64,000 bases of DNA from Nitrospirales bacterium (GCA_965223295.1 CBDCWC010000003.1:1792001-1856000), one strand, 5' to 3'. Shown: positions 1 through 64,000, numbered from the stretch's first letter. Numbers and translations: made by a program. Notes: generated from the sequence alone by a model not told the origin.

Positions 1-1
1 A

Positions 2-907
2 TATGAGCCGGGATCGACGTTGAAAATCGTGGTGGCTGCTGCGGCTTTAGAAGAAGAAATCATGGCGCCTGACACGTTGATTTATGGAGGCGATGGGCAA
101 ATGTCCGTCGCCGGAAAGCTTTTTCATGATCACGCGAAGGCCAACTGGCTCACATTTACGGATGCCATTGTGCAGTCAAGCAATGTTGGGGTTATTAAGG
201 TGGCGCTCGAACTGGGAGAGACGCGAATGTTTAAGTACCTGAAGGCCTTTGGGTTTGGAGCGAAGACAGGTATTGATCTCTCCGGAGAAACGCCAGGCAT
301 TTTACGTGATCCGAAAAATTGGAGTGGCCTCAGTTTGTCGTCTTTAGCCATGGGACAAGAAATCGGGGTGACTCCGATTCAAATGGTGACGGCCATGTCC
401 GTGGTTGCCAATGGTGGATGGTTGATGACCCCGTATGTGGTGTCGTCGGTAATGGATGGTCGTGGGCAATCAGTCCTGACGAAAAAATTGGAACCCAGAA
501 GGCGACCCATTTCTTCGCAGACGGCCAAACGTCTGAGCCGTATTCTTGAAACCGTCGTAGAAAGTGGAACAGGTCGACAGGCTAAATTGACGGGGTATCG
601 CGCAGCAGGCAAGACCGGAACGTCTCAAAAAATTGATCCAGAAACTGGAGCCTATTCGTCAACGAGTGTCATTGCTTCGTTTGTGGGATTTGTTCCGGTT
701 GAACAACCGCGCCTGACTATGCTGGTCGTGATCGACGACCCAAAAGGAAAAGAATGGAGGTGGGGTGGGAAAAGTGCGGCTCCGGTGTTTGGAAATGTGG
801 CCAATCGCGTCTTACCGCATTTAGGCATCTTGCCAGGTGGGCCTCAAGTAATCCGGACGGCTTCTTCTTCTCATATTTCATCCCCCCTCAATACGCTTGT
901 GCAGTAA
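2..907 (+). CDS. ftsI: Class B penicillin-binding protein (FtsI/PBP3), C-terminal transpeptidase domain; 5' end lies outside the window
   Basis: The frame is open from position 2 (YEPGSTLK, the SxxK motif). SSN and KTGT motifs follow, and the gene is directly upstream of murE. Confidence 0.92.
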   Translation, partial: YEPGSTLKIVVAAAALEEEIMAPDTLIYGGDGQMSVAGKLFHDHAKANWLTFTDAIVQSSNVGVIKVALELGETRMFKYLKAFGFGAKTGIDLSGETPGILRDPKNWSGLSLSSLAMGQEIGVTPIQMVTAMSVVANGGWLMTPYVVSSVMDGRGQSVLTKKLEPRRRPISSQTAKRLSRILETVVESGTGRQAKLTGYRAAGKTGTSQKIDPETGAYSSTSVIASFVGFVPVEQPRLTMLVVIDDPKGKEWRWGGKSAAPVFGNVANRVLPHLGILPGGPQVIRTASSSHISSPLNTLVQ

Positions 908-910
908 GTC

Positions 911-2419
911 GTGACGCTTCAAGAGTTACTTGATCCGATTGATGTGGTAAACGCTACTGGCGATTTCCAGGAAGAAATTATTTCTATCACTGAAGATTCG
1001 CGGGCCGTTGGGCCAGGCTCGGTGTTTGTGGCGATTCAGGGAACGCAACAAGATGGACATCATTTTGTGAATCAAGCCATTGCTCAGGGTGCCACTGCTG
1101 TTGTCGTGGAGGAAGGGTGTTTGCCATCGCCAGCCTCCCAGACTTCATCGCCAGATTCCGCAGCAGTGATTCAGGTGAAGAATTCCCGTAAGGCTTTGGG
1201 GTTGATGGCCTCACAACTTTATGGGAACCCATCAGCTCATCTGAGGATGGTGGGCGTCACGGGGACGAATGGGAAAACCACGGTGACGCATTTGGCTCAC
1301 GCGATTTTAGAAACTCAAGGGCATCGAGTTGGGTTGCTCGGGACAGTGGGCTATGTCTATGGGAACGCACGTCGTGCGGCATCTCATACGACGCCGGCTC
1401 CCGTGCCACTTCAAGAAATGTTAGCTGAAATGGTGGGGGATCGAGCGGATGTGGCTGTGCTGGAAGTTTCATCTCATGCATTGGCATTAGAGCGAGTGGC
1501 CGGCTGCGAGTTTGATATTGTCGTGTTCACCAATTTGACGCAAGACCACCTAGATTTTCACCAAACCATGGAACAATATTTTGAGGCCAAGCTCCAGTTA
1601 TTCACCCGCTATGTGGGCGGGGGTGGTAAGTCGGGTCCCAAGCGAGCGCTCGTAAACGGAGACGACACATGGGCTCGGCTGATTGCTCAGCAATGTCCCA
1701 TTCCTGTTTGGACGTTTGGTCTCCATGGCAAAGCTGATATTCAAGCTGAAGGAATTCAGTTGGGAATGGAAGGAACGCAATTTAGCGTCAACAGTCCTGT
1801 GGGGCCTATGACTATCACTAGCCAATTGGTGGGTGAACATAATGTGTCCAATATGCTGGCCGCTATAGGTATTGCCTTGGAAATGGGGATGTCTCCCGCT
1901 CAGATTGAAGAGGCCCTGAAGTCAGTTGGCAATGTTCCGGGACGTTTTGAACGGATTCAGGAAGGACAGGATTTTACCGTGGTGGTGGACTATGCCCATA
2001 CCGATGATGCACTTCAACAGTTACTGGAGGCCGCACAGATGATCAAGCGAGGGCGCATCATTACGGTGTTTGGTTGCGGAGGAGATCGAGATTCGGGCAA
2101 GCGGCCCAAAATGGGACAAGTCGCTGTTACGCATAGTGATTGGGTCATTGTCACGTCTGATAATCCTCGAACTGAAGATCCGCTGGCCATTCTGGCTGAT
2201 ATTGAAAAAGGTATTACGGCTTTGCCTGAGAAAGACCGGTGTGACTATCGCATGATTTCGGATCGTGCGGAAGCTATTCAGGCCGCTATAGCTGCTGCCA
2301 AGCCAGATGATCTTGTGCTGATTGCGGGCAAAGGCCATGAAGATTATCAAATTCTAGGAAAACAGAAAGTACATTTTGATGATCGTGAAGAAGCTCGAAA
2401 AGCTCTTCAACAACGATAG
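911..2419 (+). CDS. murE: UDP-MurNAc-dipeptide:meso-DAP ligase
   Basis: GTNGKTT P-loop, DYAHT, the DNPR meso-DAP specificity motif and GKGHEDYQ; dcw position. Confidence 0.97.
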   Translation: MTLQELLDPIDVVNATGDFQEEIISITEDSRAVGPGSVFVAIQGTQQDGHHFVNQAIAQGATAVVVEEGCLPSPASQTSSPDSAAVIQVKNSRKALGLMASQLYGNPSAHLRMVGVTGTNGKTTVTHLAHAILETQGHRVGLLGTVGYVYGNARRAASHTTPAPVPLQEMLAEMVGDRADVAVLEVSSHALALERVAGCEFDIVVFTNLTQDHLDFHQTMEQYFEAKLQLFTRYVGGGGKSGPKRALVNGDDTWARLIAQQCPIPVWTFGLHGKADIQAEGIQLGMEGTQFSVNSPVGPMTITSQLVGEHNVSNMLAAIGIALEMGMSPAQIEEALKSVGNVPGRFERIQEGQDFTVVVDYAHTDDALQQLLEAAQMIKRGRIITVFGCGGDRDSGKRPKMGQVAVTHSDWVIVTSDNPRTEDPLAILADIEKGITALPEKDRCDYRMISDRAEAIQAAIAAAKPDDLVLIAGKGHEDYQILGKQKVHFDDREEARKALQQR

Positions 2420-2448
2420 CCTTCAGGATAATCCAGGCCATATGACTC

Positions 2449-3861
2449 ATGGCAATATTTGAGGTGGAAGAAGTGGTTGCAGCCACGAAAGGAACATTGC
2501 TCGCACCAAGAGGAAAACCCCACGTGAAATTTCGTCGGGTGGAAACGGACTCTCGAGCGGTCAAGCTGGGCGATCTCTTTGTGGCGTTAAGAGGTCCGAA
2601 TTTTGATGGTCATGATTTTGTTGGCAAAGCTTGGAAGATGGGGGCCAAGGGGGTTGTTGTAGAAAAGAAATGGGACAGCAAGGGATTGAAAGGTTTGGGA
2701 AAGGTGAGCCGGTCTCCACTTGCAGTCGTGTGTGTGAACGATACCCTACAGGCCTACCAAGATTTAGCTAAATTTCATCGCGCAAGGTTTTCCATTCCTG
2801 TTGTGGCCATTACTGGGAGTAATGGAAAAACGACAACGAAGGAAATGGTGAGTCGCGTATTGGAGACTCGTTGGCGCATCTTGAAAACTCAAGGGAATTT
2901 CAATAATGCGATTGGCGTTCCTAAAACGTTGTTAGGCCTTCAGGCAAAGCATCAGGCTGCCGTTATTGAAATGGGCGTGGATCAAGTGGGACAAACCGCC
3001 CGGCTTGGAGAGATTGCCCGGCCCACTTTAGGCGTCATTACGAATGTCGGACAGGACCATTTAGAATATTACAAAACCATGGCGCGCTCAGCTAGGTCAA
3101 AGGCTGAATTGTTTGCCTGGCTTCCGGATGACGGCGCCGCCATTTTAAATGCGGATGATGAATATTTTTCATCATTTTCCCAAAAAGCGACTTGCCCGGT
3201 GGTTTCCTTTGGATTGCAGGCTGATGCAGATGTGCGGGGAACCAAACTCAATTGGAATGGAAAGCACACAGAATTTCGCTTATGGCTGCCGAATCGAAAA
3301 ACCAGTAAACGCACGATTGTCCGAACAATGGGTTTCCATAATGTGTCTAATGCACTTGCCGGGGCAGCCGTAGGACATGCGCTACAGTTTTCTGCCACGG
3401 ACATTGTGGCGGGGTTGGCCAGGTTTCGTCCGGCGCCAATGCGATCAGAAATTCGTCGATTAAGAGGCGCAATTTTTCTCTATGATTGCTACAACGCGAA
3501 TCCAGATTCTGTGAAGGCAGCGTTAGACGTCTTGGTTGAGCTGGCTCCACAGCAGCGAACGATTGCCGTTCTTGGCGATATGCTGGAGTTGGGGGTTAAA
3601 GAAGCGCACTTGCATGAGGAAATAGGTCGATACGCTGCTCAAAAACAGGTCAGTCATGTGATCGCCTGCGGGACCTTTGGTTCTATGATCAGCAAAGGTG
3701 TAGGAAAAGCTCGAACGCACACCTCCATCACGGTGGTGAGAGATGCGTTAGAGGCTGGGACAGTCTTAAAGACCATGCTCGCGCGGGGTGATATCGTACT
3801 GATTAAGGCCTCGCGAGGCGCTCAAATGGAGGGTGTGTTTGATGTACTTCCGACACGTTAA
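2449..3861 (+). CDS. murF: UDP-MurNAc-tripeptide:D-Ala-D-Ala ligase
   Basis: ITGSNGKTTTKE, NFNNAIGVP, DCYNANPDS, LGDMLELG and KASRG motifs. Confidence 0.96.
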   Translation: MAIFEVEEVVAATKGTLLAPRGKPHVKFRRVETDSRAVKLGDLFVALRGPNFDGHDFVGKAWKMGAKGVVVEKKWDSKGLKGLGKVSRSPLAVVCVNDTLQAYQDLAKFHRARFSIPVVAITGSNGKTTTKEMVSRVLETRWRILKTQGNFNNAIGVPKTLLGLQAKHQAAVIEMGVDQVGQTARLGEIARPTLGVITNVGQDHLEYYKTMARSARSKAELFAWLPDDGAAILNADDEYFSSFSQKATCPVVSFGLQADADVRGTKLNWNGKHTEFRLWLPNRKTSKRTIVRTMGFHNVSNALAGAAVGHALQFSATDIVAGLARFRPAPMRSEIRRLRGAIFLYDCYNANPDSVKAALDVLVELAPQQRTIAVLGDMLELGVKEAHLHEEIGRYAAQKQVSHVIACGTFGSMISKGVGKARTHTSITVVRDALEAGTVLKTMLARGDIVLIKASRGAQMEGVFDVLPTR

Positions 3862-3990
3862 GAATTGGTGTGGGTACAATGATCGCATCATACAAGAAAG
3901 CTCGAAGTCATACGTTTAAGAACGGATCGAGTAAGCAGAGGTAACATAGCCTTGCCATTTTCATATCATGTAACCGAAGAGGTTTGTTGA

Positions 3991-5067
3991 ATGCTCTATC
4001 AGTGGCTATACCCTCTTCACAACGATTTTGCGATTTTTAATGTATTTCGCTATCTCAGTTTCCGCATGATTTATGCGGCAATCACGGCGTTTCTCATTGT
4101 CTTTTTTCTGGCTCCGCCCGTCATCAAGAAATTACAACAACTGGGATTGGGACAAAAGGTGCGAACCGATGGTCCGCAAACGCATTTTGGGAAGTCCGGG
4201 ACGCCCACGATGGGTGGAGTGCTTATTTTGTTTTCAGTGTTACTGGCGACGCTGTTATGGGCAGATGTGTCAAATTTTTATGTCTGGCTGGTTCTCCTGG
4301 CGATTGTGGGATTTGGGCTGATTGGCTTTGTGGATGATTACATAAAAATATTACGTGGGCAGTCCGAAGGGCTTACCGCCGCGCAAAAATTTATTGGACA
4401 GTTGGGCGTGGGGTTAGGCGTGGGTTTATTTTTTTATCTTTCCCCAGCATATTCTACTGAACTCAGTGTTCCATTTTTTAAGAATGTGAATCCCGACCTT
4501 GGTCTCATGTACATTCCTTTTGCCATATTGGTCATTGTGGGATGCTCCAATGCGGTGAATTTAACCGATGGGCTGGATGGCTTGGCCGTTGGACCCGTGA
4601 TCATCGCTGCGATGGCCTATACGGTGGTGGCCTGGGCCGTGGGGAATCGAATCGTTTCTGAATATCTTTTGATTCCGCATATTGAAGGAGCAGGAGAACT
4701 GGCGATTTTGACGGCCTCGATCATCGGGTCTGGTCTGGGATTTCTCTGGTTCAACACCTATCCTGCATCGGTTTTCATGGGGGATGTGGGGTCGTTGCCG
4801 TTGGGCGCAGCCTTGGGAACGGTGGCCGTCGTTTGCAAGCATGAATTGCTGTTAGTGCTGGTTGGTGGCGTCTTTGTGATGGAAGCGGTCTCAGTGATTT
4901 TTCAGGTGTTATCGTTTAAGTCACGAGGAAAACGTATTTTTCTCATGGCTCCGCTACACCATCATTTTGAAATGAAAGGGTGGGAGGAGCCGAAAGTCGT
5001 CGTTCGTTTGTGGATCATTGCGATTATTTTGGGATTGCTGAGCATTAGTACATTGAAATTGCGTTAA
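3991..5067 (+). CDS. mraY: Phospho-N-acetylmuramoyl-pentapeptide transferase
   Basis: [26 protein letters not shown] and APLHHHFE motifs; multiple transmembrane segments. Confidence 0.98.
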
Positions 5068-5080
5068 ATGTAGGGGCTGA

Positions 5081-6502
5081 GTGAAATTCTCTGGAGTCAT
5101 GGAACCCGTGAAAACTTCTTCGGTACTTCCCATGACAAATTGGAAGAAGACGAACGTGGCGGTGATGGGTATGGGACGCAGTGGGCAATCGGCTGCTGAT
5201 CTTCTTCTTGACCAAGGGTCAAATGTGATTCTGGTTGAAGAACATCCACGGCCTGAACTTGAAGGATTGAAAGAAGAGTATGAGCGCCGAGGAGCTCAAA
5301 TATGCTTTGGAAACCACATGGAGTCAATCTTGAGTCAGGTTGCACTTCTGGTTGTCAGTCCTGGTGTCCCGAATGATCATTCTTTTCTTGAACAGGCACA
5401 TCAGCAAAACATTCCGGTCATTGGGGAAATTGAATTAGCAACATGGTTCCTTCGGGCTCCGATTATTGCTGTCACGGGCACGAACGGGAAAAGCACCACT
5501 GTTCGGCTGATCGGATCTATTCTAGAAAAAAGTGGGAAGCATGTTTTTATGGGAGGAAATCTGGGGCTTCCCCTCTGCGAAGCCGTACCAAAAACAGGAA
5601 ATCCGTATCAGGGCAAGGACTTTGACTATATCGTTGCCGAAGTTTCAAGTTTTCAACTTGAAACCATTCACCAATTCAAACCATGGATTTCAGTCCTCTT
5701 GAATGTGACGCCCGATCATCTGGATCGACATCTCACCCAAGAAGAATATCAGGCAGCTAAGCAAAGGATTTTTGAAAATCAAACCATTCAGGATTGGATG
5801 ATCATCAATGTTGATGATCCAACCGTGAGAGCTCTGGCCCTCGAGGCCAAGGCACGACGCGTAGAATTTAGTCTCCAGCATGAAGTTGAGCAAGGTATCT
5901 ATGCCGAAGGTGACAAGATTCGTGCTCGGCTAGAAGGTAAGGCTGAGGTTGTCTTTGATCGTGACGATATCCCTATGCGTGGTTTACATAATGTCGCGAA
6001 TGCTATGGCGGCGATTTGTGTGGGGTTATTGAGTGGGTGTTCTAAAGAAAATATCGTAAATGGGCTCAAGGAGATTCCTGGGTTTGAGCATGCCTTGGAA
6101 TATGTGCGGACCTGGAAGAGCATATGCTTCATTAACGATTCAAAGGGAACTAATGTGGATGCCACGCTTAAAGCTGTGCAATGTTTTGATGAGCCAGTGA
6201 TATTAATTCTGGGAGGAAAGGACAAAGGTGGAGACTTTGCTCGCCTTGTAGATGCGATTCATCAAAGAGTGAAAAATGTCGTCGTTATTGGAGAAGCCGC
6301 GCCTCGAATCCTTTTTGAATTAGGAGAACAGGTTCCCACACGTCAGGCAACGAGTCTTAAAGATGCGGTAGCGCAAGCCGTTTCTCTGGCGTTGCCAGGC
6401 GATGTCGTATTGTTTTCGCCGGCTTGCTCGAGTTTCGATATGTTTCAAAATTATCATCAGCGCGGACTTGAATTTAAACGCGTGATACAGGAACTCCAAT
6501 AA
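5081..6502 (+). CDS. murD: UDP-MurNAc-L-Ala:D-Glu ligase (start may be ATG 5099)
   Basis: TGTNGKSTT, EVSSFQLE, PDHLDRH, NDSKGTN and SPACSSFD motifs. Confidence 0.97.
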   Translation: MKFSGVMEPVKTSSVLPMTNWKKTNVAVMGMGRSGQSAADLLLDQGSNVILVEEHPRPELEGLKEEYERRGAQICFGNHMESILSQVALLVVSPGVPNDHSFLEQAHQQNIPVIGEIELATWFLRAPIIAVTGTNGKSTTVRLIGSILEKSGKHVFMGGNLGLPLCEAVPKTGNPYQGKDFDYIVAEVSSFQLETIHQFKPWISVLLNVTPDHLDRHLTQEEYQAAKQRIFENQTIQDWMIINVDDPTVRALALEAKARRVEFSLQHEVEQGIYAEGDKIRARLEGKAEVVFDRDDIPMRGLHNVANAMAAICVGLLSGCSKENIVNGLKEIPGFEHALEYVRTWKSICFINDSKGTNVDATLKAVQCFDEPVILILGGKDKGGDFARLVDAIHQRVKNVVVIGEAAPRILFELGEQVPTRQATSLKDAVAQAVSLALPGDVVLFSPACSSFDMFQNYHQRGLEFKRVIQELQ

Positions 6503-7678
6503 GTGAGCATGTTGTTGCTGAGACGTCGGAATGCTCACCGAGATAGACGAGCATGGGCTGATTTATTTCAAGGGCATGTTGCTCTTGGTCAACGTCGGGT
6601 TGATCCGTTGATTCTTGGAATTACCGTTGCTCTTTCATTGGGTGGATTGATTATGGTGTTCAGCGCCAGCGGCGTTGTAGCGGAAATGAAATATCAAGAT
6701 GCGACCTTTTATCTGCAGCGTCAAATCGTGTGGATAGTATTGGGCTTTTGCGTGCTCTTTGTCGGATCCAAGATTGATTATCGGCTATGGAAACAATGGG
6801 TTCCCTGGATTGTGATGGGATGTGCGGCAGGGTTGTTGCTTGTCCTAGCGTTTGGTCCTCAAATCAATGGTGCCCGTCGATGGTTGACGTTCGGTTTCTT
6901 TTCCATTCAACCCACGGAAATGGCCAAGTTGGCAGTGGTGTTGTATGTGGCGGCCTTTCTGGCCAATCCCAATCGTCGGATTACTGATTGGCGACGTGGG
7001 TTTCTTCCGCCAGTCGCCGTGGTCAGTGGGCTCTGTCTTTTAATTGTTGTCGAGCCTGATTTGGGAAGTATCGTCGTCATTGGGCTGGTGTTTGTCTTCA
7101 TGATGTATTTGGCCGGTGCTCGGCTTCGGCATTTGGCCTGCTTGGGGTTGCCAATGATTCTAGGGTTTCTGGCGCTCATTTTCATCAGTCCTGAGCGGTG
7201 GGAACGATTGACTACTTTTCTCAACCCCTTTCAGGATCCAGAAGGTGCCGGCTATCAATTAGTGCAATCTCTTTTGGCGTTAGAAAACGGTGGAATTTTT
7301 GGCGTGGGCCTGGGGCATGGGAAACAGAAACTCTTGTACCTCCCCGAAGGCCATACTGACTTTGTGCTCGCATTGGTTGGCGAAGAGCTGGGATTGATGG
7401 GGACCTTAGGGTTATTGGGACTGTTCGTCATTTTGGTGTTTAAAGGATTTCGCGTTGCCGCATTGGCGCCTGATGTATTCGGTCGGTTTTTGGCTCTGGG
7501 AATCACGTTGCTTCTGACGATGCAAGCGATGATCAATGCGGGAGTGGTGAGTGGCATGTTGCCCACGAAAGGCTTGACGCTTCCTCTGGTGAGTTATGGA
7601 GGTTCGTCGCTTCTGACGACCATGTTAGCGATTGGAATCTTGTTGAGTATAGCTCGTCGTGGGCGGACAGGCCCCTAG
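6503..7678 (+). CDS. ftsW: SEDS peptidoglycan polymerase FtsW
   Basis: NGARRW, QPTEMAK, EPDLG, LPEGHTDF and SYGGSS motifs; lies between murD and murG. Confidence 0.96.
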   Translation: MSMLLLRRRNAHRDRRAWADLFQGHVALGQRRVDPLILGITVALSLGGLIMVFSASGVVAEMKYQDATFYLQRQIVWIVLGFCVLFVGSKIDYRLWKQWVPWIVMGCAAGLLLVLAFGPQINGARRWLTFGFFSIQPTEMAKLAVVLYVAAFLANPNRRITDWRRGFLPPVAVVSGLCLLIVVEPDLGSIVVIGLVFVFMMYLAGARLRHLACLGLPMILGFLALIFISPERWERLTTFLNPFQDPEGAGYQLVQSLLALENGGIFGVGLGHGKQKLLYLPEGHTDFVLALVGEELGLMGTLGLLGLFVILVFKGFRVAALAPDVFGRFLALGITLLLTMQAMINAGVVSGMLPTKGLTLPLVSYGGSSLLTTMLAIGILLSIARRGRTGP

Positions 7679-7691
7679 CTAGGGGATCGGC

Positions 7692-8771
7692 ATGCGAGTC
7701 GTGATTGCCGCGGGAGGTACCGGAGGACATATCTATCCAGCGATTGCTTATGCAAAAGCCATTCAAGCCTATGATCCTGAGGGACGGATTGTATTTGTAG
7801 GAACAGGAAAAGCCGTGGAACGCAATATTCTCTCTCAAGAAGGATTTTCTCTCGAGTCTATTCAGGTGGAAGGTATTGTGGGGAAGAATCTCTTGAAGAT
7901 GTTGCGTGCGCTTTGGCTCCTGCCTCAATCGCTGTGGCAGGCCATCAATATTCTTCGATCGCCTCCAGCCGATTTAGTTATCGGGACCGGGGGATATTTC
8001 AGCCCACCGGTTATCGTTGCGGCCTGGTTGCTTCAGATTCCCCGAGTCATCCTGGAACCCAATGCCATGCCTGGGTTAGCCAATCGTCTTGTGGGTCCGG
8101 TGGCTAATCGAATTTTCTTAGCGTTCGAAAGTGCCAGATCATTTTTTTCTTCGTCCAAAGTCCGGGTCATTGGGACACCAATCCGTCAGGACTTTGTGTT
8201 GGAACAAGCTCCCGAACCTCCTCAACAGGTCAAACATCTTTTGATATTTGGAGGAAGCCAAGGTGCTCGGGCGATCAATTCTGCCATCCTTGAGGCGCTT
8301 GACCATTCAGAGGCTCTGAGAACATCGGTTACGCTAACCCATCAAACCGGAGCTGAGGATTGTGAGCGAGTGCGGCAAGAGTATCAACAGCGCGGGGTGC
8401 AGGCTGATGTTCAACCATTTCTATTTGATATGCCTAGAGAATTGGCTAAAGCGGATCTCGTGATCTGTCGCGCGGGAGCAAGCACGCTGGCGGAGTTGGC
8501 CGCTTGTGGGAAAGTTGGCATTCTCATTCCCTTTCCTTACGCCACTCATAATCATCAAGAAATGAATGCACGCGCCATGGAACAATCAGGTGCGGCGAGA
8601 ATGTTGCTCCAATCTGAATTAACTGGGCAGAGGTTGGCAGAAGAAATTCAAGGCCTTATGGACGATATCCCATCTTTGCATTTCATGGCTCAGCGCAGTT
8701 GGGAGGGAAGAAAAACTCATGCCACTGAAGAAATGCTTGGCGAATGCCTCTCGTTGGTCAAACGTGACTAG
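7692..8771 (+). CDS. murG: Lipid II N-acetylglucosaminyltransferase
   Basis: GGTGGH, GGSQGA, RAGAST and HQEMNA motifs. Confidence 0.97.
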   Translation: MRVVIAAGGTGGHIYPAIAYAKAIQAYDPEGRIVFVGTGKAVERNILSQEGFSLESIQVEGIVGKNLLKMLRALWLLPQSLWQAINILRSPPADLVIGTGGYFSPPVIVAAWLLQIPRVILEPNAMPGLANRLVGPVANRIFLAFESARSFFSSSKVRVIGTPIRQDFVLEQAPEPPQQVKHLLIFGGSQGARAINSAILEALDHSEALRTSVTLTHQTGAEDCERVRQEYQQRGVQADVQPFLFDMPRELAKADLVICRAGASTLAELAACGKVGILIPFPYATHNHQEMNARAMEQSGAARMLLQSELTGQRLAEEIQGLMDDIPSLHFMAQRSWEGRKTHATEEMLGECLSLVKRD

Positions 8772-9083
8772 GCAGAAATTTTCGTATTAAGTTGCTGGAA
8801 AGATTTTCAACGATACAGAAAAAATCATGGGTTCAATGATCATCTTTAATGAGAGGGATGTGTGCAGGGAATAAAAAAGGCGGATGTCAAGAGGTGAACC
8901 AGACAGTGGCCATGCCCCCGCTTGCTGACCATGAATGTGCTTGTATCCCTATTTTGGTATCGAACACCTATCAAGGGAACCAAGAGGCCATGACAAGAAT
9001 CGAGTCTGTTTCTGTTTCAAAAATGAAGCCTATCTTGATGACGTTGAAAAATTTTTCCCGTTCCTCTGGGAGTCAAGGGAGCT

Positions 9084-10460
9084 ATGTTCCGAAAAATTCA
9101 GCACATTCATTTAGTGGGAATTGGTGGGAGTGGCATGAGCGGCATTGCGGAGGTCCTCCTTACCTTAGGCTATAAGGTGACGGGTTCCGATACCGGATAT
9201 TCCGACAGCATTCGCCGGTTAGAAGAAATGGGTGGAATCGTGTCAATCGGACATGATGAATCACATATTGAAGGCGCCCAGGTCGTAGTCATGTCATCAG
9301 CTATTGCTTCGTCAAACCCCGAAATTCGTGCGGCACGAGCTAAAGTGATTCCAGTCATCCCTCGCGCTGAAATGTTGGCCGAATTGATGCGACTGAAATT
9401 CGGGATTGCGATAGCGGGCGCACATGGAAAAACCACAACAACGTCTATGGTGGCGTCGATTCTGGCCCAGGCTGGCTTGGACCCGACGTTTGTGGTGGGT
9501 GGGAAAGTCAATGCCATGGGGACTCATGCCCGGTTAGGTCGAAGTGACCTTCTGATTGCGGAAGCCGATGAGAGCGATGGATCGTTCTTGCGTTTGTCTC
9601 CTTCCGTCGTGGTGGTCACCAACATGGATCGAGAGCATCTGGAACATTATGGAAGCATGGATCGATTGCAGGAAGCGTTTTTAGAATTTATCAACAAGAT
9701 TCCATTCTACGGTGCGGCGATTCTGTGTGCCGATGATCCGTGGATTCGTGGGCTGTTGCCTGGGATCGTCAAACGCTATCAGACTTTTGGCATGAATGAT
9801 TTTTCGGGTGTGCTGACCCCGGATTTATGCGCAACGGATATTGAATCAAGGGCTCTGGGTGTAGAATTTCGTGCCCATTATCGCGGGCAGAAAATCGGAC
9901 CATTTCGCATTCGTATTCCTGGTGTTCACAATGTCTCGAATGCGCTAGCAGCTATTGGTGTGGCTTTGGAATTAGATGTGCCTGTGGATTTGATTCGATC
10001 AGGCTTGGCGGCGTTTTCCGGAGTGGAGCGGCGATTTCAAATTCGAGGAGAAAAAAATGGCATTTTAGTTGTCGATGACTACGGTCATCACCCCACGGAA
10101 GTTCGTGCGACGTTAGCAGCCGCACGGGCTACCTGGTCTCGACGCATTGTTGTGATCTTTCAGCCTCATCGATATTCCAGAACGCGAGACCTTGCTAATG
10201 ATTTTGCCAAAGCCTTTGAACAAGCAGACGTGGTGTACATCTTGGATATTTATGCCGCAGGGGAGGAACCCATTCCTGGGGTCAGCGGTCAGACACTTGT
10301 CGAAAAAATCAGTGAGTCTGGTCATGCCGCCGTGTATTGGGTCAATAGCGATCCTGGGATTGTGAACCGGCTACGAGATGATCTGCAGGAGGGAGATGTC
10401 TTGTTGACGTTAGGTGCAGGAGATGTGTGGAAGATTGGGCAGGAATTCTTAACGACGTGA
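9084..10460 (+). CDS. murC: UDP-MurNAc:L-Ala ligase
   Basis: GIGGSGMS, GAHGKTTT, EADESD, DDYGHHPTE and FQPHRYSR motifs. Confidence 0.98.
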   Translation: MFRKIQHIHLVGIGGSGMSGIAEVLLTLGYKVTGSDTGYSDSIRRLEEMGGIVSIGHDESHIEGAQVVVMSSAIASSNPEIRAARAKVIPVIPRAEMLAELMRLKFGIAIAGAHGKTTTTSMVASILAQAGLDPTFVVGGKVNAMGTHARLGRSDLLIAEADESDGSFLRLSPSVVVVTNMDREHLEHYGSMDRLQEAFLEFINKIPFYGAAILCADDPWIRGLLPGIVKRYQTFGMNDFSGVLTPDLCATDIESRALGVEFRAHYRGQKIGPFRIRIPGVHNVSNALAAIGVALELDVPVDLIRSGLAAFSGVERRFQIRGEKNGILVVDDYGHHPTEVRATLAAARATWSRRIVVIFQPHRYSRTRDLANDFAKAFEQADVVYILDIYAAGEEPIPGVSGQTLVEKISESGHAAVYWVNSDPGIVNRLRDDLQEGDVLLTLGAGDVWKIGQEFLTT

Positions 10461-10552
10461 GAGGCGAGAAGTCAATGAAGTGAAAAGCAAGAAGGGAGCA
10501 GCAAGGATACCTGTTCCTCGTGTTTTTTCTCTCCTGACTTTTTTCTTCTCAG
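10457..10552. repeat. Heptamer-periodic imperfect palindrome (purine arm / pyrimidine arm), degenerate copy
   Basis: GTGAGAG GCGAGAA ... GTGAAAA GCAAGAA, followed by TCCTGAC TTTTTTC TTCTCAG. Confidence 0.55.
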
Positions 10553-10602
10553 GTTGCACTTGGACAAGAGAGTTTGGTGAATGAAATTAGATCAAGACGG
10601 TC

Positions 10603-11526
10603 ATGAAGCAATCGTCACGAAACAAATCATTCATGCCTGTGCTTCGTCGAACTCTATCCCATATCAAAGGAGAAATTTTCTGGCACGAACCTTTGGCCTC
10701 ACATACATCTCTCCAAGTCGGGGGACCAGCTGATGCATTGGTGTTTCCCGTCGATGTGGAGGATGTGATCCGTCTGGTACGAGAGGCGCGAGTGAATCAT
10801 GTTCCTTTGATGGTCTTGGGTGGAACAAACGTGGTGATTCGAGATAAAGGCATTCGAGGCATTGTGATGCAGTTAAAGCATTTACATCAGATACACGAAA
10901 ATCCGAAGCATGTGGTCTATGCACAAGCTGGTGTGAGGTTGCCGCGATTAATGCAATTTGCTTTGGGTCGGAAACTTTCAGGAATGGAATGGGCAGCAGG
11001 AATTCCGGGAACGGTGGGTGGGGGCGTCGTGATGAATGCTGGAACCCATTTAGGTGAGATGCAGGATGTGTTGCAGGCCGTGGATTTTGTCACAATGTAT
11101 GGCAAACGGAAACGGATAGAGGGTTCAGCCTTATTATTTGAATATCGGAAGACAGTCCTTCCAAAAGGTTTTGTGGTTGGCGCGTGGATGCAACTCAGAT
11201 CGGCAGCCAAAGAAACGATTCAGGCTGCCACGAAACAGTACTTGCAGTATCGAAAGTCGACCCAACCACTCACGCTGCCCAATGCTGGTTCGGTGTTTCA
11301 AAATCCTGACGGAGATTCGGCTGGCCGCTTAATCGAAGCGGCAGGGTTGAAAGGGTTACGAATCGGGGATGCTGAAGTTTCGACAAAGCATGCCAATTTT
11401 ATCGTGAACAAGGGAACGGCAACGGCCGAGCAGGTCCTTCAGTTAGTCAGAAAGGTTCGTGAACAGGTTGCGAGAAAATTTGGTATTCGTTTGAAGTTGG
11501 AATGGAAAGTGGTTGGGGAGCGCTGA
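10603..11526 (+). CDS. murB: UDP-N-acetylenolpyruvoylglucosamine reductase
   Basis: GIPGTVGGGVVMNAG, QPLTLPNAGSVFQNP and KHANFIVN motifs. Confidence 0.96.
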   Translation: MKQSSRNKSFMPVLRRTLSHIKGEIFWHEPLASHTSLQVGGPADALVFPVDVEDVIRLVREARVNHVPLMVLGGTNVVIRDKGIRGIVMQLKHLHQIHENPKHVVYAQAGVRLPRLMQFALGRKLSGMEWAAGIPGTVGGGVVMNAGTHLGEMQDVLQAVDFVTMYGKRKRIEGSALLFEYRKTVLPKGFVVGAWMQLRSAAKETIQAATKQYLQYRKSTQPLTLPNAGSVFQNPDGDSAGRLIEAAGLKGLRIGDAEVSTKHANFIVNKGTATAEQVLQLVRKVREQVARKFGIRLKLEWKVVGER

Positions 11527-11604
11527 GCGATGACAGAGTGAGAAGTATGAGAAAAGACAACCACACAAACTTGAAGTCACATTAGAGGATATAAGTAGGA
11601 AGCT

Positions 11605-12567
11605 ATGAGCAGGAGGTCTTTACGTGTCGGTGTTCTCATGGGGGGGACTTCAGCAGAGCGCGAAATTTCTTTAAAGACCGGCCGATCTGTTTGTCAATCC
11701 TTACGCCGCCGCCGGTATACCGTGGTGCCTATTGATGCCGGTGCGACGTTGCCGCAGCAACTCCGCGCCAAGAGGGTTTCAGTCGCGTTTATCGCGCTTC
11801 ATGGATTAGGTGGAGAAGATGGCACGGTTCAGGGCCTCTTGGAAATTATGAATATTCCCTACACTGGATCGGGTGTGAGTGCGAGTGCTGTTTGTATGGA
11901 TAAAGGGTTGACCCGTGTGCTGCTTCAGGCTGCGGGTGTACCTGTCCCTGCTGGGAAAATCGTACATCGTACATCACCGCCCGCTGCTTCGCCACGTGGT
12001 ATTGGCTGGCCTCTTGTCGTTAAGCCTTGTATGGAAGGGTCCAGTCTTGGGGTGTCGATTGTGAAAAGTTCCGCAGGGTGGAAGAACGCCTTACGGAAGG
12101 CGTTTCGACATGGAGAACAAGCGGTGGTCGAAAAATATATTCCAGGTCGTGAGGTGGCCATTGGGATCCTGGATCACCGGACATTACCGGCTGTTGAAGT
12201 TATTGCACCAGGCGGGTTTTACAATTTTAGGGCGAAGTATGGAAAAGCCGGCACCCAATATCTTTGTCCTGCTTCCCTCACACCTCGTTTACAGCGGTTA
12301 TTGAATGCACAGAGTCTCCAAGCATATCAGGCTTTGGGATGTTGTGGCGCCGCCCGTGTTGATTTTCGGATTCATCCCAATGGACGTCCCTATGTTCTGG
12401 AGCTGAACACCATTCCTGGAATGACAGAGCGAAGTTTACTGCCGATGGCTGCAGCTCAAGAGGGCATGACTTACGATGACTTGGTAGAAGCCATGTTGCA
12501 AGAAGCCCTACAAAAGCGAAGAAGACCTTCTGAAAACGTCAAGACCCTGAAAAGGAAAACGGCATAA
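11605..12567 (+). CDS. ddl: D-alanine--D-alanine ligase
   Basis: GGTSAEREISL, LHGLGGEDG, PYTGSG and ELNTIPGMT motifs. Confidence 0.97.
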   Translation: MSRRSLRVGVLMGGTSAEREISLKTGRSVCQSLRRRRYTVVPIDAGATLPQQLRAKRVSVAFIALHGLGGEDGTVQGLLEIMNIPYTGSGVSASAVCMDKGLTRVLLQAAGVPVPAGKIVHRTSPPAASPRGIGWPLVVKPCMEGSSLGVSIVKSSAGWKNALRKAFRHGEQAVVEKYIPGREVAIGILDHRTLPAVEVIAPGGFYNFRAKYGKAGTQYLCPASLTPRLQRLLNAQSLQAYQALGCCGAARVDFRIHPNGRPYVLELNTIPGMTERSLLPMAAAQEGMTYDDLVEAMLQEALQKRRRPSENVKTLKRKTA

Positions 12568-13388
12568 TGGGTGTTCGAGAAATCGCTTCTTCAAAATCGC
12601 CCCGTAAAAATCGATCACTCAAGCGGGGAGATGTTGTTGGAAGAAAAGAAACAGCGCGCGCCAAATCGCCTGCTCGACGGGTCGTCATAGGCAGTCTCCT
12701 GGCCTGTCTTTTGGTCGTGCTCATGGTTGGTGGGCGAGTGGCGATACAGTCGATCAATGAATGGACCAAGATTCAACAAACCACAATTTTAGGCATGGAT
12801 CATCTTTCGCGAGAGGAGATTTCCACTGAATTGAACTTGGCTCCCGATTCAAGTTTGTGGTCCATCGATACTGATCATCTCAGAGAACAGTTGGAGGTTC
12901 ATCCTTGGATTCGTTCTGTGAGGTTTGAGCGTGTTTTCCCCAACACTCTGGTTGTTCAAATTGAAGAACGGGAACCTGTGGCTGTGTTGAAATCATCAAA
13001 ACAAGAACATCTACTGGATGTAGATGGCTATTTGTTGCCTGGGGAGACAGCGAAGGTTCACAGGGGTTTGCCAGTTCTTGAGGGACTCACATTGAAATAT
13101 TTTGCCGAGCATGAAGACGAAAGCCATCAACGTGCAAAAGAAGGCATTCATTTGGCGGCCCTGTTGTCAGAGCGTTTTTCGGGCCGGCCGCGAGTGAATG
13201 TGGCCCATGATCATACAACAGTAGTGGATCTTCCGCGTCTTCGAGTTCAATTTGGATCAGACGCTGAACAACAGTGGGGGAGGTTCTTGGTTCTCTATCC
13301 CAGTATCAAAAGCACGATCGGGCGGTATAGGCAAGAAGTGGATTTGAGATTTTCTCAAAAGGTCATTCTTCGCAAGAGGACATTGTAA
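12567..13388 (+). CDS. ftsQ: Cell division protein FtsQ/DivIB
   Basis: Basic N-terminus, one TM helix, POTRA-like HPWIRSV..FPNTLVVQIEER and C-terminal VDLRF; lies between ddl and ftsA. Confidence 0.88.
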   Translation: MGVREIASSKSPRKNRSLKRGDVVGRKETARAKSPARRVVIGSLLACLLVVLMVGGRVAIQSINEWTKIQQTTILGMDHLSREEISTELNLAPDSSLWSIDTDHLREQLEVHPWIRSVRFERVFPNTLVVQIEEREPVAVLKSSKQEHLLDVDGYLLPGETAKVHRGLPVLEGLTLKYFAEHEDESHQRAKEGIHLAALLSERFSGRPRVNVAHDHTTVVDLPRLRVQFGSDAEQQWGRFLVLYPSIKSTIGRYRQEVDLRFSQKVILRKRTL

Positions 13389-13391
13389 GCT

Positions 13392-14645
13392 ATGACAAAA
13401 AAAGAACACATTGTAGTGGGTTTAGACATTGGAACGACCAAAATTTGCGCAGTCGTTGGCGAAATTTTATCTGATCGGTCGGTGAACGTGATTGGCATCG
13501 GTTCGCATCGTTCGACTGGCTTACGCAAGGGCATGGTCGTCAACATGGATAACACGGTGGAATCCATTAAACGGGCCGTGGAAGAAGCCGAACTCATGGC
13601 GGCGGTACAAATCAATTCTGTGTATACCGGCATTGCCGGAGGCCACATTGGGAGTGAGAGCGCACAAGGAGTGGTAGCGTTAAAAAAACGGGAAGTCACA
13701 AAGAATGATATCCGGCGTGCTGTGGATACCGCTCGTGGGTGCGCGGTACCGCCTCCTGATCGGCAAATTTTGCATGTGCTGCCCCGAGAATTCATTGTCG
13801 ACGACCAAGAAGGCATTCGAGATCCCTTAGGCATTGCCGGATCGCGCCTTGAGGTCGATGTTCATATCGTGACGGGAGCGGTTACATCTGCCCAGAATCT
13901 TGCGCGGTGTGTCAGCCGCGCGGGACTAGATGTCGTCGATATTGTCTTACAGCCCCTGGCTTCTAGTGCGGCGGTGTTGTCGTCAGAGGAGAGAGAGTTA
14001 GGGGTGGTGATGGTTGATATTGGTGGAGGCACGACGGACGTCGCGATTTGGGTAGAAGGGTGCATTCGGCATTCGGCCGTCATTCCTATGGGCGGACATC
14101 ATTTAACGTCAGATTTAGCCATTGGGTTACGAACGGCGCCGGAAGATGCTGAAAAAATAAAACTGCAATATGGCGTGGCTAGCAGCCAGTTACTAAATGA
14201 GGAAGAAAATATTGAAGTCCCGAGTGTCGGGGGACGTCCATCCCGAGTCATGCCGCGAGATGTGGTGGCGCAAATACTCTCGCCGCGTGTGGAAGAAATG
14301 TTTGACATGGTGCGTCGGGAAATTCGGAGAGCGGGCTATGACGGAATGTTGGTCGCGGGCGGGGTGTTAACGGGAGGGACTTCGTTGCTTCCGGGGATGT
14401 CTGAAGTTGCCGAGCAGGTTCTGAATCTCTCGGTTCGGTTAGGGCGTCCTTTAGGTGTTGGGGGCCTGCGGGATATCGTGCAAAACCCTATGTATTCTAC
14501 GGCTGTTGGTTTGATCGTGCATTCCGTGAGTGAAGAAAACGAATTCGAAGTGGTCGGGGCCGGAGGTGGAAAGTCTACCAAATCCTCACGATGGATGGGG
14601 GGAATGGTCTTCAAGATGAAGAGCTGGGTCATGAACTTTTTTTAA
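13392..14645 (+). CDS. ftsA: Cell division protein FtsA
   Basis: GLDIGTTK, DIGGGTTD and VLTGGTS actin-fold motifs. Confidence 0.98.
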   Translation: MTKKEHIVVGLDIGTTKICAVVGEILSDRSVNVIGIGSHRSTGLRKGMVVNMDNTVESIKRAVEEAELMAAVQINSVYTGIAGGHIGSESAQGVVALKKREVTKNDIRRAVDTARGCAVPPPDRQILHVLPREFIVDDQEGIRDPLGIAGSRLEVDVHIVTGAVTSAQNLARCVSRAGLDVVDIVLQPLASSAAVLSSEERELGVVMVDIGGGTTDVAIWVEGCIRHSAVIPMGGHHLTSDLAIGLRTAPEDAEKIKLQYGVASSQLLNEEENIEVPSVGGRPSRVMPRDVVAQILSPRVEEMFDMVRREIRRAGYDGMLVAGGVLTGGTSLLPGMSEVAEQVLNLSVRLGRPLGVGGLRDIVQNPMYSTAVGLIVHSVSEENEFEVVGAGGGKSTKSSRWMGGMVFKMKSWVMNFF

Positions 14646-14757
14646 TCCATGGAAGGAAAGGAGCACTCGACATCCATGTCCTCGTTCGCCACAACATTGC
14701 AACAACAATTTCATGTAACCACAATCTGCCGCAGTGATGGCAGAAAGGAGGCGTCCA

Positions 14758-15972
14758 ATGTTTTCAATGTCTGATGAAGAACAATCGGCGATCAACATTA
14801 AGGTTGTCGGAGTCGGCGGTGCAGGCTGCAATGCCGTGAATACCATGATTGAATCGGGTCTGAGCCGCGTAGAGTTTGTGGTGGCCAATACGGATTTGCA
14901 GGCGCTTGGACGTTCAATGGCTTCCTATAAGATTCAATTGGGTCCTGAGCGTGCGCGTGGTCTGGGAGCTGGCGCTCGGCCGGAAGTTGGAAAGGAGTCG
15001 GCTATCGAAAGCGAAACGCAAATTCGAGATGCGCTAGAAGGCTCGGACATGGTGTTTGTCACAGCGGGGATGGGCGGTGGAACTGGAACCGGTGGCGCCC
15101 CAGTGGCCGCAAAAATTGCTCGGGAACTGGGTATTCTTACGGTCGGTGTGGTGACTAAGCCTTTTCAATATGAAGGAAATCGTCGCACCAGTTTTGCAGA
15201 AGAAGGTATTCGCGAATTGAAAAAACATGTGGATTCTCTTCTGATCATCCCTAATCAAAAGTTACTCGGGTTGGTGGATAAAAACACGCCACTCCTTGAA
15301 GCCTTTAAGATTGCGGATGATGTCTTGCGACAGGCGATTCAAGGTATTTCCGATGTGATTACCACTCCAGGTTTAGTGAATGTGGATTTTGCGGATGTTC
15401 GAACGGTGATGGGGTATTCTGGTCGTGCCGTCATGGGGATGGGAACTGGCCGAGGTCCGACCAGGGCCGAAGAGGCTGCCCAATTGGCCATTGCCAGTCC
15501 ATTATTGGAAGACGGCAGTGTGGAAGGAGCTCGTGGCTTGTTACTGAACATTACCGGCGGCCCCAGCATGACATTGCATGAAGTCAATGAGGCCTCCAAT
15601 ATTGCGCGTGAGGCCGCCGACCCACAGGCGAATATTATTGTGGGCCAAGTCATTAATCCTGACATGGGTGAAGAATTGACCGTGACGGTGATTGCGACCG
15701 GATTCGAGCAGGGAGAGTCAGTTTTACGGTTCCCGGGCACTCATCAATCAACCCTTGTAGTGGAACCTCTGAAAACGCCGTCTCTGGTATCGGTCGGGGT
15801 CGAGAATGAGGCCGACAATGGCATAGATGATATGGATCGGCCCACATACTTGCGCCGACAGGCTGCGGTACGAAAGACCGGAGAAAATGGCAACGGCAAC
15901 GGTAATGGGAGTTTGCTGGTGGACGATGATTGGGATGTGCCAACGTTTCTCAGAAAAAAACCGGAAAACTAA
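14758..15972 (+). CDS. ftsZ: Cell division protein FtsZ
   Basis: GMGGGTGTG tubulin signature, NVDFAD and C-terminal [15 protein letters not shown] ribosome-binding site before ATG 14758. Confidence 0.99.
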
Positions 15973-16001
15973 GGGCTGATTCCACAGACGAATTTTAAAG
16001 G

Positions 16002-16739
16002 TTGGCGCCTGTGAGTTCGGTGTTGTCTGATGATGGATTCACGAGTGACGTGATTCCTATATGTCATTTCTTTGGCACTCGTGAGTTGCCAAAAGACTTG
16101 CATGCTTTCGTTCAAATAGGAGAAATGACGAATGGGTCTGCAAGATTTCCTTTCATCGCAAGCTTAAAGCAAATACACAGCACTCGGGTTGTGGTGTTTG
16201 ATGGTCCAATAAAGGCTGGAGTCTTGTCGGCGGATGAAGGGGATGCACTTGTCACGGGCCAACCGGAGTTGTTGTTGGTTGTTCGGACCGCCGATTGTGT
16301 TCCCGTGTTGTTAATTGACCAAAAAGTAGGGGTTATTGGAGCCGTTCATGCTGGATGGCGAGGAGCGGTCGGCGGCATCGTTCCCAAGACCATTCAAACC
16401 TGCCTTGAACAATTCGGTTCAGATGTCACACATATGCACGTGGCTATAGGGCCTTCAATTGGTCCCTGTTGTTATGAGGTGGACTCCCAAGTAATCGACC
16501 CCTTGCGTTTTGACTATCCCGATTGGCATGGGGTGCTGCAAGAGACCAGCTCTGGCAAAGGCATGTTGGATCTCAAGCAATTGATTTGGCATCAAATTCT
16601 TGCCAGTGGCGTTCCCGAGCATCAGGTTGAACAAATAACGCATTGTACTCGGTGTCGAGGGGACCTGTTTTTTTCCTACCGTCGTGAGGGAAAAGTTAAC
16701 GGGACGATGATGAGTGGTTTGATGCTGTCATCGAGATAG
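16002..16739 (+). CDS. pgeF: Peptidoglycan editing factor / purine nucleoside phosphorylase (YfiH family)
   Basis: QIHS, TADCVPVLL, HAGWRG, GPSIGPCCYEV and FFSYRR motifs. Confidence 0.93.
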   Translation: MAPVSSVLSDDGFTSDVIPICHFFGTRELPKDLHAFVQIGEMTNGSARFPFIASLKQIHSTRVVVFDGPIKAGVLSADEGDALVTGQPELLLVVRTADCVPVLLIDQKVGVIGAVHAGWRGAVGGIVPKTIQTCLEQFGSDVTHMHVAIGPSIGPCCYEVDSQVIDPLRFDYPDWHGVLQETSSGKGMLDLKQLIWHQILASGVPEHQVEQITHCTRCRGDLFFSYRREGKVNGTMMSGLMLSSR

Positions 16740-16780
16740 ACCAAAAGCAGGTTCCTATTGACGATACAGTTGCGGCTTGA

Positions 16781-17494
16781 TTGGACGAATCAGTGCTTTC
16801 TTCGAACATTGCTAAAAATGTACAGAACATTCAAGAAGGTATCAGGCAGGCTGCTCTTAGAGTGGCACGGGAGCCTTCCTCCGTGCAATTGGTTGCAGCC
16901 ACCAAGACGGTTGAGCCGAGGCGGCTTATTGAAGCCTATCACGCCGGGGTGCGAATTTTTGGAGAAAATCGACTTCAAGAAGCCCAGGAGAAAGTTCCGG
17001 CTGTTGGCCCCTGTGAAGGTCTGGCTTGGCATTTCATTGGACGTATGCAGCGTCGAAAGCTGAAAGATATTGTTGGGCGTTTTGCCTTACTCCATTCCGT
17101 AGAAAGTCTGGAGCAAGCGAAAAGTATTCAGGCTGTCGCTAAACGATTGGGCATTCGACAGAATATCTTCCTTGAAGTGAATGTGTCAGGAGAAAAGACC
17201 AAAGGAGGTTTTGCTCCTTCAGAAATAAAACAAAATGTGGAGGTCATTGATCAGTTCTCCAATCTGACTATCCAAGGGTTGATGACGCTCCCTCCATTTA
17301 GCGAAAATTCCGAACATGTTCGGCCCTATTTTGCAGAACTTCGTCATATACGTGATTCTCTTGTGCAACAGAACGTAAAGTATAGTAGAGTAAAGGAATT
17401 ATCCATGGGAATGTCCCGTGACTATCAAGTGGCTATTGAGGAAGGCGCGACGATGGTACGGATTGGGACAGCTATTTTTGGCCGGAGACAGTAG
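16781..17494 (+). CDS. yggS: PLP homeostasis protein (YggS family)
   Basis: LVAATKT, FGENRLQE, WHFIG, LSMGMSRDY and EEGATMVRIGTAIFG motifs. Confidence 0.95.
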   Translation: MDESVLSSNIAKNVQNIQEGIRQAALRVAREPSSVQLVAATKTVEPRRLIEAYHAGVRIFGENRLQEAQEKVPAVGPCEGLAWHFIGRMQRRKLKDIVGRFALLHSVESLEQAKSIQAVAKRLGIRQNIFLEVNVSGEKTKGGFAPSEIKQNVEVIDQFSNLTIQGLMTLPPFSENSEHVRPYFAELRHIRDSLVQQNVKYSRVKELSMGMSRDYQVAIEEGATMVRIGTAIFGRRQ

Positions 17495-17545
17495 TTCCTT
17501 TTAGGGTGGCAATAGGCAATATTTGCCTTATAGCAAAGGAGGGTC

Positions 17546-17845
17546 ATGTTTATTGCTGGAAATGTGCTAGAAGGTATCGCGACCATACTTGATACGATTT
17601 TATGGTTGTATATGTGGGTGATTATCATTCGGGCACTGATATCTTGGGTGAATCCTGATCCATGGAATCCAATTGTACAATTTTTGCAAAGAGTAACGGA
17701 TCCTGTTCTTTTTCAAATTCGAAAGCGATTAGGGATGGGAAGTATGGGATTTGATTTTTCTCCGATCATTGCTATTCTAATAATTATGTTCCTACAAATT
17801 GCTGTGGTCGGTTCATTGAAAGATTTAGCTATGAGAATGCACTAG
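17546..17845 (+). CDS. yggT: YggT family membrane protein
   Basis: IRALISWVNPDPWNPIVQFL..TDP and DFSPIIA motifs; AAGGAGG RBS. Confidence 0.93.
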   Translation: MFIAGNVLEGIATILDTILWLYMWVIIIRALISWVNPDPWNPIVQFLQRVTDPVLFQIRKRLGMGSMGFDFSPIIAILIIMFLQIAVVGSLKDLAMRMH

Positions 17846-17869
17846 AAGGTGCAGAGAAAGGGTATGACT

Positions 17870-18418
17870 ATGAAAATTACACCGTTGGATATTCAACATA
17901 AAGTGCTTGAGACACAATGGCGGGGATATCATAAAATCCAGGTTGATCAGTTTTTGGAGGAGATAGCCGAATCTGTTGAAGAACTGACTAAAGAAAATTT
18001 AGTCATGAAGCAACAATTGTCCGGGAAAGATGAAGAACTCAATCAATTGAAACGGGCTGAATCGACTTTGACCAGTACCCTCATATCCACACAATCCTTT
18101 GTGGATCAACTGAAGCGTGGTGCGCAACGGGATGCTGATCTGATCGTTAAGGAAGCCGAACTGAAAGCCGAAGAGATTCTCTCGCAGAGCCGGGCCGAGT
18201 TAGTGGAGATGCGACGGACGATTTCTGGCTTGCGTCAACAACGTGCCTTAGTGCTGGATCGCTTACGCTCTACGTTAAACTCTTTTCATCGATTGGTCGA
18301 AGTGGAGGAGCAGGCTGATGCCTCTCCTGATTCCTTATTTGAAGAGTCTGAAGCAGCGGCAGAGTCGGATTTCTCTCAGTTAAATGCTGAACCTGCTGCA
18401 CATCGGGAAGCGGGATAA
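17870..18418 (+). CDS. divIVA: DivIVA domain protein
   Basis: MKITPLDI..RGY..QVDQFL N-terminus followed by a coiled coil. Confidence 0.9.
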   Translation: MKITPLDIQHKVLETQWRGYHKIQVDQFLEEIAESVEELTKENLVMKQQLSGKDEELNQLKRAESTLTSTLISTQSFVDQLKRGAQRDADLIVKEAELKAEEILSQSRAELVEMRRTISGLRQQRALVLDRLRSTLNSFHRLVEVEEQADASPDSLFEESEAAAESDFSQLNAEPAAHREAG

Positions 18419-18442
18419 TGGTTCCTTTTCTCCCATGATTCA

Positions 18443-19534
18443 GTGGGTGCGACCGATTCCATTACACATGTTCTCCAGGAAGGAATTCGGACACGAGTCT
18501 TTCCTGGAGCCGTGCTTTTTGTCCGGCACAAGGGGCTCATTCGATTCCATCAGGCTGTTGGCCTAACCTCTTTTCTCCAAGATTCTCTTCCTGTCCAACC
18601 CCACACGATTTATGATCTCGCTTCCCTAACCAAGCCTTTGGCTACGGCATCGTCTCTTCTTCTCTTACTCCAAGAGGAGAAATTGAGTCTTGCCCAACCG
18701 TTGGCGACTCTCTTAGAAGAAGCCAAAAACTTTCCCTTGGGTGGAGTCTTCATTCAAGATCTTCTGTCTCATCAGAGTGGACTGCCAGCTTGGCGGCCTT
18801 TCTATAAATCAGTTTCTCCAATTTTTCCTTCCGAGCCTAACACTCGGCAAAAACGAATGCAGGCTGTCCTGGAGATGATTCTTAAGGAGCCGATTGCTGA
18901 TTCCTCAGCACCAACCAGCGTCTATAGTGATTTAGGGTATATGGTGTTGGGATGGGTTATTGAGCGGATGACTGGGCAGTCATTGGAAGATTTTTGTCGG
19001 GAGCGAATTTTTGAGCCACTACAGGCCAATCTGCTTGGTTTTGGAACTCAACACAATAAAGGTCCCAGGTCGGGCCGGATAGCACCCACAGAAAAAGATC
19101 CATGGCGGGGCAGACTGCTTCACGGCGAGGTTCATGATGAAAATGCTGCCGCCCTTGGAGGAATAGCTGGACATGCGGGACTATTTGGAACAGCTCAAGC
19201 GGTCGGACAAGTGACGAAAGCCTGGTTGGAGAGTTATCTCGGAAAGTCGAATATTTTTAAGCAAGATGTTGTTAGGCAATTTACGATAGCTCAACCTGGC
19301 ACCAGTTGGGCGTTAGGTTGGGATACTCCTTCGCAACCCTCATCGTCCGGGCAATGGTTTTCACCGGAATCATTTGGACATTTAGGATTTACTGGAACGT
19401 CGATTTGGATCGATCCAATCAGAGAATTAGAAGTGATCTTCCTGTCTAACCGTGTGCATCCCACTCGTCAGAACCAAGCCATCAAAACCTTCCGTCCAAA
19501 ACTTCACGACGCCATTGTTCTAGAACTTTCGTAG
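18443..19534 (+). CDS. Serine hydrolase, beta-lactamase class C-like family
   Basis: DLASLTK (SxxK), YSDLGY, GEVHDENA, GHAGLFGT and FGHLGFTGTS motifs. Confidence 0.9.
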   Translation: MGATDSITHVLQEGIRTRVFPGAVLFVRHKGLIRFHQAVGLTSFLQDSLPVQPHTIYDLASLTKPLATASSLLLLLQEEKLSLAQPLATLLEEAKNFPLGGVFIQDLLSHQSGLPAWRPFYKSVSPIFPSEPNTRQKRMQAVLEMILKEPIADSSAPTSVYSDLGYMVLGWVIERMTGQSLEDFCRERIFEPLQANLLGFGTQHNKGPRSGRIAPTEKDPWRGRLLHGEVHDENAAALGGIAGHAGLFGTAQAVGQVTKAWLESYLGKSNIFKQDVVRQFTIAQPGTSWALGWDTPSQPSSSGQWFSPESFGHLGFTGTSIWIDPIRELEVIFLSNRVHPTRQNQAIKTFRPKLHDAIVLELS

Positions 19535-19688
19535 TGACTCTGTGAAAAAGCCGATCGATAGCATGTTGCATAGTAGTTGACCTTATTTTTGTCTTTACAT
19601 ATGATCCATTGATTAAGTCGTAAAAGGGAGAACTCTCTATTCAGTGACATTCACACTTGGTTTTCTTGATTGGAAGGAAGGTGCTGGT

Positions 19689-20360
19689 ATGAGAACGAAA
19701 CTTCATGGAGGATGGGTTTTCAAGCCGGTGTTAGGGTTTATAGGGATGATGATCTGTATTCCCGGATTGGCCCTGGCCGTAGATTTTTCGTTTTCTGGGA
19801 ATTTCAGTAGTGACGATGATTTGGAGTTGTTTGATTTTTCGGTTGACGTACCTTCAGATGTGACGTTAGTCACGAAATCGTATGCTGGAGGGACCTTGTC
19901 GGATGGAACCGTTGTGCCTGCGGGTGGGTTTGATCCAGTCTTATCCCTGTTTGATTCAAGTGGGCTTTTGATCGGGGAGAATGATGACCCCTTGTCGCCT
20001 AATGTTGGAATCGATCTGGTTACTGGCGAAGCATTTGATGCATTTCTGGAATTGGCCCTCACCGAGGGAGATTACACTGTTGCCGTGACTCAATTTGACA
20101 ATTTTGCCAATGGGCCCAATCTGTCGGATGGATTTGAACTAACAGGCGACCCATTTTTTACGTCAATCGATGGATGCTCCAACGGACAATTTTGCGATGG
20201 AGAGTTTAATCGGACGAATGCTTGGGCTTTTGATGTGTTAAATGTTGGGCAGGTAAGTAATCCGGGAGATTCATCAACTGTTCCGGAGCCTTCGACTGTC
20301 CTACTATTTGGATCCGGACTGGCTGGTTTGTTGGGGTGGCGATTACGAAGGACAACTTAG
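19689..20360 (+). CDS. PEP-CTERM sorted surface protein (resembles the DVUA0089 family)
   Basis: Signal peptide, an acidic domain (SYAGG..GGFDPVLSLFD..ENDD), then C-terminal VPEPST + TM helix + RLRR. Confidence 0.88.
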   Translation: MRTKLHGGWVFKPVLGFIGMMICIPGLALAVDFSFSGNFSSDDDLELFDFSVDVPSDVTLVTKSYAGGTLSDGTVVPAGGFDPVLSLFDSSGLLIGENDDPLSPNVGIDLVTGEAFDAFLELALTEGDYTVAVTQFDNFANGPNLSDGFELTGDPFFTSIDGCSNGQFCDGEFNRTNAWAFDVLNVGQVSNPGDSSTVPEPSTVLLFGSGLAGLLGWRLRRTT

Positions 20361-20393
20361 AATCGATTATGGCTAGACTTCTTGCCGCAAATT

Positions 20394-20474
20394 AATAAGG
20401 GTTAGACTCCAATTAAATGAAAGTCTTTAGCTGGTAGGACGAGGTAGCTTTTTAATTCGAGTCTGACCCCTATT
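20394..20474. repeat. 24-bp imperfect inverted repeat with 33-nt spacer (REP-doublet-like; possible terminator)
   Basis: AATAAGGGTTAGACTCCAATTAAA (20394-20417) matches the reverse complement of TTTAATTCGAGTCTGACCCCTATT (20451-20474) at 21 of 24 positions; followed by a T run. Confidence 0.7.
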
Positions 20475-20632
20475 TTTTCTGGAAAGGGGCGTGGAGTGAC
20501 CGGAACGACTTGCCCACTATAACGGTCCTGCTGAGGGGGATGCTTTTTCAAAGAAAAAGGCTTGGGGCTTTGGCAAAGACCGAGCTTTTGGAGGGTGTCC
20601 CTATAAGGCAGTTTTTGATTTGAGTGAGAATT

Positions 20633-20950
20633 TTATGAATCGGGATATTCGACCCAGGTTTCTTTTTCGGCGAGATATTTTTTCCCGTTGAAATTGAGAC
20701 GGGTGCGCATTTTGGAGAATCCTAACGCGCGAAGTTGGTCGACAAGGTCTTTCGTTGCCTCTTGTACAGTGCGATGAACCTGGGAGTGGAGGGTCAGGGC
20801 TTCGTACATCACTGACCCGCTATATCCTCCTTCAACGCGTTTGATGGGGATGAGCCGGTTAAAGTAGCGCTCACTGGGATCAGTTCCTTCCAATTGATGT
20901 TTCTCCACAACAGCATTTTTGACTCGAAAGGATAGCGGTAAAGAGGTCAT
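20633..20950 (-). CDS. Hypothetical protein
   Basis: 105-aa ORF with a GGAG RBS, filling an otherwise empty gap; no recognised motif. Confidence 0.7.
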   Translation of the reverse strand: MTSLPLSFRVKNAVVEKHQLEGTDPSERYFNRLIPIKRVEGGYSGSVMYEALTLHSQVHRTVQEATKDLVDQLRALGFSKMRTRLNFNGKKYLAEKETWVEYPDS

Positions 20951-21290
20951 ATAATATTAGCTCCAAGGAATAGCCTCTGCATCACCCCAATAGGGGAGTT
21001 GTTGAAGCAAATTCTAGGGGAAAAGTTAAATCTCCATCTGTCTTCTTTACAGATTATAGGCTGGTCTGAAAAGGGCTGCAAGTCTGGTTGACTTGTATCA
21101 GAAACGGCACGTACCCTTCACTACGTATAGATGAATGCGTCGAGAAATTTGAGAAGCCGCGTGCCAGCTCTTTTGTTGTGCATCTGTGTGGTTTTGTGGG
21201 CACAACTCACTGCAGATTGGCCAGGATGAGATGGTTCAACCCTCTCCTTAGAATGATCATGTTCGGTGGTGCGAAAGGCTGTGTGGAGCT

Positions 21291-21887
21291 ATGAACGGTG
21301 AGTCATCCGTTGCCGACATTCCAATCAATCTTCCCAATAGTCTTACGGTTCTTCGAATTCTCCTCGTCCCTGTGTTTGTTGGGCTATTGCTCTACGAACA
21401 TTATGATATCGCACTCATCACGCTGCTGATTGCGGCCTTGACCGATATGTTGGACGGGATGATTGCCCGTATTACCGACCAACAGACTCGCTTGGGTGAA
21501 TATTTGGATCCTCTTGCCGATAAACTTTTGTTGATGTCGGCCATCATCACACTTTCGGTACTACATTTCATCCCACTCTGGGCTGTCATTGTGGTCGTGA
21601 GCCGCGATGCCATTTTGTTGACCGGCACACTCGTGGCCAATTTGTCTGAAACGGATATCAATATCGCCCCTACGGTGTTAGGTAAAGGAACGACTTTTGC
21701 TCAAATTTGTTATGTCATTTCGATCATGTTGTATGCCACCGGGCGGATACCGGACTTTCTTGCTCAGCCTTTCTTAGTTGTGATGGTGGTGCTAACCGTG
21801 GGCTCTGGGGTCCATTATCTATTCCGCGGTATTCAACACATCAATGGGTCAAATACGGGGGTCGACTCAGAAGGGGGAACCCCATGA
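21291..21887 (+). CDS. pgsA: CDP-alcohol phosphatidyltransferase (PgsA-like)
   Basis: NLPNSLTVLRI and the TDMLDGMIAR...LGEYLDPLADK signature. Confidence 0.85.
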   Translation: MNGESSVADIPINLPNSLTVLRILLVPVFVGLLLYEHYDIALITLLIAALTDMLDGMIARITDQQTRLGEYLDPLADKLLLMSAIITLSVLHFIPLWAVIVVVSRDAILLTGTLVANLSETDINIAPTVLGKGTTFAQICYVISIMLYATGRIPDFLAQPFLVVMVVLTVGSGVHYLFRGIQHINGSNTGVDSEGGTP

Positions 21888-23683
21888 GTCGAGAGCGTGT
21901 TGGCCATCAGCTCGTGGATGCCAAGGTTATTTCATCATCAGATTTAGCCAAGGCCCTTGAGGTTCAACAGAGTGAAGGCGGTCGACTTGGTAGCATTCTG
22001 GTTCGGATGGAGGTGTTGTCTGAAGCCACATTGCTGGAATTCCTAAGCCAGCAGTATGGAGTCTCTACGATAGATCTTTCCACATGTACGATAAATGAAA
22101 GCCTGTTGGCGCTTCTTCCTCTTTCGATCATTCAGCAACATTTAGTGGTGCCGGTCCAGCAAACTGTGTCTCGTTTAACCTTGGCCATGGTTGACCCTAC
22201 GAATGTTTCCTTATTAGACGAGCTTCGTTTTAGAACAAGCCTTCATATTGTTCCGATGGTGGCCACTGAATCGGATGTACGTGCAGCCATTAGCCGGATG
22301 TATGGCCAATCTCAAAATGGAGGTTCACGAATGTCCAGTCCTTCCCTCGGATTGGAGAGAGTCGATCAGCAGACGAATGTCACGAACGTCCTGGCTCCAT
22401 CGTCTTCATCGTCGTTCGACAGAGGTGCCGCCTATTCTTCGGGTGGAGAATCTCGGCTCGACTCCAGGAGTAAACTTCGCATAGCCATTGAGGGTGATCC
22501 TTCGGCTGTTGACGTAGTGAATGCCCTGGTCCAGGAAGCTTTAGCCATGGAAGCGAGTGATATTCATATTGAACCGTTGGAAAATATTATCCGGATTCGG
22601 TTCAGATTAGATGGCGTTTTGCGGCCCATCCATAATTTACCGAAAGTCTTACATCAATCCTTGCTAGCTCGGCTCAAAATTCTTTCGGACCTAGATATAG
22701 CTGAACGGCGGCTCCCTCAGGATGGGCGGATGAATATTGAGGGATTTCCTCAGGTGGATATTCGAGTGGCGATCTTGCCGTGTTTATTTGGAGAAAAGGC
22801 AGTCTTGCGGCTCTTGAATCAATCGGGATTGGCTCTTCATCTCACAAATCTTGGATTAGATCAACCTGATTTAGATCGGGTGACCACAGCTCTAGAAAAG
22901 CCGTACGGCATGATTTTGGTCACTGGCCCAACGGGCAGCGGAAAAACCACCACGCTGTATAGCGCGTTACAATATTTGAATACGCCATCGATGAATATTG
23001 TGACGGTAGAAGATCCCGTGGAGTTTCAAATTCAGGGGATCAATCAACTGCAGATTCATGAAGAGATTGGTTTGAACTTTTCAATGGGGCTGCGTTCCTT
23101 CTTGCGGCAGGATCCTGATGTGATGATGGTGGGAGAAATTCGCGACCGCGAAACAGCTCAAATTGCTATTCAAGCTTCACTGACTGGACATCGAGTGTTA
23201 TCCACGCTCCATACCATGAATGGCCCTGGAGCTATCACGCGTCTTATCGATATGGGAATTGAACCATTTCTCGTGTCCTCAGCCATCTCATTGATTATTG
23301 GCCAACGGCTTGTGCGGAAAATATGTCAGCATTGCGTAGAACGTGAGGCGGTCTCTCCGGTTCATTTACGGGATTTGGGTTTTGAAGAGCATGTGCTTGA
23401 TACGGTCGAGCCCAGAAAAGGACATGGCTGTGATCACTGCCATGGCACAGGGTATAAAGGACGGATGGCCTTATTTGAAACATTGCCTATCCTTGAACGG
23501 TTACATGCCACCATTTTGTCTCGCGCCTCGACTCATGAACTGATCGACTGTGCAAAGCAGGATGGATTTCGGACCCTGCGTCAAGCTGGATTGGCCGCTG
23601 TACAGCGAGGGCAGACAACGGTGAATGAAATTTTGACGGAAACTAGTGACGATGGAGCCTGTACGGCTTTGGCCGGAAAGTAG
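21884..23683 (+). CDS. pilB: Type IV pilus assembly ATPase PilB (GspE/PulE family)
   Basis: N-terminal MshEN-like RLGSILV, ASDIHIEP, Walker A GPTGSGKTT, LRQDPD and two CxxC zinc motifs. The ATG overlaps the pgsA stop. Confidence 0.92.
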   Translation: MSRERVGHQLVDAKVISSSDLAKALEVQQSEGGRLGSILVRMEVLSEATLLEFLSQQYGVSTIDLSTCTINESLLALLPLSIIQQHLVVPVQQTVSRLTLAMVDPTNVSLLDELRFRTSLHIVPMVATESDVRAAISRMYGQSQNGGSRMSSPSLGLERVDQQTNVTNVLAPSSSSSFDRGAAYSSGGESRLDSRSKLRIAIEGDPSAVDVVNALVQEALAMEASDIHIEPLENIIRIRFRLDGVLRPIHNLPKVLHQSLLARLKILSDLDIAERRLPQDGRMNIEGFPQVDIRVAILPCLFGEKAVLRLLNQSGLALHLTNLGLDQPDLDRVTTALEKPYGMILVTGPTGSGKTTTLYSALQYLNTPSMNIVTVEDPVEFQIQGINQLQIHEEIGLNFSMGLRSFLRQDPDVMMVGEIRDRETAQIAIQASLTGHRVLSTLHTMNGPGAITRLIDMGIEPFLVSSAISLIIGQRLVRKICQHCVEREAVSPVHLRDLGFEEHVLDTVEPRKGHGCDHCHGTGYKGRMALFETLPILERLHATILSRASTHELIDCAKQDGFRTLRQAGLAAVQRGQTTVNEILTETSDDGACTALAGK

Positions 23684-23688
23684 GTAAT

Positions 23689-23878
23689 GGAAATGTTGAA
23701 AAAAGCCGCCAGCGGCGTTCTCGCCATTTTTCCGTGCTCACGTACTCCCAGTGCGCTCCGCGCGCAAAAATGGCTGCGGCCTTGCTGGACGGACTTTTTT
23801 GACCATTCCCGTCGAATTGAAGTCACCATTGCTCTGAAAGCCTTTTCGTAACTTGAAATTGAATTATTCAACAGGGCC
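23689..23878 (+). mobile_element. MITE copy 1 (190 bp; distal ~68 bp divergent from the other copies)
   Basis: Ends GGAAATGTTGAA / TTCAACAGGGCC; flanks GTAAT (23684-23688) and GTAAA (23879-23883); ~120-bp core shared with three other copies. Confidence 0.85.
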
Positions 23879-23888
23879 GTAAATCTCT

Positions 23889-25015
23889 ATGGAACTCTAT
23901 GATCTTCTACGAGAATTGAAACAGCAAGAAGGTTCAGACCTCCATTTGGTCGTAGGCACAGTGCCTCGACTACGCGTGGACGGTCAATTGAAGCCCCTGC
24001 AGACGGCAAGCGTCACACGTCAAGCGTCACACGTCAAGCGATGAGTCAATTCATGGAGAGTTTCTTGACTGAAGAACAACAACGACAGTTGGCTGAAAAG
24101 GGTGAATGGGATGGAGGCTGTACCGTCGAAGGTGTTGGGCGTTTTCGGTTTCATCTGTACAAGCAGCAAGGGGCTCATGCCATGGCAGTCCGGGCAGTTC
24201 CCGATGCCGTTCCGTCCTTAGATGAACTTGGCTTGCCTTCGGTCGTCAAGGGTTTGATGCAAAAATCTCAAGGGCTCGTATTGGTGACTGGCGCCACCGG
24301 CAGTGGAAAAAGTACAACGATGGCGGCGATGTTAGATCAAGTCAATCGGGAGCGGCGAGCGCATATTGTTTCGCTGGAAGATCCTATTGAAGTCGTGCAT
24401 GCCCACAAGAAGAGTCTTGTCTCGCAGTTAGAAGTTGGTGCAGATGTTTCAGAGTTTCAGATGGCCCTGAAAGGAATATTGCGGCAGGACCCCGATGTTG
24501 TCTTTTTAGGAGAACTAAGGGATCGCGAGACAATTCAGGCAGCCCTGACTATAGCTGAAACCGGACATTTGACTGTGGCAACCCTCCATACTAATTCAGC
24601 CATTCAGTCTTTGACGAGGCTCATTTCGGTGTTTCCGCCACATCAACAACCGGAAGTGCGGGTGCAGTTGTCGATGGTGTTGGAGGGAGTGTTGTCGCAA
24701 CGGTTGGTGCCTCGCTCGGAAGGTGCTGGCCGTGTGTTAGCGCTGGAAATTTTGGTGCTTTCTCCAGCGATTCGCAACCTTATTCGTGAGGATAAATTGC
24801 ACCAAATCTATTCGATGATGCAAACGGGGCAAGCTCAATATAGTATGCAGACGATGAATCAGGCGCTAGCGGATTTATGTTCCCAAAGGGTGATTGCGAC
24901 AAAGGTTGCGTTAGGCATGACTGTTTCCCCCGAGGAACTCACGAAGTTGTTGGAACGAAGCGGGCAAGTTCGATCTTCGCCTATATCGTTGGCGAGATTG
25001 CGGCCGAGGGTATAA
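23889..25015 (+). pseudogene. pilT: Twitching motility ATPase PilT, frameshifted by a 14-bp tandem duplication
   Basis: ATG 23889 encodes MELYDLLRELKQQEGSDLHLVVGTVPRLRVDGQL (PilT N-terminus) but stops at TGA 24042-24044. The remainder (GATGSGKST, LRQDPD, AIRNLIRE) is in the ORF from 24041. Removing one CAAGCGTCACACGT unit fuses the two frames. Confidence 0.88.
24007..24040 (+). repeat. Tandem repeat CAAGCGTCACACGT, two full units plus 6 nt
   Basis: Units at 24007-24020 and 24021-24034, then a partial CAAGCG at 24035-24040. Confidence 0.97.
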
Positions 25016-25021
25016 ACAATT

Positions 25022-25146
25022 GTAAGGGGTAAGGCGTAAAGAGAGAAAAGTTGTGATCAAGATAGAAGGAAGAACAACCTGTTTATCCTCAATGATTTCT
25101 CCTTGTCTTATCTCCTTACTTCTCACTCCTACCTTTTTACTTGCAC
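25022..25146. repeat. Heptamer-periodic imperfect palindrome
   Basis: GTAAGGG GTAAGGC GTAAAGA GAGAAAA ... TCCTTAC TTCTCAC TCCTACC TTTTTAC. Confidence 0.75.
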
Positions 25147-25183
25147 GATTAGGCCAGTACCAACACAATGTGAAATGAACGAA

Positions 25184-26404
25184 ATGACGCTCTATCACTA
25201 CATGGCAAAAGACAAAGCTGGAAAGTCGCTGCAAGGGGAAATTTCTGCAACGACCTCTCAAGAAGCCATTCAACAACTTCGGAGCCAGGATATGCTGGTG
25301 ACCTGCCTGAACGAAAAAGCTACGAAGCCTATTGGGGCTAGTCCACTGCAATTTTCCTGGAAGAGGAGCGGTGTAACAAACAAGGAGCTGATTGTGTTCA
25401 CGCATCAATTGGCAACCTTGATTCGGGCAGGAGTGCCTCTCTTGGAATGTTTGGACATTTTGGGGGCAGAAGTGGAAAATCCTGCCTGGCACCCTATCCT
25501 TAAGCGCATTTATCTGGATGTTGAGCAGGGAGCATTTTTGGCCAAAGCCTTAGGTTCGTTTCCGGAAATTTTTCATGACTTCTACCGACGGATGGTAGAA
25601 GTGGGAGAAACCACAGGGCGGTTGGATGAAAGTTTGGCTCAGTTGGCGCTCTATCTCGACAAACAAGCTCAGTTACGGGCAAAGATTCTTTCTGCGTTAG
25701 CATATCCGGCCTTGTTGGTGACGGTGGCCTTTTCTGTGTTGATCTTTTTGTTGGTGTGGGTGGTGCCTCTCTTTTCCGACCTTTTTCTGGAGTTTGGGGA
25801 ATCTCTTCCGTGGCTGACGAAAGTCGTTATTCATCTTGCAGACGGCATTCGAGAGCACGCAGTCCTATTAGCAGGACTCTTGGTGGCTGTCTTTTTAGGA
25901 AGCCGTTTCATGCTGACCCATGCCAAAAGTCGGCACATGATTGATGGGGTCATTTTGAGTGTCCCATTCGTGGGTGCGATATTCCGGAAGTCTTCGATTG
26001 TGCGGTTTGCTCGAACATTAGGATTCTTAATTCGGCGGGGCGTTCCGCTGCTAACGGGACTCACAGTGGCAGGGACTGTCACAGGGAATAGCGTATTCGA
26101 GAAAAATCTTGAAGCTGTGGCTATTGATGTTGAAGATGGTAAGTCGCTATCAGAGACGTTGCGAGCCAGCGGTGTGTTTCCGCCCATGGTGATTCAAATG
26201 ATCAAAGTCGGAGAGTCGACCGGGTCATTAGATGCCATGTTGGAAAAAATTGCGGATTTGTTTGAACAAGAAGTCGATCGAGTCGTTGCCAGCTTTACCG
26301 CGGTGCTAGAGCCTTGCGTAATCGTGGTTGTGGGAAGCGGGATTGCACTTGTCGTGATAGCCATGTATCTTCCCATTTTTACCATTGGTTCCGTGATTGG
26401 ATAA
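25184..26404 (+). CDS. pilC: Type IV pilus inner-membrane platform protein PilC (GspF family)
   Basis: FTHQLATLIRAGVPL, GETTGRLD, ALAYP, GESTGSLD and AMYLPIF motifs. Start taken as MTLYHY (alternative 25175); the upstream ORF extension lies within the repeat. Confidence 0.92.
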   Translation: MTLYHYMAKDKAGKSLQGEISATTSQEAIQQLRSQDMLVTCLNEKATKPIGASPLQFSWKRSGVTNKELIVFTHQLATLIRAGVPLLECLDILGAEVENPAWHPILKRIYLDVEQGAFLAKALGSFPEIFHDFYRRMVEVGETTGRLDESLAQLALYLDKQAQLRAKILSALAYPALLVTVAFSVLIFLLVWVVPLFSDLFLEFGESLPWLTKVVIHLADGIREHAVLLAGLLVAVFLGSRFMLTHAKSRHMIDGVILSVPFVGAIFRKSSIVRFARTLGFLIRRGVPLLTGLTVAGTVTGNSVFEKNLEAVAIDVEDGKSLSETLRASGVFPPMVIQMIKVGESTGSLDAMLEKIADLFEQEVDRVVASFTAVLEPCVIVVVGSGIALVVIAMYLPIFTIGSVIG

Positions 26405-26439
26405 TCGATCAATACAAGTAGAAGGAAAATTTTTATCTC

Positions 26440-27387
26440 GTGAGAGACGGTGGCGTGACAGAAACGGAAATTGTGGTCAAGGCTCCAGCAAAAGTGAATC
26501 TCTTGATCCGTGTGCTGGATCGTTTGCCCAATGGCTATCATGCTTTGTGGTCCCTCATGCATTCAGTTGACCTTTTCGACCAATTGCGTATTCGGTTGAA
26601 TTCAAATCATGATCGAGTGCAACTAACTTGTAGTCAGGCTGATTTGCCAGTTGATCAGGGAAACCTGGTCTATCGTGCTGCGGAAGCCGTTCTCGAGCGC
26701 GTTGGACGATCTGATGGTGTGGATATTGAACTGACCAAACAGATTCCCTTAGCGGCTGGGTTGGGTGGTGGAAGTAGTGATGCTGCGGCGGCGATCTTTG
26801 GTCTTGCTCACTTACTACAATTGGAGTGGGGGCTATCAGAGTACCGGGAAGTTGGTGCGGCTTTGGGAAGTGACATTCCTTTCTTTTTTCAAGCACCATG
26901 TGCCATGGTCCGAGGATGGGGGCAGGACGTGACTTCGTGCACAATTGAAGGCAAGCGGTGGGTGGTGTTAGTCAATCCAGGTTTTCCAATCCAAACAAAA
27001 TGGGCTTATGAGCAATTGGCTGGAAGTCGCACCGACATTCTGCCTTTGAAGCCGTGGGCCGAGACCATGGAAAGGCAGTTGTATGCTTCCTGGGACGATA
27101 TCATTAAGGTGATGGAGAATGATTTTGAATCCCCATTGTTTCCTCTTTACCCAATTTTACGCTTTATTAAAGACAAGTTGTGCGATCTAGGTGCTCAGTC
27201 AGCTCTCTTGTCGGGGAGCGGAGCCACGGTCTTGGGGATATTTCTGACAAACGAAGCTGCGAAAGAGGCGGCAGCTCGGTTGCGGCATGATACCGATTGG
27301 CATGTTTTTTCCGTCCCAGTGGGAAACTCAAGGTTGCCACACGAGGCCATTTCTCCCACCTTCTCTCCTGAGGTCTTATCCGTCTGA
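26440..27387 (+). CDS. ispE: 4-diphosphocytidyl-2-C-methyl-D-erythritol kinase
   Basis: APAKVNL, IPLAAGLGGGSSDAA, LGSDIPFF and SGSGATV motifs. Confidence 0.96.
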   Translation: MRDGGVTETEIVVKAPAKVNLLIRVLDRLPNGYHALWSLMHSVDLFDQLRIRLNSNHDRVQLTCSQADLPVDQGNLVYRAAEAVLERVGRSDGVDIELTKQIPLAAGLGGGSSDAAAAIFGLAHLLQLEWGLSEYREVGAALGSDIPFFFQAPCAMVRGWGQDVTSCTIEGKRWVVLVNPGFPIQTKWAYEQLAGSRTDILPLKPWAETMERQLYASWDDIIKVMENDFESPLFPLYPILRFIKDKLCDLGAQSALLSGSGATVLGIFLTNEAAKEAAARLRHDTDWHVFSVPVGNSRLPHEAISPTFSPEVLSV

Positions 27388-27402
27388 GTTCAAAAAGTTG
27401 AG

Positions 27403-27432
27403 TTGACAAGCAGAAGTTTTTCGCATTACCTT
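27403..27432 (+). promoter_or_regulatory. Candidate sigma-70 promoter for prs-rplY-pth
   Basis: TTGACA (27403-27408), 18-nt spacer, TACCTT. Confidence 0.45.
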
Positions 27433-27502
27433 TGCTCTGTTTTTCTTCCACGAGTTTTGGTCCCAAAATCCTGAAATTTCTTCCAGAAAGAACAAACAGC
27501 CT

Positions 27503-28444
27503 ATGCCACGTGATTTAAAGTTACTCACAGGGAATTCAAATCCTTCACTGGCGAAGGAAATTGCTGGATATATTGGTCAAGACTTATGCCGGGCGACCGT
27601 CACGACGTTTAGTGACGGAGAAACCCGAGTTCGGATTGATGAGAATGTCCGGGGCGGGGATGTATTTCTTATCCAGTCCTGCTGTCACCCCGTCAATTCC
27701 TCAATTATGGAGCTATTGCTGCTGTTGGATGCCGTGAAGCGCTCTTCAGCCTCACGAATCACGGCTGTCATTCCGTACTATGGGTATGGTCGGCAAGACC
27801 GTAAAGATCAACCTCGTGTGCCTATTAGTGCCAAGTTGATTGCTGATTTGCTAACGGTTTCCGGGGCTAACCGGATTCTCACCATGGATTTGCATGCTGG
27901 GCCAATACAAGGGTTTTTTGATATTCCCGTTGACCATTTGTATGCCATGCCTATTCTCCTCGACTATATTAAGAAACAGCAAATATCTGATATGGTCATT
28001 GTTTCTCCGGATGCGGGTGGCGTAGAACGGGCGAGAGCCTTTGCCAAACGCCTGAATTCCTCGTTGGCGATTATCGATAAGCGCCGTGAATCTCCGAATG
28101 AGGCGGAAGTCATGAATATTATCGGCGATGTCAAAGGCATGCATGCTCTTCTATTTGATGATATGATCGATACGGCTGGAACTATTGTTCAAACGGCCCA
28201 AACATGTTTAGATAATGGAGCACTTTCGGTCTGGGCGGGCTGTACTCATCCGGTGTTATCAGGGCCAGCTCTGGAGCGGTTAGAAAAGTCTTGCTTACGA
28301 GAAGTGACCGTGACGAATACGATTCCCCTTAATGGGAAAGAGCAACAATGTTCAAAACTCAAGGCCCTTTCGGTGGCACCCCTCTTGGGAGAGGCCATTT
28401 TAAGGATTCATCGCGAAGAATCTGTCACATCGTTATTTGTGTAA
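27503..28444 (+). CDS. prs: Ribose-phosphate pyrophosphokinase
   Basis: [25 protein letters not shown] and DDMIDTAGT motifs. Confidence 0.98.
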
Positions 28445-28504
28445 TGATCTGCGATTGTCGGTTGGGGCCGTTTATTTCACAACCAGACAAAAGAGGGTAC
28501 AACC

Positions 28505-29200
28505 ATGCAATATGATCTTGCAGTAGAGAAGCGGGACCAAGCTGGGAAAGGCATTGCCCGGCAATTGCGCCGGCAAGGGAAAATTCCTGGCGTGATCTAT
28601 GGCGGGGGAAAATCTGATTTTTTTTCGCTAGACCATAATGTCGCGCGGAAGCTCATCCTTTCTCAAGTTGGGCATACCGGTCTGTTGACGGTCAAAGTCC
28701 CTGGGCAAAAAGATCGTGTTGCCGTGCTGCAAGACCATCAGTTGGATCCTATCACTGGAGCTATACTTCATATTGATTTATTTGAAGTTTCAATGGATAA
28801 GCCCATTCGGGTAAAAGTCCCTGTTTCCATGGCGGGGGCTGCGCCAGTTGGCGTGAAGGAAGGGGGAATTGTGCATCAACCTCTTCGAGAATTGCATATT
28901 GAATGTTTACCAGCCAAAATCCCTGACCATATTGAGGTGATTGCAACGGAGCTTCATGTGGGAGAAGGTATCCGTGTGAAAGAAGTAGCATCACCTGAAG
29001 GCGTGAAAATTTTAGATGATCCAGGGTTAATGGTGGTTCATGTGGCGACGAAGATGTCTGAAGCCAAATTGGAATCTTTGCTGGCTCGCGAGGCCGGGGA
29101 AGGTGAGACACCTGCGGCCGATGACAAAGCCAAGACGGAAGGGGCTCCAGCTGCTGAAGCGGCAGCTCCAGAAAATAAGGCGAAAGAAGGTAAAAAGTAA
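28505..29200 (+). CDS. rplY: 50S ribosomal protein L25/Ctc
   Basis: RQLRRQGKIPGVIYG, HIDL and GVKEGG motifs; prs-rplY-pth order. Confidence 0.95.
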   Translation: MQYDLAVEKRDQAGKGIARQLRRQGKIPGVIYGGGKSDFFSLDHNVARKLILSQVGHTGLLTVKVPGQKDRVAVLQDHQLDPITGAILHIDLFEVSMDKPIRVKVPVSMAGAAPVGVKEGGIVHQPLRELHIECLPAKIPDHIEVIATELHVGEGIRVKEVASPEGVKILDDPGLMVVHVATKMSEAKLESLLAREAGEGETPAADDKAKTEGAPAAEAAAPENKAKEGKK

Positions 29201-29206
29201 TCCTTG

Positions 29207-29785
29207 CATGTGGTTGTGGGTCTTGGGAATCCTGGACCAGCCTATCAGCACACGCGGCACAATCTGGGATGGATGGTTCTTGAACGTGCGGCGTACCGGT
29301 GGGGGATTTCTTTAACCCCACAATCACAAGCCATTCAAGGGCGGGGAGCTTTTGGTGAGCACTCGGTGCTTCTGGCAATGCCCCTGAAATGGATGAATCT
29401 ATCTGGAGAAGCGGTCTCTGCAATTCTCCATGATCAGAATCTCAATTCCTCAAATCTTATCCTTGTCTACGATGACTTGGATCTTCCTCTGGGGCAATTA
29501 AGAATTAAAACTCGTGGTGGCGCCGGTGGCCATAATGGTGTGCGTTCCGTGTTGGATTCTCTTGGGACGGATGATTTTTGTCGTGTAAAACTTGGTATTG
29601 GCAAGCCTAAGGATCATGAAGATACGGCCCAGTATGTATTGTCTCCCTTCACTAAGGATGAACATACGGAAGTGGATAGATTACTTCCCCGTGCTGTTGA
29701 TGCGTTGGAATGTGTGTTAACCGAAGGAGTTCCCGCAGCGATGAACAAGTTTCACATGCGTCCTGGACAGACCAGTCCAGAATAG
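29207..29785 (+). CDS. pth: Peptidyl-tRNA hydrolase (start approximate; ORF track gives TTG 29204)
   Basis: VGLGNPG..YQHTRHNLG, MNLSG, DDLDLP and GGHNG motifs. Confidence 0.95.
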   Translation, partial: HVVVGLGNPGPAYQHTRHNLGWMVLERAAYRWGISLTPQSQAIQGRGAFGEHSVLLAMPLKWMNLSGEAVSAILHDQNLNSSNLILVYDDLDLPLGQLRIKTRGGAGGHNGVRSVLDSLGTDDFCRVKLGIGKPKDHEDTAQYVLSPFTKDEHTEVDRLLPRAVDALECVLTEGVPAAMNKFHMRPGQTSPE

Positions 29786-29953
29786 CAAAGCGATGAGATG
29801 CTGTTTGATCAATTGGCCTATTTGTTACATGCGAACAGTTATTGTTTAGGTGTTTTCGTCGTTCATCGTGGAGGAACGACCGGAAAATTGTTCTCATAGT
29901 AAACGTTAATTTTTCCCTATCCTATCAGTGGGCCGTGCCACTATATTCCACGT

Positions 29954-29983
29954 TTGACAGTATCTTTTACCCTATGCTACTTT
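29954..29983 (+). promoter_or_regulatory. Candidate sigma-70 promoter for rpsF-ssb-rpsR
   Basis: TTGACA (29954-29959) and an extended -10-like TGcTACTTT. Confidence 0.5.
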
Positions 29984-30055
29984 CGTTTCCCCTTTGTGAT
30001 ACAAGGCTATGGGTTTGTCTGTTAACCTGTTCATCATTCAGCGAGAAAGGGTGTT

Positions 30056-30436
30056 ATGAAACTTTATGAATCAATAAGTATTCTTCGGCCTGCCCAAGTC
30101 GAGACGGAAAGTGAACGGGTTATAGAGAAAATACAGGAAATTTTGACCAGTTCTGGGGCCAATATCTTAAAGTTAGACAATAGTGGAAAGAAGAAATTGG
30201 CTTATGATATCAAACACGAACGAAAAGGAACCTTTATTACTGTTCAGTTTGAAGGGCCCGGAACTGTTATTGCTGAGTTAGAGCGCTTTCAACGAATGGA
30301 AGATCAAGTCATGAAATTTATGACAGTTCGTCTGAATCCGGCTGACTTAATCCCTGTACCTGAGACGGAAAATGAAGGTACGGAAAATGGAAGTGAAGCT
30401 GAGGGAGAGGATTCGGGAGATGGTGGGATTCAATAA
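30056..30436 (+). CDS. rpsF: 30S ribosomal protein S6
   Basis: YESISILRP and GKKKLAYDIK motifs, acidic tail; operon order. Confidence 0.95.
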   Translation: MKLYESISILRPAQVETESERVIEKIQEILTSSGANILKLDNSGKKKLAYDIKHERKGTFITVQFEGPGTVIAELERFQRMEDQVMKFMTVRLNPADLIPVPETENEGTENGSEAEGEDSGDGGIQ

Positions 30437-30830
30437 AGTCATCTTAATTGGCAATCTGACGAGAAATCCTGAGCTCCGGTATACTCCCAGTGGGACCCCG
30501 GTTGTTAATTTTCCCCTGGCCGTCAATCGGCGTTATCGTCAAGCGGATGACCAAAAAGAAGAAGTATGCTATGTTGATATCGTTGTTTTTGGGAGGCAAG
30601 CGGAACATTGCGGGCAATATCTCAATAAAGGTGATGGAGCTATCGTTGATGGACGCTTACAGCAGCGTCGTTGGGAAACAGATGATGGGCAGAAGCGAAG
30701 CAAGCACGAAGTCGTGGCTCAAACCGTGACCTTCCTGCCTAAAAAAGCACCTTCGGGGAGTTCTGGTGCCGGAACAGCTGAAGATGCGTCTTACGACTCA
30801 GAAGATTACTACCCTGACCCCATGCCCTAA
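30420..30830 (+). CDS. ssb: Single-stranded DNA-binding protein
   Basis: NKVILIGNLTRNPELRYT and GRLQQRRWET motifs. Confidence 0.97.
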   Translation: MVGFNKVILIGNLTRNPELRYTPSGTPVVNFPLAVNRRYRQADDQKEEVCYVDIVVFGRQAEHCGQYLNKGDGAIVDGRLQQRRWETDDGQKRSKHEVVAQTVTFLPKKAPSGSSGAGTAEDASYDSEDYYPDPMP

Positions 30831-30853
30831 TTTTTAGCTGAGGAGAAGTTTCT

Positions 30854-31084
30854 GTGGAAAAAGGTCGGTTATTTCAGCGGAAAAGAATGTGCCGTTTTTG
30901 CTTTGATAAAACACCATTGGATTATAAAGATGCCAATCTGTTGAGAAATTTTCTGACCGAACGGGGAAGGATTATCCCTCGTCGAACCTCGGGCAATTGT
31001 TTGCGACATCAACGGCGGCTGACGCAAGCTGTAAAGCGGGCACGGCATATCGCCATTCTTTCTTTTTCCGAAGAACAACGGTAG
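30854..31084 (+). CDS. rpsR: 30S ribosomal protein S18 (Cys-containing form)
   Basis: CRFC..DYKD..LTERGRIIPRR..C..HQR; AGGAG RBS with GTG start. Confidence 0.96.
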   Translation: MEKGRLFQRKRMCRFCFDKTPLDYKDANLLRNFLTERGRIIPRRTSGNCLRHQRRLTQAVKRARHIAILSFSEEQR

Positions 31085-31155
31085 GTGAAGAGCGAAAGAA
31101 TGATTTTCCTCTTGAGAAGTAAAGAAATGAGTTCAATCATTTGTTTGTGTGATGC

Positions 31156-31776
31156 ATGTCTTGGATAATTGATTTAAAGGATATTCCAGCTGACGGTTTG
31201 GCTGTAGAGCAGGAGATTTCGCCCTCCGATATGGAGTTGCCTGCGGAGGATGGCACAATATGTGGCCTGTTGCATTGTGTGGGACAAATTTCTTTTCCAG
31301 ATGCACATATGGCTAATTTTCAGGGAATCTTGAAAGGTCGTCTTGCAAGGGAATGCGTACGTTGCCTGGTTAATTTTGAAGAAGAAGTGGCATGTCCATG
31401 TGAAGTGAATTTTTGCCAATCCATATCTTCAGCTCTTTCTCCTCAGTCATCCAAAAAATCAAAAAAGGGAAGTCGTGTCAAGAATTTGGTCAATCAAGAA
31501 CAAGACGATGAGGTTGATGCCTACCAAATTACGGATCAAAAAATTGACCTACTTCCTGCGTTACGAGAACATCTGATTTTGGCGGCGCCCCTCAATCCGG
31601 TATGCAGGGAAGATTGTGCAGGATTATGTCAGGTATGTGGAGCAAATTTAAACGAAAGCGCCTGTGCCTGTTACGCGCCTGTTATGCCGTCATCGACATT
31701 TGATTCGGAAGGTGGCTCTTTGTTCAGCAAGAAAGCTTCAAAGTCTTTTTCGAGACCCATTCGAAGAGGCGCGTGA
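31156..31776 (+). CDS. yceD: DUF177/YceD family protein
   Basis: CVRCL and CREDCAGLCQVCGANLN motifs; upstream of rpmF. Confidence 0.9.
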   Translation: MSWIIDLKDIPADGLAVEQEISPSDMELPAEDGTICGLLHCVGQISFPDAHMANFQGILKGRLARECVRCLVNFEEEVACPCEVNFCQSISSALSPQSSKKSKKGSRVKNLVNQEQDDEVDAYQITDQKIDLLPALREHLILAAPLNPVCREDCAGLCQVCGANLNESACACYAPVMPSSTFDSEGGSLFSKKASKSFSRPIRRGA

Positions 31777-31808
31777 AATCATTATCTAAACGGAAAAGAT
31801 GGTAGACT

Positions 31809-31991
31809 ATGGCGAATCCCAAACACAAAACGTCAAAAGCTCGCCGTGATAAACGACGATCTCATCATAAACTGATGCTTCCTAATTTATCAGTATGCCC
31901 CCAATGTCATGAGATGAAACAACCTCATGTCACCTGCCTGAACTGTGGGACATACAAAGGGAAGGCGATTATTGCAGTGGAAGAGGGATAA
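31809..31991 (+). CDS. rpmF: 50S ribosomal protein L32
   Basis: MANPKHKTSKARRDKRR followed by CxxC...CxxCG. Confidence 0.97.
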   Translation: MANPKHKTSKARRDKRRSHHKLMLPNLSVCPQCHEMKQPHVTCLNCGTYKGKAIIAVEEG

Positions 31992-32032
31992 GGACTGCCC
32001 GTTTTCCCACCAGCCATTTCCAAGCCAAGCCC

Positions 32033-33064
32033 ATGAAAATAGCCGTGGATGCGATGGGAGGAGATCATGGTCTATCTCCCACCGTTGAAGGAGCTCTCCA
32101 AGCCACAAGGGAATCATCCCTCTCCGTTATTCTGGTTGGAGATCAATCGGCCATTCAAGCTCAATTGGATAACTTGAGTGGGAAGAAAACGAACATCGAT
32201 ATTTTTCATGCGTCTCAAGTCGTAGGAATGCATGAATCTCCTGCCTTAGCAGCCAGGAAAAAACGCGATTCCTCCATTTGGAAAGCGACCGAACTGGTCA
32301 AAAGCAAACAAGCGGATGCCTTGGTGAGTGCGGGAAATACGGGGGCAACGATGGTCTCAGCCTTTTTTTTGTTGGGGTCGATTGAAGGTGTGGATCGGCC
32401 GGCCATTGCGGCGACGTTGCCTACTCGCCAAGGCAAGGCGATCATGTTGGATGTTGGCGCGACGGTTGATTGCACGGCCCGTCAGTTGTATCAATTTGGC
32501 ATTATGGGGCATGAATATGGAAAACATCTGTTAGGTGTTGATCGACCACGGATCGGACTTTTAAGTATTGGAGAAGAAGATACCAAGGGCAATGAGGTAA
32601 CCAAAGAAGTGTTTAAGCTGTTAAAAGAGAGCCATATTCATTTCATCGGGAATATCGAAGGCCGGGATGTGTATAGCGGCAATGCCGATGTCATTGTGAC
32701 TGACGGTTTCATTGGTAATGTGGCATTAAAAATTTCAGAAGGGTTAGCAGATGCCATTAAAAAGATGCTGATGAAAGAAATTGCCCAATCTGCTCTTGGA
32801 CGTTTCTCCTATCTGTTTGTGGCTGGCCCTCTTCTTCGTCTGAGACGAAAAACGGATTATGCTGAATTTGGTGGAGCTCCTCTTTTGGGTGTGGAGGGAA
32901 TCAGTATGATCTGCCATGGGCGATCTTCATCTAAAGCGATTAAAAATGCGATTCTCCAGGCCCAAGCCCTGGCACAAGGTGGGTTGATCGAGGCCATCCG
33001 TGGTGATATTGCTCAAGGTGTTCTTCCATCATCGACAGCTGAAGGGTCTCGTGTTGTTCTTTGA
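32033..33064 (+). CDS. plsX: Phosphate acyltransferase PlsX
   Basis: IAVDAMGGD, SAGNTGA, DGFIGNVALK and HGRSS motifs. Confidence 0.97.
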   Translation: MKIAVDAMGGDHGLSPTVEGALQATRESSLSVILVGDQSAIQAQLDNLSGKKTNIDIFHASQVVGMHESPALAARKKRDSSIWKATELVKSKQADALVSAGNTGATMVSAFFLLGSIEGVDRPAIAATLPTRQGKAIMLDVGATVDCTARQLYQFGIMGHEYGKHLLGVDRPRIGLLSIGEEDTKGNEVTKEVFKLLKESHIHFIGNIEGRDVYSGNADVIVTDGFIGNVALKISEGLADAIKKMLMKEIAQSALGRFSYLFVAGPLLRLRRKTDYAEFGGAPLLGVEGISMICHGRSSSKAIKNAILQAQALAQGGLIEAIRGDIAQGVLPSSTAEGSRVVL

Positions 33065-33070
33065 AAATAC

Positions 33071-34045
33071 ATGAATACTGCCATTCTTGGGACAGGCAGT
33101 TACGTGCCCAATCGGGTCTTAACCAATGCGGATCTGGAACGTATGGTTGAGACATCTGACAGTTGGATTGTGGAGCGTACGGGTATTCGGGAGCGACGAG
33201 TGGTCGAGTCTGGACAAGCCTGCTCGGATCTAGCCCTCGAAGCCGCGCAGCGTGCGCTGGCTGCTGCCAAGGTCGAGGCCAGTGCTATTGATCTTATTCT
33301 TTTAGCCACTTGTACGGGAGATGCTCCGCTTCCCTCAACCGCCTGTCTTCTTCAACATCGATTAGGCGCCAATCGGGCGGCCGCTTGTGATATTTCGGCC
33401 GCTTGTTGCGGGTTTGTGTATGCGCTGTCTATTGCAGATGCGTATGTGAGAAATGGCATGCGATATGTGCTGGTCGTTGGCTCTGAAGTCATGTCGGCCA
33501 TCACTGATTGGACAGATCGAAATACCTGTGTGCTTTTTGGTGATGGGGCGGGAGCGGTGGTGCTGGGACAGAGTCCTCAAGATACTGGGATTCTCTCGAC
33601 GCATTTACATGCGAATGGGCGGTTGTCTGAAATGATTCACGTACCCGGTGGTGGATCGACAGAACCGGCTTCCCAGGAAGTTCTGGACCATAAACGTGGG
33701 TTTATCAAGATGAAAGGCAATGAGACCTTTAAAATTGCTGTCAAATCCATGGAAGAAGCGGCTCATGAGGCCGTGGGGGCTCATGGGGTGGCCATGCAGG
33801 ATATTGATCTGTTTATTCCCCATCAGGCCAATTTGAGAATTTTGAAGGCTGTCAGTCAACGTTTGGGCCTGTCGCAAGAAAAATTGATGATTAATTTAGA
33901 CCGATTTGGTAATACTTCTGCTGCATCTATTCCATTGGCATTAGATGAAGCCGTTCTCAGCAGGAGAATTCAAGAGGGGCAATTACTGCTCTTAGCGGCT
34001 TTCGGAGCAGGACTTACGTGGGCTTCGGCGTTAATTCGTTGGTAG
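33071..34045 (+). CDS. fabH: 3-oxoacyl-ACP synthase III
   Basis: RTGIRERR, AACCGF, FGDGAGA, PHQANLRI and GNTSAAS motifs. Confidence 0.97.
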   Translation: MNTAILGTGSYVPNRVLTNADLERMVETSDSWIVERTGIRERRVVESGQACSDLALEAAQRALAAAKVEASAIDLILLATCTGDAPLPSTACLLQHRLGANRAAACDISAACCGFVYALSIADAYVRNGMRYVLVVGSEVMSAITDWTDRNTCVLFGDGAGAVVLGQSPQDTGILSTHLHANGRLSEMIHVPGGGSTEPASQEVLDHKRGFIKMKGNETFKIAVKSMEEAAHEAVGAHGVAMQDIDLFIPHQANLRILKAVSQRLGLSQEKLMINLDRFGNTSAASIPLALDEAVLSRRIQEGQLLLLAAFGAGLTWASALIRW

Positions 34046-34235
34046 AGAGCGTTGAATAAAGAGGATACTGAAGACCATGTTTCGTCAGGAAGACGTTGGA
34101 GGCCATTAGCTTCGGGTAGGTTCAAAAAAGTCCGTTCAGCTAGGCCGCAGCCATTGTTGCGCGCGGAGCGTACTGGTTCTGCGTGAGCACGGAACAATGG
34201 CGAGAAGGCCGCTGACGGATTTTTTCAACAGACCC
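34045..34235 (-). mobile_element. MITE copy 2 (191 bp, reverse orientation)
   Basis: The reverse complement begins GGGTCTGTTGAAAAAA and ends TTATTCAACGCTCTC; perfect 5-bp direct repeat TGGTA at 34040-34044 and 34236-34240. Confidence 0.9.
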
Positions 34236-34342
34236 TGGTAGATAACCTGCACGGTGAAACTCGTATGGTTGTATTTGAAATGAAGAATATTGAGGATACA
34301 AGACACAGACCTGGAGTTTGAACGAGGAAAAAGGGGAGCGGT

Positions 34343-35155
34343 ATGTCTGATATGAAATGGGGTAAAAATGATTGGGCCCTCATCTTAGGGGCTTCAAGCG
34401 GGTTTGGTGAAGCAGCGGCTTTGGAGCTAGCGGGCTTAGGTCTCAATATACTAGGTGTGCATCTGGATCGAAAATCAACATTACCAAATGCAGAACGTAT
34501 TGCGTCGAATATCCGCGAACGTGGTCGTGACGTATTATTTTTTAATGCCAATGCTGCAGACCCGGAAAAGCGTGGAGATATCTTGAAGACCATGAAGCAG
34601 CGAGGGGAGGAATCTGGAAAACCAATTCAGGTACGCGTCCTCCTCCATTCATTAGCCTTTGGAACCTTAAAACCCTATATTGCTCAATCTGCTCCTGAAG
34701 GTATTACGAAATCGCAAATGGAAATGACGATGGATGTGATGGCCAACAGCCTGGTCTATTGGACTCAAGATCTTGTCCGTCATAAGTTTTTAGGCCAGGG
34801 CAGTCGAATCTTTTCCATGACTAGTGCTGGAGGAGCACGTGTATGGAAAACCTATGGAGCCGTGTCGGCTGCCAAGGCGGCATTAGAGTCTCATACGCGG
34901 CAATTGGCCCTGGAATTGGCGCCTTTGGGGATTACCATTAATTCCCTTATGGCTGGAGTCACGGATACTCCGGCGTTGCGAAAAATTCCTGGCTCTGATG
35001 AAATGTTGGCCATGGCTCAGCGGAAAAATCCATCCAATCGTTTGACGACACCCCAAGATGTGGCCGATGCACTAGGTTTGCTGAGCCATCCCAAAGCCCA
35101 TTGGATTACAGGAAATGTGATTTGTGTAGATGGCGGAGAGTTTATTGTCGATTAA
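34343..35155 (+). CDS. SDR-family enoyl-ACP reductase, FabL/FabI-like
   Basis: GASSGFG cofactor motif and Y-x6-K (YGAVSAAK), typical of enoyl reductases; inside the fab cluster. Confidence 0.75.
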   Translation: MSDMKWGKNDWALILGASSGFGEAAALELAGLGLNILGVHLDRKSTLPNAERIASNIRERGRDVLFFNANAADPEKRGDILKTMKQRGEESGKPIQVRVLLHSLAFGTLKPYIAQSAPEGITKSQMEMTMDVMANSLVYWTQDLVRHKFLGQGSRIFSMTSAGGARVWKTYGAVSAAKAALESHTRQLALELAPLGITINSLMAGVTDTPALRKIPGSDEMLAMAQRKNPSNRLTTPQDVADALGLLSHPKAHWITGNVICVDGGEFIVD

Positions 35156-35228
35156 TTGAATTCCATGTTGCCCTGAATTCGGGATAAGCCATACACCTAA
35201 TCATGATGTCATTTTTTACAAATGAGCA

Positions 35229-36173
35229 ATGCCGTTGATGAAATCATCTCTTGGATTTCTCTTTCCCGGTCAGGGCTCACAATCGGTAGGGATGGGAAAA
35301 GCTCTTTATGAGTCGAATGCTCAGGTTCCCGCTCTCTACCAAGATGCTGAAACAATCTTGGGCTATGATGTTGGGGCCTTATGCTTTGAGGGTCCGGCTG
35401 AACAACTTAATCAAACAGAGTTTACGCAACCGGCTTTACTGGTCACCAGCCTTGCGGCCTATCATTTGGTGCAAAACGGTCCGCTGGAACCGGCTGCGGT
35501 GGCTGGGCATAGTTTGGGTGAATATACTGCCTTAGTCGCTGCCGGCGCGATTAAGTTTCGTGAGGCCGTGGGTCTTGTCAAAAAACGAGGACAATATATG
35601 TCAGAGGCCGTCAGCCCAGGGAGTGGATTAGTGGCAGCGGTATTAGGCCTTTCCGAGTCAGATGTATGTGCCGTCTGCAAAGAGGCCGAGTCATTCGGGG
35701 TCGTGGCCCCAGCTAATTTAAATTCGCCAGGACAAACGGTGATTGCGGGCGAGAAGGCCGCCGTAGAACAGGCGTCTGAGCTTGCCAAGGCGCGAGGGGC
35801 TAAACGCGTGAAAGCCCTGCCGGTCAGCGTACCGGTTCATACTCCGTTGATGCAGGGGGCAGCGGATCGACTGAAGAACGATATTGATTCGTTGGAATGG
35901 TCTGATTTAACGGTTCCATTGATCAATAATGTTGAAGCCAAGGCGCTTCGCTCAGCAGATGAAGTCCGGACATCTCTGGTTCAACAATTACCAGCTTCTG
36001 TTCGCTGGCAGGAAACCATCCAGACAATGTGGAAAATGGGTATTCGAGATTTTATTGAAATCGGACCCGGGAAAGTGTTGACCGGGCTAGTCAAGCGCAT
36101 CGTTCCGGAAGCAGGGACCTGGAATATTTCTGATCAAGAATCCTATGACCATGTTCTCGCTCACATGACATAA
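35229..36173 (+). CDS. fabD: Malonyl-CoA:ACP transacylase
   Basis: FPGQGSQ, TQPAL, GHSLGE and EIGPGKVL motifs. Confidence 0.97.
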   Translation: MPLMKSSLGFLFPGQGSQSVGMGKALYESNAQVPALYQDAETILGYDVGALCFEGPAEQLNQTEFTQPALLVTSLAAYHLVQNGPLEPAAVAGHSLGEYTALVAAGAIKFREAVGLVKKRGQYMSEAVSPGSGLVAAVLGLSESDVCAVCKEAESFGVVAPANLNSPGQTVIAGEKAAVEQASELAKARGAKRVKALPVSVPVHTPLMQGAADRLKNDIDSLEWSDLTVPLINNVEAKALRSADEVRTSLVQQLPASVRWQETIQTMWKMGIRDFIEIGPGKVLTGLVKRIVPEAGTWNISDQESYDHVLAHMT

Positions 36174-36209
36174 TCATCCTACATTTTATTGATTGCTGAG
36201 AGGGCAGCC

Positions 36210-36953
36210 ATGACATTGACAGGAAAAATTGCGGTCGTGACGGGAAGCGCGCAGGGGATTGGCCAGGCGATCGCAACGGCGCTGGCCCAAGAAGGTGCCG
36301 ATGTTGTCGTGGCCGATCTGCAAGCCGATCGTTGTCAAGAAACGGTCGGGCAGGTTCAGCAATTAGGCCGGAAGGCCATGGCTGTTTCGGTGAATGTTGG
36401 CGATTGGGATCAGGTCAAGAGCACGATGGATCAGGTTGTGAAAGAATGGGGACGGATCGATATTTTAGTGAACAATGCTGGAATTACTCGAGATGGACTG
36501 CTTCTACGCATGAAGGATGAAGATTGGCAGTCCGTGTTGCAAGTGAATTTGACCGGCACGTTTTATTGCGTAAAAGCGGTGATGCCGACCATGAGCCGAC
36601 AGCGGAACGGACGTATTGTGAATATTGCGTCAATTGTGGGGGCCATTGGAAATATTGGGCAAGCCAATTATTCGGCGTCAAAGGCGGCAGTCATCGGTTT
36701 GACGAAAACGGTAGCCCGGGAATATGCCAGTCGAAATGTGACAGTCAATGCGGTCGCACCTGGTTTTATTGATACGGCCATGACACAGAATCTTTCAGAC
36801 GATACGAAAGAATCCCTTTTAAATCAGATTCCGTTAAAACGATTGGGACAACCCTCTGATGTTGCTGATGCGGTGTGTTTTTTGTCATCCGAAAAAGCCG
36901 GGTATATTACAGGCCATGTGCTACATGTGAATGGTGGAATGCATATGGCATAG
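36210..36953 (+). CDS. fabG: 3-oxoacyl-ACP reductase
   Basis: [21 protein letters not shown] and VNGGM motifs. Confidence 0.97.
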
Positions 36954-37009
36954 AGAGGAAATCAAAGTTCAGTTCACTCAATACACTTTGGAAGGAGGAG
37001 GTGCGAACA

Positions 37010-37240
37010 ATGGCTGTAGAAGAACGGATTAAGAAAATTATTGCGGAACAATTAGGTGTCGAAGAAGATGAGGTTGTGCCTGATGCCAAATTTGTGGAGG
37101 ATCTAGGGGCTGATTCCTTAGATACGGTGGAATTGGTTATGGCGCTGGAAGAAGAATTTGAAATTGAAATTCCTGATGAAGATGCAGAAAAAATCCAAAC
37201 GGTCTCCGCAGCCGTTGATTTTATAAAGGAAAAAGTCTGA
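37010..37240 (+). CDS. acpP: Acyl carrier protein
   Basis: [31 protein letters not shown]. Confidence 0.98.
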
Positions 37241-37274
37241 TTTCCCTATTCGATAAGTGAACAGAGATGTTGTG

Positions 37275-38528
37275 ATGAGTGAGTGGGTACCACGTCGAGT
37301 TGTTGTGACAGGATTGGGGTTGGTCACACCTTTGGGGAACTGTGTGCCCCAAACCTGGGAAAACCTTTGTCAGGGCAAGTCCGGTATAGGCCCTATTTCT
37401 CAATTTGATACCAGTGAGTATTCCGTGAAAATCGCGGGAGAGGTGAAAGACTTTGATCCTGCGGCATTCATTGAAAAAAAAGAAATCAAGAAAATGGATC
37501 GATTTATCCATTTTGCGGTTGCGGCAAGCCAAGAAGCCGTGGATGATGCCAAGCTGGTTGTCACACCTGGTCATGCTGAACGGGTAGGAGTCTATATTGG
37601 CGCAGGGATTGGAGGCCTTCCAGCCATCGAGCATTACCATAAAGTCTTGATGGAACGTGGCCCCGATCGTGTGTCTCCATTTTTCATTCCCATGGTGATT
37701 ATCAATCTCGCCTCCGGGCAGGTTGCCATTCGATTTGGCGCCAAAGGCCCCAATGCATGCTCGGTCACGGCCTGTGCCACGGGAAATCATTGTATTGGTG
37801 ATGGCTTTCGACTGATTCAACGAGGAGAAGCCGATGTCATGATTGTTGGGGGCGCGGAGTCAACGATCTGTCCAACAGGTGTGGCCGGTTTTGCCGCTGC
37901 GAAAGCCTTGTCGAGACGAAACGATGAACCGGAGAAAGCCAGTAGGCCCTTTGATAATGATCGCGATGGGTTTGTCATTGGAGAAGGTGCGGGCGTCTTG
38001 ATTTTAGAAGAGCTGGAGCATGCTCGTGCTCGCGGAGCTCGTATTTATTCCGAACTGATTGGCTATGCGATGAACAGTGATGCGTTCCATATCACCGCTC
38101 CACCTGATGATGGTGCGGGCGCTGTGACATGTATGGAGCGAGCTCTTCAGGATGGGAACGTGTCCAAATCATCAGTAGGCTATATCAATGCCCATGCCAC
38201 CTCGACATTTGCCGATCGTGTGGAAACGCATGTCATGAAAGAAGTCTTCGGTGAACAAGCCTACTCCATTCCGGTGAGTTCCACAAAGTCGATGACTGGG
38301 CATTTGCTGGGAGCTGCGGGAGGTATTGAAGCGGTTTTTTCTATCTTAGCTTTACAGCATGGCATCATTCCGCCCACGATCAATTTAGATCATCCTGATC
38401 CAGCATGTGATCTAGATTATGTCCCTAACCAATCTCGTCAATGCTCTGTTGATGTGGCTATCTCGAATGCGTTTGGATTTGGCGGGGTCAATGCCTGTTT
38501 AGTATTTCGTCGGTGGCAGGAGGCCTAG
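37275..38528 (+). CDS. fabF: 3-oxoacyl-ACP synthase II
   Basis: [31 protein letters not shown] and NAFGFGG motifs. Confidence 0.97.
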
Positions 38529-38687
38529 CTCAAGAGAATGGTTTCGAACGAATCGTCTCCTCCAGCAGGCTATTGGTTCCGTTCCTCTCATCCATCAGCG
38601 ATGTCTGACGATATGATACAATGAGACGATTTTGTCGGAGAGCATCGTGGTCATTCGTGCATAAGTCACTGGAAATGGGGATGTTCC

Positions 38688-39404
38688 GTGTTTCAAGTCA
38701 AAGAAATTCAGGCTGCTTTGCAATATGTTTTTACGAAAGAAGCCTTATTGTATGAAGCCCTCACCCATCGATCGTTTTCCCAAACTGATGGCCTGGGGAC
38801 AACCCCGAATAATGAACGGCTAGAGTTTTTAGGAGATGCGGTCTTGGGTCTTGTGATCAGCGAGAGTGTGGCGCAAATTTTCCCCACGTGCACCGAAGGA
38901 GAGCTTTCTAAAGCCAAAGCCGGATTGATTAACCGAGGCACACTGGCCAAGGCAGCGGGGCGTTTAGGGCTGGGGCAATGGTTGCGGTTGGGGCGAGGTG
39001 AAGAAGTTACTTCTGGGAGGGAAAAACATTCCCTGTTGGCGAATGCGTTGGAGGCTCTCATCGGTGCGATGTATCTTGATAATGGATTAGATGTTGCTCG
39101 TTCTTTTATTCACCGGGTTCTTGCGAAGGAATTGTCCGATCTGCGTGAACAGCCAGAACTCGCTGCCGGAGGAGATTGGAAAAGCCGGTTGCAGGAATGG
39201 GTACATAAACATGAAGGAACAAGCCCGCGGTATCGGCTGATTCGAGAATCTGGGCCCGATCATGAAAAACTGTTTTCCAGTCTTGTGGAAGTTCGAGGTC
39301 GTGTCGTGGGTCAGGGAGAAGGACGCACAAAAAAGGAAGCAGAGCAACGAGCGGCAGAGCAGGCCGTTGCTCAGGTCACTGGAGATATTTCTGATACAAT
39401 ATAA
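38688..39404 (+). CDS. rnc: Ribonuclease III
   Basis: NERLEFLGDAVL signature and dsRBD (KSRLQE, GPDHEK, KKEAEQ). Confidence 0.97.
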   Translation: MFQVKEIQAALQYVFTKEALLYEALTHRSFSQTDGLGTTPNNERLEFLGDAVLGLVISESVAQIFPTCTEGELSKAKAGLINRGTLAKAAGRLGLGQWLRLGRGEEVTSGREKHSLLANALEALIGAMYLDNGLDVARSFIHRVLAKELSDLREQPELAAGGDWKSRLQEWVHKHEGTSPRYRLIRESGPDHEKLFSSLVEVRGRVVGQGEGRTKKEAEQRAAEQAVAQVTGDISDTI

Positions 39405-39432
39405 AATTCACATGAATAGCAATGGAGGAGTT

Positions 39433-40020
39433 ATGATGAATGTGTTTCAACGAAGTATGATTATATTTGGGTGTGTGGCGCTCTTGAACCTCGGTGTTGT
39501 TGCAACAACTGTTGCGGATGAGCCGGCAAAAGAGCAGCCGGCTCCACACGTGATCTTAAAGACAAAATTTGGTGAAATGGAAATTGTCCTGTTTCCTAAC
39601 TTAGCGCCTAAACATGTAGAAAGTTTTCTCAAACTCACCAAATCTGGGTTCTATAATGGAACGATTTTTCATCGTGTTATTCCTGGTTTTATGATTCAAG
39701 GCGGAGATCCATTGACCAAAGATCCCGCCAATCGAAATAAATTTGGGACAGGCGGTCCTGGCTATACCCTGCCCGCCGAGTTCAATAAGGTGGTGCACGA
39801 AAAGGGCATTCTCTCCGCTGCGCGTACGCAGGACCCGAACAGCGCTGGTTCACAATTTTTTATCATGGCAGATAAAGCGCCTCACTTGGATGGTCAATAC
39901 ACCGTCTTTGGTGAAGTATTAAAGGGTATTGAAGTTGTCGATAAGATCGTGAGCCAGCCCCGCGATTTGCGAGACAACCCAGTCGAACGAATTGAAATGA
40001 CGATCGAAGTGAAGAAGTAA
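39433..40020 (+). CDS. Cyclophilin-type peptidyl-prolyl isomerase with signal peptide
   Basis: FHRVIPGFMIQGGD, NSAGSQFFI and HLDGQYTVFG motifs; GGAGGAG RBS. Confidence 0.95.
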   Translation: MMNVFQRSMIIFGCVALLNLGVVATTVADEPAKEQPAPHVILKTKFGEMEIVLFPNLAPKHVESFLKLTKSGFYNGTIFHRVIPGFMIQGGDPLTKDPANRNKFGTGGPGYTLPAEFNKVVHEKGILSAARTQDPNSAGSQFFIMADKAPHLDGQYTVFGEVLKGIEVVDKIVSQPRDLRDNPVERIEMTIEVKK

Positions 40021-40073
40021 CTCTAAGGACTGTTATTGACCTGATGAGATTCGATCTTGGTACAAAGGGGAAA

Positions 40074-40730
40074 TCAAGAAGAAGGGGTGGACTGGTAATC
40101 AAAGCCGCTAGGAATAACAATCCGCCCTCCAGCTCCTGTTTGACGAGCCAGTTGCTCCGCGACGTCGGGATGTCGCTCACGAACATAACCCAGTAACCCT
40201 CGCAAGAATCGGTTGGATCGGAGGCCGGCTCCTGAAAACCCTTGAATGAAAACTAGAGCTCGGTCGAGGACCTCGGTCACCATTGTTGGTTCCAATTCCT
40301 GGCGTTCTCCAAAGACTTTAAACTCCTTTCGCAACTCCTCTCCGAAGGCGGGTGTTCCAGTTTCTGGAATCTGAATGAGGCTAAAGCTTCTCCGGAGGCT
40401 TTGAAGACCTTCCAGCACGTCCGCATCTTGTGCATCCCGGCGATCTTGAAAATAGCGAAAGGCTAAGGCCTCAAAGACATAAAACACCTCGGTGGCCCGT
40501 TCACCGCCAAACTCTAAAAGCTCTCGATAAAAGGTCCGGCGGTCTATTTCAAACCGGCCCCCTGCGCGTTTTTGCTGATAGGTGTCATTAGCCTCTAAAA
40601 AGACGCAGGATGCCGGGCAAGAGATATTCGTGAGACGATGTTCGCCACAACATTGGCTGCAGATCATCCCATTCAAGGCTGGACACGACCGTTTGCCTTT
40701 CCGTTGGCGGCAATACACACATTTACTCAT
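40074..40730 (-). CDS. Hypothetical protein with an N-terminal 8-Cys (probable zinc-binding) domain
   Basis: Likely start MSKCVYC at 40730; the upstream ORF extension lies inside MITE copy 3. Confidence 0.75.
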   Translation of the reverse strand: MSKCVYCRQRKGKRSCPALNGMICSQCCGEHRLTNISCPASCVFLEANDTYQQKRAGGRFEIDRRTFYRELLEFGGERATEVFYVFEALAFRYFQDRRDAQDADVLEGLQSLRRSFSLIQIPETGTPAFGEELRKEFKVFGERQELEPTMVTEVLDRALVFIQGFSGAGLRSNRFLRGLLGYVRERHPDVAEQLARQTGAGGRIVIPSGFDYQSTPSS

Positions 40731-40746
40731 TTGGAGGATCTTTCTT

Positions 40747-40937
40747 GGGTCTGTTGAAAAAAGCCGCCAGCGGCGTTCTCGCCCTTTTTCCGTGCTCACG
40801 TCGTGCCAGTACGCTCCGCGCGCAACAATGGCTGTGGCCTTGCTGGACGGACTGTTTTGAACAGACCCGACGCTGTTGATCGTCAATGGCTTCCTGGCGA
40901 AATATGGCCTTTGACATCATCATTATTCAACACTCCC
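40747..40937 (+). mobile_element. MITE copy 3 (191 bp)
   Basis: Terminal inverted repeats GGGTCTGTTGAA / TTCAACACTCCC (10 of 12); perfect 5-bp direct repeat TTCTT at 40742-40746 and 40938-40942. Confidence 0.92.
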
Positions 40938-41947
40938 TTCTTAGAAAAGTCTAAGCCATAATCAGAGAACGTTCGTTTTTTCTTATTGGGATTATCGTTC
41001 GAGGGACGTTCCAAACCATTGATTTCGGCACCTTTGGCATAAAGATAGGGGACAAGAATCACATGATTCACTCGATCAACCCCGATGCCTGATGGCGAAA
41101 GCAAGAATTCAGCAATCGCTTCTTTCTTGAGGTCAGGACGAATGCGCCAAACTTTTCCCGCAGTTAAGTCAGAGATATACATGATTCCGTAGCGGTCAAA
41201 ATCGATGCCGTCAAGATTGTGAAACCCGCCAGAGAAAAATGAATTCACAAACAGTTCGTGAAGCACGCCGTGCTCATCAATTTCAAAGACTTTGCCGTCA
41301 TCCCACCCGACACCCATCAAATGACCATTACGGGGATGAATCGCCAAACCGTGGGGGTGTGAGAGTTTGACATCATGGATGAATTCAGAAACCGCATAGT
41401 CCTTTGCTGGGTCAATGTGAAAGATCGTGTTGGTCTCGGCATCTGAGACGTAGAGCTTTCCTTGCGAATCCGTTGTGAGGCCAGTCAGGGACTCCGCACG
41501 AAACCGCGTAAAGGGAATGGTGACAACGGGGTCTCCCGTGGTCTTCTCAAATCCCCGTACCGCATCCAAGTCCGCGACATAAAGAATGTTCCCAATAATG
41601 GCCATTTCTTTCGGTGAATGTAATGTCACCGATTTCTGTCCACCTTGGATGAAATGGCGCTCAGTGATCTTGCCTTCTTGGTCGGCTTTACTGATAAATC
41701 CGTTGTTCTCGCGTGTGCCGGGGTCTCCGTTGGCGTTGGCGATATAATACACTTGACCGTCGTCTGCGATAATATTTTGGGGAAAGAGGAGGTTCGCAAT
41801 TTCATAAGCCGTGGCATGCTCTGAACTAAACAGCATAAGACTCAAGATTGTCCCCAGGGTGCATTGCGTGACTGCAGAAACGATCTTTTTCAAGATGAGC
41901 GGGAGCTGGGAACGTCTGTGTTGAGAGTAAAAAGGTACTAATGGCAT
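40883..41947 (-). CDS. SMP-30/gluconolactonase-like beta-propeller protein, probably exported (start uncertain)
   Basis: Repeated blade motifs LHSPKEM, LYVAD, LYVSD, PHGL and LDGIDFD; hydrophobic N-terminal segment. Confidence 0.75.
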   Translation of the reverse strand: MPLVPFYSQHRRSQLPLILKKIVSAVTQCTLGTILSLMLFSSEHATAYEIANLLFPQNIIADDGQVYYIANANGDPGTRENNGFISKADQEGKITERHFIQGGQKSVTLHSPKEMAIIGNILYVADLDAVRGFEKTTGDPVVTIPFTRFRAESLTGLTTDSQGKLYVSDAETNTIFHIDPAKDYAVSEFIHDVKLSHPHGLAIHPRNGHLMGVGWDDGKVFEIDEHGVLHELFVNSFFSGGFHNLDGIDFDRYGIMYISDLTAGKVWRIRPDLKKEAIAEFLLSPSGIGVDRVNHVILVPYLYAKGAEINGLERPSNDNPNKKKRTFSDYGLDFSKKGVLNNDDVKGHISPGSH

Positions 41948-41993
41948 AGCCGTTCGTCTCACATGTATCGGTAAAGAAAACTGTCCAAGTCGC

Positions 41994-42482
41994 CTATCCA
42001 CGTTGGGCAGGTTCAAATATCGACAGATTGTTTCCCGTCAAGGTATACGCTTTTCCAAATCCCATGACAAATTGTCCATGCAATGGTTGCAGATGAAATA
42101 ACACAAAGTCTGGTAGTTGCCGTAATAGTACTGCCGTCTTGCCATGCCGTGCCTGATAGTCATCGAGTATCGAGGGGTACTCAGGATGTTCAGGTGCAAG
42201 AAGTTGTGTCTGGCACTGATAATGGACCCTGGTTCTGGCAAAAATCTGTGATGTGGATTGTTCATCAGCAATAATCATTATTGCGACGGTCCCTTTGCTG
42301 AGTAGATCTTGTGTATGGACTGCTAGTTGACTGACAAAGATATAAAAACTGCACGGTGTTCGGTGCAGGTAAGGTGTATATCCACAGTGTGGAACACCGT
42401 CTTCTCCAACAGTAGAGAGCTGCAGACTTTGCATTTCTGCAATGAGCTTGGCGCAGACGCTTTCGGGCTTGTCATCGCTCAT
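41994..42482 (-). CDS. HugZ/HutZ-like pyridoxamine-oxidase-fold (haem utilisation) protein
   Basis: FYIFVSQLAVHT, IIADE..QIFARTR, LPDFVLF and FVMGFGKAY motifs. Confidence 0.82.
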   Translation of the reverse strand: MSDDKPESVCAKLIAEMQSLQLSTVGEDGVPHCGYTPYLHRTPCSFYIFVSQLAVHTQDLLSKGTVAIMIIADEQSTSQIFARTRVHYQCQTQLLAPEHPEYPSILDDYQARHGKTAVLLRQLPDFVLFHLQPLHGQFVMGFGKAYTLTGNNLSIFEPAQRG

Positions 42483-42720
42483 TCAGTGAACTCTCTCCCT
42501 CTATCCTGTCATGGTGAAACGGCAAGAGGATAATTGGTGATAAACATCAAGCTAGCTGACTAGTACGGGCATGGTAGGTGAGGGTTTCTCAGGGTGTCAA
42601 GAAATGTACCTGTGAGTCTTCGTTGACGAAGTTTTGAGTGGCTGATATCGTTTCATACGTCATCCAAAGGTGCCCCAACCTTTTGGGGCACATTCAATTC
42701 AGACTTGTAAGGAGAAACAA

Positions 42721-43578
42721 GTGGCTGCACAAATTATTGATGGAAAAGCCTTGGCACTGACTCTTCGAGAAGGCATTGGCCAGGAGGTCGCGATACTTGA
42801 AAAAAACACTGGAGTGAAACCCGGTTTAGCAGCAGTGTTGGTGGGGGATGATCCTGCCTCAGCGGTCTATGTGAGAAATAAGAAACGAGCTTGCGAAAAA
42901 GCCGGCCTGTACCCGCAAGAGCACATTTTACCCGCATCGACCACACAGGATGAATTGCTGAAACTGATTCATTCGTTGAATGCCGATCCCAAGATTCATG
43001 GCATTTTAGTACAGTTGCCATTGCCGCCACATATCGACAGTAAAGCGATTTTACAAGCCGTCTCTCCGGAAAAGGATGCTGATGGTTTTCATCCAGTGAA
43101 TGTGGGGCGGTTGGTGGAAGGAGATCCGGTCTTTGTTCCCTGCACGCCGAAGGGCGTCATCCATATGATTGATTCCACAGGCGTGGATATTTCCGGAAAG
43201 CGAGCGGTGGTCATTGGTCGTAGTAATATCGTGGGCAAGCCTGTCGCCATGTTGTTGCTACATCGTCATGCGACAGTGACGATTTGCCATTCCCGAACCA
43301 AAGATCTGCCTGGCCGGGTTCGGGAGGCTGATATCGTCATTGCAGCCATTGGCAAACCACACTTTGTCACATCAGATATGGTGAAAGATGGGGCGGTGGT
43401 CATTGATGTGGGTATTAATCGTTTGGCTGATGGTAGGCTTGTGGGAGATGTCGATTTTGATCGCGTGAAAGAACGAACCAGTTGGATCACACCAGTCCCT
43501 GGCGGCGTCGGTCCCATGACGATTGCGATGTTGCTTCAGAACACGCTCGAGTCGGCCAAACAGTTTGTTAAAAAGTAG
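42721..43578 (+). CDS. folD: Bifunctional methylenetetrahydrofolate dehydrogenase/cyclohydrolase
   Basis: [27 protein letters not shown] and [11 protein letters not shown] motifs; AAGGAG RBS before GTG 42721. Confidence 0.98.
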
Positions 43579-43605
43579 TTCGATAGAGAATAGAAAACAA
43601 AACGC

Positions 43606-44403
43606 ATGAGCTATCTCACAATTCCTGAGTTTCAACAGCATAAAAAAGACGGTAAAAAAATCACGGTGGTGACGGCTTATGATGCCTTGTTTACAAGCAT
43701 CATCGAGCAAGCTGGGTTGGAAGTCATTTTGGTTGGGGATTCTCTAGGGATGGTCGTCCAGGGAAAGCCGAATACAATATCCGTTACGATGGAGGATATG
43801 CTGTACCATACTCGAATGGTCGCAGGGGCAGCTCAACGAGCCTTGGTGATTGGAGACATGCCGTTTTTGTCCTATCAAGTGAATGTCGAGGAAGCCGTGC
43901 GAAATGCCGGACGCTTTCTTCAAGCCGGTGCGGTGGCGGTTAAACTGGAGGGAGGGTTGCCAGTCGTGGACCGTGTTGAAGCCATGACACGTTTTGGTAT
44001 TCCAGTCATGGGCCATGTCGGCATGACGCCACAGTCAGTCAATCAATCTGGGGGATACAAGGTTCAAGGAAAAGCGCAGGCTGCTGCCGATCAGATTATG
44101 CGAGAAGCCAAAGCCCTTGAAGAAGCCGGGGCTTTCGCGGTGGTGCTGGAATGTGTGCCGAGTTCATTGGCTCAAACGATCTCACAGGAACTCACGATTC
44201 CTACTATCGGTATTGGTGCTGGAGCAGGCTGTGATGGCCAAGTGCTTGTGCTCTATGATTTGTTAGGATTGTTTGACGATTTCGTCCCAAAGTTTGTGAA
44301 ACCTTATGCTCGTTTAAAAGCAGAAGCTCTGCAAGCCCTTTCGCGCTATAAGGAGGAAGTGGAATGTGGCAAGTTTCCTTCTGACGCAGAAAGCTACCAT
44401 TAA
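43606..44403 (+). CDS. panB: 3-methyl-2-oxobutanoate hydroxymethyltransferase
   Basis: TAYD, LVGDSLGM, DMPFLSY, VKLEGG and PTIGIGAG motifs. Confidence 0.98.
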   Translation: MSYLTIPEFQQHKKDGKKITVVTAYDALFTSIIEQAGLEVILVGDSLGMVVQGKPNTISVTMEDMLYHTRMVAGAAQRALVIGDMPFLSYQVNVEEAVRNAGRFLQAGAVAVKLEGGLPVVDRVEAMTRFGIPVMGHVGMTPQSVNQSGGYKVQGKAQAAADQIMREAKALEEAGAFAVVLECVPSSLAQTISQELTIPTIGIGAGAGCDGQVLVLYDLLGLFDDFVPKFVKPYARLKAEALQALSRYKEEVECGKFPSDAESYH

Positions 44404-44406
44404 CTA

Positions 44407-44549
44407 GTGAAAAGTGAGAAGTAAGGTATAAGGAGAGGACCAAAAAAATGAGAACAGATAACTGATCGGGTTATCTGTTCCCTGGCTATTTACCTTTTGT
44501 ATCGAACTTTTTCATTCTCACTCCTTACTTTTTACTCCTCACGACTCAC
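44407..44549. repeat. Heptamer-periodic imperfect palindrome with a central perfect hairpin; likely bidirectional terminator region
   Basis: GTGAAAA GTGAGAA GTAAGGT ATAAGGA ... TTCTCAC TCCTTAC TTTTTAC TCCTCAC GACTCAC, with central 11-bp stem GAACAGATAAC/GTTATCTGTTC (44452-44480); lies between convergent genes. Confidence 0.8.
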
Positions 44550-44554
44550 TTCTT

Positions 44555-45376
44555 TCATAGTTTTTCCAGAATCTCCTGTCGTTTTTGTTGATATTCTTCC
44601 TCGCTTAGCAAATCGTCCTGTCGAAGTTCCTTTAGTCTTTGAAGCCGTGCCTTCGTGGACCGGTCAAGGGATTGGGACGAACCGGAGGTCCGCGCTTGTG
44701 GCTCAGGTGCAGTCCCATGCGTCGAGGAAAATAGGTTGAGAGGAAACACAAAATGAGGTGTTTGTGGCGACCACAGTTCAGTGGCCAGGCTATAGGTGAC
44801 TTGTTGGGCAGGCTTCATAGCCTTCAACGAATGCAGGGGTTGGCCTAATGGGAGTAACGGATTTTCTCTGATGTGTTGTGGAGGATGTTGTCCCGTGACA
44901 GTCTGACGGAAATTAGGAAGTACAAGATGTAGACGATGATCTTGAAGGTAGAGACCTCCCGATGTGAGTTCCCAAATGCCATTTCCCCGAGAGGTTGCCC
45001 AATAAAACGTGACGGTTTCCAGAGGTGTGGCTCGAGTCAGTGCCTGCGAAAGATGGTGCGAAAAAAAATCTCGTTGTTCTTCTGAGAAAGCCGTTTGGGT
45101 TGTTGAAGATCCTCCCACCATGCGGTCAAGCAGGGATGAGGGTTGCACTTCAACATGTTGCAATACTTGGTCGAGTGTCTCTGGGGGCACATGCGCAGGG
45201 TGCGAGTATTCAGGAGAGCCATTGCGATAAGTGACTTCCATGCCCACGGTTTTGTCGGGTTGCTCAACAAGAGATCGCATGGTTGAAGGATGTGATGAAC
45301 AATTGGTCGTCAACAATCCAATCGCAAGCCCTAGACCTACTAGTTGGGCTTTTAAAAATACGTGAGAAATTTCCAT
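44555..45376 (-). CDS. Putative lipoprotein with C-terminal SHOCT domain (start uncertain; ORF extends to 45487)
   Basis: Hydrophobic stretch ending LLTTNC; C-terminal RLQRLKELRQDDLLSEEEYQQKRQEILEKL. Confidence 0.78.
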   Translation of the reverse strand: MEISHVFLKAQLVGLGLAIGLLTTNCSSHPSTMRSLVEQPDKTVGMEVTYRNGSPEYSHPAHVPPETLDQVLQHVEVQPSSLLDRMVGGSSTTQTAFSEEQRDFFSHHLSQALTRATPLETVTFYWATSRGNGIWELTSGGLYLQDHRLHLVLPNFRQTVTGQHPPQHIRENPLLPLGQPLHSLKAMKPAQQVTYSLATELWSPQTPHFVFPLNLFSSTHGTAPEPQARTSGSSQSLDRSTKARLQRLKELRQDDLLSEEEYQQKRQEILEKL

Positions 45377-45535
45377 TGAATGACTTTTCCCAAGAAGAAA
45401 AATGATGACATAAGACCAAAAGAATGTAACATGTATTAAAGAAAAGAGATAGAAAACTCTCTCCCTTGTGAAGAATTTCATATTCATTTCGCAAAGTTTT
45501 TCTGTGCTTGCTCACCGTTCAAGAAGTATCGGCCT

Positions 45536-46912
45536 ATGATCTATGAACTGATATTCCTTCGTCCTAAATTAAATACAATTTTGACGTTAGGGTTTGTCTT
45601 GTTTGTCTCCGCATTGCCAGGATGGATCCCGGATGCAGAAGCCATTCCAGCTTTTGCTAGGAAATACAAGGTCAATTGTCATGTGTGTCATACGCGACAG
45701 CCTCGGCTGAATCTCTTTGGAGAACAATTTCTGGAAAATGGCTACCAAATGCCCGGCACGGAGGATGGAGGTATTGTTGGTAAATTGAAGTACGGGGATC
45801 TGACATTGGAGCAGGTTTCCAATTATTTAGGGGTCCTCTTTGCGACAAGTGGTGTTGATCATGTTGAGCTTAAACGAGATGTCCCAGGATCAGGGGATCA
45901 AACAGAGTTAGGCACTCCTGCGATCATGAGAATGTTTACCGCTGGAACTGTCACCGACAACGTGGGGTTTTTTGTAGACATGACGACAATATTTGGTCGG
46001 TCTAGTGAGCTGGAACTGGGTCGGGCCTTTGTTACCTTCAATAATCTTGGTGGTATGAATTGGGGACATCTTCGTGTGGGGCGGCTGGATCCTTCGGCTT
46101 TTTTTTCTATGGCAAGGGGACGCCCACATTTTGTTCCGATCGGTCCCAAGCTGGCCCCACCGTTTGGTGCCTTTAACACGCCCACGGTCAATCGATGGTC
46201 GTTGACGCAGAGTGCCTATGCTTCGAAGTTTTATGGGTTGTTTGATCGTAGTCGAACCGCTATACAACCCTATGACTCAACCTTGTATAACTCGCCGGAA
46301 GAAGTAGGCATTGATATCCATGGACGACCATTTGGTGACTGGTTCCTCTACCAAGTAGGTATCTTAAATGGCGGAAATGAACGGGCAGGGGACTCCAATA
46401 ATTCCAAAGATTGGTATGTCATGGCCCGGTTTGATTACGCCCGATCGAATTATTTCTCTGCCAATCTTTCAGGGTTTGCCTATTTTGGCAATCATAACGC
46501 CAAGGTAGCTACCAATGCCGATGTCAGCCGGAGTCGCTATGGTGTGGGGGCACGCATGCGTTACAAATGGCTGGATGTCTATGGGGCTTATACCATTGAT
46601 CGAGTCACGGATTTGCCCAGTGGCATGGAAGCGAGTTTTGACTCGACAGCTACGGGGGTAACGGTGGAGGCTCATGCCATTGTGACCGATCGTCTGATGT
46701 TAGGGGTCAGGTATGACCATATGGATGCTGGAGGTCTCTTAGCGGAAAGGAAAAGTGCCACGTTTGCGGGCATACAAGTGAGATACTTTTTGCGATCAAA
46801 TATCTCATTGAATCTCCGAGACGATTTTAATGTTCGCGATTCGGAGGGGGGCAGTAGCGCTGCTCGGAATCTTCGGAATCGCTTATCAGTAGGCGTGGCA
46901 ATTGTCTTTTAA
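45536..46912 (+). CDS. cyc2: Cyc2-like fused monohaem cytochrome c-porin, paralog A
   Basis: Signal peptide, then AIPAFARKY-x3-CHVCH-x3-PRL..FGEQFLENGY, a beta-strand-rich body and a terminal Phe (GVAIVF). Confidence 0.82.
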   Translation: MIYELIFLRPKLNTILTLGFVLFVSALPGWIPDAEAIPAFARKYKVNCHVCHTRQPRLNLFGEQFLENGYQMPGTEDGGIVGKLKYGDLTLEQVSNYLGVLFATSGVDHVELKRDVPGSGDQTELGTPAIMRMFTAGTVTDNVGFFVDMTTIFGRSSELELGRAFVTFNNLGGMNWGHLRVGRLDPSAFFSMARGRPHFVPIGPKLAPPFGAFNTPTVNRWSLTQSAYASKFYGLFDRSRTAIQPYDSTLYNSPEEVGIDIHGRPFGDWFLYQVGILNGGNERAGDSNNSKDWYVMARFDYARSNYFSANLSGFAYFGNHNAKVATNADVSRSRYGVGARMRYKWLDVYGAYTIDRVTDLPSGMEASFDSTATGVTVEAHAIVTDRLMLGVRYDHMDAGGLLAERKSATFAGIQVRYFLRSNISLNLRDDFNVRDSEGGSSAARNLRNRLSVGVAIVF

Positions 46913-46921
46913 AAGGAGAAG

Positions 46922-47689
46922 ATGCCGATGCAAATCTCCATAAAATACTTTTGGTGGACAATAGTCTTGATTCTTCTGGTGTTTCAACCTGTTTTCGTGG
47001 CTGCCGGGACTACTAGGATGAACGATATCCAGAAAGGTCAGATTGTCTATGAACGGTCTTGCTTGGTTTGCCATGGAGCCAAGGGTCTTGGAGATGGCCC
47101 TGCGGCCTTTTACAATGCAGCCTTTTCAGCATCACGACCTAGAGATTTGACTGTGGGCAACTATAAGTTTCGCTCGACTGGTTCGGGGAGCCTTCCGCTT
47201 GATCAAGATTTGTTTCGTACGGTTACCAATGGTATTCCTGGCACAATGCCCTCGTTTAGTGGATTATCTGCAGAACAGCGTTGGCAGGTCGTAGCCTATA
47301 TCAAAACATTCTATGCTGGCTTTCAGGAGGAGATGCCTGAATTGGCGAGCATTCCCGAGTTTCCTATTGCACCTTCCGCCGATAGTGTGCAACGTGGGAA
47401 GGCTTTGTATCTGGAGATGGATTGTCATAGCTGTCACGGGGAGCAAGGTCAGGGAGATGTGGTCTTGGCAGGAGAGCTGAAGGATAGTACGAGATTACCC
47501 ATCGCACCGAATGATTTGACGAATCGTACAGGCTGGAAAAATGGGTCGACGGCGCGTGATGTGGTCAGAACGCTCTTTACGGGGTTTGATGGGACTCCTA
47601 TGCCGTCCTACGCGAGTCAATTTGTTGGTCAGGAGGAAGATGCCTGGCATTTAGCTAACTATGTGCTCTCACTTTCCCAATCTCATTAA
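46922..47689 (+). CDS. Dihaem cytochrome c, paralog A
   Basis: Signal peptide; CLVCH and CHSCH; candidate distal Met ligands in GIPGTMPSF and GTPMPSY; AAGGAG RBS. Confidence 0.92.
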   Translation: MPMQISIKYFWWTIVLILLVFQPVFVAAGTTRMNDIQKGQIVYERSCLVCHGAKGLGDGPAAFYNAAFSASRPRDLTVGNYKFRSTGSGSLPLDQDLFRTVTNGIPGTMPSFSGLSAEQRWQVVAYIKTFYAGFQEEMPELASIPEFPIAPSADSVQRGKALYLEMDCHSCHGEQGQGDVVLAGELKDSTRLPIAPNDLTNRTGWKNGSTARDVVRTLFTGFDGTPMPSYASQFVGQEEDAWHLANYVLSLSQSH

Positions 47690-47700
47690 CGGGTAGACTT

Positions 47701-48513
47701 ATGTACCAATGCCTCGTGAGACCTATTAATCCCAATCTAGGGAAATCGCTATATTCCTCTCAGAATTTGAAATCAAACTATTGTCGTTATTGGGCTGTTT
47801 TGCCCAAAACTGTCTTCCTCTGGGCTTCAATAGTCTTCGTTCTGGCTAATGGAATTGGTCTGGGTGAATTTTTGGGGCTATCGGCTTATGCAGGCACCGT
47901 GGAGGGCACTATTTATTACCAAGGTGTTATCCCTAAACCACGATTGAGGGCTGTGATCAAAGATCAAGAGTATTGTGGGGTGGGGGTCAGCATACAGACT
48001 GTCCATGTTCATGACGCCCAGGGAGCGTTAAGCGGGGCTGTTGTGAGTGTCGAAGGGATGAAAAGAGAAGAATATAGGAAAGACGGAACGAAGGATCGTA
48101 AGGTCATCAACATGCACTGTGCCTTTTCTCCTCGAATTGGCGTCGCTCGGCTAGGTCAGGATATTGAGGTACGCAATCAAGATCCTATCCTCCATAATAC
48201 ACATATTAGACTTGGTAAGCGCACTATTCTTAATGTGGCGCAAGTCCCTGGAGGGAAGCCGATTGTGAAGCGGTTAAAGCGATCCGGGCTGCACTCAGTT
48301 CGGTGTGATAAACACATATTTATGGAATCCTCTCTGTATGTCTTCAACCATCCCTTTTATGATCTGACCGACAAAGCTGGAGCATTCCGGATTTCCGGTA
48401 TTCCACCGGGAAAGCATCCCATCCAGGTGTGGCACGAAACTCTCGGCATTCTGGAGAAAGTGGTGCGCGTTCCCAAAGAAGATACCGTCCGTATTGATTT
48501 TGCCTACCCGTAA
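47701..48513 (+). CDS. Exported cupredoxin-like / carboxypeptidase-regulatory-like domain protein, paralog A (start uncertain)
   Basis: NQDPILHNTH and CDKHIFM, then TDKAGAFRISGIPPG..VWHETLG. Confidence 0.78.
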   Translation: MYQCLVRPINPNLGKSLYSSQNLKSNYCRYWAVLPKTVFLWASIVFVLANGIGLGEFLGLSAYAGTVEGTIYYQGVIPKPRLRAVIKDQEYCGVGVSIQTVHVHDAQGALSGAVVSVEGMKREEYRKDGTKDRKVINMHCAFSPRIGVARLGQDIEVRNQDPILHNTHIRLGKRTILNVAQVPGGKPIVKRLKRSGLHSVRCDKHIFMESSLYVFNHPFYDLTDKAGAFRISGIPPGKHPIQVWHETLGILEKVVRVPKEDTVRIDFAYP

Positions 48514-48681
48514 TTTCTTTTTATCCTATATTGAGATTCTTTAGTATCGCTTCCTAAAAACCGAAAATCTTATTGGACGTGTAGGTCCAACTCTATTCTT
48601 GGGCGCTCTGATGACGAGTGCGCCCTGTGCTAAGAAGGGACTCAATTGAGATGATGAGTAGATTGATCACTGGATATTGCG

Positions 48682-51600
48682 ATGCCTAAGGGTCAAACTC
48701 TCAACCATTCTTTGCTAGGCTGGTTTCGTCGGAAATGGCAGGGGAGTGTAGTCTTCCGTATTTCAACCAGTTTGACCCTTTGCATTGGGTTACTGGTGTT
48801 TGTAGGAGCCATGTTGATTGGCTATAGCCAACGTCAATTACTGGAACAATTGTTTCGGGAACGAGGTCTTGCCGTCGCCAGAACCTTTTCCACTCTTGGT
48901 TCCGGGGCCATTCTGAACCATTTATTCCGTATCCAAGAAGCAATGCCTGCATATGCCAAAGATGGCCATCTCGAAATATTGGAAGTCCTTGATGAAGATC
49001 GTATGGTGATTGCTTCGATGGAGCCCGCCAGGATTGGGGAAATCATCGAAGATCCGCGACTCATAGAAGCTCAGGAATTGGCCAGGGAAGTTGAGGGGTT
49101 TGTGGATAGTCCCGATGGCAGTTCCATGTATATGGTGATTGAGCCGTTGTTTGATCAAAACGAAATTCTGGCATGGGTCCGTGTCGGATTTTCAATGGAA
49201 CGGGTACAGGAAAAAGAACATGAGCTATGGTTTGGCCTAGTACTCATGGCAAGTCTTTTTATTGGGTTGGCGATTGTGGGGGTTCGGCAAGGATTGAATC
49301 AAATCCTTCCTATGTTACAGGGGATGATCAAAAAGCTTCAGGATGTGGCCAAGATGACTGATGCTGGGATGCTTCAAGGAACTGAAAATGTTCACGATGC
49401 ATCTCTTCTTGGTCTCAGAAATAATGAGATGAAAGGAGAAGTTGAGCAATTAGCTAGTGTGGCGACTCAGACCGCAGATTTATTGGAAGATCGCACAAAA
49501 ACTCTTCAAGGATTAATGCTGGCTCAAGAGGAGAAAAATCGAGAATTGACTCGATTAGCTTCGTTCCCTGAGCTGAATCCGAATCCAGTCATCGAATTAA
49601 ATCTTCAGTACCAGGTTACCTATATTAATCCATCAGGTACACGGCTACTCCCTGACTTAGTTGCCGTGGGCTTGGCCCACCCACTTTTTAAAAGTTTCAA
49701 AGATTCATTGGACTATGTGGTCCATGCTGGGTCTGTCAGTGTGGTGCAAGAATCCTCGGTGGGTGAACGAGTCTTTGAAACCCAAATCACGTTCTTAGAA
49801 TCCAGTCAAGTGATCCGTGTGTATTTTCATGAAGTGACCCAAAGAAAAATTGCTGAGCAAAAAGTTCACAAGGTGGCCCGGGAGTTAGAACTGAATAATC
49901 AGGAGTTAGCTCAATCTCGTGATGTGGCGTTAGAGGCTGCCAAAGCGAAGTCAAATTTTTTGGCGATGATGAGTCATGAAATTCGAACGCCCATGAACGG
50001 AGTGATTGGCATGACCGGTCTCTTGCTAGATACAGAATTAGATGAAGTTCAGCGCAAGATGACGGAGACTGTGAGAGGGTCGGGTGAAGCCTTGCTGACG
50101 ATCATCAATGATATCTTAGATTTCTCGAAGATGGAGGCTGGTAAATTTGAATTAGAGGATATTCCCTTTGATCTTCAGTCCTGTGTTGAGGAAGTGTTGG
50201 ACCTGCTTGCTGAACGAGCGAATGAAAAAAATCTCGAACTAACTAGTTGTATTTTCCAAAAGGTTCCACCCATCTTACGGGGTGACCCCGGACGTTTCCG
50301 GCAAATCCTCATGAATCTGGTAGGTAATGCCATTAAATTTACGGAGGTAGGGGAAGTCTCCGTTCAAGTCTTTCCCGAAAAACAAAGTGAACAAGAAATA
50401 ATATTACAGATACAGGTGTCTGATACCGGAATCGGGCTCACTTCTGAACAGCAAGCCAAACTCTTTCAACCATTTACCCAGGCTGATGGCTCCACCACAC
50501 GAAAATTTGGAGGGACAGGCCTAGGGTTGGCTATCTCGAAACAGTTGGCGGAAGCCATGAATGGCTCTATTGCCGTCACCAGTCAACCTGGTGACGGGAG
50601 TTGCTTTTCCGTGAGATTGCCGTTCCAGCTAGCTCAGCATGTTCATGAAGGTACTGATGAATCTCCTGTGTTGCAGGGCCTCAAAATCTGTTGTGTTGAT
50701 GATAACCAGACCAATCGAATGGTGCTTCACTATTATACGCAGGCTTGGGGTATGGATGGTGTATTCGCGGAGGATGGCAGAAAAGCCTTGTTGTTACTGC
50801 GAGAATGTCATGATCAGGGGAAGCCCTGTGACATCGCTGTTCTAGATCTCAATATGCCGAACATGGATGGTTTGGAGCTTGCACAGACCATTAAAGCTGA
50901 TCCTGCCCTTCAAGACCTGAAACTTGTGCTACTCTCATCAAGTGGCCTTCGAGGAGACAACGCGCGCGCGCAGAAAGTTGGGTTTGAGTCGTATCTCAGT
51001 AAACCTGTCCGAAAAGGGGACCTGAAGTCTTGTTTAGAGATGATCATGACCCCTTCGAATACATCTGTTGTCGACAGTTTCCATTCGGTGAAAAAACAGG
51101 AAAACGATGCGCTCTCGGCTCCTTGTATTTCTGGGTTACTGTTGGTGGTTGACGATCATGTGGTCAATCAACAACTAGCGCAAATGATGTTAGAACGGTT
51201 AGGGCATCGTGTTGATGTGGTTGGGAATGGCCTGGAAGCGCTCGAAGCCTTAAGGCAGATTCCATATGATCTGGTCCTTATGGATTGTCAAATGCCAGAA
51301 ATGGATGGATATGAAGCTACACGATTGATCAGAAGGGCAGAAAGTGAAATGTTAGAAGTAAAAGGTCAGGAGGCAGGAGCAAAGAGTGGGAGGCCAGATA
51401 AGAACGGTTCTGAAACTCCTGACTCCTTGCCCTTTTCCCCTCACTCCCGCCGCATTCCGATTGTGGCTATGACCGCCAATGCCATGAAGGGGGATCGGGA
51501 GAAATGTATCGATGCGGGTATGGACGATTATATTAGCAAACCTATCAAACCCCAAGACCTGGAAGACATTCTCGCGAAATGGTTGTCGGTGAAGGAGCAT

Positions 51601-52083
51601 CCTGAGCTGACGACCGATCAAGAGACGATCACCCCTGGTTTTCAAGAAGATGTTCACGCAACGTCCGAGCCCGTTTCTCCGTCCGAGGCGAGTTCAACGG
51701 TTTTTGACCAGGGGACCTCCTCGGAGCCTGTGCTCTCGCCTCAAATGGTGGCTGATTGGCGGATGGCTGGAGGGAGTGATTTTGTCGCGAAACTCGTAAA
51801 TCAATTTGTTTCAGATGCCGTGGCATGTGTAGACGATATTGGCGTTGCGTTAGATTTCCAAAATGCCAATGATGTACGCGAAGCGGCTCATGGGTTAAAA
51901 GGGATGGCAGCTAATATGGGACTGCCGGAGTTAGCGACTATGGCGCATCAATTAGAATCTCTTGGGCGCGAGCAGAATCTTTGCAATGGCACTGATCTGT
52001 TTGCTTCCGTACAACAGGAATTCTCGCGTATTCAGGCCGGGCTGCAGCTTATGCTGGAACAAGAGCACTCCCGTAGAGAGTGA
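48682..52083 (+). CDS. Membrane-bound hybrid sensor histidine kinase (2 TM, PAS-like, HisKA, HATPase, 2 REC, Hpt)
   Basis: [38 protein letters not shown]; receivers DLNMP and DCQMP; Hpt AAHGLKG. Confidence 0.95.
51337..51450. repeat. Heptamer-periodic palindrome embedded in frame in the kinase's second receiver domain
   Basis: GCAGAAA GTGAAAT GTTAGAA GTAAAAG GTCAGGA GGCAGGA GCAAAGA ... TCCTGAC TCCTTGC CCTTTTC CCCTCAC. Confidence 0.7.
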
Positions 52084-52166
52084 AAAGTGAGAAGTAAAAA
52101 AAGTATTTTGTTTAGTCTCTTGCTTTTTACGTTTACCTTCTCACTTTTTTCTCCTTACGCTTCACG
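52080..52166. repeat. Heptamer-periodic imperfect palindrome between convergent genes
   Basis: GTGAAAA GTGAGAA GTAAAAA ... TTTTTAC GTTTACC TTCTCAC TTTTTTC TCCTTAC GCTTCAC. Confidence 0.8.
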
Positions 52167-52171
52167 AATCT

Positions 52172-52903
52172 TCACGGGGCTGGAAAGTCAATATTCAGAA
52201 TAGCGTTGTTTGGTTGCGGAATGGTGACTTTTTGCCGCACCGTGCCTAAGGTTTCGTGCCAAAGCGAGAGGGTATATGTTCCAAATGAGAGGTTCGGAAT
52301 AGTAAAGTGTCCGTAACTATCGGTCACGGTGTGGTAGGGATGGGGGAACACATGAATGATACCGTTCATGAAAGGATGTTTATTACATGTGACTGTCATA
52401 GGACCTGGCTCTCTCAAGACCTTCTGAACACCTTTTGCCTGAGGAAGTAACACGACATTGATAAATGCACGAGTTTTGGTGCGAACATGGGTGTTATGCA
52501 AGATGTTATCGAGATTTTCGATGGCCAATTTTTGTTTTACGGTTGCCGTGACTGCGTGCTTTAAGAATTGACATCCCTTGTTGACAATCGTTTTTGTAGG
52601 TTCTGGCTCCTCGTTGGAGCTATCCTGTCCTTCAATTTCCACACTCACAATGACGTCCTGTAACCCTTTATCCTCAGCAAGGACAACGGATTCCAACTCA
52701 CGGGTCTTTCCACAGACCTCGATATCTTTTTTAATGATAACTTCTTCCATGGGCGGAAGAGGTCCGAGGTAGACGACTTTCCCTTGCAGAGAGGTGGTTT
52801 GGGCGTTGCCGATCTGAGCAACATTAAAGATTCCAGTAAACCAGAGCACAGTAAAGAAGAGGGTTCGTTGAATTTGCCGATGACTGGGACGGTGGTTTGT
52901 CAT
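52172..52903 (-). CDS. Exported cupredoxin-like / carboxypeptidase-regulatory-like domain protein, paralog B
   Basis: Signal peptide; NLDNILHNTH, CNKHPFM and TDSYGHF..LWHETLG; homologous to 47701-48513. Confidence 0.8.
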   Translation of the reverse strand: MTNHRPSHRQIQRTLFFTVLWFTGIFNVAQIGNAQTTSLQGKVVYLGPLPPMEEVIIKKDIEVCGKTRELESVVLAEDKGLQDVIVSVEIEGQDSSNEEPEPTKTIVNKGCQFLKHAVTATVKQKLAIENLDNILHNTHVRTKTRAFINVVLLPQAKGVQKVLREPGPMTVTCNKHPFMNGIIHVFPHPYHTVTDSYGHFTIPNLSFGTYTLSLWHETLGTVRQKVTIPQPNNAILNIDFPAP

Positions 52904-52958
52904 GTTGCTAAGACTCTATTCGGAGAGTATATTCAGGAACAGGTTGTCGATCCACTAT

Positions 52959-53142
52959 GGGTCTGTTGAAAAAAGCCGCCAACTGCGTTCTCGCCATTTT
53001 GCCGTGCTCACGTATTGCCAGTACGCTCCGCGCGGCAAAATGGCTGTGGCCTTGCTGGACGGACTTTTTTGAGCCGACCCGACGCTTCTGACCGTCCAAG
53101 CCTTCCTAATGAAATATGACCTTTGATATCTTCATTACTCCC
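52959..53142 (+). mobile_element. MITE copy 4 (184 bp; 7-nt deletion in the right terminal repeat)
   Basis: Starts GGGTCTGTTGAAAAAA and ends CATTACTCCC (lacks TTCAACA relative to copy 3); 5-bp direct repeat ACTAT at 52954-52958 and 53143-53147. Confidence 0.9.
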
Positions 53143-53219
53143 ACTATCGGTTCTTTTGTTGTAGCCCAAATGAGAATGTGGCGCCAGGTGATTGTGTACA
53201 CGGAGCCTCTCCGTCTCTC

Positions 53220-54011
53220 CTATTGTGGTGATAATGATAAGAGATAATTGACGAGGTGCCAAATATCTTCAGGATTGGGGGAGAGAGCCTCCTGATAGGA
53301 GGCCATAGGGGTGCCATCCAGGCCGGTGAGTATGCTTATTGCGATGTCTCGCGGTTGCTGTCCGTTTTTGAATGAAGAAGGGTTGTGTAAGTCACGGGGA
53401 AGGATATCTAAATTACGGCGGTCCCGTAATTTGCCTTGTTCATAGAGTCCTCCGGGCATCGTGGCCTCAGGGCCATGGCACTTGGCGCAATCTAATAGTT
53501 CATACAACTCATGACCCCGGGTAATGCTGTGAGCTGTTGCCGGCAATGGGCCAGATGCTAGCGCAATAGGTGTTCGTTCTATTTCTTCGAAAAGTGGCGA
53601 GAACTGTTTGATATAGTTAACAAGGTCCCATCGTTGGTTTTCAGAAAAGCTTCGAAATGATGGCATGTAGCCAGGGATGCCGTTAGTAATCGTCTGAAAA
53701 AGATCATAATCGGTTGGCGGTTCCCCAGAAGGGGTGGAGCGGAACTTATATTCTCCACCAACGAATTCTCGAGGACGTGGTGCGGAATAGGCTCCTAAAT
53801 AAAAGGCGTCCGGCCCGTCGCCTACTCCAGTTTTCCCATGACAGAGCAAACAAGATTGTTCATACAGGCGCTTACCTCTTGCGAGGGAATCTGAAGGATT
53901 GCTTTGAGGCTTAGCAGCAAATAAAGGGGTGAGGCCTACAGTGGACCACAACATCACCCCCAGCAGGGGGGCAACAATTCTCTGCTGGTACGACTGGCTA
54001 AAACACCACAT
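53220..54011 (-). CDS. Dihaem cytochrome c, paralog B
   Basis: CLLCH and CAKCH; YKFRST, GIPGYMPSF and GTPMASY. Likely start MWCF at 54011, overlapping the end of the upstream gene. Confidence 0.9.
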   Translation of the reverse strand: MWCFSQSYQQRIVAPLLGVMLWSTVGLTPLFAAKPQSNPSDSLARGKRLYEQSCLLCHGKTGVGDGPDAFYLGAYSAPRPREFVGGEYKFRSTPSGEPPTDYDLFQTITNGIPGYMPSFRSFSENQRWDLVNYIKQFSPLFEEIERTPIALASGPLPATAHSITRGHELYELLDCAKCHGPEATMPGGLYEQGKLRDRRNLDILPRDLHNPSSFKNGQQPRDIAISILTGLDGTPMASYQEALSPNPEDIWHLVNYLLSLSPQ

Positions 54012-55374
54012 CTGCGCCGACAAAAAAGCCATTACGAAAATTCCTTGCTGAGGAACGGCCCCCTTGGGCCTTTCGAAGATTGAAATCATCACGCAGAAAA
54101 AGCGCGATATTGGATCGAATGTAATATTTGGCAATCAGGGCCAATAACGAGTGGCTGGTTCGTTGGCTTCGCAGGCCGCCAGCATCCAGATGATCGTATC
54201 GGAGGCCGACCAGAATTCGATCAGTTGCCAACACGTTGGCTTCGAGCGTGACTCCCGTGGCTGAGTTATCGATTTGGCTGTCTGCAGATTTAGGAAGGCC
54301 CGTCAATCGGTCTACGACGAAGGCTCCATAGACATCCACCATATGGTAACGGATATTTGCCAAGAACCCATATTGGCTCCAGTTCGCATTGGCTGCGGAA
54401 GCCACCTTGGCGTTGTTACGGCCAAAATAGGCAAAGCCAGAAAAATTGACCGAAAAATACTCAGACTGCGCAAAATCAAAACGGGTGAGGACATACCAGT
54501 CTTTGGATTTATTAGAATCGCCAAAGGATTCGTTGGCACCATTGAGAATACCGACTTGATATAAAAACCAATCACCAAAGGGACGGCCATGGAGGTCAAG
54601 ACCCATTTCAGCCACGGCATGAAATAAGGATGGAGCCGTGGGCAAGATGGTGGTTCCTCTTCGATCAAATAGGCCGTAAAATTTATTAGCAAAAGCTGCG
54701 GGCGCGAGGCCGATACGGTTAATCGTGGGATCCATGAATGATCCGTTATCCTCCGAATTGTCTCCCACCAGTTCAAAGTGTTGCCGAAGTGTGGCATAAG
54801 ACGAATATGCGGAAGGATCAAGTTTCCCGACCCGGAGGTGTGCCCAATCATGTTGCCCGAAATTATTGAACGTCAGGAAGGCGCGTTCAATCCCAGTTTC
54901 ATCTTCTTCAAGATTAGATTCTAGCTCAACAAAAAAACCGACATTATTGGTGACGGTTCCGGCGGTAAACATGCTGAAGACCTCCGGAAAACCCAGCTCA
55001 GTCCGGTCTTGTGGGTTGCCGGCGATATTTGACCCGGCAGCCTTGCGGGAATACTCAAAATTTCTGAGAACATTGCCACGGAGTCGAAAGCCCAGGTAAT
55101 TGGTGACATCATCCAGTGTGAGGTCGCCCAGTAGTGATTTTTTAATCGAGTCGCCGTCTTCGGTGCCTGGCAGTTGATAGCCATTTTCCAAAAACCGTTC
55201 GCCGGTCCGGTTTAACCGCGGAACACGGGTATGACAAACTGTGCAGTTCACGTCATACTTTCTGGCGAAGGCCGGGATGGCTTGGGCATCTGGGGGAATA
55301 ACCAGTGAATCGAAGAGAGTGAAGGATGTAAGAAGGAGCATGACAGGAGTTGTGACGGAAAAAATTCGTTTCAT
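53998..55374 (-). CDS. cyc2: Cyc2-like fused monohaem cytochrome c-porin, paralog B
   Basis: Signal peptide, AIPAFARKY-x3-CTVCH-x3-PRL..GERFLENGY, a beta-barrel-like body and a terminal Phe (GADVVF). Confidence 0.82.
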   Translation of the reverse strand: MKRIFSVTTPVMLLLTSFTLFDSLVIPPDAQAIPAFARKYDVNCTVCHTRVPRLNRTGERFLENGYQLPGTEDGDSIKKSLLGDLTLDDVTNYLGFRLRGNVLRNFEYSRKAAGSNIAGNPQDRTELGFPEVFSMFTAGTVTNNVGFFVELESNLEEDETGIERAFLTFNNFGQHDWAHLRVGKLDPSAYSSYATLRQHFELVGDNSEDNGSFMDPTINRIGLAPAAFANKFYGLFDRRGTTILPTAPSLFHAVAEMGLDLHGRPFGDWFLYQVGILNGANESFGDSNKSKDWYVLTRFDFAQSEYFSVNFSGFAYFGRNNAKVASAANANWSQYGFLANIRYHMVDVYGAFVVDRLTGLPKSADSQIDNSATGVTLEANVLATDRILVGLRYDHLDAGGLRSQRTSHSLLALIAKYYIRSNIALFLRDDFNLRKAQGGRSSARNFRNGFFVGADVVF

Positions 55375-55428
55375 GAAAATCTGTGAATACGATGGTGGAG
55401 AAAAGATCTAAGCGGAGAAGCTATCTAA

Positions 55429-55469
55429 ATGGTAGTAAAACATCGCAGTATGTCAAGGCAGTTGACATA
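55429..55469 (-). promoter_or_regulatory. Candidate promoter/operator upstream of cyc2-B
   Basis: Minus-strand TTGACA (55456-55451), 16-nt spacer, TACCAT. The -35 is half of the perfect inverted repeat TATGTCAA-ggcag-TTGACATA. Confidence 0.4.
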
Positions 55470-55696
55470 TGCATTAGTGGTAGAACGGGGCTAGCGACTT
55501 TGTCGCGCGCTGACGGAATATTGGACGGAGGTGTACTGTGTGAGAGTCTCTAATTTTCGTGCAAAAGCTTACTAGATTTGCTGGGATATGAGGGCAAAGG
55601 AGACGATGGTTTAGCTTGCCATAGAAAGGTATTCTTAGTATGCTCCGAGCTGGTTGCATCAGATGATTCATTGTCGTTAGAAAAAGGATCGCTGGA

Positions 55697-56779
55697 ATGG
55701 ATATGCCAGACAATATCCAAGGGTGCCGGGAAGAGATTGATCGGCTTGATGATGAAATTCTCAAGCTGTTGAATGAACGTTCCCAATATGTGATTCAAGT
55801 CGGCAAATTGAAAAAGAAACAGGACGCGGCTGCCCATTTGCATACCCAAGGTCGGGAAGCCGCCCTGGTCAAGCGATTGATGGAGAACAACCCTGGACCG
55901 TTTCCCAGTGAAGCCCTCCGTCCCGTCTATCGCGAAATCATGTCTGCTTCGTTGTCCCTAGAAGGCACTCAAACAATTGCCTATCTTGGTCCGCCTGCCA
56001 CATTTACCCATTTAGCGGCCATGCGGAAATTTGGCGAATCGGCTGAGTATCTTCCTGTGACGAGTATTAAGGATGTGTTTGATGATGTTGAGCGGGGACG
56101 CGTGCGGTTTGGCGTCGTACCCATTGAGAATTCGACCGAAGGTGTGGTCAATCATACATTAGACTTGTTTGTTGATTCGCCGTTGCTCATTTATGGCGAA
56201 GTGATGATGGAAATTTCTCACCATTTTTTATCCAAAGCGCAGAATATTGAGGACATCAAAACAATCTATTCCCACCCACATGCCATTGCCCAATGTCGAA
56301 ACTGGTTAGAAACCCATGTGCCGTCGGTGTCTATTGCTGAAGAGCCAAGTACGGCCAAGGCTGCAGAGCGATGCGTCAGCGATCCAACGGCGGCAGCTAT
56401 TGCCTCAGAGTTAGCGGCGCAACTTTATGGATTAACGATCTTGCGCTCTCGCATTGAAGATAACACGAATAATTTTACGAGATTTCTGATATTGTCTTTA
56501 CGTGGGGCCGAACGGACAGGGAAAGATAAGACCTCTTTTATTGTCTCGGCCAAAGACAAGGTTGGGGCGCTCTATGATCTGATCCGTCCCTTCTCATCGC
56601 ATGGCATCAACATGACGAAAATTGAATCGCGACCCACTCGACGGAAAGTCTGGGAATACTTGTTTTTCATGGACTTAGAAGGTCATCAAGATGATGACCG
56701 CGTCAAGAAAGCCCTAGACGAAGTGAAAACACGCTCTTTGTTTTTGAAAGTGTTAGGATCCTATCCCATTCACCAGTAG
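55697..56779 (+). CDS. pheA: Chorismate mutase/prephenate dehydratase
   Basis: REEIDRLDDEILKLLNER, YLGPPATFT, PIENSTEG, NFTRF and KIESRP motifs. Confidence 0.97.
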   Translation: MDMPDNIQGCREEIDRLDDEILKLLNERSQYVIQVGKLKKKQDAAAHLHTQGREAALVKRLMENNPGPFPSEALRPVYREIMSASLSLEGTQTIAYLGPPATFTHLAAMRKFGESAEYLPVTSIKDVFDDVERGRVRFGVVPIENSTEGVVNHTLDLFVDSPLLIYGEVMMEISHHFLSKAQNIEDIKTIYSHPHAIAQCRNWLETHVPSVSIAEEPSTAKAAERCVSDPTAAAIASELAAQLYGLTILRSRIEDNTNNFTRFLILSLRGAERTGKDKTSFIVSAKDKVGALYDLIRPFSSHGINMTKIESRPTRRKVWEYLFFMDLEGHQDDDRVKKALDEVKTRSLFLKVLGSYPIHQ

Positions 56780-56819
56780 TCTCGGTCCACAAACGTTCAG
56801 CATATCCGGATTGTTTGAT

Positions 56820-57914
56820 ATGGCCTTACATGTTCATCCGACGATTGCTTCGTTGAACCCCTATTCTCCAGGGAAACCCCTTTCTGAATTGGAACGGGAA
56901 CTCGGGATTTCTGAAGCCATTAAATTGGCGTCTAACGAAAATCCGTGGGGGCCGTCTCCGAAGGCCCGGCAAGTTCTTGAGCAGGCGTCGGCGTCACTGC
57001 ATCGATACCCTGATGGCGGAGCGCATGCGTTACGGGAAGCATTAGCCAAGAAATGGCAGATGCCTCAGGATCAAATTCTTGTGGGCAATGGATCGGATGA
57101 AGTCATCAGCCTGCTGATCAAAACGTTCCTTGCCCCTGGCGATGAAGCGGTCATGGCGGATTTGACCTTTGTCATGTATCGCCTGTCCGTACTAGGCGGG
57201 TATGGGGTGCCGGTTGAAGTGCCCTTGAACAATTGGACCCATGATTTGCCAGCCATGGTGGGGGCAATCACTGACCGCACCCGTCTGTTCTTTATTTGTA
57301 ATCCGAATAATCCGACGGGCACGATGCTATCCGCGAAAGAGATCGACTTAGCGCTGGCTAAGATTCCCGAAAATGTGGTGGTCGTGTTTGATGAGGCCTA
57401 TTACGAGTATGTTCGAGATGCAGAATATCCAGATAGTTTGGGCTATGTTCGAGATGGACGACCGGTGGTCGTGCTGCGGACGTTTTCGAAGATCTATGGC
57501 CTGGCAGGTTTGCGCGTGGGCTATGGAATCACGACATCAGAGATTGCCAGCTATGTGAATCGCGTGCGCCCTCCTTTCAATGTCAATAGTTTGGCACAGG
57601 AAGCGGCTCAAGCGGCTTTGTTGGATGACGAGCATGTAGCGAAGAGTCGTGCTATGAATGAAGCGGAAATGATCTTTCTGGAAGAAGGGTTAACCAAGAT
57701 GGGGTTCACGACTATTCCCACTCAAGCTAATTTTATATATTTTGATGTTGGGATGGATGGTGCCGTTCTCTATGATGCGCTGCTTCGGGAAGGGGTGATT
57801 GTGCGTCATATTCGTGGGTCGATGATCCGGGTTACAGTTGGTCAGCCTACGGAAAATCGGCGGCTTCTAGAGGCACTTGAGCATGTGTTATCAACCCTGT
57901 CAAAAACCGCGTGA
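56820..57914 (+). CDS. hisC: Histidinol-phosphate aminotransferase
   Basis: KLASNENP, GNGSDE, NPNNPTG, DEAY and RTFSKIYGLAGLRVGY motifs. Confidence 0.96.
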   Translation: MALHVHPTIASLNPYSPGKPLSELERELGISEAIKLASNENPWGPSPKARQVLEQASASLHRYPDGGAHALREALAKKWQMPQDQILVGNGSDEVISLLIKTFLAPGDEAVMADLTFVMYRLSVLGGYGVPVEVPLNNWTHDLPAMVGAITDRTRLFFICNPNNPTGTMLSAKEIDLALAKIPENVVVVFDEAYYEYVRDAEYPDSLGYVRDGRPVVVLRTFSKIYGLAGLRVGYGITTSEIASYVNRVRPPFNVNSLAQEAAQAALLDDEHVAKSRAMNEAEMIFLEEGLTKMGFTTIPTQANFIYFDVGMDGAVLYDALLREGVIVRHIRGSMIRVTVGQPTENRRLLEALEHVLSTLSKTA

Positions 57915-57926
57915 GTTGAACATCAT

Positions 57927-58940
57927 ATGATTATTGTGTTGAAGCCAGAAGCCACAGAGCAAGACGTTGAACATTTGGTAGACCGTCTTCGTTCTCTAGG
58001 CTTGAAATCGCAAATCACGAAAGGGGAAGAACGAACGGTGGTTGGTGTGATTGGCGATGAGCGAGTTTTGCAAAGCCAACCGCTGGCAGTGTTTCCTGGT
58101 GTGGAAAGTGTCACGCCAATTTTGGCTCCCTGGAAGTTAGTGAGTCGTGAATTTCAACCGCATGATTCTGTGGTTGATGTGGGTGGAGTCAAAGTCGGTG
58201 GGCAAAAGATTGCGGTGATGGCTGGCCCCTGTGCGGTAGAAAAATTAGAAATTACAGTCGGCATTGCGAAAGAAGTCGCCAGCGCCGGGGCATCTATCCT
58301 GCGAGGGGGCGCCTATAAGCCTCGAACTTCGCCCTATTCATTTCAAGGCTTGGGGCAGGAAGGTTTGAATTTTCTGACTGAAGCTCGGAAGCAAACGGGG
58401 CTTCCAGTCGTGAGCGAGATTTTGGACGCACGTGACCTCGGATATTTTCTGGAACATGCGGATGTGATTCAGATTGGCGCCCGCAATATGCAAAATTTTG
58501 AATTGCTCAAGGAAGTGGGCGCGTATGATAAACCTGTGTTATTAAAGCGGGGCCTTTCTGCGACCATTAAAGAATTTTTGTTGTCCGCGGAATATATTAT
58601 GTCTCGTGGGAATCGTAATGTCATATTATGTGAACGTGGAATTCGAACATTTGAGTCGCAGTATCGCAATACGCTGGATCTTGCGGCTGTGCCGACCTTG
58701 AAGGAAATGTCGCATCTGCCCGTCATTGTGGATCCTAGTCATGCCACGGGAAATTGGAAGCTTGTGGCGCCGATGGCCAAGGCCGCCATTGCCGCCGGGG
58801 CCGACGGATTGCTCATCGAAGTCCATTCGAATCCCGAATGCGCACTCTGCGATGGTGAAGAATCATTAAAGCCCAGCCGTTTTACGACTTTAATGGATGA
58901 TCTCAAAAAAGTTGCACAGGCCATAGGCCGTGATCTCTAA
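57927..58940 (+). CDS. aroF: DAHP synthase (class I-beta with N-terminal regulatory domain)
   Basis: AGPCAVE, RGGAYKPRTSPYSFQG, QIGARNMQN and VDPSH motifs. Confidence 0.96.
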   Translation: MIIVLKPEATEQDVEHLVDRLRSLGLKSQITKGEERTVVGVIGDERVLQSQPLAVFPGVESVTPILAPWKLVSREFQPHDSVVDVGGVKVGGQKIAVMAGPCAVEKLEITVGIAKEVASAGASILRGGAYKPRTSPYSFQGLGQEGLNFLTEARKQTGLPVVSEILDARDLGYFLEHADVIQIGARNMQNFELLKEVGAYDKPVLLKRGLSATIKEFLLSAEYIMSRGNRNVILCERGIRTFESQYRNTLDLAAVPTLKEMSHLPVIVDPSHATGNWKLVAPMAKAAIAAGADGLLIEVHSNPECALCDGEESLKPSRFTTLMDDLKKVAQAIGRDL

Positions 58941-58981
58941 CTCATCCCCCCACTCAGTTTTAGTTTTCTTGTTTTGTTGTC

Positions 58982-59869
58982 ATGCCTAGCCATTCTTCAG
59001 ATTATCTGTTTCAGCAAGTCACGATAATTGGTGTGGGTCTGTTGGGAGGCTCACTTGGTCTTGTCTTGAAGGAACAAGGGTTAGCCAAAACAGTTGTAGG
59101 AATTGGTCGCCGGCAATCGAATCTAGAATTAGCCGTAGAGCTTAGGGCAATCGATCGTTTTTTTTCTGAACCACAGGAAGCTGTCCGCGATTCTGATTTT
59201 ATTGTCCTAGCCACTCCGGTTGATACGTATATTTCTCATGTCAAAAAGTGGGGGCAGGATATCCCGACCGGAGCAATCGTCAGTGACGTGGGCAGTGTGA
59301 AAGGACAACTGGTCATTGATTTGGAGGCGGCGCTTCCAGCGACGGTGAGTTTTATCGGGGCTCACCCCATTGCCGGAAAGGAAAAATCTGGTGTGGTACA
59401 TGCCACTTCTCAGCTTTTTGAAGGGGCACGTTGCATTGTGACGCCTACTCCCCAAACAAATGCTGAGGCTTTGGGTAAAGTCCGTCGTGTGTGGGAACAG
59501 GCTGGGTCTGAAGTTTTGTCGATGGATCCTATGGTTCATGATTGGGTCCTTGGGGCGGTCAGCCATCTGCCGCATATTGCAGCATTCTCGCTCATGCATG
59601 CCCTAGATGATTTGCAAGGTGAAACGTCAAACGATCTCAGTCTCTTGGATTTTTCTGGTGGAGGATTACGAGATACGACGCGCATTGCCGCAAGTTCTCC
59701 TGAAATGTGGCGGGATATTTGTCTAGCCAATCGCGAAAACTTATTGAAAATGGTCGATCAGTACATCATACAGCTTCACGCGTTTATGCAGTTGATGAAG
59801 GATCAGGATGGTGCAGGGTTAGCAGATAATATTGAGCAAGCTAAAACGTTACGGGAACGTTTGCCATGA
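58982..59869 (+). CDS. tyrA: Prephenate/arogenate dehydrogenase
   Basis: GVGLLGGS, DVGSVK, HPIAGKE, SHLPH and RDTTRIA motifs. Confidence 0.95.
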   Translation: MPSHSSDYLFQQVTIIGVGLLGGSLGLVLKEQGLAKTVVGIGRRQSNLELAVELRAIDRFFSEPQEAVRDSDFIVLATPVDTYISHVKKWGQDIPTGAIVSDVGSVKGQLVIDLEAALPATVSFIGAHPIAGKEKSGVVHATSQLFEGARCIVTPTPQTNAEALGKVRRVWEQAGSEVLSMDPMVHDWVLGAVSHLPHIAAFSLMHALDDLQGETSNDLSLLDFSGGGLRDTTRIAASSPEMWRDICLANRENLLKMVDQYIIQLHAFMQLMKDQDGAGLADNIEQAKTLRERLP

Positions 59870-61164
59870 GTCTGCTCAGGATGGCTCCCGCTGCAGGGCC
59901 GCTTCGTGGGACTCTGACAGTTCCTGGAGACAAATCCATCACCCATCGTGCATTGATTCTTGGAGCGCTTGCTCACGGCAACACTCACATCACGGGATAT
60001 TCTACAGGCGAAGATTGTCTCAGTACCCTCGGGGTCGTTCGAGCATTAGGCATTGATGTTCTGGAAAGACCCGAAGGATTGACCGTGATTGGTAAGGGCC
60101 TTTGGGGGTTAACGGAACCTTCTAATGTATTAGATTGCGGCAATTCTGGGACCGGGCTTCGACTCTTAGCCGGTGTGCTGGCTGGGCAAAAATTTTTTTC
60201 CGTTTTGACAGGCGATGCGTCATTAAGAGGGCGACCTATGGGGAGGGTTGTGAAGCCGTTGCGACAAATGGGTGCGGTGATATCAGGAAGAAAGAGCGGA
60301 GATTTAGCTCCACTCGGTATCCAGGGCAGCGTGCTACAGGCTATGCAGTATGAGTCTCCCATTGCGAGTGCCCAGATTAAAACCTGTGTGCTTCTTGCCG
60401 GACTTTTTGCTGAAGGTATTACCACGATTCAAGAACCGATGAAATCCCGTGATCATTCAGAACGGATGTTTTCTTATTTTGGCATTCCTCTTCAAGTTGA
60501 AGGGTGTGCGGTTCAGGTCCACGGACAACCATCTTTTGAAGGAAAACCGATTCCGGTGCCTGGAGATATTTCCGCTGCTGCATTTTTTCTTGTTGCCGCT
60601 TCGATTGTTCCCGATTCTGAAGTCTTAATCACAGGGGTTGGGTTAAATCCTGAACGGATTGGTATTCTTGATGTGCTATCGGCCATGGGCGCTGATATTG
60701 TCACGCTTAACATGAGAGAAGAGGCTGGAGAACCAGTGGGTGATCTCTGTGTTCGGGCAACGCAGTTGAAGGGCATGACTGTTGGGCCAGATTTGATTCC
60801 TAAGACCATTGATGAACTTCCCGTTCTCTGCGTGGCAGCAGCTTTAGCCGATGGAGAGACCCGTATTACCGGTGCGCAAGAACTACGGGTGAAGGAAACG
60901 GATCGTATTCATGCCATGGCGGTGGAATTAACCAGAATCGGAGTGGTTGTTGAAGAACAGCCAGATGGCTTGGTGATTCAAGGCGGTTCCACGCTGCGAG
61001 GGGCGCAATGTCAGAGTTATGGTGATCATCGCGTAGTGATGTCTTTGGCGATTGCTGGATTAGTGTCGAAGGAACCCATGATCATTGAGGATGTGGATTG
61101 TGTGGAGACGTCTTTCCCAGGCTTTCACAGTAAACTATTGGATTTATTGACAAATTCTAAGTGA
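59866..61164 (+). CDS. aroA: EPSP synthase
   Basis: PGDKSITHR, GNSGT, SAQIK, RVKETDR and DHR motifs. Confidence 0.97.
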   Translation: MSLLRMAPAAGPLRGTLTVPGDKSITHRALILGALAHGNTHITGYSTGEDCLSTLGVVRALGIDVLERPEGLTVIGKGLWGLTEPSNVLDCGNSGTGLRLLAGVLAGQKFFSVLTGDASLRGRPMGRVVKPLRQMGAVISGRKSGDLAPLGIQGSVLQAMQYESPIASAQIKTCVLLAGLFAEGITTIQEPMKSRDHSERMFSYFGIPLQVEGCAVQVHGQPSFEGKPIPVPGDISAAAFFLVAASIVPDSEVLITGVGLNPERIGILDVLSAMGADIVTLNMREEAGEPVGDLCVRATQLKGMTVGPDLIPKTIDELPVLCVAAALADGETRITGAQELRVKETDRIHAMAVELTRIGVVVEEQPDGLVIQGGSTLRGAQCQSYGDHRVVMSLAIAGLVSKEPMIIEDVDCVETSFPGFHSKLLDLLTNSK

Positions 61165-61889
61165 CCTTTATAATACCTCAACAAATTTCTGGTGAAGGAG
61201 AACAGAACGCCGTTTCCCCGCGTCGCCTTGTCATTACGATCGATGGTCCTGCCGGAGTGGGGAAGAGTACTGTCTCCAAATCGCTAGCCTCTCGTTTGCA
61301 GTATCACTATCTTGATACAGGGGCACTCTACCGGGCCATTGCCTGGAAAATTCAACAAGAAGAACTAGAATCTGAAAATCTTGCCGATATTGAAGCCCTC
61401 CTTTCACGCATGACTCTTCAACTACGTGAAGACCAGAAAGGGTTTGTAATCCAGATTGATGGGCAGACAGTCATGCAGGAAGTTCTTCGCACCAGGGACA
61501 TTAGTCAAATGGCCTCTTCCATTGCGGCTTTGCCAATCGTGAGAAAATGGTTGCTCCCCGTTCAGCGGACAGTTGGGATGGCAGGAGGCGTCATTGCTGA
61601 AGGGCGGGATATGGGAACCCGCGTGTTTCCAGATGCCGACATTAAATTTTTTTTAGATGCTGATATAGATGTGCGGGCCAGACGGCGGCAGGAAGAACTG
61701 ACGGCAAAGGGGCAGGACGTTCACTTGGGTACTGTACGGGAGGAGATGGTCACGAGAGATCACCGTGACCGTCATCGAGCTGTTGACCCGCTGCGGCCAG
61801 CACCTCAGGCTATCATGATCGATACGTCTCACAAGCCCATTGAAGTTGTTGTGGATCAGATGGTGGGCATGATTTCGGATCGTTTGTGA
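61161..61889 (+). CDS. cmk: Cytidylate kinase
   Basis: IDGPAGVGKST, DTGALYR and EGRDMGTRVFPDA motifs. Confidence 0.96.
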   Translation: MTFIIPQQISGEGEQNAVSPRRLVITIDGPAGVGKSTVSKSLASRLQYHYLDTGALYRAIAWKIQQEELESENLADIEALLSRMTLQLREDQKGFVIQIDGQTVMQEVLRTRDISQMASSIAALPIVRKWLLPVQRTVGMAGGVIAEGRDMGTRVFPDADIKFFLDADIDVRARRRQEELTAKGQDVHLGTVREEMVTRDHRDRHRAVDPLRPAPQAIMIDTSHKPIEVVVDQMVGMISDRL

Positions 61890-62527
61890 GTGGGGTCATG
61901 TATTGGAGTCTATGGCTCCTCTTTAATCTGTTGAGCCGACTGCTTTTACGGTTTCGTGTCGAAGGCAAGCATTTTTTTCCCAAAACTGGCGGGGTGATTG
62001 TTGCGGCCAATCATGCCAGCTATTTTGATATTCCCTTATTGGGCTGTGCCATCAACCGACGAGTCGTTTTTTTAGGGCGAGCCACACTTTTTCCTAACCC
62101 TGTGTTAAGTTGGATGTTGCAGAGATTGGGATGGATTCCGTTAAAGACCCATCGTCTGGATCGAAAAGCCTTTGATATTGCGCTCGAGCATTTAAAAAGC
62201 GGGATACCCGTAGTTATTTTCCCTGAGGGAAGCCGAACGGAAGATGGCCAACTGCAACCTGGAAGACCTGGAATCGGTTTTTTAGTCAAGGAATCGCAAT
62301 GCCAGGTGATTCCTGCGTATATTTCTGGTACCTTTAATGTTTTACCCGTCAAGGCCAAATGGCCAAGGTTGTTTCCCGTGACTGTTTTCTTTGGAGAATT
62401 ACTGGATTTCTCAAATGCAGATACTCTTACGAAAAAACAAGAGTATGAACATATTGGTCAGACGGTAATGGATAAAATTGCCCATGCTGGAGGCATATCC
62501 TCCTCACCCCATAAGAGCGGTCTTTAG
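61886..62527 (+). CDS. plsC: 1-acyl-sn-glycerol-3-phosphate acyltransferase
   Basis: NHASYFD (HX4D) and IFPEGSR motifs. Confidence 0.9.
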   Translation: MSGVMYWSLWLLFNLLSRLLLRFRVEGKHFFPKTGGVIVAANHASYFDIPLLGCAINRRVVFLGRATLFPNPVLSWMLQRLGWIPLKTHRLDRKAFDIALEHLKSGIPVVIFPEGSRTEDGQLQPGRPGIGFLVKESQCQVIPAYISGTFNVLPVKAKWPRLFPVTVFFGELLDFSNADTLTKKQEYEHIGQTVMDKIAHAGGISSSPHKSGL

Positions 62528-62609
62528 GGCCGACTGAAATGGTTAATATTTTTCCTTTTTTTACTCACCTTTAAACCAGTGTTTGTATCTTTGGAGGTAT
62601 GACTTCGAG

Positions 62610-64000
62610 ATGACTACCCTTTCCACACAACCTGAAAAAATTGATCGTGACACTCTTGCCGCATTATATGAAGAAACGTTTAAAAACATTGAAGAGGGAA
62701 CCATTACGGAAGGCAAGGTGATTGATATCCAGCGTGATCGGATTGTAGTGGATATTGGATATAAATCTGAAGGCATGATCCCCGTTGATCAATTCTCTTC
62801 AGAAGAACTTGAAACATTGACGGTCAATGACCCTGTGCAGGTCTATATTGAGCAATGCGAAGATGCCGACGGAAATTTGATGCTTTCCAAAGAGAAAGCC
62901 GACAAAATGAAAGTATGGGAGGACTTGGAAGTTGCCCATAAAGAAGAAACAGAGGTACAGGGCAAAGTGATTTCCCGTATTAAGGGCGGTATGATTGTGG
63001 ATATTGGCGTGAAAGCCTTTTTGCCAGGTTCCCAAATTGATTTGACTCCGGTACGAGATTTAGATGGTCTTGTTGGAAAGACCTACAACTTTAAAATTAT
63101 TAAGATTAATCATCGCCGGGGTAACGTGGTGGTCTCGCGGCGGGCGCTTCTAGAGGAAACTCGTGATAAGCGTCGGCAGACGACCTTATCCACCTTATCT
63201 GAAGGCCAGCTTATCGAAGGCACGGTGAAAAATATTACCGACTATGGGGCATTTTTAGATCTAGGTGGGATTGATGGCTTGTTGCATATTACCGATATTT
63301 CCTGGGGTCGGGTTGGGCATCCTTCCGATATCTTCTCCATAGGAGATCGGGTCGAGGTATTGGTTCTCAAGTATGATCGAGAAACAGGCCGAATTTCATT
63401 GGGTGTAAAACAAAAATCTGCCGATCCCTGGACAAAAGTTGAAGAAAAATATCCTGAACGGAGTCGGGTGAATGGCAAAGTGGTAAGCCTCACCGATTAT
63501 GGAGCATTCGTGGAACTTGAACCGGGTGTGGAAGGGTTGGTGCATGTCTCTGAAATGTCTTGGACCCATGAAGTCCGGCATCCTTCAAAGGTGGTGTCTG
63601 TGGGGGATGAAATTGAAGCGCAAGTGCTCCATGTTGATCAACATAGTCGAAAAATTTCGTTAGGGATGAAGCAAACCGCTCCTAATCCTTGGGATATTAT
63701 TGAACAAAAGTATCCCGAAGGAACCCAGATTGAAGGAAAAGTCAAAAGTGTGACCGACTTTGGTGCGTTTGTTGGACTGGACGAAGGGGTTGATGGATTG
63801 ATTCACATTTCGGACATGTCTTGGATCAAGCATATCAAGCATCCTTCGGAGTTGTTTAAAAAAGGACAGTCCGTCAATGCCATTATTCTCAAGATCGATA
63901 AAGATAAAGAACGGTTGTCTCTAGGGTATAAGCAATTGAGTTCAGATCCTTGGGTCAGTGATATTCCTCAACGATATCATGTCGGTGAGAATGCGACAGG
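62610..64000 (+). CDS. rpsA: 30S ribosomal protein S1, truncated by the window end (absent from the ORF track because there is no stop)
   Basis: Translation from ATG 62610 gives MTTLSTQPEKIDRDTLAALYEETFK..VDIGYKSEG..AFLPGSQ and repeated S1 domains (DYGAF..DGLLHITDISW); GGAGG upstream; follows cmk. Confidence 0.96.
   Translation, partial: MTTLSTQPEKIDRDTLAALYEETFKNIEEGTITEGKVIDIQRDRIVVDIGYKSEGMIPVDQFSSEELETLTVNDPVQVYIEQCEDADGNLMLSKEKADKMKVWEDLEVAHKEETEVQGKVISRIKGGMIVDIGVKAFLPGSQIDLTPVRDLDGLVGKTYNFKIIKINHRRGNVVVSRRALLEETRDKRRQTTLSTLSEGQLIEGTVKNITDYGAFLDLGGIDGLLHITDISWGRVGHPSDIFSIGDRVEVLVLKYDRETGRISLGVKQKSADPWTKVEEKYPERSRVNGKVVSLTDYGAFVELEPGVEGLVHVSEMSWTHEVRHPSKVVSVGDEIEAQVLHVDQHSRKISLGMKQTAPNPWDIIEQKYPEGTQIEGKVKSVTDFGAFVGLDEGVDGLIHISDMSWIKHIKHPSELFKKGQSVNAIILKIDKDKERLSLGYKQLSSDPWVSDIPQRYHVGENAT

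Follow-up and report, generated by a model that had tools for sequence, protein, structure and literature searches.

A conserved module of Cyc2-family porin, dihaem cytochrome and cupredoxin around a hybrid kinase in a Nitrospirales genome: a putative regulated electron-uptake branch

Two convergent three-gene cassettes, each encoding a Cyc2-family cytochrome-porin (A, A'), a dihaem c-type cytochrome (B, B') and a cupredoxin protein (C, C'), surround a hybrid sensor kinase in the 64,000-nucleotide stretch of Nitrospirales DNA analysed here (the window, Table 1). On balance we favour the view that the cassettes form an electron-uptake branch of the Cyc2 type that is under regulation and has either Fe(II) or Mn(II) as its putative substrate. 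If true, this would constitute a route bringing electrons from dissolved metals into the respiration of a nitrite-oxidiser-like organism.

Table 1. Genes of the block, in window coordinates.
Gene product	Coordinates	Strand	Length	Remarks
SHOCT-domain protein	44555-45487	-	310 aa	From Pfam and homologue neighbourhoods
A, Cyc2-family monohaem cytochrome c and porin fusion	45536-46912	+	458 aa	
B, periplasmic dihaem class I c-type cytochrome	46922-47689	+	255 aa	
C, cupredoxin in beta-sandwich, candidate type 1 copper protein	47701-48513	+		
Hybrid sensor histidine kinase	48682-52083	+	1133 aa	
C', second cupredoxin/beta-sandwich protein	52172-52903	-	243 aa	
B', second dihaem cytochrome c	ORF 53220-54134	-		Likelier start 54011 or 53954
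A', second Cyc2-family cytochrome-porin	53998-55374	-	458 aa	

All seven ORFs of this arrangement were recovered where the original prediction had placed them, and its proposed insertion between panB and pheA is borne out, with folD-panB (42670-44403) and pheA-hisC (55697-57914) flanking the block. The assignment of the host to a Nitrospirales-like organism likewise holds: its relatives bear Nitrospirales names, and it looks nitrite-oxidising, with two frames of 1146 and 1150 aa giving the weak narG match expected for the Nitrospira type. Judged by pairwise comparison, the two cassettes are true paralogues that have diverged, with similarities above chance between A and A' (55% identity over 451 aa, E 1e-175), B and B' (46% identity, E 6e-76) and C and C' (31% identity, E 2e-40). 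The intergenic gaps of 9 nt (A-B) and 11 nt (B-C) in the first cassette are compatible with an operon. As the long B' ORF overlaps A', translation probably begins at one of two later ATG codons (54011 or 53954); B' orthologues in relatives span 254-304 aa.

The Cyc2 criteria given by Keffer (2021) include a single CxxCH near the N-terminus, with AxPxFAR[Q/K][T/Y] just upstream and PxL just downstream, as well as a length of at least 365 aa, a signal peptide and a 16-strand beta-barrel porin behind the cytochrome domain. Both A and A' possess a single CxxCH (at residues 48 and 44, respectively), the upstream and downstream elements (AIPAFARKY-x3-CHVCH-x3-PRL in A, AIPAFARKY-x3-CTVCH-x3-PRL in A'), a length of 458 aa and a C-terminal Phe. 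The AF2 model of A alone (pLDDT 87.7) displays a hydrophobic helix near the N-terminus (residues 12-29) and 16 long strands, for which Foldseek returned 16-strand general porins (E about 1e-11, prob 1.00). The A-family profile matched OmpU with E 1e-3, while no Pfam or NCBIfam family was matched by A. By the published sequence definition, A and A' can hence be assigned to the Cyc2 family. Each cassette had been predicted to be a functional analogue of the Acidithiobacillus iron-oxidation proteins built from different protein families. The analogy stands in that each combines a monohaem porin predicted to lie in the outer membrane, a dihaem cytochrome of the periplasm and a cupredoxin; the proposed difference in families does not extend to the porin, which itself falls under the Cyc2 definition.

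A relationship to the Leptospirillum Cyt572-type proteins was sought in five genomes picked by the presence of cytochrome 579, used as a Leptospirillum marker. The A-family profile detected ORFs of 550-567 aa in three of these (E 6e-29 to 9e-19); the fourth contained a 135-aa frame only, and the fifth gave no A-family match. Direct alignment of A to one Cyt572-type ORF yielded E 7e-12, with 25% identity over 172 aa. From these alignments, A and A' are taken to be distant homologues of the Cyt572-type proteins. They resemble Cyt572 and the Cyc2 proteins of Acidithiobacillus ferrooxidans and Mariprofundus PV-1 in the single CxxCH, the flanking motifs, a length above 365 aa and the 16-strand porin. 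The Cyt572-type protein is, however, about 100 aa longer than A, and A and A' fall within a Nitrospirales-specific clade (tree of 64 rows), with A' located in a separate, well-supported subclade.

Cyc2 homologues of cluster 3 have already been published for Nitrospira, while the module architecture and the copper partner described here were not found in print. We use the cluster 3 label for A and A' on the basis of published statements on Nitrospira Cyc2 rather than an HMM score. Cyc2 proteins of three clusters are described as oxidising Fe(II) in vitro; cluster 3 is the one whose function the published authors regard as least certain, and for the Nitrospira proteins they were unable to choose between iron and manganese. 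The Cyc2 homologue of Candidatus Manganitrophus, a Nitrospirota lithotroph with a proposed Mn(II) oxidation route, belongs to cluster 3 like the Nitrospira sequences, although the latter are placed apart from it in published trees.

B and B' contain two CxxCH motifs each (at residues 47 and 168 in B). Pfam cytochrome c domains are present in B', and B contains two stretches each of Cytochrome_CBB3 and Cytochrom_C, corresponding to two class I domains. The closest solved relative of B is PDB 6h5l_B (B residues 37-253, E 2.2e-44), from an entry identified as Kuenenia HAO. We take this chain to be Kustc0457, the dihaem cytochrome of the HAO-like complex of Kuenenia stuttgartiensis. Conservation between the two proteins extends to the haem motifs and the Met-Pro regions, two of each, and the Met-Pro motifs in the cytochrome domains of B suggest His/Met haem ligation. 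The partner of the Kuenenia chain is an anammox octahaem enzyme, whereas B neighbours a Cyc2 porin. B is also 37-43% identical to the dihaem parts of FixO-dihaem oxidase subunits (37% for the subunit at locus L125), and no Cyc1 structure was matched at E 0.01 or better. B is accordingly identified as a c4/CcoP-like dihaem class I c-type cytochrome.

The AF2 model of C (pLDDT 86.2) contains a cupredoxin domain (about residues 128-216) inserted in a transthyretin/carboxypeptidase-regulatory-like sandwich (about residues 62-90 and 217-270). Amicyanin, plastocyanin and CuA domains were the top Foldseek matches (prob 1.00). Using VIA-align, the cupredoxin fold scored Z 9.4-10.7 overall (model residues 128-216) and Z 9.4-10.5 against plastocyanin/amicyanin (residues 130-216), while carboxypeptidase D domain II scored Z 11.7 over the model range 62-270; C' gives a partial Pfam CarboxypepD_reg match. 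The motifs HNTH and CDKHIFM in C correspond to HNTH and CNKHPFM in C'. Across 49 C-family members, no variation was seen at His165, Cys202, His205 and Met208, at two extra Cys, at a second HNTH His or in a WHE motif. Seven more C paralogues are located in the genome outside the block, and the His/Cys/His/Met ligands are kept in 9/9 paralogues of this genome. C is therefore a candidate type 1 copper protein with an amicyanin-like Cx2Hx2M loop, the spacing of which is presumably that of amicyanin itself. It shares the cupredoxin fold and the His...Cys-x2-His-x2-Met ligand pattern with amicyanin and plastocyanin, and differs from them in the insertion of the cupredoxin domain into a second sandwich and in the additional invariant Cys, His and WHE residues.

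The three genes proved to be conserved neighbours in a survey of Nitrospirales, in which order and strand of A-B-C were the same in 25/25 intact cassettes (20 loci in 17 genomes). A C-anchored scan of 79 loci found A together with B no farther than 3 kb away in 34, A alone in 8 more, and neither of them within that distance in 31. C is thus not exclusive to Cyc2, and in some phyla is located beside octahaem cytochromes. In all ten Acidobacteriota loci the order is C-A-B, and COX1 and a FixO-dihaem fusion (a cbb3-type oxidase) follow immediately downstream; comparable COX1 linkage was seen in four Pseudomonadota loci. For the putative electron transfer between the proteins, this neighbouring oxidase is the strongest indirect indication. 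Linkage that is kept despite shuffled order points to a shared function of A, B and C. The rus operon of A. ferrooxidans, with gene order cyc2-cyc1-coxBACD-rus, similarly brings these three functions together at one locus, with a monohaem porin of the outer membrane, a cytochrome c with two haems and a cupredoxin, and the acidobacterial trio is likewise followed by a haem-copper oxidase. Rusticyanin is however a single domain, whereas the cupredoxin of C lies inside a second beta-sandwich; the trio-linked oxidase is of the cbb3 type and absent from the present genome; and the present block additionally encodes a hybrid kinase of its own together with a SHOCT protein. A search of the 100% complete genome for haem-copper oxidase (PF00115) gave no matches, hence the oxidase link of other phyla is not directly transferable.

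The high-potential character of the carriers, suggested by the Met-Pro motifs of the cytochrome domains (with the ligation proposed above) and by the type 1 ligand set of C, argues against an outward flow in which periplasmic electrons would be exported, when oxygen is scarce, to acceptors outside the cell such as Fe(III) or Mn(IV). A monohaem porin could in principle run in either direction and Nitrospirales metabolism is flexible, but in other phyla the trio lies next to an oxidase that reduces O2, and the ORF survey revealed no multihaem outer-surface cytochrome in the block. We consider this direction very improbable.

Within the genus the block is an accessory feature: of 16 congeners sampled, 9 gave strong A matches, and in each of five examined congeners without the A family panB and pheA are just 1.4-4.3 kb apart, with none of the block genes between them. 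The SHOCT gene was not found in these five either. The block is thus a presence/absence island at a conserved position; its GC content (0.45-0.50) shows no difference from the flanks. Such a distribution would also suit protective or housekeeping metal handling, with Fe(II) or another metal oxidised at the surface for detoxification or coupled uptake and no useful energy conserved. The cupredoxins of the ferrous-uptake proteins EfeO and FtrB are indeed among the structural neighbours of C (Z 10.4 and 9.7), level with many other cupredoxins, and a P-type ATPase is found near the acidobacterial C-A-B clusters. The metal-binding domain of this cation-ATPase is, however, one we take to be typical of oxidase-maturation copper pumps, and outside Nitrospirota the trio directly adjoins a respiratory oxidase. 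Furthermore, no permease, siderophore or ferritin gene was detected in the block by ORF and Pfam survey, making a protective or housekeeping role rather improbable.

The kinase consists of an N-terminal membrane-flanked Cache-like sensor followed by HisKA, HATPase_c, receiver domains and Hpt (Pfam). The latter four are all above Pfam cut-offs, with sCache_3_2 at 28.2 bits against a cut-off of 28.4. Since it does not reach the equivalog cut-offs for BarA, TorS and others, it is filed as a generic hybrid kinase only. Homologues of its N-terminal 230 aa occur in kinases adjoining a C gene in 20/20 order-level loci. In a kinase-blind, C-centred scan, a sensor-type kinase was located within 1 kb of C in 39 of 52 Nitrospirota loci and farther away in five, the eight loci without one each holding at most 8.9 kb of sequence. 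The closest partner of C in Nitrospirota is in fact the kinase rather than A. The kinase is hence part of the module and no bystander, its sensor domain being associated across Nitrospirota with the gene for the candidate copper protein.

The tight C-kinase linkage fits a sensing role of C as well as a carrier role. It is conceivable, if unlikely, that kinase and C constitute the conserved core of a sensing module, with C a copper or redox reporter for the sensor domain, A and B only relaying an outside signal, and gene regulation rather than energy as the output. Such a pairing would be similar to that of TorT with TorS and of LuxP with LuxQ, in which the gene of a binding protein adjoins that of a hybrid kinase. 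Consistent with this, C and C' both directly adjoin the kinase in the window, orphan C genes without A or B are still divergent beside a sensor-type kinase, and the one other sensor-type kinase in the genome is adjoined by a decayed C remnant. In line with the sensing role, one related second cassette (G128) retains C' although B' and the greater part of A' are gone; against it, another (L059) has decayed without keeping C'. Plain regulation of C by the kinase would, however, lead to the same adjacency, and a sensor-type kinase was found at 0/25 C loci outside Nitrospirota, where the trio nevertheless persists beside an oxidase.

If the cassettes do serve electron uptake, A (or A') would be exported, have one haem c attached and form a 16-strand outer membrane barrel, with the cytochrome domain at the periplasmic mouth. 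A small dissolved reductant, most likely Fe(II) and possibly Mn(II), would reduce the A haem, and the electron would then pass to two periplasmic carriers of the same operon, the blue-copper-type C and the dihaem B. A carrier role for both is suggested by the resemblance of B to the dihaem oxidase subunits and by the four copper ligands that C retains in all family members studied. From these carriers the electron would reach a terminal oxidase. With no haem-copper oxidase found in the genome, the acceptor here could only be a cytochrome bd-like oxidase, of which the genome has more than one. The hybrid kinase, with its sensor domain in the periplasm, may control this system either by regulating the genes or by reading the state of C.

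Two conserved parts of the locus lie beyond its first reading: the linkage of the kinase sensor to C, and the SHOCT gene. The SHOCT protein has a hydrophobic N-terminus and a C-terminal Pfam SHOCT match (E 1e-5) that is under the curated cut-off. Its homologues (29 matches) are divergent and upstream of A in cassette-bearing congeners, while in another Nitrospira clade they are located between A and C, in the order A-SHOCT-C-kinase. This lipoprotein-like gene is thus a recurrent companion of the block.

The mirror-image arrangement of two three-gene cassettes around a hybrid kinase, claimed by the original prediction for the panB/pheA interval, was recovered with all seven ORFs located where it had put them. 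The cassettes encode the putative Cyc2-family haem-porins A and A', the dihaem cytochromes c B and B', and the predicted cupredoxin/beta-sandwich proteins C and C'. Pairwise identities are 55% for A/A' (E 1e-175), 46% for B/B' (E 6e-76) and 31% for C/C' (E 2e-40), and the two cassettes are old paralogues. Intergenic gaps in cassette 1 (A-B-C) are 9 and 11 nt. The genome (G000; 3.78 Mb in three contigs, 100% complete) contains two A-family members only, A and A'. The notion that the block is compositionally foreign DNA was dropped, its GC content being the same as that of the flanks. A promoter/terminator scan of the stretch did not exceed shuffled controls (12 found where 14.5 were expected, and 15 where 11.6 were).

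Features of the double cassette and its upstream companion gene
Feature	Position (nt)	Strand	Remark
SHOCT protein	44555-45487	-	
A	45536-46912	+	
B	46922-47689	+	
C	47701-48513	+	
Hybrid kinase	48682-52083	+	
C'	52172-52903	-	
B'	53220-54134	-	Long ORF overlaps A'; 54011 or 53954 is the more plausible start
A'	53998-55374	-	

No Pfam or NCBIfam family was found for A or A', single-sequence PDB searches with A and with C gave no useful match, and a cluster look-up of 10 distant A relatives returned uninformative names. An atlas search yielded 'Cytochrome C family protein' only, plus one cluster with Porin_O_P in 20% of its members. The Cyc2 definition of Keffer et al. (2021) comprises a signal peptide, a single CxxCH with AxPxFAR[Q/K][T/Y] upstream and PxL downstream, and a 16-strand porin, in a protein of at least 365 aa. 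Both A and A' are 458 aa long with a C-terminal Phe, and each has one haem motif, reading AIPAFARKY, three residues, CxxCH, three residues and PRL. The AF2 model of A (pLDDT 87.7, pTM 0.84) displays 16 long strands along with an extended loop spanning 185-255, and was matched by Foldseek to 16-strand general porins (E about 1e-11). An exhaustive search shows the A family to be large: 1,714 cluster representatives reach E <=1e-3, and 25 of them E <=1e-30.

To connect A with a characterised protein, Leptospirillum-type genomes were picked by the NCBIfam marker cytochrome 579; of 401 Nitrospirota genomes, 28 passed its cut-off, every one from a single family. The A-family profile was run against five of these: three contain ORFs, 550-567 aa long, that share the A motif (E 6e-29 to 9e-19), the match in the fourth is a 135-aa frame only, on a contig, and the fifth gave no match. 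Compared pairwise with one of the 550-567 aa ORFs, A is 25% identical over 172 aa (E 7e-12). On the strength of these profile and pairwise matches, A and A' can be assigned by sequence to the Cyc2 family, as members remote from the Cyt572 type. Homologues of Leptospirillum cytochrome 579 (NF033864) that score below the cut-off were seen in all sampled genomes of two large Nitrospirales families (39/39 and 76/76), with three matches in G000 (best E 2.4e-34).

Within the order, A has a match in 58 of 151 sampled genomes, many of these being weak N-terminal matches to other Cyc2-like ORFs. Nine of 16 congeners have a strong match, one a weak match only and six none. Gene order was compared across 20 loci fetched from 17 genomes, and the synteny survey of the three-gene unit bore out its integrity, with A-B-C on one strand in 25 of 25 intact cassettes. 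Five congeners share the convergent pair of cassettes with the kinase in the middle, bordered by the SHOCT gene/panB on one side and pheA on the other, and the panB-pheA gap is 1.4-4.3 kb in 5/5 congeners lacking the A family. In two genomes (G084, G126) this site carries a single cassette and a second one is located elsewhere. In a further genome (G128, locus L037) the second cassette has decayed, with C' kept, A' reduced to a 143-aa stump and B' gone. The second cassette at locus L059 is likewise decaying: A' and B' survive as fragments and C' is missing. Variants with tandem A-A-B-C (G134, L042) and A-B-C-C (G113, L044) were also seen. A quick A-family tree (64 rows, SH-aLRT support only) places all Nitrospirales A-B-C cassettes in one clade (support 94), with A and A' in different subclades (95 and 99) and the second cassettes of G046 and G148 belonging to a third lineage. 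Hence, either the duplication is older than the genus or the site was filled more than once.

B contains two class I cytochrome c domains and matches PDB 6H5L chain B over nearly its full length (E 2.2e-44). This entry is a Kuenenia HAO-type structure, and we take chain B to be the dihaem partner Kustc0457. For the C model (pLDDT 86.2), Foldseek top matches are amicyanin, plastocyanin, pseudoazurin and CuA domains. VIA-align detected a carboxypeptidase-D-domain-II-like sandwich over residues 62-270 (Z 11.7) and a cupredoxin at about 128-216 (Z 9.4-10.7), and the cupredoxin is therefore an insertion within the sandwich. Four residues, His165, Cys202, His205 and Met208, do not vary across 49 family members and are present in all nine C-family genes of G000; no C-family member was found in 5 Leptospirillum-type genomes (alignment A2). 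The outer sandwich (model residues 60-270) also superposes on the 86-aa chain Y of 6HIF, the Kuenenia hydrazine dehydrogenase complex (Z 11.0, rmsd 1.9, 79 residues). This superposition hints at a possible role of the sandwich in docking cytochromes; equally, it may be just a common fold. An uncontrolled prediction of the complex of A, haem and C scored 0.00 and speaks neither for nor against binding.

A scan of 185,579 species genomes with the C alignment confirmed 181 stretches; the best 80, at 79 loci, were carried forward. The kinase N-terminal 230 residues have a homologue in a kinase at 20/20 order-level loci. The C-centred scan, blind to the kinase, covers 52 Nitrospirota loci among the best 80 of 181 stretches; a sensor-domain kinase lies <1 kb from the C gene in 39 of these and farther away in five, and the eight loci without one are all <=8.9 kb long. 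At the C loci of other phyla, the same domain was found in 0/25 (again among the best 80 of 181). Orphan C genes are divergent from an adjoining sensor-domain kinase. G000 has one other kinase of this type (C2:1605780-1608368, 80% identical to the L071 kinase). Beside it, at about 1605477-1605777 of contig C2 and outside the window, lies the remnant of a third C-type gene, which aligns with only residues 1-74 and 205-233 of a relative's 234-aa protein and has thus lost its cupredoxin part. SHOCT-protein homologues also accompany the module, being located upstream of A in this genus and between A and C in another Nitrospira clade, where the order is A-SHOCT-C-kinase without B. The block of three-gene cassettes and kinase holds as originally described, with the pairing of kinase sensor and C and the SHOCT companion having been overlooked. 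The main rival reading places C and the kinase in a periplasmic redox or copper sensor that takes its input from A and B; we regard this as unlikely.

ORFs of all 79 C loci (best 80 of 181 stretches) were profile-searched for neighbours. Both A and B lie within 3 kb of C in 34, A only in 8, B only in 6 and neither in 31, the last class including loci on short contigs and an orphan subfamily of C. Among the same best 80 of 181 stretches, 10/10 Acidobacteriota loci have the order C-A-B, with COX1 (PF00115) and a FixO-plus-dihaem fusion immediately after it, and COX1 adjoins C and/or B in four Pseudomonadota loci. A P-type ATPase is located upstream of the Acidobacteriota C-A-B loci. The dihaem part of the COX1-linked oxidase subunits is 37-43% identical to B. 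This likeness and the COX1 linkage are the best indirect evidence that the trio may feed a terminal oxidase. A PF00115 search of the 100% complete G000 gave no haem-copper oxidase subunit I; the genome has six frames, 575-684 aa long, that resemble cytochrome bd subunit I. Outward electron flow through the module is considered highly improbable.

The reading we consider most likely, at somewhat better than even, is that the module serves as a regulated branch for electron uptake of the Cyc2 type, for which we infer substrate, direction and partner contacts. Detoxification or uptake-coupled oxidation is distinctly improbable. It is also doubtful that a bolder proposal holds in full, namely that the module is a regulated metal-oxidising respiratory branch by which nitrite-oxidising Nitrospirales gain energy from Fe(II)/Mn(II), that in several phyla cluster-3-type Cyc2 has the previously undescribed cupredoxin-in-sandwich family as its dedicated partner in the periplasm, and that the periplasmic domain of the Nitrospirota kinase reads the redox state of C directly, sensing outside electron flux. 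If the proposed function is borne out, metal oxidation would be a facultative trait, variable among close relatives.

In water treatment and in the ocean, nitrite is oxidised mainly by Nitrospira. Their abundance in rapid sand filters exceeds the level explained by nitrite supply, and published work has asked whether Nitrospira Cyc2 homologues oxidise iron or manganese. Such homologues are already known; those of cluster 3 have been published, with their function called uncertain. In the literature passages searched, we found no description of the conserved A-B-C(-SHOCT)-kinase module, of the arrangement of dihaem cytochrome, cupredoxin and kinase, of the cupredoxin-in-sandwich family or its kinase pairing, or of the trio joined to cbb3 oxidase operons in Acidobacteriota. 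With this locus, what was a lone marker gene becomes a defined pathway that can be tested, made up of a porin-cytochrome, two carriers, a lipoprotein-like companion and a sensor kinase of its own, with a cross-phylum link to a terminal oxidase elsewhere. The putative copper-protein family, with its nine members in G000, may matter for Nitrospirales periplasmic electron transfer generally.

Two G000 frames of 1146 and 1150 aa show a weak narG match (Nitrospira-type NxrA-like). At C2:1747977-1770386 (loci L131, L132) of the same genome, three C paralogues cluster with two of the cytochrome bd-like frames and a 662-aa protein in which a B-like dihaem cytochrome is fused to an EB_dh domain. DUF420, thioredoxin-like DsbH and HEAT-repeat proteins are also encoded there, and the cluster resembles a locus for electron transfer in the periplasm or for oxidase maturation. 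At five further loci (L112, L115, L117, L123 and L109), no Cyc2-like porin was found and C adjoins a 766-904 aa cytochrome with eight CxxCH. These octahaem-type loci are labelled as Rickettsiales, proteobacterium and Gemmatimonadota MAGs, with L117 unclassified. The L112 cytochrome (5816-8128) has cytochrome c7/c554/MtrC-like matches in Pfam, together with two class I domains.
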